From NCBI GenBank assembly GCA_951406725.2, contig OX597818.1:111166001-111230000 (forward strand): a stretch of 64,000 bases of DNA, written 5' to 3'. Each line of letters begins with the position of its first letter. Position 1 is the first letter of the stretch. A program made the position numbers and the translations under genes. Source of the stretch: Octopus vulgaris (Eukaryota). The notes under the pieces were generated by a model that worked only from the letters and a program-made list of their open reading frames with translations, was not told the origin of the DNA and searched no databases. Positions 1 through 64,000 of the stretch are shown here, one piece after another.

Positions 1-1370
1 CTTTAACTGATAACCATTTACAGATGCCCAATTTTTTCATATATACAACATGATGGCGACTGTGAATATAGTTTAGCTCCAAGTTGGCTCTGATAGATCA
101 AACCCTTGAGCAGCCCAAATTTTTTTTTCAGTTCAAGATTGTAAAAAAAAACACAAAAACAAACAGGTTAATCATGGGTAGAATGTCATTTTACAAGTTT
201 TACTTGGAGGCTGACGCCAGTGTTGTCTCACTGCCACCTGTGCTGGTGGCAAGTAAAAAGCACCATACAAGCATTGAGCCTCATGGAGGCAGTGACAGAT
301 GACCAAAAGTCTTGGTAATATACTGTGCTTGTGTTAACTTGTCAAGCCAAGTGAGACCATAGTCATGGCTGATGCCAGTGTCAGGTCAATGCCACCTGTG
401 CCGGTGACACATAAAAAGTACCCATACACTCTCAGAGTGGTTGATGTTAGGAAGAGCATCCAATCATAGAAACCTTGCTAAATCAGATTGGAACCTGGTG
501 CAGACCCCCTGGCTTACCAGTTTTCAGTTAAACCATCCAACCCATGCCAGCATGGAAAGCAGACATTAAATGATGATGATGATGATGATGAAGGCTAATT
601 TGGAACTAAACAGTTATACTTCTTGCCAACTAAATGCCAGAGTCTTAGTTACTTTGGCTAGTATCTATCAAGCTAGTTGTCACTCAGTTCTATTATCACC
701 TAGCTGGCTGTCATCTGATTGCCACTGCCATGTGTACATATATTTTGGTTAGGCTTGAAATAGGGATATTTAATTCTAACACAAAGTTAATTTCAGTATT
801 AGTTTATCTTCTTTCACTTGGTTCTTTCTTGCATATATCCCTATATTTCAATGAAGCAAAGTATTATTTATCCCAGGCAAAAAACAATGGGTCAGGTACT
901 TGTGATATTAATGTTTTTCTCAGTTAACTAAACATGAATTACCTAAGATTAGAAGTGCCCTTCTACAGATCATTACCAAAGTGTATGAAACAGTATTGAT
1001 TGTGTTGATGGTTGATTCAGTCTACATCTTCTGTCTGAGAAGACCTGTCAAACCAAGTGAGATCATAGTTGTGACTGATGCCAGTGTTTTGTAACTGGTA
1101 CCCATGCCAGTGGAATGTAAAAAGCACCCACTACACTCTTGGAGTGGTTGGCATTAGTAAGGATATCCAGTCATAGAAAACATGCCAAATTAGACTGGAA
1201 CCTGGTGCAGCTCCCCAGATTACCAGTTTTCAGTCAAATACCAACTCATACCAACATGGGAAACAGACATTAAATGATGATGATCATCATCATGATCATC
1301 CAAGAATAAAATAAGAAAACGATTACTTTATAATTTTCATAGCATTAATAATATGTTTAATCAAACATAC

Positions 1371-1476
1371 GATAAAATTCCAATCTGCTTTCTTCAGAAC
1401 ATATTCTGCTTCACCATTTGTATAATGATATCTTTCTCGTAACACATAAAACAGATCAAGATGTGATTCTGGTTCA
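1371..1476 (-). CDS. Multi-UBA protein exon, UBA-like repeat 3
   Basis: tttttcttctag acceptor, phase 2; EPESHLDLFYVLRERYHYTNGEAEYVLKKADWNFI then a gtatgt donor at the homologous phase-0 position; read-through to a stop at 1323 is an alternative. Confidence 0.75.
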
Positions 1477-2351
1477 CTAGAAGAAAAACATATACATATA
1501 AAAATGTGTATAATATAATATATTACATTACCTAATATATATATAAACATACTAAGTTACTTTATCCTTGTCAGTTAAAAGGATTCTTTAACAAAAAATC
1601 ACTTTAACCTGTTTAGTACCAACAAATGTGAGACTGTCCCTAACCCTACAACCAAAATTTAATGCTATTTCATGTCCCAATGACCAGCTTAACAAGAATA
1701 AAGATATTTTCCTGAATTTTTCAAGAATTTCAAAATTAACTGTAGCAAAGGATGAATATTTCAACACAAAAATGGTAACAAAAGCATGAAACTTACAACT
1801 CTACTGACTCATGGGACTACATGACTGCTAAAAATATGTACAGGATTGTCTTAATAAGTTGTCTCCTATCAGATAAATGACCTCATTTGACATTACATTC
1901 AATGTGAAACTTCACAACATACATACATTGAAGGTTCGTGGCTTAGTGATTAGGGCACTCAGCAAACAATTGTAAAGTTGTGAGTTCAATTTCTGGCAGC
2001 ACATTGCATCCTTGAGCAAAACACTATATTTTGAGGTGCTCTGTTCCATTCAGCTAGCAAATATGATCTGTACTTGTAATTCAAAGAGCCAGCCTTGTTA
2101 CATTCTATGTCAAGCTGAATCTCCCTGAGAACTAAAGTTAAGTGTGCATGTGTCTGCGGAGTACTCAGCTATTTGTGTTAATTTCATGAGCAGGCTGTTT
2201 CATTGATTGAATCAACTGGAAGACTCATTGTTATAATTGACGGAGTGCCAGACAGATATGAATCAATTTAGTATAATATTTATAATACAGTATAATAACT
2301 TATAATGTATTGAAACGAAATAAGTGAGACAGAAATGTGTATTTTACTTAC

Positions 2352-2485
2352 GGTCCAGTATCTTCATAGTATCTGCATACAACTTGGTCATCAACAATAT
2401 CAATATACTGAGAGGGATATCTTTTCATCTGCTCAGCTGCATTAGAAACCTCCATATTATCTAATTCAGCAAGGTTTTGAGCAAC
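2352..2485 (-). CDS. Multi-UBA protein exon (helix 3 of repeat 2 plus linker)
   Basis: ttgaag acceptor, gtaagt donor, 134 nt, phase 0 to 2; VAQNLAELDNMEVSNAAEQMKRYPSQYIDIVDDQVVCRYYEDTG(P). Confidence 0.75.
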
Positions 2486-3466
2486 CTTCAATACACAGAA
2501 ATGAAAATAGATAAGATATAAAATTTATGTAACTATAATAGTAATCTAGTATAATATATAACTATAATCTAGTACAGGTGCATAAACACACCTGTGCCAG
2601 AGACACATAAAAAGCATCCAACACACTCTAAGTGATTGGCATTAGGAAGGGCATCGAGCCATAGAAACCAAACCACAACAAACAATTGGAGTCTGGACAG
2701 TTCCCAGCTGGCCAGATTCATGTCAAACCATCCAATCCATGCCAGCATGGAAAATGGAAATGATGATGATGACGATGATAAAGACAAGATCTAAATAATG
2801 GTCATTACATATTTTTCCTTTATTGGGGTAAATTTGGCTTACAACTGTTTCCTGTAGTCATTATAGGTTCGTTACTGATAGGTTTGTTCAACTGATCAAT
2901 GATCAGTTGAGAAAAGTTGAATGACTTTAAAAATTAATGCTACTTTCTGTCAGAGCCATTTATGACATGCATGAGGGGTGGAGAGAAGAGAGGGAGGAAG
3001 TGAAAGAGGGATAAGAGGAAAGGGGAAGACAAGTGATGATTTGGAAGAGAAGGACTAAGGTGAAGAGAAGGAAAGGAAAGAAGAGAAGAAGGAATACAAA
3101 GAGTAGGGGAGAGGCGGATTTCAATAGAAGTGGGATAAGATAGCTGAAATTGAGGAAAGGACAGTCACAAAACATAAAGTGTTTGTAGTTGAGTCATCAT
3201 ATAAGAACATACTTGCATTGTTTTTAGGTTAGATATTCTCCAAATACTGTTACATTTCAGGATAGTCGTCTTATTTATTATTATTATTTTATTTTTGCCA
3301 AATAAACACACAAACTATATATATATATATTTTCTTTACTTGTTTATTATTGTTATTTTATTATTTTTATTATTTTGATGCCTGTACATTGTCCAGAAAT
3401 CTTTTGTTGCACATCTATGGCCTCTTTAATAAATGAAAATAGATAAGACATAAAATTTATGTAACT

Positions 3467-3761
3467 AATTGCAGCATGGAAGATGTTTGTAAGCCATTTA
3501 AGAAACACACAAAAGCTGTTCAATTCACTTCAACATTTGAGTTTAATTTGTCAAAATATTTTCGTCGCTTTAAGACCGCGACCTGTTCACTGACAAAAAA
3601 GCGACGAAAATATTTTGACAAATTAAACTTAAATGTTGAAGTGAATCGAACAGCTTTTGTGTGTTTCTTAAATGGCTTACAAACACCTTCCATGCTGCAA
3701 TTGCTTCCGTTTCAGCACACGATCTCAGATCAAATCACTTGCTATGCAAGTACATCTCCGT
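3467..3761 (-). mobile_element. Penelope-type pLTR-like insertion with a partial inverted duplication
   Basis: ~105-bp inverted arms (3467-3571, 3598-3702), 13-14-bp TSD aatttatgtaact(a) at 3454 and 3762, embedded hammerhead variant. Confidence 0.6.
3544..3597 (-). ncRNA. Minimal type I hammerhead-like ribozyme with G3-C8 core variant
   Basis: Minus strand: TTTGTCA-GTGAACA-G-GTCGC(ggtcttaaa)GCGAC-GAAA-A(ta)T-TT^-TGACAAA; 7-bp stem I, 5-bp stem II, palindromic AATATT stem III. Confidence 0.6.
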
Positions 3762-5549
3762 AATTTATGTAACTATAATAGTAAAAAAAAAATAATCATA
3801 ATAAATAAAATGACCATCCCAAAGTATAGCAATATCTGTTTCAACACATGATTTTACATCAGGAATCTTGCAAACTGAATTGATATTCTCTAAATGTTGA
3901 GATGAAATCTGATATGGGTGATCTACACACATGGTCAACTTAAATCTTGAATATTTGGTCATTTGTACTATCATGCATAATGAGGGAATTGTATTAGCAA
4001 ATGAATGAAATATCAGCAGTAACCATATTGTGAGGGGGAGGCTGAGAAAGCTTTGGTGAGCTTGGATATACATTAAAGACAGAGGGAGAAATGTGAGGTG
4101 AAAATAAAGATAAAATCAAGTTAAGTTATTTAAAGCCAAATAAAATTGGAGGTCAGATATAATTTCAAATTAAAACTGAATTAAAGAAATTTTAAAATTT
4201 AAACCATTAAAGCAATTATGGATAAAAAAAATAAAATTTAAATTTATAAAATTAACATTAAAACACAGAACTAAAAGAATTTTACAAAATAAAAGGTAAT
4301 ACTAAAACAATAACAATAATAATAAATGTTTCTACTATAGGCACAAGGCCTGAAATTTGTGGGGAGGGGACTAGTCGATTACATCGATCCCAATATTCAA
4401 CTGGTACTTGATTTATGAACACCAAAAGGATCAAAGGTAAAGTCGACCTCAGCAGAATTTGAACTCAGAACCAACAACAACAACAAAGTAAATCAATAAA
4501 ATAAAATAAAAATTTAAGAAATTTAAAAGGTTGTAAAATTTAAGGAAATTAAAAAAAACACATACCCAAACACATAAAAAATTAGGTAACTTACATTTAA
4601 CCTTTAGGCATTATACCCATCCCAACCAGTGTCTCTCGCTTTAGTATTAAAGTTATCTAGGGAACCTACTGAAGGATTTATTATAGGAAAGCTTACAGCG
4701 TATCACTACTTCTTGCCTATGATTAATAAGGTTACTCTCAGAGATATGTAATTATTACTCAAGGAGGGATACTCAGCTAGCTACGCATCAAGTCAAGGAT
4801 ACTTTAATTATATGAAAGCTACATGAATCTATCTGGGCTCATTCATAGCCAAAAACCTAACTCAGTTGTATAAAGTATAAATGCCAAACTGTACAGCAGT
4901 TACAACAAATGCAATATTTGCAATGCAAAAGTCTTATCTATTATGTAATGCAGCAACTGCATTAATAAGCAAAATGACCTTATTCTTAATTGTAAACATA
5001 AGTTATGCCACACATTCTTAAGGTACAAATGATAGTGCCCTCCACAATAATTCCCTGTGAATTTATAACACATTTTTAACTATCTTTTAACATATTTCCA
5101 TGACTTTGTGGTCTCTTTATATTTTCCTCTTTGCATATTGGGGTGAGCATGCATATATAAATACACCCTCTGTGTACACATATATACTTATGTTGATACT
5201 ACAGGTGTGGAGTCAGTGTATGTGTGTTTGTATGGGTGCATGACTGTGTAAATCTACTGTGAGGTTAGAAACAACCAACTTTGCCAGTGCCTACTCTACA
5301 TCATTATCTTTACCTATCCTTACCTTATATTCCTAACAACCATTATTTCCCCTTAAAGACGACTCTCTATGCTTATCTGCCTCTCTTCTCTTTCCTAACA
5401 ACTCCACCTGATTCCCATCACTCCTAAATATTCGACCTCTTCCTTTTTCCTTGACAATTTCATTTCTTCCAACATTTTTTTTTTTAATTCTATGTACATG
5501 TGTGTGCACGGGTGCACCAATGTATTTGTTTGCTACTGACCTAATAAAG

Positions 5550-6990
5550 TGGCCCCCACTATAATATCTATAACAACTTTCTCTTTCCTTAAAGTCAATA
5601 ACTATCTACTCTATATGAGGAAAAATTTCATATATACTTTTACCCAGTTAGGCCTCAAAATTACTGTAACCACTAATCTCTCTGAAGTTGATTTCTTAGA
5701 TAATTCCCTAGAGTTAAACTTGTTCTCTAATAAGGTCTATCATAAAGTAACTGAGAAACTCATGTATATCCATAGACAGTCCTGTCACCCCACTTAGCAT
5801 TTCAAAACTTTACAGCCAACATCAATAACAGGGTGTTTAATTTCTCCTTTTCTAAGGAAATATTTGTAAAACAACCCATAATATAATATCCTGGCTAACA
5901 ATCGCTTCAAAGATAAGATGCCTTACAACCAATTAAAAATATGAAACATAAAATACACTCAGGAAAATAATATGGTTCTCCCCACACACCCACAAACTTT
6001 CTCTTTGAATGTTATGACTAATGTAGGTAAAAAATTCCTTACTTTAATAGAAAGGCATTTCCTAGTAAACAATAAATACAAGAAAATTAAATTTTTAATA
6101 GACATTCAGAGAAAATTTCATTCACATGCTTCCCAAGTATGAAAAACATATCACTTGCAGGTCACACCAAGAATTCACTCCAAGTTCTCTTGAGACTCTG
6201 AAGCTTGCCTACTCAATCACACATGTTTGACCAACTCAGTGGTTTATGAAGCCAAAGTCACTGTAGTGCTCCAAAGTAAGGAATTCCAAAAGAAAAATTA
6301 CTATTTTTTTTTACTTGCTTCAATCATCTGACTTTGGCCATGCTGGAGCACTGCCTTGAAGAATTTTTAGTCAAATGAATTGACTCCAGGAATTATTTTT
6401 TCAAACCCGGCACTTATTCTATTGGTCCTTTTTTTTTTGCCAATCTACTAAATGACTTGAATATAAACACACCAACATTGGTTGTCAAGTGGTGGACAAG
6501 CACAAACACACACACACATACACGCATATATATATACGATGGGCTTCTTTCAGTTTTCATCTATCAAATCTACTCATAAGGCTTTGGTTGGCCCGAGGCT
6601 ATAGTAGAAGACACTTGCTCAAGGTGCAATGCAGTGTGAGTGAACCTGGAACCAAGTAGTTGGGAAGCAAATTTTGTAGCACACAACCATGTTGGTTTAG
6701 GTAAAACAAATTTCAAAAAAAGATACAAAAGCCAGTGGTTTCCTTTTCAGCATATATGTAAGAATAAAGCTACAAAGTTAACTAGTCATATATGGGAACT
6801 GAAGGTCAACACACCACACATAATCAAGTGGAACATGGTGGTGTGATCAATGCTATATATAAATGGATCAAAGAGATGCAGGCTTTGTGTAGCTGAAAAT
6901 CTCATATTCTTTTTAGATCCAACAACTCCATGAACCTAGTAAATTCCAACTCCAACATATTTAGTAACTGTAAACACATGGACAAATTTC
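5550..6990 (+). mobile_element. Degenerate Penelope-like element (RT thumb plus GIY-YIG endonuclease), interrupted by a SINE at about 6305-6690
   Basis: Fragmented frames: LGLKITVTTNLSEVDFLD...YIHRQSCHP; GKTNFKKRY...TKLTSHIWELK...IKW; KRCRLC...; many stops and frameshifts. Confidence 0.75.
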
Positions 6991-7522
6991 TCATTGAACT
7001 GGAAGATTCTACCCTCTTTGGATAAAACATGCAGTCTCACAGACATCAGCTTCCTCCTTATTGACATAGTTTACATATGCTATATTAATTCTGATTCAAA
7101 CACCATCAACATTAATTCTGATTTCAACAGGCAAAGGGGATCCATTAGTCTTGCCAGTGATGTGTGAAACCTCTCCGGTGCTGGTGACATTATAAAACAC
7201 ACCTAGCACACACTGTAAAGAGGTTGTCATAAGCAAGGACATCCAAACCAAAAATTAAAACTTCAAGTGTGATATGGTCCCCTGGATCCACTAGGAGTGG
7301 TGAACCATCCAATCCATGCCAGTTTAAAACAATGTAAATAAAGACCTTGATTTTAGTACTTAATCTGGTACCTATTTTATCAACCCCTATTTATCTGATG
7401 TTCCACAACAAATTGAGTTAGAATCATTTGTGAACAAAAATGCTACAAAGTATTGGTACTGACTTATACCGGATCACATATGCACACACACATACACACA
7501 CACTCACTCACTCACACACAGA

Positions 7523-7575
<53 letters not shown>

Positions 7576-7806
7576 ACAGACTTCCACACAGGTTCCATTT
7601 CTCAAATTTCATTCACAAATCATTGTTCAACTGAAGACCCCTGGTGTAAGCTACTGACCCAAAGTGTGACTGGGTGGAATTGAACCCAGAATACATCTGT
7701 GAAAAGGACTTTTTAACCACACAGTCATACTTTCCATCATTATTTTTCATTATACAATTCACCTCGATTCAGAATATATAATCAGCATGGTAAATATCAA
7801 CAGTAC

Positions 7807-7909
7807 CTGTAAATTCCAATTACATTTATCCAAAAAGAACTTAGCTTTGCCCACATCCAGTCTTGGAAGTTTTCCAATTAAGGCGTCCATTTTCATTTCC
7901 TTGTCATCC
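7807..7909 (-). CDS. Multi-UBA protein exon, UBA-like repeat 2
   Basis: ttacag acceptor, gtactg donor, phase 2 to 0; DDKEMKMDALIGKLPRLDVGKAKFFLDKCNWNLQ (AKFFL and W at the same positions as in p47). Confidence 0.82.
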
Positions 7910-9977
7910 CTGTAATTAATTTTTTTAAAAAATCAAATAACATTATTTGTAGTTTAATTTTTTTCACACAGGAAAATTATACAAACGTTTTCTGAAAAAT
8001 AAACTTTGACACATGAACATTCTATTTCAAGAGAGATTTCTCTTAATATCAAACATAGTATGAAAACCAATAAAAGAAAATTTGTCAGTATTCCAAAATA
8101 TATCTATGTTTAACCTTTTAATATTTAAACCAGCCATATGTGGCCCAAATATTCTACCTGCTTTATGTTCAAACTAGCCAGATCTGGCCTCTCACACCTA
8201 CCTAACAACGTCATTCTAAGACTAAACAATTACATCATTGAAATCTTGAAGCTTTTGAGATAATGCATGACCCATTCAAAACAACAGAGATAAATAAGGA
8301 TTACATTTAACAGTAATCTGAATGGTAAAGTGTTAAACCATAGTTTTTGACTCATTTAGCAAGACTATATCGTTGCTATTATGCAAAATTGCTGTAAATC
8401 CAAAACATTGCTTTTTCAGAAAATGAAAAAATAGTTTCACCATTCCATAGCAAAACTGTTGTACTACACTTTCACAATTTTTGATATATTGGTATCTGAG
8501 GTAGCTGGAGATATGACATTTTGACCAAAAGAACTAGCTACTGCAAACAAAAATAAATATTGAAAAAAAAAAAAAAAACGCATTCGGTCAAATTTGAACA
8601 TATGACAGTTTAACATAATAGCAACAATATGTTCTTTTAAATAAATAGGTATTCTTCAGAATAATAAATTTTAAGCATATGTGGTACGAATAGATGAGGA
8701 CAGCTGTGTGAAAAAGTGTCACACCCTAGCAGTTGAGGGAATCTGTGGAAGAGGTAGACCCAGGAAGACCTAGAATGAGGAGGTCTCACAACCTTCGAAC
8801 ATTGAGCCTCACCAAGGCAATGACTAGTGACCAAGACCTTTGGAAATATGCTGTGTTTGAGAAGACCCGGCAAGTTAAGTGAGACCATAACCCATGGCCT
8901 ATGCCAGCGGTGTAACTAGCCTACTTATGCGTTGCTTGCAAAGACCTATCGAGGCAAGTGAAATCACAATCAAAATCAAATTCACAGACATAGCCAATAA
9001 CAGCACCACCTGACTGACACCCATGCCAGTGGAATGTTAAAAGCACCATCCGAACATGATCGTTGCCAGGGCTGCTGACTGGCTCCTGTGCCGGTGGCAT
9101 ATAAAAAGCACCATTCAAGTGTGATCGTTACCAGCATGGCCTTACTGGCTCCTGTGCAGGTGGCACATAAAAAACACCATTTGAGCGTGGCCGTCACCAG
9201 TACCACCTGACTGGCCCTCGTGCTGGTGGCACGTAAAAGCACCCACTATACTCTCAGAGTGGTTGGAATTAGGAAGAGCTTCCAACCGTAGAAACTCTAC
9301 TAGATCAGATTGGAGCCTGGTGCAGCCATCTGGCTCGCCAGTCCTCAGTCAAACCGTCCAACCCCTGCCAGCATGGAAAGCAGACGTTAAATGATTATGA
9401 TGATGGCATTATGAATCCTACATAACTGTAGAACATACAAGGTTTGAGATTTTATAAGGTTATCCTACAAAAATCTTAGGTCCTTACTTTGATGTGAAGA
9501 CCCAAGGTAACTCGTAAAATTTCTGGAAGTTCATCCTGTTTGCTGAATACAGCAAAAAGTAACTAAATGTTACATTAGAAAATGAGTATATATTTATAAA
9601 GAGAAGAAGAGTTTGTAGCAGAGATTTGAAACTGAACTGCTAGGTAGCCACACTGATATCACAATAAAACCACAGTAGTTTCACATGATTGGTCTATTAA
9701 GCAATCAATCAGCATCAAGGACCGCATGATTCAATCTTCTGGAATCTTCTCCTTATGCCCGTTAAAATGGGTTTTTGGGAGTAATTACAGAACATTGAGG
9801 CAGCCACTGTTGTGTCTCTAGTCTTACCACATCCAGCCAAGGCAAGAATTTTAATTGCCATGAATATAGCACAATTATTTTCAAGTTATGATGGGCCAGT
9901 CACAGATTGCTAAATCAGTAAGTTTGTCATAATCTCCAAGCAGTATGTCTCTCCCAGTATTTAATTATTACTGTTGA

Positions 9978-10882
9978 GATGCAGTTTGGTTTTGTACCAG
10001 GGAAGAGGACCACAAATGCCATCTCCCTAATGAGACAGCTGCAGGAAAAGTATCTGGCCAAAAGTCAGCTGTTGTACTTAGCTTTCATTGACTTGGAGAA
10101 AGCTTTTGACAGAGTTCCTAACTCTGTTATCTGGTGGTCACTAAGGAAGGTAGGAGTAGAGGAGCAGCTTGTTAGGGTTAGAGTTAGAGTCAATCAAGCT
10201 ATGTACAGTGGTACTGTCAGTAAGGAGGAGAATCCACCATGAATAGTGATGAATTTAGCGTACAAGTAGGTGGGTCACCAGGGCTCAGTTCTTAGTCCAC
10301 TCTTATTCAACATAGTCTTCCAGGCCCTAACAGAAAAATTCAAAACTGGATGTCCATGGGAACTACTATACGCTGATGACCTTCCCCTTATTGCAGAATC
10401 TGCAGCAGAACTGGAGAAAAAATTACAGGTACAGGAATGAAACTTGGAATCAAAGAGCCTTAAAGTTACCTTAGCAAAGACCAAAGCTGTTGTTAGCAAC
10501 AGAGCAGATAAAACTCTCTCTTTCCATTAGGTAAATGGCTCTGCTCAATATGTTGGAAAGGAGTGGGAAATAATTCCATTTACTGCACCCAGTGTAAGTT
10601 AGGGACACATAACAGATGCAGTGGAATCACAAGTAGATTAACAGATAGTCACCTTCATATGTGGCAGATATGCAAGGAACAATAAGCACTAAAAGCATAT
10701 AGGACTTAGACTTTCTCAAACGCTCAGGAGGCTATCTTGAGGTAGTAGACAGTTTCTGTTACCTACGTGATCAAATTAGTAATGGTGGAGGAAGCTCTGA
10801 AAGTATTGTTTCTAGAATAAGAATAGGATGGAGGGAGTTCAGAGAGCTACTACCTCTGTTGGCAAGAAAAGGATTCTCTCTC
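9978..10882 (+). mobile_element. RTE-clade LINE reverse transcriptase fragment (pseudogenised)
   Basis: MQFGFVPGKRTTNAI...LAFIDLEKAFDRVP; HQGSVLSPLLF; ELLYADDL; frameshifts. Confidence 0.88.
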
Positions 10883-12140
10883 ATTATGACCTCCATACCT
10901 TGAGGGTACGCCCAGGCACTTTCCACCATTTATCTCTCTCTTCTTTACTCTACCATCCCATCTTATGCTCTGATCCTCATTCCTTGTGAGTATACCTGGC
11001 ACTTTGCCACCACCCGTCTCCTGTGCATTCTCTTGCACACTTGCTGTCTTCCACTCTCTCTGGCTTTCCCTCACTTTTCCCTCTGGTTGGATAACCACAT
11101 ATTCCCTCTACAGCAGTACACGTGTTTCTGCCCTCATTCTTGATCATTCTCTTTCTCTCCTTCTCTTACTCTTCCCTAATCATGTATCTCCTTTACAGCA
11201 GCACACCTACTTTTGTCCTCATTCTTGTTAACTCTCTTTCTCTCTCTCTCTCTGATTGGGTAACCATGTACCTCATCTACAGCAAGACACCCTTCTTCTT
11301 AAAAACTTTTAGCATCTGATATAAGATCACTTCCTCCAATTACTCCTTCCCTCCCAAAAATTCTTTGTCTTGCAAGTTACTTGGAGATCCTGCTAGTGTT
11401 GGTGTTCTGTAAAAAGTATCCAGTCCACACTGTAAAGTGGTTGGCATTTGGAAGGGATCCAGCTGTAAAAACAATGCCACAAAGCTGACCTTGCCTGTGG
11501 CAGTGCCATATAAAAAGCACACAGTCAACTATGTGGGGTGGTTGATGTTAGAAAGGGCATCCAGCCTTAAAAACCAGCCAAAACACACACAGAAGTTTAG
11601 TGTAGTTTTCTGCCAGGCCAGCTCCTATTAAACCATCCAACCCATTCAAGGTAGGCGTTAAACAATGATGATGCTGATGATGTTAGTATTTGTAAAAAAA
11701 CCAACACAGTTAAAACACTATGTGCAATAAAATCTGCTTAATGTTTACAGGTGTTGTTCAGTTATTTCTTCACGCAACCCAAGGAATATATTTTCATTTA
11801 ATCAGTCATTTACCTCATACCAGCCAACAATAACAATAACAGCCCACAAGTCCATTTAATACTGCCATAATATAATTCCTAGCTTCTTCAAAATACTGCT
11901 TTATATCACTGCCTTCATTTTCCCTTCTCCACATAGCTAACTACTGAAATATTTGATCCCACTATATTTTTTCATCCCCACCCCCGCTTCACTATGAAAT
12001 TCAGTTTGTTTACTTGCTTCATTGTGTGTTTTGGTATATCACAATCCATTGAAGCTATGGGGACCTCCAGTTTTTCTTTTCATGAGTGATTACCAGTCCA
12101 TTCTAATATCTCACTGAAACATTCAAAAAATAATACTCAC

Positions 12141-12271
12141 CCTTCATCTCCTTCTTTTAAAAGGATTATTTCATTATCACCTTCAACAGAAACGCACTCC
12201 CCAGGCATAAGAATGTGTTCCTCAGACTCTTTAGATGTATGCTTGACTATTCTCAAGTGTCTGGACAAAGT
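12141..12271 (-). CDS. Multi-UBA protein linker exon
   Basis: ttttgtag acceptor, gtgagt donor, 131 nt, phase 0 to 2, open frame TLSRHLRIVKHTSKESEEHILMPGECVSVEGDNEIILLKEGDE(G); phases fit both neighbours. Confidence 0.65.
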
Positions 12272-12394
12272 CTACAAAACAATATGCATTACACAAGTTA
12301 AACAGAATAATCGAAGAAAATTGATGATTGCCTGCTTCTGCCTACAACAAATGTAAAATGTTCAACGAAAATAATCATTAAGCTAATGATGTCA

Positions 12395-12935
12395 TGTATA
12401 AAACACTTATGCTGGTTCGATGAATAAAGCATCCATACTGATGCCATGTTAAAAGCATCCATGCTAGTGCCATGTAAAAAGCACTGGTGCTGGTGCCATA
12501 CAAAAAGCACTGGTGATGGTGCCACATAAAAAGCACTGGTGATGGTGTCACATAAAAAGCACTGGTGATGGTGCCACATGAAAAGTACTGGTGCTGGCTC
12601 CATGTAAAAAGCACTGGTGTGCCACGTAAAAATCACTGGTGCTCATTTTATATAAAAAGCACTGGTGATGGTTCTGCATATAAAGTACTCATACTGCCAC
12701 ATAAAAAGCACCCAGACCACTGTAAAGTGGTTGGCATTAAGAAGAGCATCCAGCCACAGAAACCATGCCAAAACAGATAATTGGAGCCTGGTACAGCATT
12801 CTGGCTGGTCAGCTCCTCTCAGACCATCCAACCCATGCCAGCATGGAAAATAGATGCTTAATGATAATGACAATGGTGATGACGACGACAATGATGATAA
12901 CAATGGTGATGACGACGACAATGATGATGACAATG
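12395..12935 (+). repeat. RTE-type 3' tail element with a 26-bp tandem array
   Basis: ~12 copies of gccacataaaaagcactggtgatggt followed by the family 3' end ccaacccatgccagcatggaaa and a (GAT/GAC)n tail. Confidence 0.8.
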
Positions 12936-14819
12936 AAGCTAATGATTTTGTTCTCTTCACTATGGGTTTAACTTCCATTTATTACAATTTCTTGACTCAC
13001 TGGTCCTCATGCCCGTGGCACGTAAAAGCACCCACTACACTCTCAGAGTGGTTTGCGTTAGGAAGGGCATCCAGCTGAAGAAACTGCCAGATCAGATTGG
13101 AGCCTGGTGCAGCCATCTGGCTCGCCAGTCCTCAGTCAAATCGTCCAACCCATGCCAGCATGGAAAGCGGATGTTAAACAATGATGATGATTATGATGAA
13201 TTAAAACTATATTATGCTAGTATCCACTTTACTATTTGCTTTCCATTTAGCAGGAGTCCCTAGCCATTTTCTCCTCAATCATTATTTTAAGTTGTCATGC
13301 CAACCAGTATCTATTCACTATAACTCTATATTCAGTCATCTTAGCTCTAGAAAACTAAGAATACTTTGCTAAAGAGGTATGGTAATGCTGAAACCTGTCC
13401 ATAGTTTCAATAGTGTTTACCTCTCATTCCATTCTAATCTTAATTCATTAAATTCTGGAATTACTTATCCTGCCTTTCTTAACCAAATTTAACCATCAAA
13501 CCCATTGTTCTCATTAAGTTTGTAATTTCAGTTGATTAAAATCTCTTCTCTTACTGCTTGAACCTTACTATTCATATAATTTAGTTTGCCATGAAGAAGA
13601 GAAAATATAAAGCATTTCTAAGGTTTTTCAGTAGATGCCTCATATATCGGATATCTCCTCTTCATGACAGCTTAATTCATATCACTTTGTGCATGCCTTA
13701 GTGGTTAGGATGTTTGACTCATGAACATAAGATTGAGATTTCAATTCCTAGACCAGGCGACATGTTGCCTTCTTGAGCCAAACATTTCATTTCACGTTGC
13801 TCGAGTCCATTCAGTTGACAAAAATGAGTAATACTACAACAGACCAGCATCCCGTCCAGGTGGTGAATATATACACCATTGAAACCAGGAAACTGGCCCT
13901 CAGAAGCCTGGCATGGCTCAAGAAGGAAACATTTATTTTTTGAGAATTTGCTACATTTCATATGAGTATATATGCTGGGAGGGACACCATTTTTCATTAT
14001 ACAACTGTAATATACTATCAACTATATATGCTAGTATATAATGGTGTCCATACGAATAATTAAGGTAAATGAGTTAGCTGCCAGGAATGTGTTTATTATG
14101 TAAAAACTGATACCTCCAATTAAGTTATACTGCTATATTTGGTGGCTAGTTAAGCAATGTATTTGTGGATGGTTTGAGTTTGAGTGGTTGATGCCAGTGC
14201 CATATGACTGCCTCTTGTGCCAGTGGAATGTAAAAAGCACCATGTAAACATGGTCGATGCCAGTAATGCCTGACTGGCTCCTGTGCTGGTGGCAAGTAAA
14301 AAGCACCCACTACACTATTGGAGTGGTTGGCATTAGGGAGAGCATGCAGATGTAGAAACCTTGCTAGATCAGACTGTAGCCTGGTGCAGCCTCCTAGCTT
14401 GCCAGTCCTCAGTCAAACCATCTAACCTATGCCAGCATGGAAAGCAGATGTTAAACGATGATGATGATGTGGTGCAGAAGAAAAATCAAAAACCCTTGAA
14501 ATATGCAAATACACCATTACCTGTCTTTCTATCTTTGATTGCATTACTTACATGGTCATATTCGTATACTTTTACTGGTTTCAGTCAAACAAATTGGCCC
14601 CAGAACTTGTTGTTTGTAAGCCTAGTACTTATTCTATTGGTCTCTTTTGTCAAACTGCTAAGTTACAGGGACATAAACACACCAACATCAGTTGTCAGGC
14701 AATGGTGGGGGAACAAACACAGACACACAAACATATATGTATATATATGTGTGCATGTGTATATATATATATATGTATATGTGTGTATATATATACACAC
14801 ACACACACACACACATACA

Positions 14820-15378
14820 TACAGGGTGCATAAGTTATTTGAGGACGTACCTTGTTCAGGTCATTGCTGCTGCATTTTTTGCTAACTCTGTATAATCTTT
14901 GTTTCAGAAAATAATAATGGCAGACCCTCAGCTTACTTTACAAATGAAGAGGCATGCTGTTATTGCGGTTATAAAGGCTGAGCATAGCGATTTAGAAACA
15001 TCTTGATTTTTAAAAGTTGCCAGATATTTTATCTACAGAGTTTGTAAGGAGTTAGAGATTGAAGATGGAAATATATCAGCAGTATCAAAGCATAAAAAGC
15101 ATTCTAAATGCTCTGAAATCATCAAAACACTTGAATTTATCCAGCAAGTTTAACGAACCATTGATTACAATCTCAGACAGTCCATCAGGTCAATTGCAAA
15201 AGATCTCCATGTGTCAGAAGGAACGGTCAGAAATGTTGTCTACGAAGACATCAGATATAAGTCTTATATGACAAGGAAAGGTCAACTTTTCAGAAAAAAC
15301 AAACGAAAATCACTACATCAGATCTAAAAGGTTCTTAAACAAACTGAAAACTCCGACAGAAGAATATTTGATTTGGTT
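14820..15378 (+). mobile_element. Tc1/mariner-superfamily transposon 5' fragment (defective transposase)
   Basis: Starts TACAGGGTG; frame MKRHAVIAVIKAEHSDLE...SIRSIAKDLHVSEGTVRNVVYEDIRYKSY...RSKRFLNKLK with stops (HTH region). Confidence 0.75.
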
Positions 15379-15405
15379 AGAAAAGTAGTAAGATTGAGGT
15401 GGGAA

Positions 15406-16133
15406 TCATCATCATCATCATCGTTTAGCGTCCGTTTTCCGCGCTAGCACAGGTTGGATGGTTTGACCGGGGTCTGGGAAGCCAGGGGCTGCACCAGGCT
15501 CCAGTCTGATCTGGCAGTGTTTCTACAGATGGATGCCCTTCCTAACGCCAACCACTCCGAGAGTGTAGTGGGTGCTTTTTATGTGCCACCTGCACAGGTG
15601 CCAGGGGAATCTGGCATTGGCCACGATCGGTTGGTGCTTTTAACGTGCCACCGGCACAGAAGCCAGCCAAGGCGGCGCTGGCAACGGCCACGTTTGGATG
15701 GTGCTTTTTATGTGCCACCGACACAGAAGCCAGTCGAGGCGGTGCTGGCATCGGCCACGTTTGGATGGTGCTTTTCATGTGCCACCGGCACAGAAGCCAG
15801 TCAAGGCGGCGCTGCCAATGGCCACATCCAGATGGTGCTTTTTATGTAGAATACGAATAGCCTGGGCAAAGTTCAGAAAGCTCCTACCCCTACTGGCGAC
15901 AAAGGGTCTCTCGCTCAAAGTGAAAGGTAGATTGTATGACGCATGTGTTGCGAACTGCCATGCTTCACGGTAGTGAAACATGGGCTGTGACTGCAGAGGA
16001 CATGCGTAGACTTGAAAGGAATGAAGCTAGCATGATCCGCTGGATGTGTAATGTCAGTGTGCGCGCACGACAGAGGGTAAGCACCTTGAGAGAAATGCTG
16101 GACATAAGAAGCATCAGATGTGGTGTGCAAGAG
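15406..16133. mobile_element. RTE LINE copy with a 5' inversion
   Basis: Minus-strand 3' tail and repeat array (15406-15847) fused directly to a plus-strand ORF2 piece RIRIAWAKFRKLLPLL...GVQE (15848-16133). Confidence 0.8.
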
Positions 16134-17619
16134 AATGATTATAATAATGTTTATTATGGTTATGAAGGGGATGAAGAAGACAACGAAGAACTAAAGAGGG
16201 TGCTTATGGTGATGACAACAATAACAATGCTGTACATGTTTTCATGAAGCAATCCAGCAATGCTACAACAACTAATATATTGGTTTCAAACTTCTGGCAC
16301 AAGGCCAGTAATTTCGAGGGAGTGGGTAAATCAATTACATCAACCCCAGTACTCCACTGGTACTTATTTTATCAACACTGAAAGGATGAAAGGCAAAGTT
16401 GACCTTCGCTGGAATTTGAACTCAGAACATAAAGACAGATGAAATGCTGCTGAGCATTTTGCTTGGCATGCTAACAATTCTGGCAGCTCACCACCTTAAC
16501 ATCAACAAATATATTATTAATAATTGAGGCAAAGTGGCTGAGTACCTTTCAAGAGCTGGGCCTCACAGAGGTGAAGTGGCTGAGTTCCTTTCAAGTGTTG
16601 GGCCTCACAGAAGCAATGACCAAGACCTTTGACATTATGTCATGCTTGAGAAGAAGATCCATCAAGCCAATCAAAATTGCAGTTGTGGCAGATACCAATG
16701 TCACGCAAATTGGTATCGATGCCAGTAGCACGTAAAAGAACCCTGGTGTCATGCAAATGGCACGTAAAAGCACCCATTACACTCTCGGGGTGGTTGGCGT
16801 TAGGAAGGGCATCCAGCCATAGAAAACCATGCCAAATCAGACTGGGGTCTGGTGCAGCTTTCCAGCTTACCAGACCCTGCAAGCCATCCAACCCATGCCA
16901 ATGTAGACAACAGATGTTAAATGATGATGATGATGATGACAGTAACAACGATTATGTATAATTTCAGAATATGGTCACCTATTTAACTGTCAGCTTCATT
17001 AATAATTTCTTAGCACAAAAATACTGTTATTCAGACAGAGGATAGTTAATTCAATCAATCACGGCATTTCATTTATAAATCTCAAATGAATGAAAGGTGA
17101 AGATGGAATTTGATCTCAACAAAAGAAAATGTAAATAAATAGAAACTGAATGGTTCTTTGTTGCCTGAATTACACTTTCTACCTTCAGCTAATGCATCTG
17201 CTATCAACCAACATTTCTGGTATTGAACAGTGTGCCTGGCATCGACCATCATTTCTACTATCAACAAGATTTCCTTTTAGCAATCAACACTTCTAACACC
17301 AACCAACATTTTTTCTGTTACCTACCATTTCTGCCATCAACTGTGCCCACTGAATCACCAATTTCAGTTTCATCATTCTGAGAAGAATAAAACAAATACA
17401 ACTAATACATGTATATATATGCAATCAGTGTCATTGACTCAGTTCATCCAAGCCTGCTCAATAAATAATCTTCATTACAATGTTAGCTATTGCTTATTGT
17501 CTATTAAGAATTTCATGCCTTAATTCTTTTGTAAGTTTATCAGTGTTTTTCTATAATAACATAAAAATGTAATACATATAACTAATATAAGAAATATAAC
17601 TAAATAAAAAGCTACCTAC

Positions 17620-17676
17620 CAAGTCTTTTGCATTCTCATCCTGAACAAGTTCTTTATTGAATTGTTCGGTAGCAGC
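17620..17676 (-). CDS. Multi-UBA protein exon (helix 3 of UBA repeat 1)
   Basis: ttttccatag acceptor, gtaggt donor, 57 nt, phase 0 to 0; AATEQFNKELVQDENAKDL aligns with NSFL1C LAMESFYKD (A, E, F, K identical). Confidence 0.78.
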
Positions 17677-19764
17677 CTATGGAAAAATAAAATAAAATTA
17701 TTATACCAACATTTATTTTTCTTGTATTAGTTACACAGGTACCAGACCTTTTATCTAGAATCCAGAAATCCAGTTATTTTTTAAACTGGCTGGCTTTGAA
17801 TTTCAGGGGCTGTAGTAGTTTGCCACATGGTCACTTTATTTTGGTTTCTCTAGCTTTCAAATGGCTTAATAGAGATCAAAAAGACCCTGCTTTATAAATG
17901 TATTAATTTGTATATGTTATACAATTTTGTTCTTTACTTTTTGTTGTTTATTTTATATTTTCAGTATATAGTTAGCCTGCATCCAGAAATTCGGAAAATT
18001 TATAAATCTGGATCATCTCCGGTCCCAAGACTGCCAGATAAGAGGCATCTGTATATGTTTATAGTATCACTTACATTCATGTATCAGGTTATATAATCTA
18101 TCTTTTACTTGTTTCATTAATCAGACTGTGGCCATGCTGGGGTACTACCTTGAACAATTTTAATCAACCCCAGAACTTTTCTTTTAAACTTGGTGCTTAT
18201 CTTATTAGTCTCTTTTGCCGAACCATTAAGTTATGGGGACATAAACATGCTGACATTGGTTTACAAGTGGGGGGGGGGGACAAACACAGATACAAAGACA
18301 CACACACACGTGTGTGCCTCCCCCCTTACACACACACACATACACACATACAGAGTATGCAAGAAAGGATCTGGAAACCCAGAAGATGACTTTCAGTCAT
18401 GGATTGTGCATAACAAATAAAGGATAGAATTGGTATTACACTAATTGTACCATTTACAATTATTTCAATAAAAAATGGTTGACAAATCATATACTTTTGA
18501 AAACATAGAAGATAATGATATTCTTTTCTATTCTAGGCACAAGGCCCGAAGTTTTTGGGGAGGGTGCCAGTTGATTAGATTGACCCTAGTATGCAACTGG
18601 TGCTTAATTTATCGACCCTGAAAGGATAAAAGGCAAAGTCGACCTTGGTGGAATTTGAACTCAGAACATAAAGACAGATAAAATACTGCTAAGCATTTCG
18701 CCTAGCTCGCCACCTTATAGGAGATAATGATATTGTCATATTGATTATATAAAATGTATTATATAATGGTGAAGACACGTGGCTCAGTGGTTAGAGTATC
18801 TGGCTTACAATCAAAAGATCTAAGTTTAATTCTCAGCAGCATGATGTGTCATTCAGCAAGACACTTTATGTTGCTCCACTTCACTCAGCTGTCAGAAATA
18901 AGTAGTACCTGTATTTCAAAGGGCCAGATTTGAGTACTCAACCAGTTGCACATTAATTCTATGAGCAGACTGTCATGTTGATCGGATCAACTGGCACACT
19001 CATCATCACAACTGACAGAGTGCCAGTATTGTACAATAACTGACTGATAGTAAGCACCCTTCATTCGGTGGGTGATATGCAAAGCACCCTTCAATCATTG
19101 GATGATATGCTGTGCCTGTGAAAACCTGTCAAACCAAGTGAAATCATATGCATGGCTGATGTCAGTGTCAGGCCGGTGGCATGTAAAATACACTCACTAC
19201 ACTCTTGGAGTGGTTGGCATTAGGAAGGGCATCCAACCATAGAAACCTTGCCAAATCAGATTGGAAACTGGTGCAGCCCACCAGCTTACCAGTTTTCAGT
19301 CAAACCGTCTAACACATGCCACCAGGAAAGCAGATGTTAAATGACGATGATGATGATAGTCATAACTTTTGTGAGCAATTAGACATAGTTACAAAATGAA
19401 TGAGTTTACTTATATATGGGCACATGAGAGATGTTTAATTAATTAAGATAGCAGGGCTTATTGTTAGAAATGTCAATGAAGAAAAAGTGGATTGCAATGT
19501 AATTGTATTTCTTAACAAGAACATTTTACAAGTTCCTTTCATTAATCAATCCATAAATTCAGACATTTGTCTAGTTGAGACAGTGAAACATTTCAAAATG
19601 TATAATAAATTCATCCACTCTGATCTCTATTTGACAAACTGTTAGACTACATGACATAAAAGTGATTCAGCATAAACACACATATATACATAAATCAAAA
19701 GCAAGCTTGTTAGCCTAACAAGTAAGACTGCAGTAGTAGACAAATAAAATGAAAAGTGACTTAC

Positions 19765-19885
19765 TTTAATATCATAATCGTTTTTCTCCAAATAATATTT
19801 AGCTCGACCATAATCAATCCAATTGTCTATTGAGAACCGTTTAACAACCAGAGCTTTGTTAAACCCCATCTTGTTCCAGTGTTTG
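19765..19885 (-). CDS. Multi-UBA protein, exon carrying UBA-like repeat 1 (probable start ATG at 19869)
   Basis: ccacag acceptor, gtaagt donor; (KHWNK)MGFNKALVVKRFSIDNWIDYGRAKYYLEKNDYDIK; 35 aa from Met to a phase-0 intron, the same length as NSFL1C exon 1, with 10/35 identities and no gaps. Confidence 0.8.
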
Positions 19886-20184
19886 CTGTGGACAATTAAT
19901 AAAGAGACATAATACAGCTATTTAATTCTGAGAAATAAAGAAATTAGTGTTAAATTTTTATTTTTTAAATGGCAGATTAATGTTGATGTAGAATATAGTT
20001 TGATGAACAATGATGTTATAAATCAAAAATTAAAATTAAAAATTAAAGTCTTTGGCAAAAAAAATTCAATGTTAATGTACATAAAGGAACATATATAATT
20101 ATACATGCACAATAAAACCCAGATTCATCCACTTACCTTTCAACAAATTTTTTTAAACATTTAAACCAACTCCTACTAGCTTCA

Positions 20185-20690
20185 GCTCCCTATCAGGGCT
20201 GGTACAAACAGTATCTCCCTCAAGCTTGGCTTTTTCAGAAATAAATGCATCGACCTAATCATTAAGCAGGCTCTGGCTCAGGTTAATATCCCCTCAGTTC
20301 TGGAGCTAGCAGGATTATCCAGAAGTGATGGGAAGAGACCAAATGGTCTTCTACTTTGTCCCTATGTAAGAGGTAGGTGTCTCATCTGGGATATCACAGT
20401 CTGTGGATCTTTTGCTCCCTCTCACATCCTGGATGATGTGGTAAATGGGAGGGTCACTGTTTCTGTAGGTGAACAGAACAAAATCTTTAAGTATCAGAAC
20501 TTGTCAGTGAATCATTTCTTCCAGCCTGTGGAGTTTGAGATGTTTGGAAAGCTCTTGTCATCATTGGAGGCTCACCTTACTGAGGTGCCAGGTAATGCCC
20601 ATGAGGGTGTTTGGCTATTCCAATGTCTTAACCTTGTCATCACCTGTTGTAATGCTGTATGTTGACTTGCTTCAGTAAGTTCCACTGAAC
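20185..20690 (+). mobile_element. CRE-like non-LTR retrotransposon C-terminal (restriction-like endonuclease) fragment
   Basis: DLIIKQALAQVNIPSVLE..GLSRSDGKRPNG...GRCLIWDITV...EQNKIFKY...FQPVEFEMFG; the clade assignment is from recalled motif similarity. Confidence 0.7.
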
Positions 20691-21583
20691 CTTGTGATGT
20701 GCAACCAACTGAAGCACTCAGTGTTGAATTCATGTTTTTCTTTCTTCCTCTTTTTCTCCTTTTTCTTTATTTCATCACTCATGCTTCTGTTTTTCTTTGG
20801 TTTGGAATTAGTAAGCAAGTGCTTACCAACCACTCCTGCATTTATTGTATACAGTGCTCAAGTGCACTAGAATTCATCAGATAACTTACACTGATGCCAC
20901 TTTCTCTCATAGAAATAATCTTTTTACTTTTACAGCAATGTTCTTTCATGCAGACATTGGAAAATATTTTCTAAAAAACAAATGATAAACACAATAACAT
21001 TGATTTTCATATGAAGCCTAATTTATCTTCAGAAACATTCCACTGGTTCTGTTTCCAATAATATAACACACCTCAATGTTAACAAAAATTAGATGGAACA
21101 TGTATGGAAAATCACTTTTATTTTACATGCAGATTAATTTTGCATTTCTACAGATGTGTGTTCTCCCATACCGATTTTGTTGCCTTGTAACTTCCAGAAA
21201 AATGAATATTTTTAATGAAATTTTCTACAAATATGCTTCAGATGGTGTAGATTCTGATTATATTGTAATATGTGGTGGAAACTTTTCTGGGGTGGGATGA
21301 GGAATTTCAGAAAATTCAAACGAGATGGCTTTCTTTACTCATAACTTTCAGAAAAATAGATAACATTTTATGAAATTTTCTATAAATACCTTCAAGAATG
21401 TGTAGATTACGATTATATTGGAATTTAATGGAGAGAAAAAAGTTTGGTGGGTTTGTACACATGCATACTGACACAGGTCACATACATCTACAAAATGAGA
21501 CTTGAAATTTCAAAAAATTTGTAATGTGTGTCAGCGTGTGTGTGTGTTCACACAGTTTTACTTTTCACATCAAATTGATATAA

Positions 21584-21935
21584 TTGTGGTCGCAAGGCAG
21601 ATGCTTTGTTTGGGATGTCACTGTTAGCTATTCCTTTGCTTCTTCTCACATCCTGGATGCTGTGGTCAAGCCGAGATCCACAGCTTCTGTGGCTGAACAG
21701 AACAAAATCATGAAATACCACAATCTGTCAGCTAACTACATTTTCCATCCTGTGGCATTCGAGATGTTTGGTGGGGTCAGACCACTAACTGCAAGATTCC
21801 TCTCTTCACTGGCAACTCGCTTTGCAGAGGTAACTGGTGAGGCTTGTGAGAGCGCTTGACTGTTCCAGCGCATCAGCTTCGCCATCACCGACAGCAACAC
21901 TGCAAGCATGCTGCCGTGCCTCGACAGCCATTAGT
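21584..21935 (+). mobile_element. Second CRE-like C-terminal fragment
   Basis: WSQGRCFVWDVTV...AEQNKIMKY...FHPVAFEMFG...TGE..E.A*LFQRISFAI. Confidence 0.7.
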
Positions 21936-22254
21936 GAGGTTTCCAAGCACCCCCAACTTTTCAACCCAATGTGGTGAATTGTTTTGGCTTTTTTATAATT
22001 TTGTAAAACTAATATAATGAATAATAAAATCAGGATTTGAACTCAGAATGTAAAGGTAATCATTGTAATTTACACAATCTGAAAAGTATTTGTAGAAAAT
22101 TTCATGAAAAAAACACACACTTTTCTGAAAGATATGAGGAAACAATGCCAACAGCTGTAAATTTTCCGAAACCCCTTTTCCTCCCTACAGAACAAATGTA
22201 CCACCATGCATTTTGGGAGGAAAAAGCCCAGCGTCTACTAACTCCCTCCAAGTA

Positions 22255-23093
22255 CTAATCTCAAAAAGTCTTCTTGTGAATGTGACCTGGGCATTATTGT
22301 CGACAGCAATTTGCATTGGACAAAACACATTGCTAAAATTGCCAAGAAGGCTGAGAGTGTCTTGACATCACTCACCAAGTCCTTTGTGAGCCACTCTCTG
22401 GCTATCTATCTACGGCTTTATATAGCTATGGTGCGACCTCACTTGGAATTTGCATCAGCAGTCTGGAACCCCTATCTTGCCCAGGATATTAATCGTTTGG
22501 AAGCCATTCAGCAGCGTGCAACCAAGAGAATACCCTCCATCAGGCATTTGCCATATTCTGAACGCCTTACTTCCCTGGGCATGGATACATTGAAACTCCG
22601 ACATCTGGCAGCTGACTTGGCAGACACCCATAAAATTATTAACCATTTTACAAACAATAACTCTGAGCACCTTTTCAAACCCCATCTGTCTAACACCTGT
22701 GGACATGTTTATAAAGTCAGAAAACAGCACAGCTCCTATGACTTTCGGAAATATTTTTTCATGCTAAGAGTTGCTGAAGCATGGAACAAACTGCTGGCAT
22801 CAGCTGTTAGTTGTTGGAGCACTGCATCTTTCAAAACTTCCATGTTTCCTGAGATTCGCCAACACTAGACCTGATTTTCTTCCCTCCATACACATGCAAG
22901 CATGTATCTGACTCATACACTGTTCGCTTTCCAGGCCTTTGTACATAACAGCAAATTCTTTATACGCATTTTTAACAATTTGTGGTGCACCTGAGCACTG
23001 TATACAATAATTTCATTATTATTATTATTATAACTATTATCATTATTATTATTATTATCCATCATTATTATTATTATTATTATCATTATTATT
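22255..23093 (+). mobile_element. 5'-truncated CR1 LINE 3' end with (ATT)n tail
   Basis: ORF 22311-22868 is clearly homologous to the C-terminus of the 33810-35276 ORF; shared 3' motif gtgcacctgagcactgta. Confidence 0.92.
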
Positions 23094-24318
23094 AGAAAAA
23101 CTTTTTCACAAATTCCAATATAATTGGAATCTACACCATCTGAAGCAGGCATTTCTTTGATGAATATCAATTTTTCTGGAGGGTATGAGGAAACAAAGTC
23201 GTAGAGAGAGCACACATTAGTAGGAATGCCTTAATTTTCTGTAGATGAGACAAATTCTCCTCTTGGATATTTGGAGTGGTGCGATATATCGTTTTGTGTT
23301 CTTTTGGTTCGACAACTCTTTAATACAATACATACTATGCAAGGGAGATAATTCAGGATGTCTTTAAGTTCTTCATGTGCCTGCGCATACAAACGCGCAC
23401 TATTTTTTGAAAATCAATGAACGATTGTATTAATTTCCAAATTAACCCATTCGTGCCGAAATTTTTCTAGTGAAAGAAATTGCCTGAGAGTTCACAGATT
23501 TTGGGTTAATATATATACCTTCAACCGGGAACAAAAAAATTAGCCAGCCTGGTTGAGGTGTTAACAAGTGTGTGGAAAACGAATATGAAAAACTAAATGC
23601 GCGCTGACGACCCTGGGCGGGGTGGGGGGGGGCTGACTTTCGGAAAATTCACAAGATCTGGTTTTTCAGTCATAACTTCGGGTAAAATGTATATATATAT
23701 TGATTTTTTTTTTTTTTTTTTACGGAATCCCACATTTTTGGTTATGGAGGATCTCATTCTGGAAAATAAAAGGTTCAAAAATAGCATTTTCGAAATTTCA
23801 ATTCCCCACCCCCTTCATTTCTCACTTTTCCCGAATTTTTTTTTTTTTTTTTTTTTTTTTTTGCGAAATACATAAAAAAATACGAAGATTACGATTCTGA
23901 AAAACAATTGTTTGTAAAATTTCAATTTTTCAACAAGGAAAGAAAAAAAAAAGGTATACCCTGAGGCCTTCCACATGCTAGAAATAACAGCCAAATCTCA
24001 CAAAACTGAGATAACATAATGAAATTTCGAAAATGCGATTTTTGAATAACTTCTTTTTTTTTTAAGAATCGGATCTTCTATAACCAAAAACACGGAATTC
24101 CGTAAAAAAAAAGTCAAAACATATCCCTTTCTTATCTTCTATTTTCAAGGGTTACAGAATTAACACAGGTCATAGGAACATAAACCTTCTTCCACGAAAA
24201 GATAGCTTAAACTGTGCTCTAAATGGAGGTGTAGTCAAATCCTATTTATGGACTCAACCATGTTGGGTAACAGAATTAACACAAGTTATAGGAACGTAAA
24301 CCTTCTTCCACGAAGTTA

Positions 24319-25344
24319 TCTATATCTATATATATAAAACTCTAGTTGTGTGAGTGTCTGTCCCCTTCGATTTAGATTCCTAACTCCTCCCACATTTTGC
24401 GGTGCAGTTTAACCAAATTCGGGTATCTTATAGTCGTGATTCATATCGAGCCCGTCTGAGTATTAGCGCGCGTCAACGATGAGTCTACGATTTTAAAAAT
24501 AATTTAACATCATTTTTTATTCCATTTTATTGCATAAAATGCATCGTGTGTCGATGGCGGCGGAGTTGGCGTCCACGCTCACAGCTGCACCTGTTTGCTT
24601 CTCCCCCTTCCCTCCCTCGTGGAGCTGTGGGGAAGGGAGTGTAAAGAAATCAACGTCGTAATGCGTTGTGAAGGAGACCAGCGTTCTTTTAGAACAACGA
24701 CTTCATGGCTTGAAGACACCAAAACAAAAATGGCTAAGAAAGCCCGAATTGGCATCTAAAAATGCTTATATAGTTATTTCCCTTACAAACCCGAGCAACG
24801 CCGGGCGATACTGCTAGTCTATATATATAAAACTGTAGTTGTCTGTCTATATATATAAAACTGAGTGTCTGTCCCCTTCGATTTAGTTTCCTAACTCCTC
24901 CCACATTTTGCGGTGCAGTTTAACCAAATTCGGGTATCTTATAGTCGTGATTAATATCGAGCCCGTCTGAGTATTAGCGCGCGTCAACGATGAGTCTACG
25001 ATTTTAAAAATAATTTAACATCATTTTTTATTCCATTTTAATGCATAATTTTTCGTGTGTCAATGGCGGCGGAGTGGCGTCCACGCTCACAGCTGCGCCT
25101 GTTTGCTTCTCCCCCTTCCCTCCCTCGTGAAGCTGTGGGGAAGAGAGTGTAAAGAAATCAACGTCGTAATGCGTTGTCAAGGAGACCAGCGTTCTTTTAG
25201 AACAACGACTTCATGGCTTGAAGACACCAAAACAGAAATGGCTAAGAAAGCCCGAATTGGCATCTATAAGGGAAGTAACTCTCTAAAAATGCTTATATAG
25301 TTATTTCCCTTACAAACCCGAGCAACGCCGGGCGATACTGCTAG
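24319..25344 (+). mobile_element. Two head-to-tail non-autonomous Helitrons (24319-24817, 24818-25344)
   Basis: A|TC start, subterminal hairpin cccg-agcaacgc-cggg, CTAG|T end, direct CTAG-TC junction between the copies. Confidence 0.85.
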
Positions 25345-25528
25345 TAGGAACATAAATCTTCTTCCATGTTCTAAAATAAGTCGAAAGGTAAGCTACTATA
25401 ATTCGGCAAGAACTTTCCGGGTAACCCAATAAATTAATTCTACGTTTACGGATTTGTGTTATTAAGATTCCCGAAGTGAAATCTCCAGTAGTCATTAATT
25501 TTTTCTCTCTTTTTTTTTTTTTTTGGCT

Positions 25529-25678
25529 AAATAAACTCACGCACCATGTATGCTTTCTTCACTCGTTTATTCCTGTTCTTATTCTAACTGATGTCCATTG
25601 TCCGGACAATGGACATCAGTTAGAATAAGAACAGGAATAAATGAGTGAAGAAGGCATACATGGTGCGTGAGTTTATTT
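25529..25678. repeat. 150-bp spacerless palindrome
   Basis: 75-bp arms centred on tgtcc|ggaca (25603/25604), about 2 mismatches. Confidence 0.92.
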
Positions 25679-25964
25679 GGCAAAAAAGAGAAAAAAAGAA
25701 TGACCGTCCCGAAATACAATAATAATATATTAATGTAACTCTTGAATATCTTTTCAGTAAATTCAGGAAGAGACTTCACCTTCACTTTAAACTTTACAGG
25801 GTTTTATGAACAAAACGTGACGGAAAAATTACAACAGCAAAAGGGATAAGATGTTAAGCGATAGCAATTTCTCCTTTACAAATTTGTCTTTCTAACTTTT
25901 CGATAGATGAATGAGAGATTATAATTTCGTAAATAATGAAAACGAGATTAATAAGGTACTTCAC

Positions 25965-26110
25965 CTCCAATGTTGACTTCAAACGTCGTCTTCGTGAAAA
26001 GAGAAATGATTTGACTCTGAAGAATTTAGCAGACGATAACCTTTTTATCGTCTGCTCGCAAATGGTGGGAGGAAAATGGAATACTTCGGTTATTTCCGGA
26101 TAATTTCGGT
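25965..26110 (-). promoter_or_regulatory. Candidate non-coding first exon/promoter of the multi-UBA gene
   Basis: Unique CpG-containing sequence ending in a GAG|gtgaag donor at 25964; 12-bp inverted motif AGCAGACGATAA-ccttt-TTATCGTCTGCT at 26028-26056. Confidence 0.4.
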
Positions 26111-26498
26111 TTAAACGTAGTCAAATGCCTGTCTATGAATGTATGTTAGAGAGAGAGTGGGGAGAGAGGCAAGACAGAGAGAGAGACAAGCAGAGAATGA
26201 GAGAGAGTGAGAGACAGAAGGAAAGAAAGCGAGACAGAGAGAGCGAAGGCGCGACTGTGTCCCTGAAAGAGCTGTATTAATGATACCACCCCACTCCCAC
26301 TCTATAGTTATCACTTACCACTTACACAACTCTGCTTCTACTTGTGATATCCGTTACACACTCATTAGGCCACCACCATTGCCCTTACTTAGATCTAACT
26401 TAAATATGTTTCGGCAAGTATAGGCCCAGGCCAGGTCTAACTTAATAATAGCACCACTAACATCTTGCCCAACCTACCCTTCAATTTTCAAAATTATA

Positions 26499-26556
<58 letters not shown>

Positions 26557-26664
26557 ACCGACCAGACCATCAGATGTTACACATCGCTGGTCACAATGCG
26601 TTCGCATTGTTTTAGCCTTCGAATGACGCCATCCCGCTGGCTAAGCGAGTAGGCCAATATATAT

Positions 26665-26888
26665 ATACAAAATTTAGAGGATTGACCACTAAAAGTGGAC
26701 AGCCTGCATACTAGAAATAGACGTCAAAATCGCCATTTTCCACGGAGAATGCGTTCTCAAGAAAAAATTCAGCAAAAAAACCGAATTTTTTCTTGAGAAC
26801 ACATTCTCCGTGGAAAATGGCGATTTTGACGTCTATTTCTAGTATACAGGCTGTCCACTTTTAGTGGTCAATCCTCTAAAGTTTGTAT
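26665..26888. repeat. Long inverted repeat, 106-bp arms, 12-bp spacer
   Basis: atacaaaatttagaggattgaccact...gaaaaaattc / gaattttttc...ctctaaagtttgtat, about 3 mismatches. Confidence 0.92.
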
Positions 26889-26997
26889 GTAAAAAAATTT
26901 TAATCTTCGGATTTTTTTAAATATACTAAAGCACTGGTTTTAATTAGTTAATATCAATTTCTACCCTTATTTAATTATATATATATATATATATTAC

Positions 26998-27590
26998 ACT
27001 CTTTTACTTGTTTCAGTCATTTGACTGCGGCCATGCTGGAGCTCCGTTCTTAGCCGAAGAAATCGACCCCAGGACTTATTTTTGCAAGCCTAGTACTTAT
27101 TCTATCGGACTCTTTTGCCAAACCGCTAAGTTACGGTGATTTAAACACACCAGCATTGGTTGTCAAGTGATGTTAGGGGAGGGGGAAAAACACACACACA
27201 CACATATATATACATATACACCAGTGGTTTCCAACCAGGGTTCCGCGGCACTTTCGGGTTCCGCCAGTACAGTCCAGGGGTTCCGCAAGAAGTTACAAAA
27301 TTGCTAAAATCGACAGTAATTTTTAATTCTCCTGTGCATAAGACAATTAAATTATTGCACAGGGGTTCCTCGAGCCAGTGGAATGTTTCCTTAGGGTTCC
27401 GCTTCAGCAAAAAGTTTGAAAAGCACTGATATACACGACAGGCTTCTTTCAGTTTCCGTCTACCAAGCCACTCACAAGGCTTTGGTCGGCCGAGGCTATT
27501 GTAGAAGACACTTGCCGAAGGTGCCTCGCAGTGGGACTGAACCCGGAACTATGTGGTTGGTAAGGAAGCTACTTACCACACAGCCACCCT
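26998..27590 (-). mobile_element. tRNA-derived SINE, second family (also ~6310-6690, 14560, 18105, 42600, 62970)
   Basis: On the minus strand: gtggctgtgtggtaag (A-box-like), ggttcagtccc (B-box-like), ccttcggcaagtg core, microsatellite middle. Confidence 0.8.
27222..27428. mobile_element. hAT MITE nested in a SINE
   Basis: CAGTG...CACTG termini, 8-bp TSD atatacac. Confidence 0.85.
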
Positions 27591-30500
27591 TGCACCATAA
27601 AATGACAACAAAAGAATGAACAAGACCTTGATATTATGGAAATAATGGAATTTATAAAAAGTGCTTTTGTCTTAATAACTGATGAGATGTCGAGTAGCTT
27701 TTAACTCCAGCATCCGGAACAGAGCATTATTATGACAACTGATTGTCCTATATTATACATACATACATACATACACGCACACACACATACATACATATAC
27801 AGCAATAAGAAAATGGAGGGGATCAAGAGGTGGTATTCATCAACTTTTAGACATTATATTATGTCTATTTATTTATTTAAAAAAACAATTATAACAATAT
27901 ACATATGTGTCTAACAGATTATGCTTTACATATATAATATATAAAAATACCAGTAATTATTAAAATATATAACTTAGAGCATAGAAAGTAGGATACGTTC
28001 TACTGATAGTTTTCCTTAATTGATCAATAGACCAGTTGAGTAAACCTATCAGTAATGTACCTATAATGACTGCTGGAAACAGCTGTAAGCCAAATTTTGC
28101 TCTAATAAAGGAATTATATGTAATGGCCATCTTTTGTAACTTGTTTCTGATATCTCACTCTGAAATAATTGTGTATAGTGCTCAGGTGCACTATATGTGT
28201 GTGTATGTGTGTGTGTGTGCATGTGACTGTCTTTTTCACTGTTCTGCTACAAATAAACATTAAAAAAATTTTATATGGAACTTACTGAACATATAGTTTT
28301 ACTTTCTCAGGATTAATACCAATCAGTAAATATGTATTTCTTCTTAGTTGAAATTTACAGAAAAACAATAGACGAAGACAGGTGTATAAACAACAAGCAG
28401 GTGTGTTAGTTTAATGCTCAGGAAGGTGAGAAAGTATTTTATGTTTCGAGCCTATGCTCTTCAACAGAAAGGAATACGAAGAAATAAACAGAGAGAATAA
28501 AAAAAAACTTGTATATTTAGTGGTCAATCATGGCAACTGGTTGGAGAAAAGTAGTTGGACAGGAGTGCAGCTTAACTCGATTGGAGGTCAGGGAATTTAA
28601 ATTACAATTATTATTTTTTCTTTTGCTTATATCCCAGCAATGGCCCACATGTGATACTTCCCTATCATCAAACCATAAAATGTGTTTATCGGGAGAAAAA
28701 ATTGAAAGACATCAAAGCATGTGAAAGTGATAAAGAAACAAGTAAGGTGTTCATGGGATATACTAGAAACAACAGTCAAATCTCCCTTGAATCACATACT
28801 TTTTCATCTGAACATATATATATATATATATTTGCAAAAAGGTTTCTCCCATGGTTTTTTAGCATGCTTTGCCCAAAACATTAGCTGGAGGGTGGTACTA
28901 TATAATTTCGAAGGCTGTGGTGAAAAATAAAATTGAAAAAATCCCCACCAAGACTAAAAAAATCCAATTGATGTGAGTGTCCTGATTAAAAAAAAAAATG
29001 GTAAATTTCCATTTTTCTGGAATTTATGAAGAAATAAAGCCAACTTGCATGAATTTTATGAAACTTCTCTCCCTACCCTCAAAAAAAAATTTCATAACAA
29101 ATTCTGATATACATTATTTGTCCTCAATGATGGCTATTTGTCCTCATCTTGTTTGTTGTTAACGTTTCAGCTGATATACCCTCCAGCCTTCATTAGGTGT
29201 CATGGGGAAATTTTGAACCTGGGTTCTCATTCCTAAGGTATTTTCAATGTTGATGTTGTTATTATTATTATTATTATTATTATTCAGGTCACTGCCTAGA
29301 TTCAAACTTGGAATCTTGGGGTTAGTAGCCCACACTCTTAACCACTACACCATATGTCCGTGGGCAATTTTGAGGTGAATTTTAGGGCTTATAAATCAAA
29401 TATTTTCCTATCCTTCCTTAATACCGATTCCCTTATGCTATTCATATCTGCACTTGGTCTGCTTAGGGATTTACACAATCTGAAGTGTGAACATAAAAAA
29501 AAATATTCTGGGAGTTATGAGGAAACAAATTTGTGAAGGTATGCCTAAAAAAATAGACATTTTTCTGAAAGTTATGAGGAAACAAAACTGGCTTGTGTAA
29601 ATTCTCCAAGTCTCCTCTCCCCTCACTCTGAACAAAATTTTCACATTATATTTCCTTTAGGGGGCTAATACAGAATCACACCTCTCCTGGAAAAATGCAT
29701 TAAAAAAATTTTTTTTTTTTTCGGATTCTTACATTTTAGATGTTGGATATTACAAATATGCAAAGTAATTTTTTTTTTATTTCATTCTCCACACTGACAC
29801 AATTTAAAATTTTTAAACTTTTTTCAAAATTTTTTCCCCCTATATTTTAGATGACGGGGGATTCTGAATACACAAGAAACCATGTTTTCAAGATTTTAAA
29901 TTCAATAAGCATATAGATATATATAGCTATGAATGTCTTCCTGGGGCTAAAAACAATAGTAACACCATCTTCTATAGGACCGCCACATTTAGTTGACAAA
30001 AAGAAATGTATGGTTGAAAAAGTTCAAAATTTAAAATTGGGAGAGGGGGTGGAATTTGAGCCCCTCATTTAATTTTTATAGCATTAATTATTAAAAACAT
30101 TAATGTTTGTTTCTCATAAAATGGCGTATATTTAATTTACATTCAATTATCATTTATGATTACTTATAGCAAACACAAATAAAATGCAAATTCTTTTCAC
30201 TTAAATGCTTTTGTCTATATTTAATTTTGATTTGCATATGTTCATCAATCTGTTTAAAGTAAACAAAATCAAAATTTTTAATTGGGGGGAACAGGTGGTG
30301 GAGTTGCTGGTGGGTGGGGTAGGGGTGAAATAAAATTTTATTTTTGCATATTCATAATCTCTGACATCTAAAATGTAGAAGTTCAAGAAGATTTTGCATG
30401 GAACATAAGTGGGGGGGGGGGGGATTTAAGAAAATTCACAAGATCCGATTTTTTTTCACTGGTAACTTTAAGGAAAATGGATATCTTTTAATGAAATTAT

Positions 30501-31723
30501 ATATATATTCCTTTCCATGCATTACGGATGCCTAATAATGCCGCAAACCCCTTATTTTTGGTTGGGAAAATGAAGGGTGGGGCCGAATTACTAGAAAAAG
30601 CTTTTTTCTTTTTTTTCAATGACTGAATTACGGTGACCTAATCTGCAATCTGGGATTAATATATCCAGTGAATTTTTAAGAGATATATAAAAGATATTTT
30701 GTTTTAATATTCTTTTCTACTCTAGGCACAAGGCCCAAAATTTTTGGAGAGGAGGCCAGTCGATTAGATCGATCCCAGTACGCACTGGTACTTAATTTAT
30801 CGAACCCGAAAGGATGGAATGCAAAGTCGACCTTGGCCGAATTTGAACTCAGAATGTAAAGACAGACGAAATACTAAGCAAGCACGGCATGCTAACGTTT
30901 CTGCCAGCTCACCACCATTCTTTTTCGTTAGCCCAGCGGGTGAACTGCTTAGCGGTATTTCGTCTGCCGCTACGTTCTGAGTTCAAATTCCGCTGGGGTC
31001 GACTTTGCCTTTCATCCTTTCGGGATCGATTAAATAAGTACCAGTTACGCACTGGGGTCGATATAATCGACTTAATCCCTTTGTCTGTTCTTTTTTCTCC
31101 TCTCTGTGTTTAGCCCCTTGCGGGTAGTAAAGAAATAGGTATTTCGTCTGCCATTACGTTCTGAGTTCGAATTCCGCCGAGGTCGACTTTGCGTTTCATC
31201 CTTTCGGGGTCGATGAAATTAAATAAGTACCAGCTATACACTAGAGTCGATGTAATCGACTTAATCCCATTGTCTGTCCTTGTTTGTCCCCTCTATGTTT
31301 AGCCCCCTGTGGGCAATAACAAAATATTATAACTTCATATGTTTACGGACATACAACTTATTTAGGACATTCGAAAATTTATGGATTGAAATCCATGAAA
31401 TGACTAAAATATTTCTAAGTAAATTTCTTGTCTTCCACACAAATCATATTTAATACCAAAATAAAAAGTCTTTTCCAACCCCATCCATTCCCTTCTCCCT
31501 TAAATTTATCGTAAAAGTTTATAATATCGTTCAAACTTTCTTCACTTCCTGGTTCCCTCGACACAAATACTTTCAAACAAAACTTGGTAAACTACAGAAA
31601 TTAGAGACAACTTTATACTACAGAAATGTAGCTATATATAAACTTGTAAAATTAGATTATCATGTAATTTCCAATATTATTATCAATATTAATAACATAA
31701 TTAAGCGATCAAAACACTCTTAC

Positions 31724-31990
31724 CTTCCACTCAACTGAAGCTGACGGAATCAATGGCGGAACTGTACTTCGCTGACACCGGTTAATGGCAGTTACAACGA
31801 TAAAATTTCGCTTTCAGTTTTAAATTTCGTTCCCCGCACCTTGTTTATGTTGATATAATACTTCGTTTACCTAAGTCGGGTTCAATTTGTTAATTCTTAA
31901 GAGAAAATATTCAGTTAGTATGAAAAAATTGGCTTTGATTTTAATTTGAACAATAGCAGAGTTTTTTTTTTTAGCAGACGACAATACCAG
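31724..31990 (-). promoter_or_regulatory. Second candidate non-coding first exon/promoter of the multi-UBA gene
   Basis: Locally CpG-rich unique sequence with a strong GAAG|gtaaga donor at 31723; no ATG in the adjacent ~135 nt; AGCAGACGA motif at about 31973. Confidence 0.45.
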
Positions 31991-32487
31991 CCATGAATTT
32001 CGTTGGGAAGTTGTCGAGTTTAATAATGAAATTATTGTAAACAGTGCTCAGGTGCACCACAAGCAAGTTTATTTGTGGAGCAACAAATTACTTGACCTAC
32101 TGATTCTCAAACTGACAAAAGCCACTAAAAGATACTAATGAAATTCTCTACTTTGCCACACCTCCTTATTAATGAGAAAACAAAAACAGAGTTTGCCAAC
32201 ATATAATTCTATCTTCGCCTTCTTGGACGATTAAAAAAAAAGATCAAATTATCTCTGATAGATGTTGTTGACTTTCTTCCAACAACTTTAAATTTTCATC
32301 AGATTGTTTTTCAAAAAATGAAGTTCTAATGTAGTTTAATGAATGCGATTTTCGTAACCAGCATGCAAAACTACAACAGAATTACATTCTTGGTATCGTT
32401 TCGATTACTTTCACAAATTTGGAAATTTTAAAATAAAGAGACCATTTTCACATTTGCTATATTGATGTAATTTTTCACACTGAATCC

Positions 32488-32640
32488 GAGCGAAGGTAAA
32501 GAATACGTACACCATCCGTATTCGGCGTTTAGGGTTAGAGTTAGGTCAGGTTTAGGGCTAGGGTTAGGGTTACGTTTAGGGTTAGGGTTAAATTGGGGTT
32601 ACACCGAAAATGGGTGGTGTGTGTGTTCTTTACCTCCACC
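32488..32640. mobile_element. MITE with internal (TTAGGG)n-like repeats
   Basis: ~40-bp imperfect TIRs; 7-8-bp TSD (c)tgaatcc; centre tttagggttagagttaggtcagggtttagggctagggttaggg. Confidence 0.75.
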
Positions 32641-33691
32641 TGAATCCAAATTTTGGATTCATTTATTCAAAGGAATTTGTAGAAGACGCCATATCCTATT
32701 TCTTTACTGCCCACATGGGGCTACATACAGAGGGGACAAACAAGGACAGACAAACGGATTAAGTTGATTATATCGACCCCAGTGCGTAACTGGTACTTAT
32801 TTAATCGACCCCGAAAGGATGAAAGGCAAAGTCGACCCCGGCGGAATTTGAACTCAGAACGTAACCGCAGACGGAATACCTATTTCTTTACTACCCACAA
32901 GGGGCTAAACACAGAGGGGACAAACAAGGACAGACAAATGGATTAAGTCGATTACATCGATCCCAGTACATAACTGGTACTTAATTTATCAACCCCGAAA
33001 GGATGAAAGGCAAAATTGACCTCAGAGGAATTTGAACTCAGAACGTAACAGCAGACGAAATATGGCTACGCATTTCGCCCAGCGTGCTAACGATTCTGCC
33101 AGCTCGCCCCCTTGTCTCGTTATTGAACATGGCAATTTGTCTGTCCCCCTTTCAAATCAACACAGGGCCAGTTCCATTTTTGTCATAAGAAACACTGACA
33201 AAATGAATTGTTTGTAGCCTTTACTGGTCTCCACTTCTTTCTACTCACCGAATCTCTCTCTAGTGTAATATTTAGATAGGAACCCAGAAGAGATTTAATT
33301 ACAATACATGTAAATGTTCTTATATTAAGTGGCGTTCATTTTCGTTGTCTTATTAATAGGCAATAATTGTGTAATGCTGATTAAATATTCGTGCTTAAAC
33401 TTCTATAATTTAAAATATTTAATTTAGTGAAAAGAAATATATTTTACAAGAAAGAAAACGAGAGAAAAACAACGCAGCACTAAGTGCTTCCGTTGGTGTC
33501 TTATTTGTTGTTTAACCGTCGGCCAGTCATGAAAGAGCGGACCAAACAGTGTATCATGGTGATACAGGTTATAATTGAGAAATTGAATGACTAACTGCTC
33601 GCTCATAAGCTACCTCTGCGCAGTCATCTTTGTCATTAACAGAGATGTCAAATAACGACGTGACAGGGTTACCAATTTTCTGCTATTTCCA

Positions 33692-33694
<3 letters not shown>

Positions 33695-33760
<66 letters not shown>

Positions 33761-36540
33761 TGTGTACAGTGCTCAGGTGCACTACAACTCATCTAAAGTG
33801 TATATATAATCAGGTGTAGTTTCGACGGATTTCGGGAAGCATGAGGGCCTTAAAGGATGCAGTGTCATGGCAGTCAACAACTGATGCAGGCAGTTTATTC
33901 CACGCTTCAGCAACCCTGAGCGTGAAAAAATGTTTCCGAAAGTCATGGGAGCTGTGCTGTTTTCTGACTTTGTAGGCATGTCCACGTGTGTTAGACACAT
34001 GGAGATCAAAAAGGTGTTCAGTGTTATTGTTGGTGAGGTGGTTGATAACCTTGTGGGTGTTTACCAAGTCCGTCGCCAGACGCCGGAGCTTCAGTGAATC
34101 CATGCCCAGGGAAACAAAGCGCTCAGAATATGGTAGGTGTCTGATGGAGGGTATGCGTTTGGTTGCACGTCTCTGGACAGATTCCAGGAGGTCAATGTTC
34201 TGAGCAAGATAGGGATTCCAAACTGATGATGCGAATTCCAAGTGTGGTCGTACCATAGCTGTATACAGTTTTAAATAGATGGCTGGAGAGCGGCTAACAA
34301 AAGTCTTGCTGAGTGATGCCAAGACACCCTCGGCCTTCTTGACAATTTTAGAGATATGCTTTGTCCAACGCAAATCACTGCTGACAGTGATGCCTAGGTC
34401 ACGCTCGCAAGAGGATTTCTTGATATCAGTGTTGTGGAGGGAGTATGTGGACGCAGGGTTTTTTCTCCCAAAATGCATGGTGGTACACTTGTCCACAGCC
34501 AGTTTCAGTTGCCAGTCTGTGATCCATTGCTGCATTGTGTCTAGGTCTGATTGCAGGAAAGAGTTGTAGACATCAGGATCAGTCCTCTTGATTTCAAGGT
34601 ACAGCTTGATGTCGTCTGCATATTTCAATACTGTGGCATTCTTTAAATTGGCATCTATGTCATTAATGTATGCCACAAACAGGAGGGGACCAAGGACAGA
34701 TCCCTGTGGTACACCCGATGACATCTCATATGGTGTAGAGTGCTGTCCTAGAACTGTGACTACCTCCTTTCGGCTGAGGATGAAGGATTTCAACCAGTTA
34801 AAAAGGTCATCCCCCACACCCATTGCAGAGAGTTTCACCATAAGCCTTTTGTGTGGCACAGAGTTGAAAGCCTTAGCAAAGTCAAGGTAGACAACATCCA
34901 CCCATGAGCCACTGTCAGTGATCTGAGTAATGTCCTCAAGGAACTCGACAAGCTGGTCACTGCAGCTGGAGTTAGGGACAAATCCATATTGTGAGGGTCG
35001 GATGAGACTGTGAGAGCTCCAGAAGTTCCAGAGTGTTTCTCTGACACACGATTCCATCAGTTTTGCAATACAGCTAGTGAGACTGACTGGGCGATAGTTG
35101 ACAGGTGATGTGCGGTCACCCTTTTTGAACAGAGGAATGACACTGGCAGTTTTCCACTGCTCCGGAGTAGCACCATTGTTGAGACAGTACTGGAAGAAAA
35201 TAGAAATGGTGTAAAAGGAAGTGCCTGCCACGTTTGAGAAGCAGGTATGTAACTCCATCGAGACCAGGGGAGGCATAGTTGCGCTTATTTTGAAGGTGAC
35301 GTCGCAGCATTGCAGGTGTAAATTCCATAGTTGTTATGGAGTTTGCTGTTAGTGATGGTGAAGATGGTACATTTTGACTTTCGACAGTGAATATGTTTGC
35401 ATAGCACACAGCAATGAGTTCTGCGCATTCCTTGGGGTCGTCAGTGATCTGGTTCGTGTGAGGGTTGCGAAGAGGGCTCACTGGAGAGTGAGGTCTCTGC
35501 TTTGAATGCACATATTTCCAGAAAACCTTGCTGTCAGGATTGGCTGTTATGCACTGTTCAAATTCAAGCACTGCATTTTTTGTCACTTGCTTGAGATGGT
35601 TGGAGGATTTATTCCGCTTCTTCCTGTTGGTGTCTGATTTATGCAACTTGTATTCCTGTTCAGCAGTCCGACGTTCCTTCCTGGCAAGTCGGACCGCTGA
35701 AGTTTCCCAAATTGCCCTTTTGGGGCTGTTCTTCTTTTTTTGTTTACGTGGCACTGATGCTGCACATGCTGCCCATATTGAGTCCAGGATACTCTGGAGT
35801 ATAGTATTCACATCTCCAGAGTTGTAGAATTCACGCCAGTTTGGGTGCTGTAGTTCAGTGTGGTACAGGTTCCAATCTGCTCTCTTCCAATCGAAGGAAG
35901 CAGATTGGAGATGGTTCAGGTGTTTGTTGCCCGCAAGAGCCAGATTGGCGATGATCATAGCATGATCAGAGTCACCTAGAGGTTCCTCCGTAGTGCAATT
36001 GATAACCGCTTCAGGAGTTGTGGTGAAGAGCAGGTCCAAGGTGTTGTCGCCTCTTGTTGGAGAGGTGACTACTTGTGACCAGTTTGAGTCCAGCACAAGC
36101 TCAACAAAATCGTTTGCACTCTGTGGCCAACGGAAAGTTTCCCAATCGATCTCAGGATGATTGAAATCGCCTGCAATAAACACATAAGTGGCTGTTTTCC
36201 TGGCTGCAGCTCGGAGGATGTTGCAAAGCTGTGTGTCCTGATGGTAATTTAGGGGACGATAAACAACGCCAAGCAGGAGTGTTGACATGGTCATATGTAC
36301 GTCACAGAAAAAAACTTCTTCTTGTGATTCGTTCAAATCGGCACAAGGAATTACCAAAAAATTTGAACGAACGTAGACCATCACACCACCACCACGGCGG
36401 TTAGTGCAGTCCTTACGGAAGAGGTTGTACCCCGTGATGTTGAAAACCCCATCACAGAGTAAGGAATGCGCCCATGTTTCCGTGACAGTGATGAAGTCAG
36501 GGTCAACACTTCTGACGTAGGCGTTGAATGTAGGGCCTTT
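33695..36540 (-). mobile_element. CR1-clade LINE with near-intact ORF2 (APE endonuclease plus RT), one frameshift, (TTA)n tail
   Basis: EN: VTETW, GGGV, VYRP, AGDFN, TLDL, SDH; RT: YRPVSLTS, LDFAKAF, PQGSVLGP, YADD, ERDLG; frame switch near 35205; no ORF1 seen. Confidence 0.95.
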
Positions 36541-36986
36541 CTTTTTTTTCATTATTTTCAGTGTGAAAATCATCGAGTTACACGCCTACCTAATTTCACT
36601 GCTTTAAATTGTTTATGTTGTGCTGAGACAAATCACTTCGAATGCACACTCAGCATTTACTATTATAAGGTACAGAGCAGCTTGCTGGCCATTTTTTTCT
36701 GTTTTATGAGGGTATTTTTTTTACCGGGTCTAAGATATTTTCACAGCTATTCTCCCGCGTTCCAGATTTCCTTAATTTCTAAAATAAAGATAACAACTCA
36801 CAACGCTTCGATGTGTGTGTGTCTGTGTGTGTATGTGTGTGTGTCTGTCTGTCTCATTGCTGTCATTGTTCAGTTTATTTCAAGATTTCTTGCCAATACT
36901 GAAAGAGCTGGCTTCTAACCAAGATCCAAGGCTCCCTCATTGGAATTTCAATATCAACAGGATATTTTTGTATGTATGTATGTATG

Positions 36987-37017
<31 letters not shown>

Positions 37018-37149
37018 GTATGTATGTATGTATGTATGTATGTATGTATGTGTGCGTGTGTGTATGTATGTATGTGTGTGTATGTGTGTGCGTGTGTGTG
37101 TGTATGTATGTATGCATGCATGTATGTGTGTGTGTGTATGTATGTATGT

Positions 37150-38956
37150 ATGTATTCTCATGCATATACTCACATGTCTAGACATGTGAGTATATATTTA
37201 AATGTTACACTTCTGGAAAGTTTTACAGATTTTTATAGTTCCAATGATAGATTGAATCTGTAGTCTTCGAATTAGCTTTCTCCTTTCTAGTTTTGAGAAG
37301 CCTAATTTCTCAAGATTAGTATTTAGGCAGTGTGTTACGTATCCCAGGGCCTCAATAATTACAGGTATTATCCTGATCTTGTAATCTTGATAGAGTAACT
37401 GCAGATTTCTCAATAGTTTAGCGTAGGTGTTCTCTTTTCCACTGATCTTCAGCTTTATATTAACATCCACTGGGCAGCTAGTTTCCACAACTCTAGACAG
37501 TTTCCTTTCTCTATCCCAAATCATTATATTGGTCAGTTGTACTTAAATTTTATTGAGGTCATCATTGGTACAGTCCACCAGTATTCCTTTTTATTATGAC
37601 TGGCTATGGCTTCTACCATATTGTGGTTTCTTATTTCTTTGTCCTCGGGATTATCCTTCCAAGGGATTTCATTATAGAGTGTCCTAGCTACAGCATCATG
37701 TCTCATCTGTAGATAATATTGTGATGACATTTTGAGACAATTGTTTATGATGCGGGTGATATTTTCAGTGTGAACTCCACAAAGTCTGCATCGGTTGTCA
37801 CATTTTACAGCTTTTCTCGCATCTCTATCCCTTTTGTGCATCAGGTACTTGCTTGATATTTCCTGTTCCTGGATTGCAAACGCATACCCTTCAAAGTGGG
37901 AGGTAGTAATCCAGTTATTCATACATGATAACCTGCTTTGATGATCAATCTTACTATCACCACAGAGATTTCTAGTAACATAACCATGCATAGTCTTCTG
38001 CTCATATAGGTTCATCCTTTCCTCTGATGATACGTTGCAGTAGAGTCGTGTGACTTCTTTGGGCATGTATTCTAGGTTATTAGACAAAGAGTGTTGCTCA
38101 AGGAGCTGCCTTCCAAGTCTTATGATGTTATCAGCCTCATGTATGCAAACTTGGTCAAGGGATGCACTTCGACACTTGGTGGTTAAAAGATGTTGCCGAA
38201 GGGATGTGATGCGACATTCAAAGGCATTTTGGATCGATGTTAAGCTTCTACTGCCTTGTTTTCATTTTAGGTAGAGGCAGTCTACGTCACTGTTTATGTG
38301 GAAATTATGTGTGCTTGTTAGTATTTTTTGGGTTTTCACATCAATGGCTCGGATCTCATCAAGCGTCCCAACAAGCAGCTGAAATGTTGTATGAATACTG
38401 GCATTGCAAACACATTATGAGCCATTGTTTTATTGAATACAGAGAGTTCTGAGGTCCAAATTTTCTTTATTCAGCTGGAATATTCTTTAGTGACATGTGT
38501 TTGCTACAGGTGCCATTGTAAGATATGTTTTCATCCACCCCTAGATACCTGTAACATTCCTCATCAGATATAGGGGAAACAGTCAAATCATTGATGGAGA
38601 TGTTGCTAGTCTGGTTTATTGTTTTCCCCCTTTTCACAACCATAAAACAACATTTATCATGACCAAACTCCAACCCTACATCCTTTGAAAATATTGTAAC
38701 CAGGTCAAGGCTTTTTTTCATCTCGTGCACATTCTTTGCAAAACGTTTCAAGTCATCCACAAAGAAACAGTAATTTTGGTATTTCTGTTTCCTTGTGAAC
38801 CAGTGAGATACCCTTCAGACTCCCTTAACATGAATGACAAGGGGTTTACAGAAAGTATAAACAGCATTTGTGATATTGTATTCTATTAGTGATAATACAG
38901 TCACTCTTTGTATTTAATTTCAAGATGGTGGCCCACAGTGAAATGGTTTTGACTTT
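37150..38956 (-). mobile_element. 5'-truncated R4/Dong-like RLE non-LTR retrotransposon (defective)
   Basis: RT DDLK and YRYLG; CCHC-type CRLCG...RHDAVA; PD-type RLE segment IWDRERK...VETSCP...KENTY; flanked by (TATG)n on both sides. Confidence 0.82.
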
Positions 38957-40339
38957 GTATGTATGCATGTATGTATGTATGTATGTATGTATGTATGTAT
39001 GTATGTATGTATGTATGTATGTATGTATGTATGTATGTATGTATGCGCAATGGCCATACTCAATAACGAGGGGGCAGCCATAATGTATGTATGTACATAC
39101 GTATGCATGCATGCATGTATGTATGTATGAATAGATGTCCATACATATTTTTATATAGATATATTTTTATTTTTATTTATATTCTTAATTTTAAATTGAT
39201 TTTTTTTTTAATTTTAAGAATTTTAAATTGTAAAAATTTAAAATTTCATATTCTTTTTCTTTTTTTACATGTACATTTGTATATGCTGTTTCTGTGTGTT
39301 TGTGTGTAGGGGTGGGTAGGTGGGGGCTCATTAGCTGTGGTGAAGGCAACTTTTCTAGGAGAGGGACACTCTGACATAAAAAACAGGTCATGGTTATGAC
39401 GGTCCCCTTAATCAGCTGCACTATCAAAGCCATGACTGTTTTATGGGTGCAGACTGGGCTCCTGATTTGAAGCAAAGTCATGATTAGAACAACCAGGATA
39501 GGAGAATAAAACTCTGAATTCAAATTAACTTACCACTGCTGCCTTGCAGTTTCCCTTTGAGGAAAAGCCTAGAAGAAGATACTCTGATATAAAACCTACA
39601 GTCAACTTAGTACCGGTTATCTTGCTTTGCTTGTCACTGGAATCTACAATTTTGACTCAGAGAATGGCAAAAGTGTTGTACAAGCGTTTGTCACTGAAAT
39701 CCAATGAAGTACAGATGTCCCATTGCCTTACTGGCACCTGTTACCAACATCGCCTTACTGGCACCTGTGCCGGTGGCATGTGTAAAAAGATTCGAGTGAG
39801 GTCACTGCCAGTACTGCCTGACTGGCTCCCATGCCAGTGGCATGTAAAAAGCACCCACTACACTCTCGGAGTGATTGGCATTAGGAAGGGCATCCAGCTG
39901 TAGAAATATTATCAGATCAGATTGGAGCCTGGTGCAGCCATCTGGTTCGCCAGCCCTCAGTCAAAATCGTCCAACCCATGCTAGCATGGAAAGCAGACGT
40001 TAAACAATGATGATGATTATCATCATCATACAATCATCATTTTTCAAAAGTCCTATGGCGATCAAGGTGTGGCAATGTATGCAGACTTGACCAGTTGGAA
40101 GTATAGTTACAAATCTGCACATAAGGTGGCAGGGTTCTTATTTTAACATTGCTAGCATGTTTTCATGGACAGGAACTGTTTTTGGAGGAGAATCCTGAGT
40201 CTGAGCAGCCCTTTTAAGGAGAACACTGCTCACCTGGATATACTGGGAAGGTGCTAGAAAAGGTGCACCAAAAATTGTCTGTCCTTTCTCTTCTGGTTAG
40301 TTTATGTGGTTGACGGTGGTTCAATTTAGCAGGAATGGA

Positions 40340-40650
40340 CAAAGAATTGATATAAACAATGATAACAAGTATGCAAGGAATAAGGTTTCTCTTAACCTGG
40401 CCTCTTGGAATGTGAGAACCCGTTTAGCTCAAGCAGATAGGCCTGAAAGAAGAACAGCTCTAGTAACTAAGGAGCTAAGGTATCTTAATGTTGACATTGC
40501 AGCTCTTTCTGAAACAAGATTTTTCAGATGAAGATCATCTTGTCAAAAGAGCAGCAGGTTTCACATTATTCTGGGTTAGAAGCCAAAAGGAGAAAAAAGG
40601 GAAGGTGATGTTGGGTTTGCAATTAGAAGTGATTTTCTAAAGGACTTAGA
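40340..40650 (+). mobile_element. RTE/BovB-like LINE N-terminal endonuclease fragment
   Basis: LNLASWNVRT...DRPERRTALVTKELRYLNVDIAALSETRF, then a frameshift and GFAIR. Confidence 0.8.
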
Positions 40651-40780
40651 GCAATCAGAAAGGACTTATAACAATTAGAGAAGAACTACCATGTAGCAAT
40701 TCAACAATGATGTAATTAAATCATACCATATAGAAAAAATTAAATATACGGTAAAACATTTACCTAGAACTAAATAAAGT

Positions 40781-41962
40781 CATCATCATCATCATCATCG
40801 TTTAACGTCCGTTTTCCGCGCTAGCACGGGTTGGACAGTTCGACCAGGGTCTGGGGAGCCAGGGGCTGCTCCAGGCTCCAGTCTGATCTGGCAGTGTTTC
40901 TACAGCTGGATGCCCTTCCTAACACCAACCACTCCATGAGTGTAGTGGGTGCTTTTTACGTGCCACCTGCACAGGTGCCAGAGGGGTCTGGCATTGGCCA
41001 CGACCGGTTGGTGCTTTTTATGTGCCACCGGCACAGAAGCCAGTTGAGGCGGGGCTGGCATCGGCCACGTTCGGATGGTGCTTTTTATGTGCCACCGGCA
41101 CAGAAACCATTCGGGCAAGGTTGGCATCGGTCACGTTCGGATGGTGCTTTTTATGTGCCACCAGCATAGAAGCCAGTCGAGGCGGCACTGGCAACGGCCA
41201 CATTCGGATGGTGCTTTTTATGTGCCACCGGCACAGGTATCACAACTACTATTTCCATTCATATTTGGTTCGATGTTCATGTACATGCACTTGACTCAAC
41301 AGGTCTCCTCAAGCACAGCGAGATGTTCCGGGATCCAAGGTATTTTGAATGGGCAGGGGCTATGCGGAACTGGTGCCGGGTCTTAGTAGTCACAGCACAT
41401 CTCCAGAGATCTTGGTCCTTCGCCATTGCCTCAGTGAGGCCCAACGCTCTGAGGTCATGCTTGACTACCTCATCCCATGTCTACCTCTCCCCCTGATTCC
41501 TTCAACTGTTCGGGAGTGGCACTTCTTCACACATTTCTCCTCATCCATCCGCAGTACATGACCATACCATCGCAAGCATCGCTCTTGCACACCGCATCTG
41601 ATGCTTCTTATGCCTAGCATTTCTCTCAGGGTGCTTACACTCTGTCGTGCATTCACACTGACATTACACATCCAGCGGATCATGCTAGCTTCATTTCTTT
41701 AAAGTCTACGCATGTCCTCTGCAGTCACGGCCCATGTTTCACTGCTGTGAAGCATGGCAGTTCGCACACATGCATCATACAATCTACCTTTCACTCTGAG
41801 TGAAAGACCCTTTGTCGCCAGTAGGGGTAGGAGCTTTCTAAACTTTGCCCAGGCTATTCGTATTCTAGTGGTGACACTCTCTGAGCAATCACCCCCACTA
41901 CTAACTTGGTCACCCAGGTAGCGGAAACTATCAACTACTTCTAGTTTTTCCCCCTGGAGTGT
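40781..41962 (-). mobile_element. 5'-truncated RTE LINE (C-terminal ORF2, 3' UTR ~60-bp repeat array, (GAT)n tail)
   Basis: LEVVDSFRYLGD...RIRIAWAKFRKLLPLL...LRWYGHVLRM; collinear array and tail. Confidence 0.88.
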
Positions 41963-42017
41963 GAAGCAATACTGCTATATTGTATAAAGTTAAAGTTTAG
42001 GGTTATTCAGAGGATTA

Positions 42018-42272
42018 TTAAGAAGAAGAAATTATAACAAAAGGACAAAATGTTTTATGAATACTTTTAGTAAATTTACCTAGAAGTAAATAAAGTACAA
42101 AATAATAAATAAATAGTAAATAAATAGTTATATAATTAGTAATTATATACTATTTATTAATATTTACTATTTATTACTAATTATATAACTTGTACTTTAT
42201 TTACTTCTAGGTAAATTTACTAAAAGTATTCATAAAACATTTTGTCCTTTTGTTATAATTTCTTCTTCTTAA
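42018..42272. repeat. AT-rich inverted repeat, ~83-bp arms
   Basis: Arms 42018-42100 and 42190-42272 are reverse complements; the spacer has internal symmetry. Confidence 0.88.
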
Positions 42273-42887
42273 TTATTAGTATAATAAATCTTGAATTTTA
42301 TGACTATACTCACTATGATTTCTGTCGACTCCCTCAGCCCTATCCCGAACAGACCTGGCCTTAGATATACCAGAATTTGATAAAACTAGTCTATAAATTA
42401 TTACTGACCCCCGATATAAAAGTGACAAGCAAAATCTGTAACAAGTCTTTCTTCCTGATAACTTAGTAGCTTCTAAGTGGAAGCAGTATTTGTTGAAGAT
42501 TTAATTAAAAAGTATAAATTTTTCTGGAAGTTATAAGGCAACAAATTTGGGGGTGGTTATACCATAAAATCTAGCCTGTTGTCACAAGAATTATAGACAT
42601 AAGGAGTGGCTGTGTGGTAAGTAGCTTGCTTACCAACCACATGGTTCCAGGTTCAGTCTTACTGGGTGGCACCTAAGGTAAGTGTCTTCCACTATAGCCT
42701 CAGATCGACCAAAGCATTGTGAGTGGATTTGGTAGGCAGAAACTGAAAGAAGCCCATTGTATTTATGGTTAGAGTGTCAATCTTACGACCGTGAGGTTGT
42801 GAGTTTGAACAGGGCTGCATGTTGTGTTCTTGAGCAAGACACTTCATTTCACGTTACTCCAGTCCACTCAGCTGTAGAAATGAGTTG

Positions 42888-43882
42888 TGTAGGGAATATG
42901 ATTGTACGTAAGGAGTTGGGTGACAAATGTCTCCTTTAGAATGCCGCATGGTCACCCCTAACAAAATTAGAAGCTAAATACATGATGTAAAATACAGTGC
43001 CAACAGGAATAAATGAAGGACAACAAACTGTTCTACAGTTTGAGAGAGAAGAAGACTCTATTTACAAAGTGTACAAAGAGAGAGTGTGTGAGTGCTAGCA
43101 AAGTGTTGTGTCTGAATGCGTGCAACAAGTGTTTGTGTCTGTGTGTGACTGAAGGTGAATGCGTATACAACAGAAATACAGAGCATAAGATGAATGTCTC
43201 AGCATATTGAGTTAAGATGGAATTTGTTTACCAGTTCGTAAGTGAGGTACATGATAGCAAGTTTTATAACAAGATGCTGTGGACACGAAGCAGAGGCTGG
43301 TTGGGGACATGTCATGCAGCGGTTGGGGCTTCTATGCCGTGCCGAGTCTCTTGATACAGAAAGTTCTTTCAGGTAGACTGTAACTGTTTCACCTCGGTGA
43401 AATATTCACAAACAGCGTGGAGTTTTAAACCTGGATGATGTTGATGTGTACATATTTGAAGTTGATGGTGGTAATGGCAATGGTGGTGGAGACGTCCTAT
43501 GGTGCTGGTGTACATTAGCGTTGTCATGGCTGAAGCAGGAACATGGCTGGCTGGCTGGTCATCTGTTGCTGGAACTGGAACATGGCTGAGTAGCTTGGTG
43601 GTCAGTGACTAGTCCTTAGAAGGTCTAGAGCCAAAGACCTGGAATAGTGAATGCTGGCCTTTTTATAGCCTGGGGTAGGCTCAAATGAAGCATCTTATCC
43701 GAAGGCCGTGATTGGTTGGCTTACACACTGGCGTGAAATAAGTTGAGAGACAAACTGTGCCAAATGCCAACCAATCAGAGCAGTGGACACAACAGGGTCA
43801 AACTAGCCAAAAATGGTTGTAATCTACCATGAGATTATTCCTAATGTGTCTCTCAAACAGTGAGGATATCAGTCACACTACA
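42888..43882 (-). mobile_element. Solo LTR (995 bp) inserted in a SINE
   Basis: TGTAG...CTACA termini, 4-bp TSD gttg, SINE rejoins across it; CCAAT motifs and a minus-strand TATAAAA near 43660-43780. Confidence 0.8.
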
Positions 43883-44359
43883 GTTGCGATGTCACTGGTG
43901 CCAAGCTGTATCAGCCTTTGTCTTTCCCTTGGATAACATCAGTGATGTGGAGAGGGGAGGCTGGTATGCATGGGCGACTGCTGGCCTTCCATTAAACAAC
44001 TTTGCCCGGACTTGTACATGGGAGGGTAACTTTCTAGGTGCAATCCCATGGTCAGTCATGACCGAAGGGGTTCTCAGTATATATGTGTGTGTGTGTGTTC
44101 ATGACTGTGCTTGTCTCCCCACCATGGCTTGACAATCAATGTTAGTGTGTTTACACCCCCGTAACTTAGCGGTTCGTTAATAGAGACCGATAGAATAAGT
44201 ACTAGGCTTACAAAGAATAAGTCCTGGGTCATTTGTTCAAGTAAAGGTGATGCTCTAACATGGCCGCAGTCAAATGAGCGAAACAAATAAAAGAAAAAAA
44301 ATGTGTCCTTGTGTTTGTATTAGACTCCCCAGCTTTTGACAACCGGTGTAGGTTATTTG

Positions 44360-44615
44360 GGTACTACTTGAGAACAGCGGTCCCGATGTGTACACTCGCA
44401 TACTCGTGCTAGCTAGTCATGACTAGTTGCTCCTTACTTTGTAGTTTTTGTGCTTTATTTACTTTGTTTAACAAAAATTATTTACTTTGTGTAAAATAAT
44501 TATTTATTTTGTGTTTTATTTACTTTGCTAGGTAGTTGTTGTAGGATCAACTAGCTAGTGCGGATGCACGAGTACGCGAGTGCGCGCACCGGGACCACTG
44601 TTCTTAAGTAGTACC
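44360..44615. mobile_element. Mutator (MULE)-type MITE nested in a SINE
   Basis: ~55-bp imperfect TIRs ggtactactt...aagtagtacc; exact 9-bp TSD ggttatttg. Confidence 0.8.
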
Positions 44616-44894
44616 GGTTATTTGTGTAACTTAGTAGTTGCACAAAAGAAACCGATAGGAAAAGTATGAAGTGTTAAAAAAGAATAAAAAAGTGCTTGGG
44701 GTTGATTCATTGACTAAAATCTTTCAAGGCGGTGCCCCAGCATGGCCGAAGTCCAATGACAAACAAGATGAAAGATTAATATACAACTGTGTTAGGGTGG
44801 CGAGCTGGCAGAATCGTTAGCATGGGCAAAACGCTTAGCGACATTTTGTCCATCTTTATGTTCAGGGTTCAAATTCCTCCCAAGTCCACTTTCG

Positions 44895-45360
44895 ATAGGA
44901 GGAATTACAACCTTATTTCGTGGTCTGCTACCACAACAGCTCCTTTATAGGATCAAGTTAGCTCAAGACATCATCAGGAGGAACCACATCCGGTTTTGGC
45001 CCCTACTCCTCTACCGTTTTGACATGGCGGAGCCCCCGCTTTCAGAGGTGTCTTCAGCTCTGGTGTTGTGTACATGTCTTCTTTCTTCTTTTTCCTTCTA
45101 TTCCCTGACCTCTTCGATGTATCGTCAGCGAGTGACTGACTGACTTGTCAAATTTTCCCTTTAAATACCTGACGCTAGGCTCCAGCAGGCAGCCCTAGCA
45201 AGTTGTCACATGACACTGTCTCACCTTAGCTGACTAGTGAAGGTGTGTAGTCTTAGCCCGCGCATTCTCTACACGAGGTAAGCTTGTCTCACCTAGTGAT
45301 GTTATTTCCCGCCAGCATGTTATGACTTTCAAGCCATTTTTGGTCTTCCCGCTTCAGCCA
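44895..45360. mobile_element. LTR-like dispersed repeat; partial second copy at about 60048-60320
   Basis: High similarity between the two copies (tttcgtggtctgctaccacaacagctcctttataggatc...); the second copy starts with TG; boundaries uncertain. Confidence 0.5.
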
Positions 45361-45445
45361 TATATAAGCACCATTTGAACACTAGGGTCGATGTGATCGA
45401 CTTATCACCTCCTCAAAATTGCTGGTCTTGTGCCAACATTTGAAA

Positions 45446-45809
45446 TCTCTATCTATATAAAGCTGAAGTTGTCTGTGTATGGCAGGTTTGGTAGCCTTCA
45501 ACTAACACTATCTCCTCCAAGACCCTGCGGTGCAAGTTGACCAAAATTGAGAGTATGATAGAAGGCTTGCTCTTCCTTCCGTAGGAAAAAATTAAAATCG
45601 GACCATGTTAACACCAAAAATTATTTACATCAAAAAGGTGCTTTTTTTTCTATGAAAATCCCTATTTTTTACGATTTTTTGACTGCTGTGTCGCCATTTT
45701 TGGGTGTATTTCAACCAGAAAAATGTTCACAAGCTACATAATGCAAAATTTTTACTTTTCAAAAATTTCAATTCTAAAGGGTCGAAACAAACCCGAGCGA
45801 TACTGCTAG
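45446..45809 (+). mobile_element. Non-autonomous Helitron related to the 24.3-kb copies
   Basis: A|TCtctatctatataaa...acaaacccgagcgatactgCTAG|T; no TSD. Confidence 0.75.
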
Positions 45810-45829
45810 TCAATATATAACCGCATCAA

Positions 45830-46400
45830 AGCAGCGAGCTAAGAGAAACGTTAGTAACCCGGGCAAATTACTTAACAGCATTTCGTCCGCCTTTACATTC
45901 TGAGTTCACATTTCCCGAGATCTACTTTTGCTTTCATCTTTTCGAAGTCGATAAAATAAGTACCAGTTACGCACTGGGGTCGATATAATCGACTTAATCC
46001 GTTTGTCTGTTTTTGTTTGTCCCCCTCTGTGTTTAGCCCCCTGTGGGTAGTAAGGAAATAGGTATTTCGTCTGCCGCTACGTTCTAAGTTCAAATTCCGC
46101 CGAGGTCGTCTTTGCCTTTCATCCTTTCGGGGTCGATAAATTAAGTACAGAGTTACGCACTGGGGTCGATATAATCGACTTAATCCCTCTGTCTGTCCTT
46201 ATTTGTCCCTGCTATGTTTAGCCCCCTGTGGGCAATAAAGAAATAAGCATTTCGTCCGTCTTTACATTCGGAGTTCACATTTCCCGAGATCTACTCTGGC
46301 TTTCATCTATTCGAAGTCGATAAAATAAGCTCCAGTTGAGCTCTAAGGACGACGTTATCGACTTTTTCCCTTTCTCAAAACTGCTGGCCTTACGCCAACC
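45830..46400 (+). mobile_element. Tandem tRNA-derived SINEs directly upstream of NSFL1C (family also at ~4325, 16280, 18522, 30710-31320, 32695-33110, 47833, 54815, 55243, 57960, 63602, 63818)
   Basis: Recurrent gagctggcagaa...gttcaaattcc (B-box-like) ...gtcgactttgcctttcatcctttcggggtcgataaa. Confidence 0.85.
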
Positions 46401-46529
46401 TTTCCAACTATTATATAATCGTATTCTCGACGTAGATTTTACTTTCACTTCTTAACTGAAGGGTAGATAACTCGTACGAAATGAGTCAGCAAGATTAGAG
46501 AGCTCTTCTGTTTCTGCAACAAATTCAAC

Positions 46530-46634
46530 ATGGATCCCGGTCAGGAATCTTTGGTGGAGCAATTTATTAAAGTCACTGAAGTAGACAGAGATCGAGCCAA
46601 ATTCTTCCTTGAATCTTCATCATGGGATTTAGAA
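46530..46634 (+). CDS. NSFL1C: NSFL1 cofactor p47, coding exon 1 (UBA-like domain)
   Basis: ATG at 46530 reads MDPGQESLVEQFIKVTEVDRDRAKFFLESSSWDLE, then a phase-0 GTATTT donor; matches the p47 N-terminal UBA pattern (RAxFFLESxxWDL). Confidence 0.9.
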
Positions 46635-46796
46635 GTATTTATATATTTTTTGTTATATATACCGTACAAACATTGAAGTATTATATGGATAATATCTTTG
46701 GTTTTTAAATCATTTTCATTCCAACGTATCTTCTATTGTCTAAATGTATGAATGTGTGTGCAGGGTCGATGCTTATACGTCTCTCTCTCTCTTTCT

Positions 46797-46864
<68 letters not shown>

Positions 46865-47213
46865 GTTATACCTTTATACGTGTGTGTTTATATATATTCA
46901 CACATAGATTGTATTGTGTGTGCTCGTCTGTGTGTGTGTGTGTGTGTGTATAATGTTATTAAACGAGAGGCGACTAAGGTAAGACCAGTACTGGATTGAG
47001 TACTTTACCAAAAGTAAAATGGAAATAGATTATCGTATCGAACCAATTAATCAATCACTCAATCTCTCTCTAATCTCATATATATATATATATATAATAT
47101 ATTGGCCTGCTCGCTTAGCCAGCGGGGTGGCATCATTTGAAGGCTAAAACAATGCGAAGCGCATTGTGACCAGCGATGTGTAGCAACATCTGATAGCCTG
47201 GTCGATCACGGTG

Positions 47214-47250
<37 letters not shown>

Positions 47251-48270
47251 TGTGTGTATGTCTGTGAGTATGTCTGAGATCCAGACAAAACACCAATTGG
47301 ATAAAAAAAATTCATTAGACAAAAGCCGTCATTTATAAAGCAGAGAAGGACATCATAGATACTGTTTGATTATATATATTTCAACAAAATATTTGGTCTG
47401 CTTATCAAGGAAAAACCAAATTAATGTGATGTATCCAACAGTGAAAGCATTATATCAAACCAAGATTAAATAAATTAATCATAAATGAATTGAAAAAAGA
47501 ACAAAAAACTATTTTCATTACTACGTACTTGCGTTTTTTTAATAGCGAGGTATTGTCGTAGTGTCGTGTATTATTTTTCATATCAGCTGTCGACTGTAGA
47601 TCGTAACTATTTGCGTTACCTTCCGAAAGAATCGCTTCCAAGTCGCACTGATATTAATAGGGAACGTTTCGGTTCTTATAACGAACACTGTATCACGTTT
47701 GTTTACTCTTGTTGTCTACGCAGCCATCTCACTTATTTGGGTGCAAGTGTGACCACCTCAACCTTGCAACAACTGTTGGTTTTCTAATTGCAGAATATTC
47801 TTCGTTCTAAGTTTCAATATTTCTCACATATAAGGCGGTGAGCTGGTAGAAATGTTAGCATGTCGGGCAAAATGCTTAGCGGTATTTTATCCGTCTTTAG
47901 GTTCTGAGTTCAAATGACGCCGAAGTCTACTTTACCTTTCAACCTTTCAGAATCGATAAAATAAGTAATCAGTTGAACACTGAAGTCGATGTAATCAGCT
48001 TACTCCCTGCCCTGAAATTGCTGGCCCTGTGCCAGTCTTCGAAATCAGTATATAACCGCATTATACAGTCGTTTAAATACGATTTTACTTTCACTTCTCT
48101 CCTACTTCTCTTGTAAATTATTGCACTACTAATTTTCCTTAGTCCAAATACCACCCAAATAGACATTGTAGTCCTAGTTATAACCCCAAAACACCCCATT
48201 TCTAATTGAAGCACTCTACACTTTCATTGTTGTACTCTAGATGATCCCTGAACTCCTACACAGTTTAGAC

Positions 48271-48446
48271 CAGTGGTTCCCAATCTGTGCTCCACGGACC
48301 CCAGGTGGTCTGCAAAGGTAGTACTGGGAGTCAATGAAGTAAATTCAAAATTTCATATATATATAGGGGGAGAATTCGACAAAAGACGAAGACAGGTGGT
48401 TTAGACAACAAACATGTATTAGTATAATGCTCGGGAAGTGAAAAAT

Positions 48447-48486
<40 letters not shown>

Positions 48487-48762
48487 GTATTACTTTCCAG
48501 TAAAAGATAGCCCCATAAGGGTAGAATTATACATATAAAAATAGATAAATGGTACAAGGCACCAAAATACGCAGTGAAGCTATACAATAGCGTCATATTT
48601 GTATTGATTGCTATTTTCCAGTAAATTTTGGTGCCTTGTACCATTTATCTATTTTTATATGTATATATATGCACACATAAGGATAAGCATATTAAAAGGG
48701 GTCTGTGGGAAAACTCATTTAAATAAAAGGGGTCTTTGATAGTGAAAAGGTTGGGAACCCTT
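48271..48762. mobile_element. hAT-like MITE with nested insertions
   Basis: cagtggttcccaa...ttgggaaccc termini; contains a ~39-bp-arm inverted repeat at about 48531-48663; TSD not resolved. Confidence 0.55.
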
Positions 48763-51730
48763 CCCTTTAGGTGCCCACTCTATGTTACTCTCCTAAGTCA
48801 CTATCATTTTAGACTATGTCATAAGGTAAGGATGTTGTTTTGTTATTAATGTCTCAGTTTTGAAGCATGACAGCTTCCTATGTGCTGAAAGAAAGGTTAG
48901 GCATAAGAGGAATCAAATGTAACATGCAAGAGAAAAGATTATAATTGTTTGATCATGTAATGTGTATGGATGAGGACAGCTGTATAAAGAAGTGCCAATC
49001 TTTTAAAGTGGGTGGAATCTGTGGAAGAGAGAAACCCCCGCTAAGAAATGAGATGAAGTAGTAGGAGGGTCAATCTCAAGATGTTGAACCTCATTGGAAT
49101 TGAATGGACTGAGATGTCTGGTGATATGAGGTTCTTGAGAAGATCCACCCACCTCAGCAAAACAGTTCTGGAAGCGTTGTGTATTATGTGTTCTCCACCT
49201 ACATCATCATCATCATCGTTTAACATCTGTTTTCCATGGTGGCATGGGCTGGACGCTTTGATGGAGGTCTGGAGAGCTAGTGGCTGCACCAGGCTCTAAT
49301 CTGATCTGGCAATGTTTCTACTGCTAGATGCCCTTCCTAATGCCAACCACTCCAAGAGTGTAGTGGGTGTTTCTTACGTGCCACTGGTACAGGAGCCAGT
49401 TATGGCAGCACCAATGTAGTTTTAAGTCCACGTTTCCATGTTTTTATGGGTCAGATGGAATTCTTTGAGTCAGGTTTGCTATATCCAAATGTCCTTTCTA
49501 TCACCATTCCTTGTTTCTAAGTAAAGTAATATTTCCCCATGACTTGATACATTTTCGTAGAAAATAGGATAGAATGATACTAACTGTATGGCAGTGACTC
49601 TCATTTAGAACTACCCTGTAATGTTGAAACAAAGAGGCACATACACACTGAAACTGAAACAACATAATTGCAAGGCAAACTCAACCACACATCCAAAATA
49701 TATTTACACATACATAGTTATATAAGAACACAATTTCTGTCATATATTCATCATCATCATCATCATGAATATATGATAGAAATTGTGTTTGGAGTGATAA
49801 AATGGATTTATATTATAGAGAAATAGTTTCATCTGTTTGAATATTTTAATTAATATTGGGTCAAATAATTCTTCTAATTATGTAACGGAATGAGAGTGGG
49901 TGTACAGCAACTATAGTCCTGCTTAGTGTATTGCTTTCACTGCATACCCCCAATAACCCAAACTACATCTCATTGCGCCCTATGCTTGTCTCTTCATGCT
50001 TCTCCAGCGCAATGCCACTTTCTCATCTCTCTCACTCTCCTGCCCACCGCCTCCACCAACTTGTATCATTGCTACCCTACCACTCATTGCATTCCCCTTC
50101 TCCTTTTTTGTCTCCCACTCTCTTTTGCACTCTTATGAACTCCTTGCTCACTCCACCCTGTCCAATTGTTTGTACCTTGATATGTATCTTCACCATCGTC
50201 TTCTCACTCTCTCCCCAACAGGGTTGCCATGTATCTCCTCTACAGCAAAACATCTTTAGCTGTCCCTCTATTCATACTTTCACTTCTCATCACCTGGCAT
50301 GCAGCCACCTTCCTCAAATCTCTTCCCCATCTCAGTTGAGGGGCCTTTCTCTTGCAAGGCATTTGATGGCCTCACTGCTGTTGGTGCCACCCTAACCCTA
50401 AAGTGGTTGGCATTAGGAAGGGCATCCAGGCATGGAAACCATGCTAAAGCAGGCAGTAGACCTTGGTGCAGTCTTCTGACTTGCCAGCCCTTGAAAAACT
50501 GTTTAGCCCAGCATAGAAAACAAGCATTAGATGATGATGATGATTTTCCAGTCATTAGCACCATTCAGAAATCTGAGTTTTCATTTTACTTTCTTTAAGC
50601 CCTGATATTATCTTTTTCAGACAGGCTACAACTTGGTATTAATTCTCTTTGCATTGGCACTATCATATTTTAGTAAATTAGCCATTTCATATCTGGTTAT
50701 ACTGTTCGGCATATTCTACAAAGGGTGACAAAGTTTGCTGTTTTAGTTTCCTCTCATTGAGATATTTTTATCTAATTGTAACTAACACAAAAATAATCCA
50801 GAAATAACAAAACTTTACTGCTTAAAAATGTTACTCTTGTTTTGAACACATTCTGTCATTTTTTGTGTTTTTTTTTTACACAACCAATTGTAATGTCACA
50901 AAATGTGATGAATGTAACTGTTTATCCAGGGAACTTAACAGTTTTTCATTTTGGTTCAGAGTTGGTTTTGCTTCAGTAAATGCTGACCTTAGGAAAATTA
51001 TTCACTCCATTCCTTGGGTAAATGATGAATGTGTGTGTGTGTAAATGAGTGAAAAAGAAGTGTGTGTGTGTGAGTGAAAAAAGAAGTGTGTGTATGTGTA
51101 AATGAGTGAAAAAAAAGTGTGTGTGTGTATTCGTGTAAATGAGTGAAAAAAGAGGTGTGTGTGTGTGTTAGCTGTACTTTCAGAGCAGTGGAGTAGATAC
51201 TGCTGAGGAGTTCACAATCAATTGAAACTAGTCTAGTGTTTCTAATTTTGCTCATTGGACGGTTAGACGGTTATCTCCCCTATCATCAGCATTGTCATTT
51301 AACGTCTTCTTTCCATGCTGGTATGGGTTGGACAGTTTGACTGTGGACTGGCAAGCCAGGAGGCTTCATGAGGCTCCAATCTGAGTCGGCAAGGTTTCTA
51401 CAGCTGGATGCCCTTCCGCTAACCACTCTGAGAGTGTAGTGGGTGCTTTTTATGTGCCACTGGCATGGGAGTCAGTCGGGTGGCACTTGTATTGATCACA
51501 TTTGAATGGTGTCTTTTATGTGCCACCGGCATGGGAGCCAGTTTGGTATTGGCCATGCTTGAATGGTCAGTGAATATAAATGTGCATTTATGCTGCTGCA
51601 AGGGTTTTAACTCTTATTTCTAGCAATATAGGTGCTACTCAGCACCCTCTGTCACAACTAGTGACAATTATATTTTACCTTTATGGTTTTATATTGTGCT
51701 TAATTGCTTCTATAATTCTTATGTATATAT

Positions 51731-51809
<79 letters not shown>

Positions 51810-52276
51810 ATGTATGTGTACATGTGTGTGTGCGTCAGTGTCTCCTGATTAGCTCTCGTACTGATGGCATGTGAAAAGCACTATTTGAACATGGCTGGTG
51901 CCAGGACCCACTGAATGGCCCCCGTGCCGGTGGCACATAAAAAGCACTATCCAAACGTGATTGATGCCAGGCCTGCCTGACTGCCCCCTGTGCCAGTGGC
52001 ACATAAAAAGCACCCACTAAACTCTTGGAGTGGTTAGCATTTGGAAGGGCATCCAGCTATAGAAACTCTTCCAGATCAAGATTGGAGCCTGGTGCAACCT
52101 TCTGGCTCTCCAGATCTCAGTCAAACCGTTCAACCCATGTTAGCATGGAAAGCGGACGTTAAGAGATGATGATGAAGAATGTTATTGATAGTGACTTGTA
52201 AGTTTTGGTCAGCTAAGCCATCTTTGGCTGCTACTTTTGAAGTCACTGTCAACGATATTCTTATTTTCTTGTTTAA

Positions 52277-52495
52277 CCCTTTCGTTGCCAACCCAGCTGA
52301 AACCTCCTCTGACTCTGTAGTACAAATCTCTTGTTTTCATAAATACTGAATTAAAATCTTCCACCAAGCCTTAGTCACAATTTATGTTCCTAACACTAGC
52401 TTAATAATAACTAAGTTATTTAACCAAATTCTTTGTTATATTTGAAATAATTGAAAGAAACAGAGCATCTCAGCAGAAATACAGTAACAAAAGGG
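52277..52495. mobile_element. piggyBac-type MITE (related copies near 8110-8335, 58365-59030, 59890-60386)
   Basis: TTAA|CCCTTT...AAAGGG|TTAA. Confidence 0.82.
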
Positions 52496-52624
52496 TTAAG
52501 AAATTCTTTTCTCTCCAAAAGTATAGAGTAAACCATCAGATTAATGTAAAATTGTTTTTATTATAATTGAACATAACAACAAACATTTCACACACACACA
52601 CATGTAAAAATGTGTGCATGTGTG

Positions 52625-52680
<56 letters not shown>

Positions 52681-53401
52681 AAATTAATATAAACAGTAGG
52701 TTGCAATGTTTTACCAAAAAGGAGAATTTTTAATTGTTACTAAATATGACTAGGGTGTTAAGAAACATCTACAATGCTAGAAATAAGAGCTAAAATGCTC
52801 CAATGCTGGAGTTAAAGAATATGTATGAAAACATATATACTCACAGGGACCATATCTATCCGAAAAATGCTCGTTATCATCATCATCATCATCCGCTTTC
52901 CATGCTAGCATGGGTTGGATGGTTTGACTGAGGACTGGTCCAAACCATGCTGGCATGGGTTGGATGGTTTGAATGGTGAGCCAGAGTGCTGCACCAGGCT
53001 CAATCTGATCTGGCAAAGTTTCTACAGATGGATGCCCTTCCTAATGCCAACCACTCTGAGAGTTTAGTGGCATGAAGGCCAGTCAGGCGGTTCTGGCAAC
53101 AACCACACTCAAAAGGTGTTTTTTACGTGTCACTGGCATGGGAGCCTATCCGTGGCCCTAACAACGATCGCGCTCGGATGTGCTTTTAACGTTCCACCGG
53201 CACTAGTGCCAATCAGGTGGTACTGTTATCAGCCATGTCAGTGATTTTGGTTTGTTTACACTTGCCTAAATAGGTCTTCACAGCAAAGTTCATTGTCCAG
53301 TGAATGAGAGGTAGTGTATATGTTTTCATTTGTGTGCGTTAACTGCAGCATCAGAGCATTTTAACTCTTATTTCTAGCAATGTGGGTGTTTCTTAAAAGT
53401 A

Positions 53402-53469
<68 letters not shown>

Positions 53470-53744
53470 GTGTATAGACCATAAAAAGTATGTGAGATGA
53501 ATATGTTTAAACACTTGGCATCCTTAGGCTTACATCTGTTTCACAGTGTTCTTCATGTAGTAATAATCTTATCATCAGCATTGTGAATTTTAATTATGTT
53601 TACATGCTTTAATATGCATGCTATGCATTATACAATATAACTGTATATTTATAAATCACTGTAAATATAGCTAGCTCATCAGATTATCAGAACATCATTG
53701 TTACACTAATTATTCAAGTTTTGATTTGTGAATATATGAATACC

Positions 53745-54447
53745 CCTGACATGTCGGGTGATATAATATGTTCGAGAAGACCTGTTGAGTCAAGTAAAAC
53801 CAATATCAAAGCTGTGGCCAGTGCACCCTGACTGGCTCTTGTACCGGTGGCACGTAAAAAGCATCATCCGAACGTGGTTGATGTCAGGTCTGCCTGACTG
53901 GCTCCCATGCTAGTGGTATGTAAAAAGCACTATCCGAATGTGATCGCTACCAGGACTGCCTGACTGGCCCCTATACCAGTGGCATGTAAAAAGCACCATC
54001 CGAACATGGTTGAAGACAGATCCACCTGACTGGCTCCTGTGCCGGTGGTATGTAAAAAGTACTATCTGAACATGGCCGATGCCAGTACCCCATGACTGGC
54101 TCCCGTGCCCGTGACATGTAAAATGCACCATGCGAACATGGTCGAAGACAGATCCGCCTGACTGGCTCCCATGCTGGTGGCATGTAAAAAGCACCATCTG
54201 AATGTGGCCGATGCCAGTACCCCCTGACTGGCTCCCGTGCTAGTACACCCTGTGCCAGTGGCATGTAAAAAGCACCCACTACACTCTCAGAGTGGTTGGC
54301 ATTAGGAAGGGTATCCAGCTGTAGAAACAGCTGTAGATCTGCCAGATCAGATTAGAGCTTGGTGCAGCTGCTGGCTCTCCAGATCCCAGTCAAACCATCC
54401 AACTCATGCCAGCTTGAAAAACAGATGTTAAACGATGATGATGATGA
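53745..54447 (+). repeat. RTE 3' UTR with ~7 tandem ~60-bp units (representative of >15 such tails in the window)
   Basis: Unit ctgactggctcc..gtgccggtggcatgtaaaaagcaccatccgaacatgg; same family at ~205-590, 1035-1290, 2575-2780, 8690-9405, 13005-13200, 14185-14470, 16530-16940, 19080-19358, 39715-40018, 51290-52175, 52876-53280, 58615-58945, 61720-62331. Confidence 0.85.
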
Positions 54448-55575
54448 ATTGTATTGTATAATGCATAGCAAGCATATTCATGCAAACATGTAAGCATAAT
54501 TTATTCCGCACTGAAATTATTATAACATGAAGGAGGCTTTGAAACAGCTGTAATCCTAAGGATATCTAGTAGTTAAATAAATATGTTTGTTTCCCATGTC
54601 TCCTGACATTTTATGGTTTATATACTTGTGGTGAAATCCTGAGAACCCTGTGGGATAGCAAATCAACTGTCCTAAACTATGTACAGGCGCATGTGCACTG
54701 TCAGTGAGGGATAGTGTGGTGCATGCATGTGCTTTGTGAAGACAGTTGTAGAAGTCGTTGATAAAAGATATTATTTGTTATGTGTTGTTTCTGATTTATA
54801 TTGGTATTGTTATAACCGGTGAGCTGGCAGAAATGTTAGCACGCCGGGCGAAATGTGTAGCCGTATTTCGTCTGCCGTTACATTCTGAGTTCAAATTCCG
54901 CCAAGGCCGACTTTGCCCTTCATCCTTTCGAGGTCGATTAAATAAGTACCAGTTATGCACTGGGGTTGATGTAATTGACTTAATCCGTGTGTCTGTCCTT
55001 TTTCGTCCCCTCTGTGTTTAGCCCCTTATGGGTAGTAAAGAAATAGGTATTGTTATAACCTTGTTCTCAGTCCACGTTATAAACTGGCTTATACAGTGTG
55101 TTCAAAGAAGGATATAACGGTGTTGACGAGACTCAACAATACTCCTCAGGAACTAATTTCATTGATCAGATCTTCTGGATTTTAGCTTCATGGACATTCT
55201 GTATTATACTTTTCTGTATTGGATTATTATGTAATTTGATGAAGGTGGTGAGCTGGCAGAATTGTTAGCACACTGGGTGAAATGTTTAGCGGTATTTCAT
55301 CTGCTGCTACATTCTGAGTTCAAATTCCGCCGAGGTCAACTTTGCCTTTCATCTGTACCGGGTTGATAAAATAAGTACCAGTTACACACTGGGGTAGAAG
55401 TAATAGACTATCCCCCCTAAATTTTCAGGCCTTGTGCCTACAGTAGAAAGGATTATCATGTGGTTTCTGTGATAGCCTCACAATTCTTTGAATCCATATC
55501 TTTTTCTACAAGGACAAGCATTCCCTTCAACTTTCATTCCAGGTTTCAAAAAATTATTATTAGTTCATCTGTCGT

Positions 55576-55736
55576 CACTAGCGTAGCTAGGGTGGTAGGG
55601 ATGGTCCATCCCAGGCGGCACTTTTAAAGGGGCACCACTTTTGGGACTGCTATAGGCAATATGTGTTTTTTGAGGAGTCCAAGAGTGGCAAATGAAAGGG
55701 CCACCCTGGGCAGCACACACTCTAGCTACGTTAGTG
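55576..55736. mobile_element. hAT-type MITE
   Basis: TIR cactagcgtagctag / ctagctacgttagtg; 8-bp TSD tctgtcgt. Confidence 0.82.
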
Positions 55737-55974
55737 TCTGTCGTTTCAATGATGACTAAGGATATCACATGGGCATGATATGTCTGGCTGTGGCCAATCA
55801 GTCTGTTGTGTGCTGGGAAAGGCTCTTCTGTAGGTTGGGCGCTAGTGGTGCTGGAACTGAAGGCAAGGGGTTGGCTATGGACTTACACAGTTGGTGTTTA
55901 TTTTTTGCACCTGCAACCCTGATCTGTTTGTAGGAAGTAGCACCTCTGTTGATGCAGCTTTGTTAGGCAGTCTG

Positions 55975-57245
55975 CTACACCAGTCATTGGATATGACTTC
56001 TTCGTGAACAATCTGATTAACTAGACAGGTGATTAGACCATACCCCACTCTACCAGATATTTTTAGCATCTCAGCAGTGACTCCTGATGGGCCGGGGGCT
56101 TTCCCTGTCTTCATATCCTTGATTGTTTAATCTACCAAGCTACTATCAATTTGGATAGCTGCCCCCTCTGTTGGTCCACACTAGGCAGCCTCTCCTTCTC
56201 CCATGCATTCTCTACATTTAGCAACCTTTCATAGTGGCACTTCCAAATCTCCTTCTTTGCAGACTCACTAACTGCAAGCGAGGCATAATCCATGTCAACA
56301 CACTTCTCTCCTACCATGTCACGATTTTCTCTGATATGCTGTCTCGTGATCTGAAACACTTCAAGCCTCTGCTCCTCATGCCACAGAACAATGACAAACT
56401 TCCTCCTTTCTGCCTCTCCCTTGGCTAAGTGTACTTGTTGGCAAGTACCTTCCCTAACCCTAACCTGATACAGTTCTCTGCCACCTCCATTCTTCCAGTG
56501 CTTCCAGGCCTGTTTCTTCGCTCTCATGGTTTTGTCTACAACATCATCCTACCAGCATGTCACCCTAGATCTGGCTGGGACTTCGAACCAGTAGCACTTA
56601 GCAAGCTTTCTCGTAGGAACTCCCAGTTGCCCTCTATGTTACAAGTCTGTAGTTCTTCCTCTTCCTTGTTAAATTTCTTAGAATGTCCCCAAATCTCTGA
56701 TCATTTAAAGGATCCCTAAGCTTCCAAATCGTTTTTCAGACTAGTCATCTCCTTGGAATCCTTCTGGCCTGAAATTTAAAGTCGCTGATGACTTATCTAT
56801 GCTGGGGGGTACAGTCTTCATCAGGGGAGGTCTTTGTATTTATGAACAACCATGAATCTCGATTTTTGGTGAGATAATAGTCAATCTGACTTGTGTGGTT
56901 GCTGGATTTATAGGTGATCAGGTGACTGGATGGCTTTCTGAAGTTGGTATTGCAGATCATTTGGTCATTTGCATCACAGAACTCCAGCAGCCTTGTTTCC
57001 TCCTTGTTTTGGGAACCAATTCTATGGCCCCCATGTGTATCATGGAAGATACCTGGGTGTCACCCAATATGTACATTGAAATCACCAGTCACAAAGATGA
57101 AGTCATTGTCATTTGTCTTGGAGGTAGCCTGCAGAGGAATATCATAAAAGTGGTCCTTTTGTTCATTTGAGGGCCATAGGCAGAGATAATTGTTGCTGTA
57201 TTGCTCTGCAAAACTAACCCAAGCTTAAGGACTCTATATCTTCTG
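55975..57245 (-). mobile_element. Degenerate RTE LINE (APE endonuclease to start of RT)
   Basis: IISAYGPQ, GDFN-like, DYYLT, MRAKKQAWKHWK, MKTGKAPGPSGVTAEMLK in broken frames. Confidence 0.8.
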
Positions 57246-58158
57246 TTAATATCACTGTTTCTCTGAAAATTTGCAGTTGTTCTCAGGATCTTGTAGGTTT
57301 TAATGTCTAGGGAGCAGATTTTGGGATCAGTATTGCACTGCAAATGCATTGTGGGATATTGTGTTTTTGTAAGAGGAAAGCACTGACTGACGTTTTGCTT
57401 AGTCAGTTATAATTTTCTTTGTTTACAGCCCCTTTTTAAATAAATTTTCATCAATACCTAGGTTTTGTACCACTTATTACGACAGAGACCATTGATGCAA
57501 AGATTTTGGGTCTGAAGAACAGTTTTTCCATATTCAGTTGTTAACAGCAAAACATATTTTGATTAAATCCAGTTGTTTTTAGAATTCTAAATATTTCAAG
57601 CATAGATCTTTAGAAAATCCACAGAGAAAATATAGGTAATATAAGTGTGCACTGCTGTTGCAGACTCTATGACAAACCCAATGGATTTGGGGCCAAAATA
57701 AACAGAAGTACAGGTAGCATTTCACCTTGGTATATTCCCATTGAAATATTGATAACACTGGAGATAGTCATTCCATTTTCAATTAAAAGAGCCACTTCTT
57801 AGCTTTTCAATATCTGAGGTAGCAAGCACATCTGCCTTGTGTATTGACTTTGATAGCCATGATTGGGAAATGGAATCTAATGCCATTCTGTCATTAACCC
57901 TTTAGGATTCACATTATTCTGTCAAATGTATTGCTTATTTATTCACATTGTTTTGAATTCATATTTGAGTTCAAATTCCGCCGAGGTCGACTTTGCCTTT
58001 CATCCTTTCGGTGTCGATTAAATAAGTACCAGTTATGCACTGGGATCAATGTAATCGACTAAATCCTTTTGTCTGCCCTTGTTTGTCCCCTCTATCTTTA
58101 GCCCCTTGTGGGCAATAAAAAAAGACAAATAATTATTATCACTTTCCTGTCATTGCAG

Positions 58159-58301
58159 CTTGCCATGGAGAGTTTTTACAAAGATGACCAAGAACCTGAT
58201 ATGTACGATATGTTTCCATCTGCACCTATACCTGAAGCTGCGAAACCACCTTCTGGACCGTCATTTGATCCTACTCCAGTGACCCAAGAAGGAAACCCTC
58301 G
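58159..58301 (+). CDS. NSFL1C: NSFL1C/p47 coding exon 2 (end of UBA plus linker)
   Basis: ttgcag acceptor; LAMESFYKDDQEPDMYDMFPSAPIPEAAKPPSGPSFDPTPVTQEGNP+CG; gttagt donor; phase 0 to 2; LAxxSFY completes the p47 UBA helix 3. Confidence 0.88.
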
Positions 58302-58579
58302 GTTAGTTTGTTAGTGTTTACTCTCCTTTATATAAACAGACAACAATGCAAAATAGCTTTGTCTAACTCTTTAGCATTTAAACCACCCTCATCTGGTCCA
58401 AATATTATCGCTGTTTTATGTTCACCCCAGCCAGATCTGGCTTCCCATACCTACCCTACACTGTCATTCTACAGAGTGTACTGGGTGCACCAACATGATC
58501 TAATTTAAAATCCTCCCTCAAAATTTCATGTTGTCTATGTTCCAAATGGCAGCTTAATAATAATAATAATAATAATCGA

Positions 58580-58613
<34 letters not shown>

Positions 58614-59061
58614 AATAATCATCGTTTAACGTCTGCTTTCCATGCTAGCATGGGTTGGATGATTTGACTGAGGTCTGGCGAACCAGACAGCCGCACCAGA
58701 CTCCAATCTGATCTGACAGTGTTTCTACAGCTGGATGCCCTTCCTAATGCCAACCACTCCAAGAGTGTAGTGGGTGCTTTTATGTGCCAATGGCATGTGG
58801 GCCAGTCAGGTGGTACTGGCTGTGGCCATGCTCAAATAGTGATTTTTATGTGCCACCTGCACAGGAGCCAGTCCAGCGGCACTGGCAACAACCTCGCTTG
58901 AATATGTTTTTCACGTACCACCAGCACAAGAGCTAGTAAGACGACATTTTACTAAATTCTTTATTATTTTGAAAATCAATTGAAACAGTGGCAGTATATT
59001 TCAAAAGAAATTTGTTAACAAAAGAGTTAAATGAAAACTTAAGGACACAGAATGCTTGTGT

Positions 59062-59382
59062 TATATAGCCAACTGGAAACGGTGTTTCCTGGGGCTAAAC
59101 AGCAGTAGTATTTTTCCCTTTCCTGGGACTGCCACATTAAGTTGGCAACAAACCATCACTTTATCATGCTACTACTATATAAGTCTCTCTGAGAGATTTA
59201 GAAATGCAATATTTCTAACTTTATAGATCAGTGAATTTATTTCACTTGAAATTCTGTTTTCAAAGGCGAATAAACATTGACAGCTAGCAAGCCAAGCTAC
59301 TCCAGACTGATGAAGAGCAATGACTCTGAAACTAGTCTCTTGCTGCTGGCTTTGCTGGGTGAAGGTGCTTATCTCTCCTGTT
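59062..59382 (+). mobile_element. 321-bp hammerhead-carrying non-coding insert (retrozyme-like or Penelope pLTR-like)
   Basis: Flanked by an exact 30-bp direct repeat tgaaaacttaaggacacagaatgcttgtgt (59032-59061, 59383-59412); related fragment at about 29920-30000. Confidence 0.65.
59304..59340 (+). ncRNA. Minimal type I hammerhead ribozyme (canonical core)
   Basis: AGA-CTGATGA-AGAG(caatga)CTCT-GAAA-C(ta)G-TC^-TCT: complete core, 4-bp stem II, palindromic ACTAGT stem III, GUC cleavage triplet after 59337. Confidence 0.8.
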
Positions 59383-60477
59383 TGAAAACTTAAGGACACA
59401 GAATGCTTGTGTCACACAATTCCTCATCTCTTAAATATAGAACAACCACAGAGAGGTTTCCTGCAATTGTTTTACAAGGATACACTCTTATTGATGTATA
59501 TACAAGTAGTGTATGTTGTATAACCCTTAGGTCAAATGTGATTGAGCAGGACTGTGATCAAACATCATTCACAATAAAATGATACATGTATATACCTATG
59601 TGTCTGTGTTTGTCCCTCATTACCACTTGACAACCAGTGTTGGTTTGTTTATGTCCCCATAACTTAGTGGTTCGGCAAATAAGTACCAAGCTGTAACAAC
59701 AAAGAAAAGAAATAGGCAGTAGGGTCAGTTTGTTTGACTAAACCGTTCAAGGCAGTGCCCCATCGTGGCTGCAGTCCAATGACTGAAGCAAGTAAAGAAA
59801 TTATTTCATTATGTATGCAAAAAAGAGTTTTTTTTCTAAATGTATATCGTGTTATATATGAATGCTTATCAATACCAAAGAACACTCTTCAACCCTTTCG
59901 ATACCAACCCAGCCGAAACTGCCTCTGGCTCTAGTACAAATGTCTTGTTTCCATAAGATTTCAATTAAAATCTTCCACCAAACCTTAGTCACAATGTATG
60001 TTCCTAACACCAGCTTAATGATAACTAAGTTATTTTACTAAATTCTTTGTAATAGGAATTATAACCATGTTTCGTGGTCTGCTACCACAACAGCTCCTTT
60101 ATAGGATCCAGTTAGCTCAAGACATCATCAGGAGGAACCACGTCCGGTTTCGGCCCCTACTCCTCTACCATTTTGACGTGGCGGGGCCCCCCCTTTCGGA
60201 GGTGTCTTCAGCTCTGGTGTTGGGTGCATGTCTTCTTTCTTCTTCTTCCTTCTGTTCCCTGGCCTCTTCGATGTATCGTCAGCGAGTGTCAGCTGGTGAC
60301 TGACTGACTTGTCAAATTTTTCCTTTTAAAATTTATTGAAAGACACACAGAGCATCTCAAAATAAATATGGTAATAAAGGGGTTAAGAAAACTAGTATAA
60401 GGCAGTTGTGTTTGTAGTGATGAGCTTTATTATATTATAAATTATGTATTAACATAGTATGATCTTTCTTTTGGCAG

Positions 60478-60567
60478 ATTTGCCTCCATTGCTGATATGA
60501 GACAAGGAGAAACTGCAGATAGTGATGAGGAAGGACAAGCCTTCTATGCCGGTGGATCTGAACACAG
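60478..60567 (+). CDS. NSFL1C: NSFL1C/p47 coding exon 3
   Basis: ttggcag acceptor, phase 2 to 2; (R)FASIADMRQGETADSDEEGQAFYAGGSEH contains the diagnostic p47 motif EEGQxFYAGGSE. Confidence 0.92.
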
Positions 60568-60664
60568 GTATTTTAACAGTAATTCTGTTAGTATGCAAAT
60601 GTAATGAGTATTTCCATTCAAATCTTCTCCTAAACACTTCAGTCAGTTTTTCTAGAGATCTGTG

Positions 60665-60764
60665 NNNNNNNNNNNNNNNNNNNNNNNNNNNNNNNNNNNN
60701 NNNNNNNNNNNNNNNNNNNNNNNNNNNNNNNNNNNNNNNNNNNNNNNNNNNNNNNNNNNNNNNN
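60665..60764. other. Assembly gap (100 N)
   Basis: Run of exactly 100 N, a placeholder length. Confidence 0.99.
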
Positions 60765-61077
60765 CTGTTACGTTTTTGGTCCCCTAAAGAAAACAGATAG
60801 AACATGCTTTCTATGTTATGTCCCAAGAAGATTTTATATATTTTTATATATTTTTTATGTATTTTTATATAATTTTTATGACGAAAAATGCAAGCGATGT
60901 ATAAGTACGCAGGCAAGCAGAGTTATAACACAGTAATTTCCCTTTATTTAACGGTATTTTTTCATAGCGTTTTCAAATAGCCAGATAACCGAAGAGATGG
61001 TGTTGTGGATTTCCACTTCGGCATCTGAAACTCAGAGTTTTATCTTGACTACCGAGTAAAGTAACATATTATTGTAT

Positions 61078-61132
<55 letters not shown>

Positions 61133-62565
61133 TATGGGATCGTCAATATAGAGAAGATTTCTTTGTGTTGCTTTGTCCATGATATAAGCTCACTAGTGCT
61201 ATTACCACCATAGATCCACTTCACTCTAATGGAGTCAGCTTCTGAGTGGGATGTGTGCAGGGTGGAGCAGATGTTTTGTCTTGTCTTGTTGAGGGCATGG
61301 TAACTTCTTTTGTGCTTTTGCTTTGCTAAGATGTACCTAATACACTTTCTAAAGTGGTTGGTTATATGAAGGGCATCAAGCCATAGTGATCACAGATTAA
61401 GATGAAACCAAGAAGCATGATCCTCTGAGCCATCTAGGAGGGACCATGACGAATCACCTAACGCATGCCACCATGAAAAACAGACATCAAATGATGATGA
61501 TGAAACAAAAGAACTGGCACTCCATCAGTTACAATGATAAAGGTTCCACTTGATCTGATCAGTTGAATGGCCTGCTCATGAAGTTAATGTGCAAGTGGGC
61601 TGAGCACTCCACAGATCCACATACCTTTAATGTAGATTTTAGTGAGATTGTGTGATACAGAATGTGACAAGGCTGCCCCTTTGAAATACATGTACTACTC
61701 GTTTTTGCTTCTGAGGCATTGACAAAAGGCCGAGACCTCTGGAGGTATGCTGTGACTGAGAAGACCAGGCAAATAAAGTGAGATCACAGCTGTAGCCTAC
61801 ACCAGTATTGCATAACCAGCCCACTCAAAAAGTACTTTGGATCGTAGGGCAACATGCTGTGCTTGAGGAGACCTGTTGAGTCAAGTACATCAAAATCAAA
61901 TCAAACCACAATCAAATGGAAATTGTAGTTGTGGCTGATGCCGCCTGTCTGGTTCCCCATGCCGGTGGTACGTAAAAAGCATCATCCAAATGTGGTCGAT
62001 GCCAGCCCCCTCACCCCTGACTGGCTCCTGTGCCAATGGCATGTAAAAAGCGCCATCTGAACTGGCTTCCGTGCCCATGCATGTAAAAGCACCATCCAGA
62101 TGTGGTCTACACCAGACCCCTCTGGGCCCTCTGTCCCCTGTGCCAGTGACACATAAAAAGCACCCACTACACTCTCACAGTGGTTGGCATTAGGAAGGAC
62201 ATCCAGCTGTAGAAACACTGCCAGATCAGATTGGAGTCTGGTGCAACCTCCTGGCTTCCCAGATCCCCAGTCGAACTGTGCAACCAATGCCAGCATGGAA
62301 AGCGGACATTAATCGATGATGATGATGATGAATGGACTGTAGGAATGTAAAATAAAATGTCTTGCTCAAGGTCACACTGCACTATCAGGAATTGAACTCA
62401 CAACCTTACAATCATGAACCTAATACCGTTATCACTAAGCCACATGGTTTCACAGTGATGATATATGATTAAGTGTTTGTATGTACGTACATATTTTATT
62501 TGTGACATGGTATTTTAAGAAAACCCTTTATCATCATTGGAACTTTTCATTATGATTTGGAATAG

Positions 62566-62666
62566 GTTTTGAACATGTGGAAGAATGGCTTCAATGTTGA
62601 TAATGGACCATTAAGGGAATACACTGATGAAAGGAATAGAGAGTTTCTGGAATCCATCACCCGAAG
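62566..62666 (+). CDS. NSFL1C: NSFL1C/p47 SEP-domain exon
   Basis: aatag acceptor; [33 protein letters not shown]+AG; gtaaat donor; SEP signature WxNGFxVDxGPLRxY...FLESI. Confidence 0.92.
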
Positions 62667-63420
62667 GTAAATCTTTCTCTTTCATTTTTTGCTTCATCTG
62701 CAACCCTAACCCTAATAGTACTCTGTGTCTGAAAAGTTCAGAATAGCAAACATTACTTGGAATATTCATGGATTTTGTTGTGTATACTTTGTTTTGAATC
62801 ATCTGTGGAATCCTTAATCATCTGCTGGTCTGATACATTTGTGGATTTATATAAGAAGTTGAAGAATGTATAAAGTATGACTTTGTTATTTGTTACAATT
62901 GTTTCTGGACCTCTCTGTTTCTGATCACAATTGCATGTAAATGATTCTTTGTGAAAATTATGCTTTGGCACAGGCATGGTTGTATGGTAAGCTGTTTGCT
63001 TCCCAACCACATGGTTCTGGGTTCAGTCTCATTTCATGGCACTGAGGGCAAATATCACTTACTATAGCCTTTGGCTGACCAAAGCCTTGTGAATGGATTC
63101 TAGCTTCACTTCTTTCAAGTGTTGATGAATATTCTTTTTAACAAATCGTTCTCTTTATTTCTCTTCATCATCATTTAATGTCCACTTCTTCCTGGAGATA
63201 ATCATTCTGCAATACGTCTACTCACCAAGGGGAGATAATCATTCTGCAATATATATCTACTTACCAAGGGGAGATAATCATTCTGCAAGGTGTTCTCAGA
63301 GTTAACCTAACTGTCAAATTTTTAATCTTTTTCTCTCCATTTGCATTGATGGTTTCATTATAATTTGTATCAGTTATCTATTTCTGTTTTATTATAGCTA
63401 GATTCCATTTCTATTTCCAG

Positions 63421-63558
63421 AGAAATTCCACAAGAACTCAGCAGAGAAGCTAAAGGAGGTAAAATTAATTTAAACATCAATGATTATCACACTAAGGATT
63501 ACGTTCCACCAAAGGAAACAGTTGCTGCTTTCTCAGGCAAAGGACATATGCTTGGAAG
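63421..63558 (+). CDS. NSFL1C: NSFL1C/p47 second SEP exon plus SHP box
   Basis: ttccag acceptor, phase 2 to 2; (R)EIPQELSREAKGGKINLNINDYHTKDYVPPKETVAAFSGKGHMLG; FSGKGHMLG is an SHP-box (FxGxGxxLG) p97-binding motif; the gene continues past the window end. Confidence 0.92.
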
Positions 63559-64000
63559 GTGAAGTTTACATATTATTATTATTACTATTATTATTATTAT
63601 TAAGGCGGTTAGCACACTGGGTGAAATGCTTAGCAGTATTTCATCTGTCTTTATGTTCTGAGTTCAAATTCCACTGCAGTTGACTTTGCCTTTTATCCTT
63701 TCGGGGGTCAATAAATTAAGTACCAGTTGCGTACTGGGGTCGAGGTAATCGACTGGCTTCCTCCCCATAAATTTCAGGCCTTGTACTTAGAGTAGAAAAG
63801 GATATAATTATATTAGAAGGCAGCGAGCTGGCAGAAATGTTAGTCAGGTGAAATACTTAGCTGTATTTCATCTGTTTTTATGTTCTGAGTTCAAATTCCA
63901 CCGAGGTCGACTTTGCCTTTCATCCTTTCGGGATAAATATATTAAGTACTAGTTGTGTACTGGGGTTGATCTAATTGGCTGTCCCCCTCCCCTAAAATTT

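Follow-up and report, generated by a model that had tools for sequence, protein, structure and literature searches.

The window, a 64,000-nucleotide stretch of Octopus vulgaris DNA, contains six exons of a 94-exon, minus-strand gene that is likely to have arisen as an inverted duplicate of NSFL1C, which encodes p47. The gene spans 322 kb and encodes a protein of 2,064 aa in one open frame; 88 further exons lie to the left of the window, up to contig position about 110,863,930, and the splice ends are 94 AG and 93 GT. The protein comprises four UBA-like units, 37 helical modules of two exons each, a fifth but faint unit, what is probably a remnant of SEP, and an Ala-rich tail. The UBA block takes up 382 of the 2,064 aa, under a fifth of the protein, and the off-window array of 37 modules makes up most of it. 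Strict alternation of 0-2 and 2-0 phases runs through 91 consecutive internal exons, and exon 2 is the sole symmetric (0-0) exon in the gene. No signal or membrane stretch was found in the protein (maximum hydropathy 1.24, within the tail, which is 47% Ala), and it looks cytosolic.

Table. Exons of the 94-exon gene and of NSFL1C (window positions; the SEP-like exon is given in locus L035).
Feature	Position	Strand	Phase	Remarks
Exon 1	19765..19885	-	2-0	ATG at 19869; helices 1-2 of UBA-like unit 1; matches start of XP_036358878.1
Exon 2	17620..17676	-	0-0	helix 3 of unit 1
Exon 3	12141..12271	-	0-2	linker
Exon 4	7807..7909	-	2-0	helices 1-2 of UBA-like unit 2
Exon 5	2352..2485	-	0-2	helix 3 of unit 2 and linker
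Exon 6	1371..1476	-	2-0	helices 1-2 of UBA-like unit 3
Candidate untranslated first exon	31726..31860 (ends approximate)	-		inferred; strong donor, CpG-rich zone
Second candidate first exon	near 25,970-26,100			
SEP-like exon 93	L035:3698-3786	-		counterpart of NSFL1C first SEP exon
NSFL1C exon 1	46530..46634	+		UBA helices 1-2; likely parent module
NSFL1C exon 2	58159..58301	+	0-2	UBA helix 3 and linker
NSFL1C first SEP exon	62566..62666	+	0-2	counterpart of SEP-like exon 93

The six exons proposed in the first-pass annotation have AG/GT ends and the phases assigned to them, and their joined reading frame runs for 217 aa with no stop; the peptides it quoted lie where it had placed them. Splicing of exons 3-6 was supported in all four runs examined, which come from four studies. 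In each run one contig joins exons 3, 4, 5, and 6 consecutively, with no other letters in three runs and two in the fourth; the RNA status of the runs is presumed, none being on record as RNA, but the contigs nonetheless skip the introns. Exons 1 and 2 are supported by a length fit (199 nt before exon 3 in the contig versus 178 nt) and by their presence in the RefSeq model. The contig ends in three runs at spliced position 1608, which is 29 nt inside the first repeated stretch (model position 1579), as a unitig built with k=31, the value we presume was used, would do if both exon copies were transcribed. Exon 1 has phase 2-0, hence a 5' exon should lie upstream.

The gene had been described as unannotated-looking, but it is already present in RefSeq as the uncharacterized O. 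sinensis LOC115212235. The corresponding protein, XP_036358878.1, has 1,935 aa and four fewer modules than the O. vulgaris gene, and our 94-exon protein matches it with 98.0% identity and one 129-aa insert. The same gene is found in O. bimaculoides (LOC106877687, partial, 80% identity) and, as four fragments on one scaffold, in Argonauta (GAB1598819, -821, -822, -823; 25-40% identity). These database entries have an automatic name only, are truncated or split, and do not mention the repeat array or its origin; a literature search, with most subscription journals outside its coverage, found no paper on the protein. The proposed lineage restriction held as far as we searched, with relatives only in Octopus and Argonauta: 1.84 billion representatives yielded six matches in all and none from squid or cuttlefish, an absence for which divergence or missing proteomes may be responsible.

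The first-pass annotation counted three UBA-like units. Their UBA-like nature was supported, but the number was too low, as we found four and perhaps five. Full-length XP_036358878.1 passes the Pfam cut-offs for UBA_4 (PF14555; 33.8 bits, cut-off 21.8) and UBA_8 (29.3 bits, cut-off 26). In searches with single exons, only unit 2 scored as UBA_4, at E 0.0017 and below the cut-off; Pfam had no useful match for unit 1, unit 3, or either linker. Unit 2 (residues 98-143 of the predicted model) can be superposed on UBA domains of solved structure (6q00: Z 6.7 and rmsd 1.7, with 45 aligned), a match of middling Z at a local pLDDT of 53-62, and units 1, 3, and 4 are each predicted with low confidence to form three helices. 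The single UBA match in a PDB sequence search was C. elegans TDP2 (E 0.12), and Foldseek with the 673-aa predicted model returned nothing at E<=0.001. The units are divergent and separated by folded linkers of 40-110 aa; all four occur in Octopus, and Argonauta retains units 1, 2, and 4. Most units and species retain the Trp32/Ala37 core. Phe41 of p47, the helix-3 residue with a role in ubiquitin binding, is retained only in unit 1 of two Octopus species and is lacking in units 2-4. The exon of the possible fifth unit, at window position -275,181, scored E 0.054 against the unit profile over 15 positions and negatively against p47, and was not counted.

Unit 1 resembles NSFL1C exon 1 as originally noticed: the distance from ATG to intron is 105 nt in both, 10 of 35 residues are identical, and A, E, F, and K recur in the next exon. 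The position of the UBA intron had been used as proof of p47 origin. This intron is present in three of the five UBA_4 genes found in the genome and is not diagnostic, because the TDP2-like and UBALD-like genes have the same phase-0 intron (these names, and DCN1-like and UBXN7-like, are labels that we take to fit the loci from their sequence). A profile of the units alone scored p47 at 21.1 and 15.1 bits, compared with 11.8 for the TDP2-like, 6.2 for the UBALD-like, 3.2 for the DCN1-like, and -1.0 for the UBXN7-like gene. With unit 1 alone, p47 scored 22.9 and 21.2 bits versus 7.4 for the best other UBA_4 gene; p47 tied with the TDP2-like gene for unit 2 and with the UBALD-like gene for units 3-4. 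Inverted duplication of NSFL1C stands as likely. As to whether the units group with p47, the profile ranks p47 first, clearly so for unit 1, and in the phylogeny of the repeats (39 columns, unit 5 omitted) the AU test rejected none of four origin topologies.

NSFL1C adjoins the 94-exon gene in this 2.8-Gb genome. The two genes, which had been described as head-to-head, do not form a tight pair; their ATGs are 26.7 kb apart, and they have separate CpG-rich zones with LINE-like ORFs between them. A common bidirectional promoter was rejected. The p47 gene and the gene fragments of Argonauta are on scaffolds of different length.

Exon 93 is probably the remnant of a SEP exon, judging from its sequence and boundaries. 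Both of its intron sites and its phases equal those of NSFL1C and not those of the other SEP gene (L053). Pairing exons of one gene with those of the other gave 254 combinations, of which the five best were the pairings of the four UBA units with exon 1 of NSFL1C and that of the SEP-like exon with the SEP exon. The latter pair had a z of 3.97, with 11 of 20,000 shuffles as good (2 of 20,000 with Argonauta p47), which for octopus p47 gives p = 0.14 after 254-fold correction. A three-sequence SEP profile picked residues 1698-1713 (E 0.0018; 1 of 4,000 decoys higher). The likeness of the following exon to p47 was not significant (548 of 5,000 shuffles), and unanchored tests gave a local alignment score of 55 versus a shuffle mean of 55.6 and no match with a two-sequence profile. 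Pfam found no SEP domain, a genome-wide SEP search gave three matches and none in the 94-exon gene, and a PDB sequence search with the SEP-like region had no match. The best Atlas match of this region (0.84) was RING/U-box-like and below trust level, and its single-sequence fold had a pLDDT of 45.9 and a best Z of 2.9. Such blank results are compatible with a remnant.

Could the units stem from a different UBA_4 gene, the TDP2-like or the UBALD-like one, or from an ancient paralogue since lost, with the adjacency to NSFL1C and the SEP likeness due to chance? The shared intron, the ties for units 2-4, the four unrejected topologies, TDP2 as best match in PDB searches, and the different scaffolds in Argonauta would agree with this, but in bits unit 1 is nearer to p47 by a factor of three, its length of 105 nt is equal, both NSFL1C intron sites recur in a SEP-like exon that follows the domain order of p47, and the two genes are neighbours in 2.8 Gb; we consider such a source very unlikely. 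According to part of the text of PMC12394548, p47 grips p97 via UBX and SHP. Extending the gene model leftward to the last exon decided between the two outcomes foreseen by the first-pass annotation, in favour of a protein with neither of these parts. Patterns for SHP (aromatic-x-G-x-G-x-x-h), VIM, and VBM were absent from the 2,064 aa, whereas the p47 control had two SHP boxes; Pfam found no UBX in XP_036358878.1, the last exon is Ala-rich, and tblastn of the p47 UBX over 524 kb detected only NSFL1C's own exon. A new p97 adaptor, as had been suggested, would have to use an unrecognised p97-binding motif, which is highly improbable even with the likely p47 ancestry and the SEP-like remnant in its favour.

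Charged helical repeats make up the array, which is about 1,190 aa long and has a pLDDT of about 50-75 in the predicted model. The proposed multiplication of exon modules is well supported as growth by exon-pair duplication, and recent module duplications were seen; module number differs from that of O. sinensis. All 23 DNA matches of one module lie inside the 94-exon gene, with no second copy outside it, and an Argonauta protein query gave no match in the genome, a result that is uninformative for exons of 11-21 aa. The 37 modules matched no known family or fold in Pfam, Atlas clusters, or solved structures. They might be shrunken UBA halves, which on their sequence we think possible but somewhat doubtful: modules and UBA units share 11 residues from 'RAK' to the phase-0 intron and the same phase pair. 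Compared with the modules, 10 sequences of units 1-4 gave z values of 0.3-2.5, unit 5 gave -0.9, and p47 gave 1.6, its anchored window being 4th among 342.

The repeats are under constraint, as 1,116 repeat codons contain no stop or frameshift and Tyr, Phe, Leu, and Ala columns are conserved. Paralogous exons, in pairs chosen for alike flanks, differ by 22.6%, and their near and far introns about three times less (5.5% and 6.7%); exon divergence exceeded intron divergence in 15 of 17 disjoint pairs. Omega was 1.2, 1.1, 3.0, and 0.84 in the four exon classes (dN/dS about 1 or above), and a free omega beat omega=1 for the 59-nt class only, with re-optimised, rough trees. Four-fold sites differ at 10 of 49, as much as codon position 2 (20.7%), so the exon excess may come from homogenisation of introns only or from constraint on the flanks rather than from positive selection. 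The gene diverges by 20-25% between two Octopus species and p47 by 0.3%; in the comparison of O. sinensis with O. bimaculoides the repeats are 75% identical and p47 99.7%.

We propose, with about even confidence and from sequence, that the gene encodes a p47-derived, p97-independent scaffold whose front units would dock ubiquitylated proteins while a variable repeat rod would engage other partners. NSFL1C was probably duplicated in inverted orientation in an octopod ancestor. Its UBA exon pair (x-0, 0-2) would then have gained a phase-2 acceptor, making a frame-neutral [2-0][0-2] cassette, free to be copied or swapped, and the 3' exons for SHP and UBX would have been replaced by the Ala-rich last exon, leaving the SEP remnant. 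In two further steps, which we jointly hold at somewhat less than even, units 1-2 would still read ubiquitin while units 3-4 drifted, and selection would favour unlike module sequences while the helical frame stays fixed, the pattern that a binding surface in an arms race should show. A bolder version, which we regard as unlikely, is an octopod-specific intracellular recognition protein made from a housekeeping p97 cofactor. The UBA exon pair would have been reduced to a two-helix module and amplified 37-fold; diversifying selection would hold the modules apart, and recombination between near-identical introns would reshuffle them and add new ones, producing a variable binding rod, driven by pathogen or germline conflict, on a ubiquitin-reading head.

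Two other functions of a p47-derived protein were weighed against the scaffold. Ubiquitin binding could have been lost, the units and repeats being a structural or self-assembling helical rod under weak constraint, with introns homogenised by gene conversion. The lack of Phe41 in units 2-4, an omega close to 1 for three exon classes out of the four, divergence at four-fold sites as high as at codon position 2, and long charged helical repeats followed by the Ala tail are in line with this, but the visible constraint on the repeats and the retained Trp32/Ala37 core speak against it, and neutral drift cannot give exon divergence three times that of introns; we find it doubtful. The UBA units might instead be the business end of a tandem-UBA polyubiquitin avidity reader or a ubiquitin decoy. 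The conservation of the units in Octopus and Argonauta and the lack of p97-binding parts are consistent with this, and the p47 UBA binds ubiquitin chains according to part of the text of PMC5559722. A pure avidity reader is nonetheless questionable because units 2-4 lack Phe41, and a small block of divergent units spaced by folded linkers leaves the array unexplained, making this function quite unlikely.

On the scaffold reading, a large new gene would have been built from a highly conserved cell-biology cofactor by copying a frame-neutral exon pair, and should units 1-2 prove to bind ubiquitin but not recruit p97, the protein would be a natural uncoupled derivative of p47. It resembles NSFL1C/p47, the UBA-SEP-SHP-UBX adaptor of p97, in first-exon length, UBA intron, domain order, and neighbouring locus, but differs in having four units where p47 has one, an insertion of 37 modules, an Ala-rich tail, and neither SHP nor UBX. 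The other UBA_4 proteins TDP2, UBALD1/2, DCN1, UBXN7, and FAF1 have the three-helix UBA-like fold in common with it, but contain one UBA each, score below p47 against the profile, and have no array. Exons that diverge more than introns are usually a mark of conflict, in infection or reproduction, and such exon arrays are known from snake-venom gene families and from gamete-recognition proteins such as abalone VERL. These likewise consist of tandem modules that arose by exon duplication, with changes in copy number and exon divergence above that of introns. However, they are secreted or surface proteins, whereas the 94-exon protein, without signal or membrane stretch, appears to come from a cytosolic housekeeping cofactor.

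Using exon 5 as a query, we obtained one match from two candidates, the O. sinensis protein LOC115212235 (P0005, 1,935 aa); the gene, at first called unannotated-looking, is thus already in the database, as uncharacterized. We mapped P0005 onto 380 kb of sequence left of the window, and this extension, proposed in the first-pass annotation, carried the gene on to 94 coding exons that span 321,955 bp, with a SEP-like exon (exon 93) and no UBX. All exons have AG/GT ends and join in a single frame of 2,064 aa, which is 98.0% identical to P0005 aside from a single 129-aa insert. Beyond exon 2, all 91 internal exons switch between phases 0-2 and 2-0. The UBA-like units are followed by 37 modules of ~32 aa each and of two alternating types, and the tail of the last exon is 47.5% Ala.

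Features of the new gene and of the interval between it and NSFL1C
Feature	Location	Composition
Four UBA-like units	residues 1-382	
Repeat array	after UBA block	37 short exons (28-37 nt) and 37 long exons (56-65 nt), strictly alternating
C-terminal part	after repeat array	faint fifth unit, SEP-like exon, last exon (in order)
LINE-like ORF remnant	window 20,200-20,700	
LINE-like ORF remnant	window 22,200-22,900	
LINE-like ORF remnant	window 33,800-36,600	
LINE-like ORF remnant	window 37,200-38,300	

Eight exons at window positions -118,768 to -151,027 (loci L017-L021, left of the window) are missing from P0005. Several are near-identical to distant exons (for example -53,313 and -121,156; elsewhere also -85,009 and -208,132), and the copies are flanked by 1-3 kb of similar intron, which shows non-adjacent duplication or conversion.

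Within the window, positions 111,166,001-111,230,000 of contig C5 in a genome of 2.8 Gb, the six minus-strand exons were borne out, with AG/GT ends, phases as first described and 217 joined aa without a stop. The reported likeness of unit 1 to NSFL1C exon 1 also holds: ATG-to-intron distance is 105 nt (35 aa) in both genes, 10 of 35 residues are identical and A/E/F/K are matched in the following exon. We placed contigs from 4 of 24 listed runs, presumed to be RNA, on window 1001-14600. In all four, a single contig, 1,630 nt long in every run but one, where it reached 2,072 nt, covered exons 3-6 at consecutive record positions, leaving out the introns, although the RNA status of the runs is a guess; the predicted junctions are thereby joined for exons 3-6, and exons 1-2 are consistent by length only. 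All three 1,630-nt contigs break off at 1608 in spliced coordinates, having covered exactly 29 nt of the first stretch that the model contains twice; the contig of 2,072 nt breaks off at the next-but-one such stretch. These end points support exons 7-23 by length and suggest that the extra modules in O. vulgaris are transcribed and a genuine difference from O. sinensis. Within exon 6 (window 1371-1476), run X19 departs from the window sequence at two sites, against none in the other three exons covered; P0005 differs by two residues in this region.

The first-pass interpretation was upheld in part. The gene likely descends from NSFL1C, judging by adjacency, equal first-exon length, the unit profile and exon 93. 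When a units-only profile was compared with six UBA_4 sequences, p47 came first at 21.1 and 15.1 bits (others 11.8, 6.2, 3.2 and -1.0), and unit 1 favoured p47 by a wide margin. Exon 93 (89 nt, 0-2) begins and ends at positions aligned with the NSFL1C SEP exon (101 nt, 0-2). This pair ranked fourth among 254 exon pairs, the three higher all being UBA, and with a 3-sequence SEP profile exon 93 was the best window (E 0.0018; 1 of 4,000 decoys higher). Against this descent, the UBA intron is present in three of the five UBA_4 genes found, which weakens the first-pass argument for a p47 origin, and in units 2-4 p47 tied with TDP2-like or UBALD-like sequences. PDB searches weakly favoured TDP2, unanchored SEP tests of the gene were all blank, and the proposed phylogenetic comparison was divided, the profile placing p47 first but the AU test rejecting none of the candidate origins. 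A second SEP gene (L053, contig C21), presumably UBXN11-like, has intron sites unlike those of NSFL1C.

The two genes are divergent neighbours, as the head-to-head claim had it, but a shared promoter was rejected: their ATGs lie 26.7 kb apart, CpG-rich zones are separate (23-27, 30-33 and 44-48 kb) and remnants of endonuclease/reverse-transcriptase ORFs, labelled LINE-like by the look of their translations, lie between them. For NSFL1C residues 113-181 (O. sinensis numbering, including the first SHP box), no exon was found in window 60567-62566. A 100-N gap falls there, at about 60665-60764, and the database model P0010 also skips this part, which is probably an assembly gap. NSFL1C exon 3 (window 60476-60567, 90 nt, symmetric) is left out of annotated isoform X2 in two Octopus species.

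Between O. sinensis and O. bimaculoides, identity is 75% in the repeats, 82-86% in the UBA units and 99.7% in p47. Similar flanks were the basis for choosing 17 disjoint pairs of paralogues, between which divergence is 22.6% in the exon, 5.5% in intron up to 150 nt away and 6.7% in intron farther off; exon divergence exceeded that of far intron in 15 of these and that of near flanks in 115 of 118 overlapping pairs. Within the array, omega (dN/dS) was 1.2, 1.1, 3.0 and 0.84 across four exon classes, by a rough estimate significantly above 1 for the six 59-nt exons only. Positive selection could explain the exon excess; intron-only homogenisation is a live alternative, in line with differences at 10 of 49 four-fold sites. 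Each requires something keeping exons different. The 1,116 repeat codons hold no stop, and aromatic/aliphatic columns are conserved. The modules matched no family, Atlas cluster or fold, and show weak kinship with the UBA exon pair.

All 23 matches of a one-module DNA search of the genome fell inside the gene. O. bimaculoides has a partial relative (80% identity), and four fragments from a single Argonauta scaffold, numbered as neighbouring genes, are 25-40% identical; no squid relative appeared among six matches in total from 1.84 billion representatives. The gene and p47 lie on contigs of equal size in each of the species O. sinensis and O. bimaculoides, and on scaffolds differing in size in Argonauta. 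In the Argonauta protein P0012, unit 1 is followed by a 17-aa segment in about six copies, resembling symmetric exon 2, a case of exon multiplication that arose independently within this gene. A literature search returned no paper on the gene.

The predicted UBA-like fold was recovered for unit 2, whose model matched solved UBA domains (6q00, Z 6.7, rmsd 1.7, 45 aligned; overall model pLDDT 52, low); most structure matches for this stretch were UBA or UBA-like. Phe41, which matters for ubiquitin binding, is kept in unit 1 alone; a literature search on this role of the residue returned no paper. Neither a UBX nor any SHP, VIM or VBM pattern occurs in the protein. For this reason, judged from its motifs, it is no adaptor of the p47 family, regardless of its descent; the option of a new p97 adaptor completed by exons beyond the window is not supported. 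It has no signal or membrane stretch. We consider a cytosolic, p97-independent scaffold most likely, in which the front units would dock on ubiquitylated proteins and a helical rod would present a variable surface. According to passages in PMC5559722, PMC12394548 and PMC8181520, p47 binds ubiquitin via its UBA and p97 via UBX and SHP; the scaffold, being unable to pass cargo to p97, would instead shield or redirect it.
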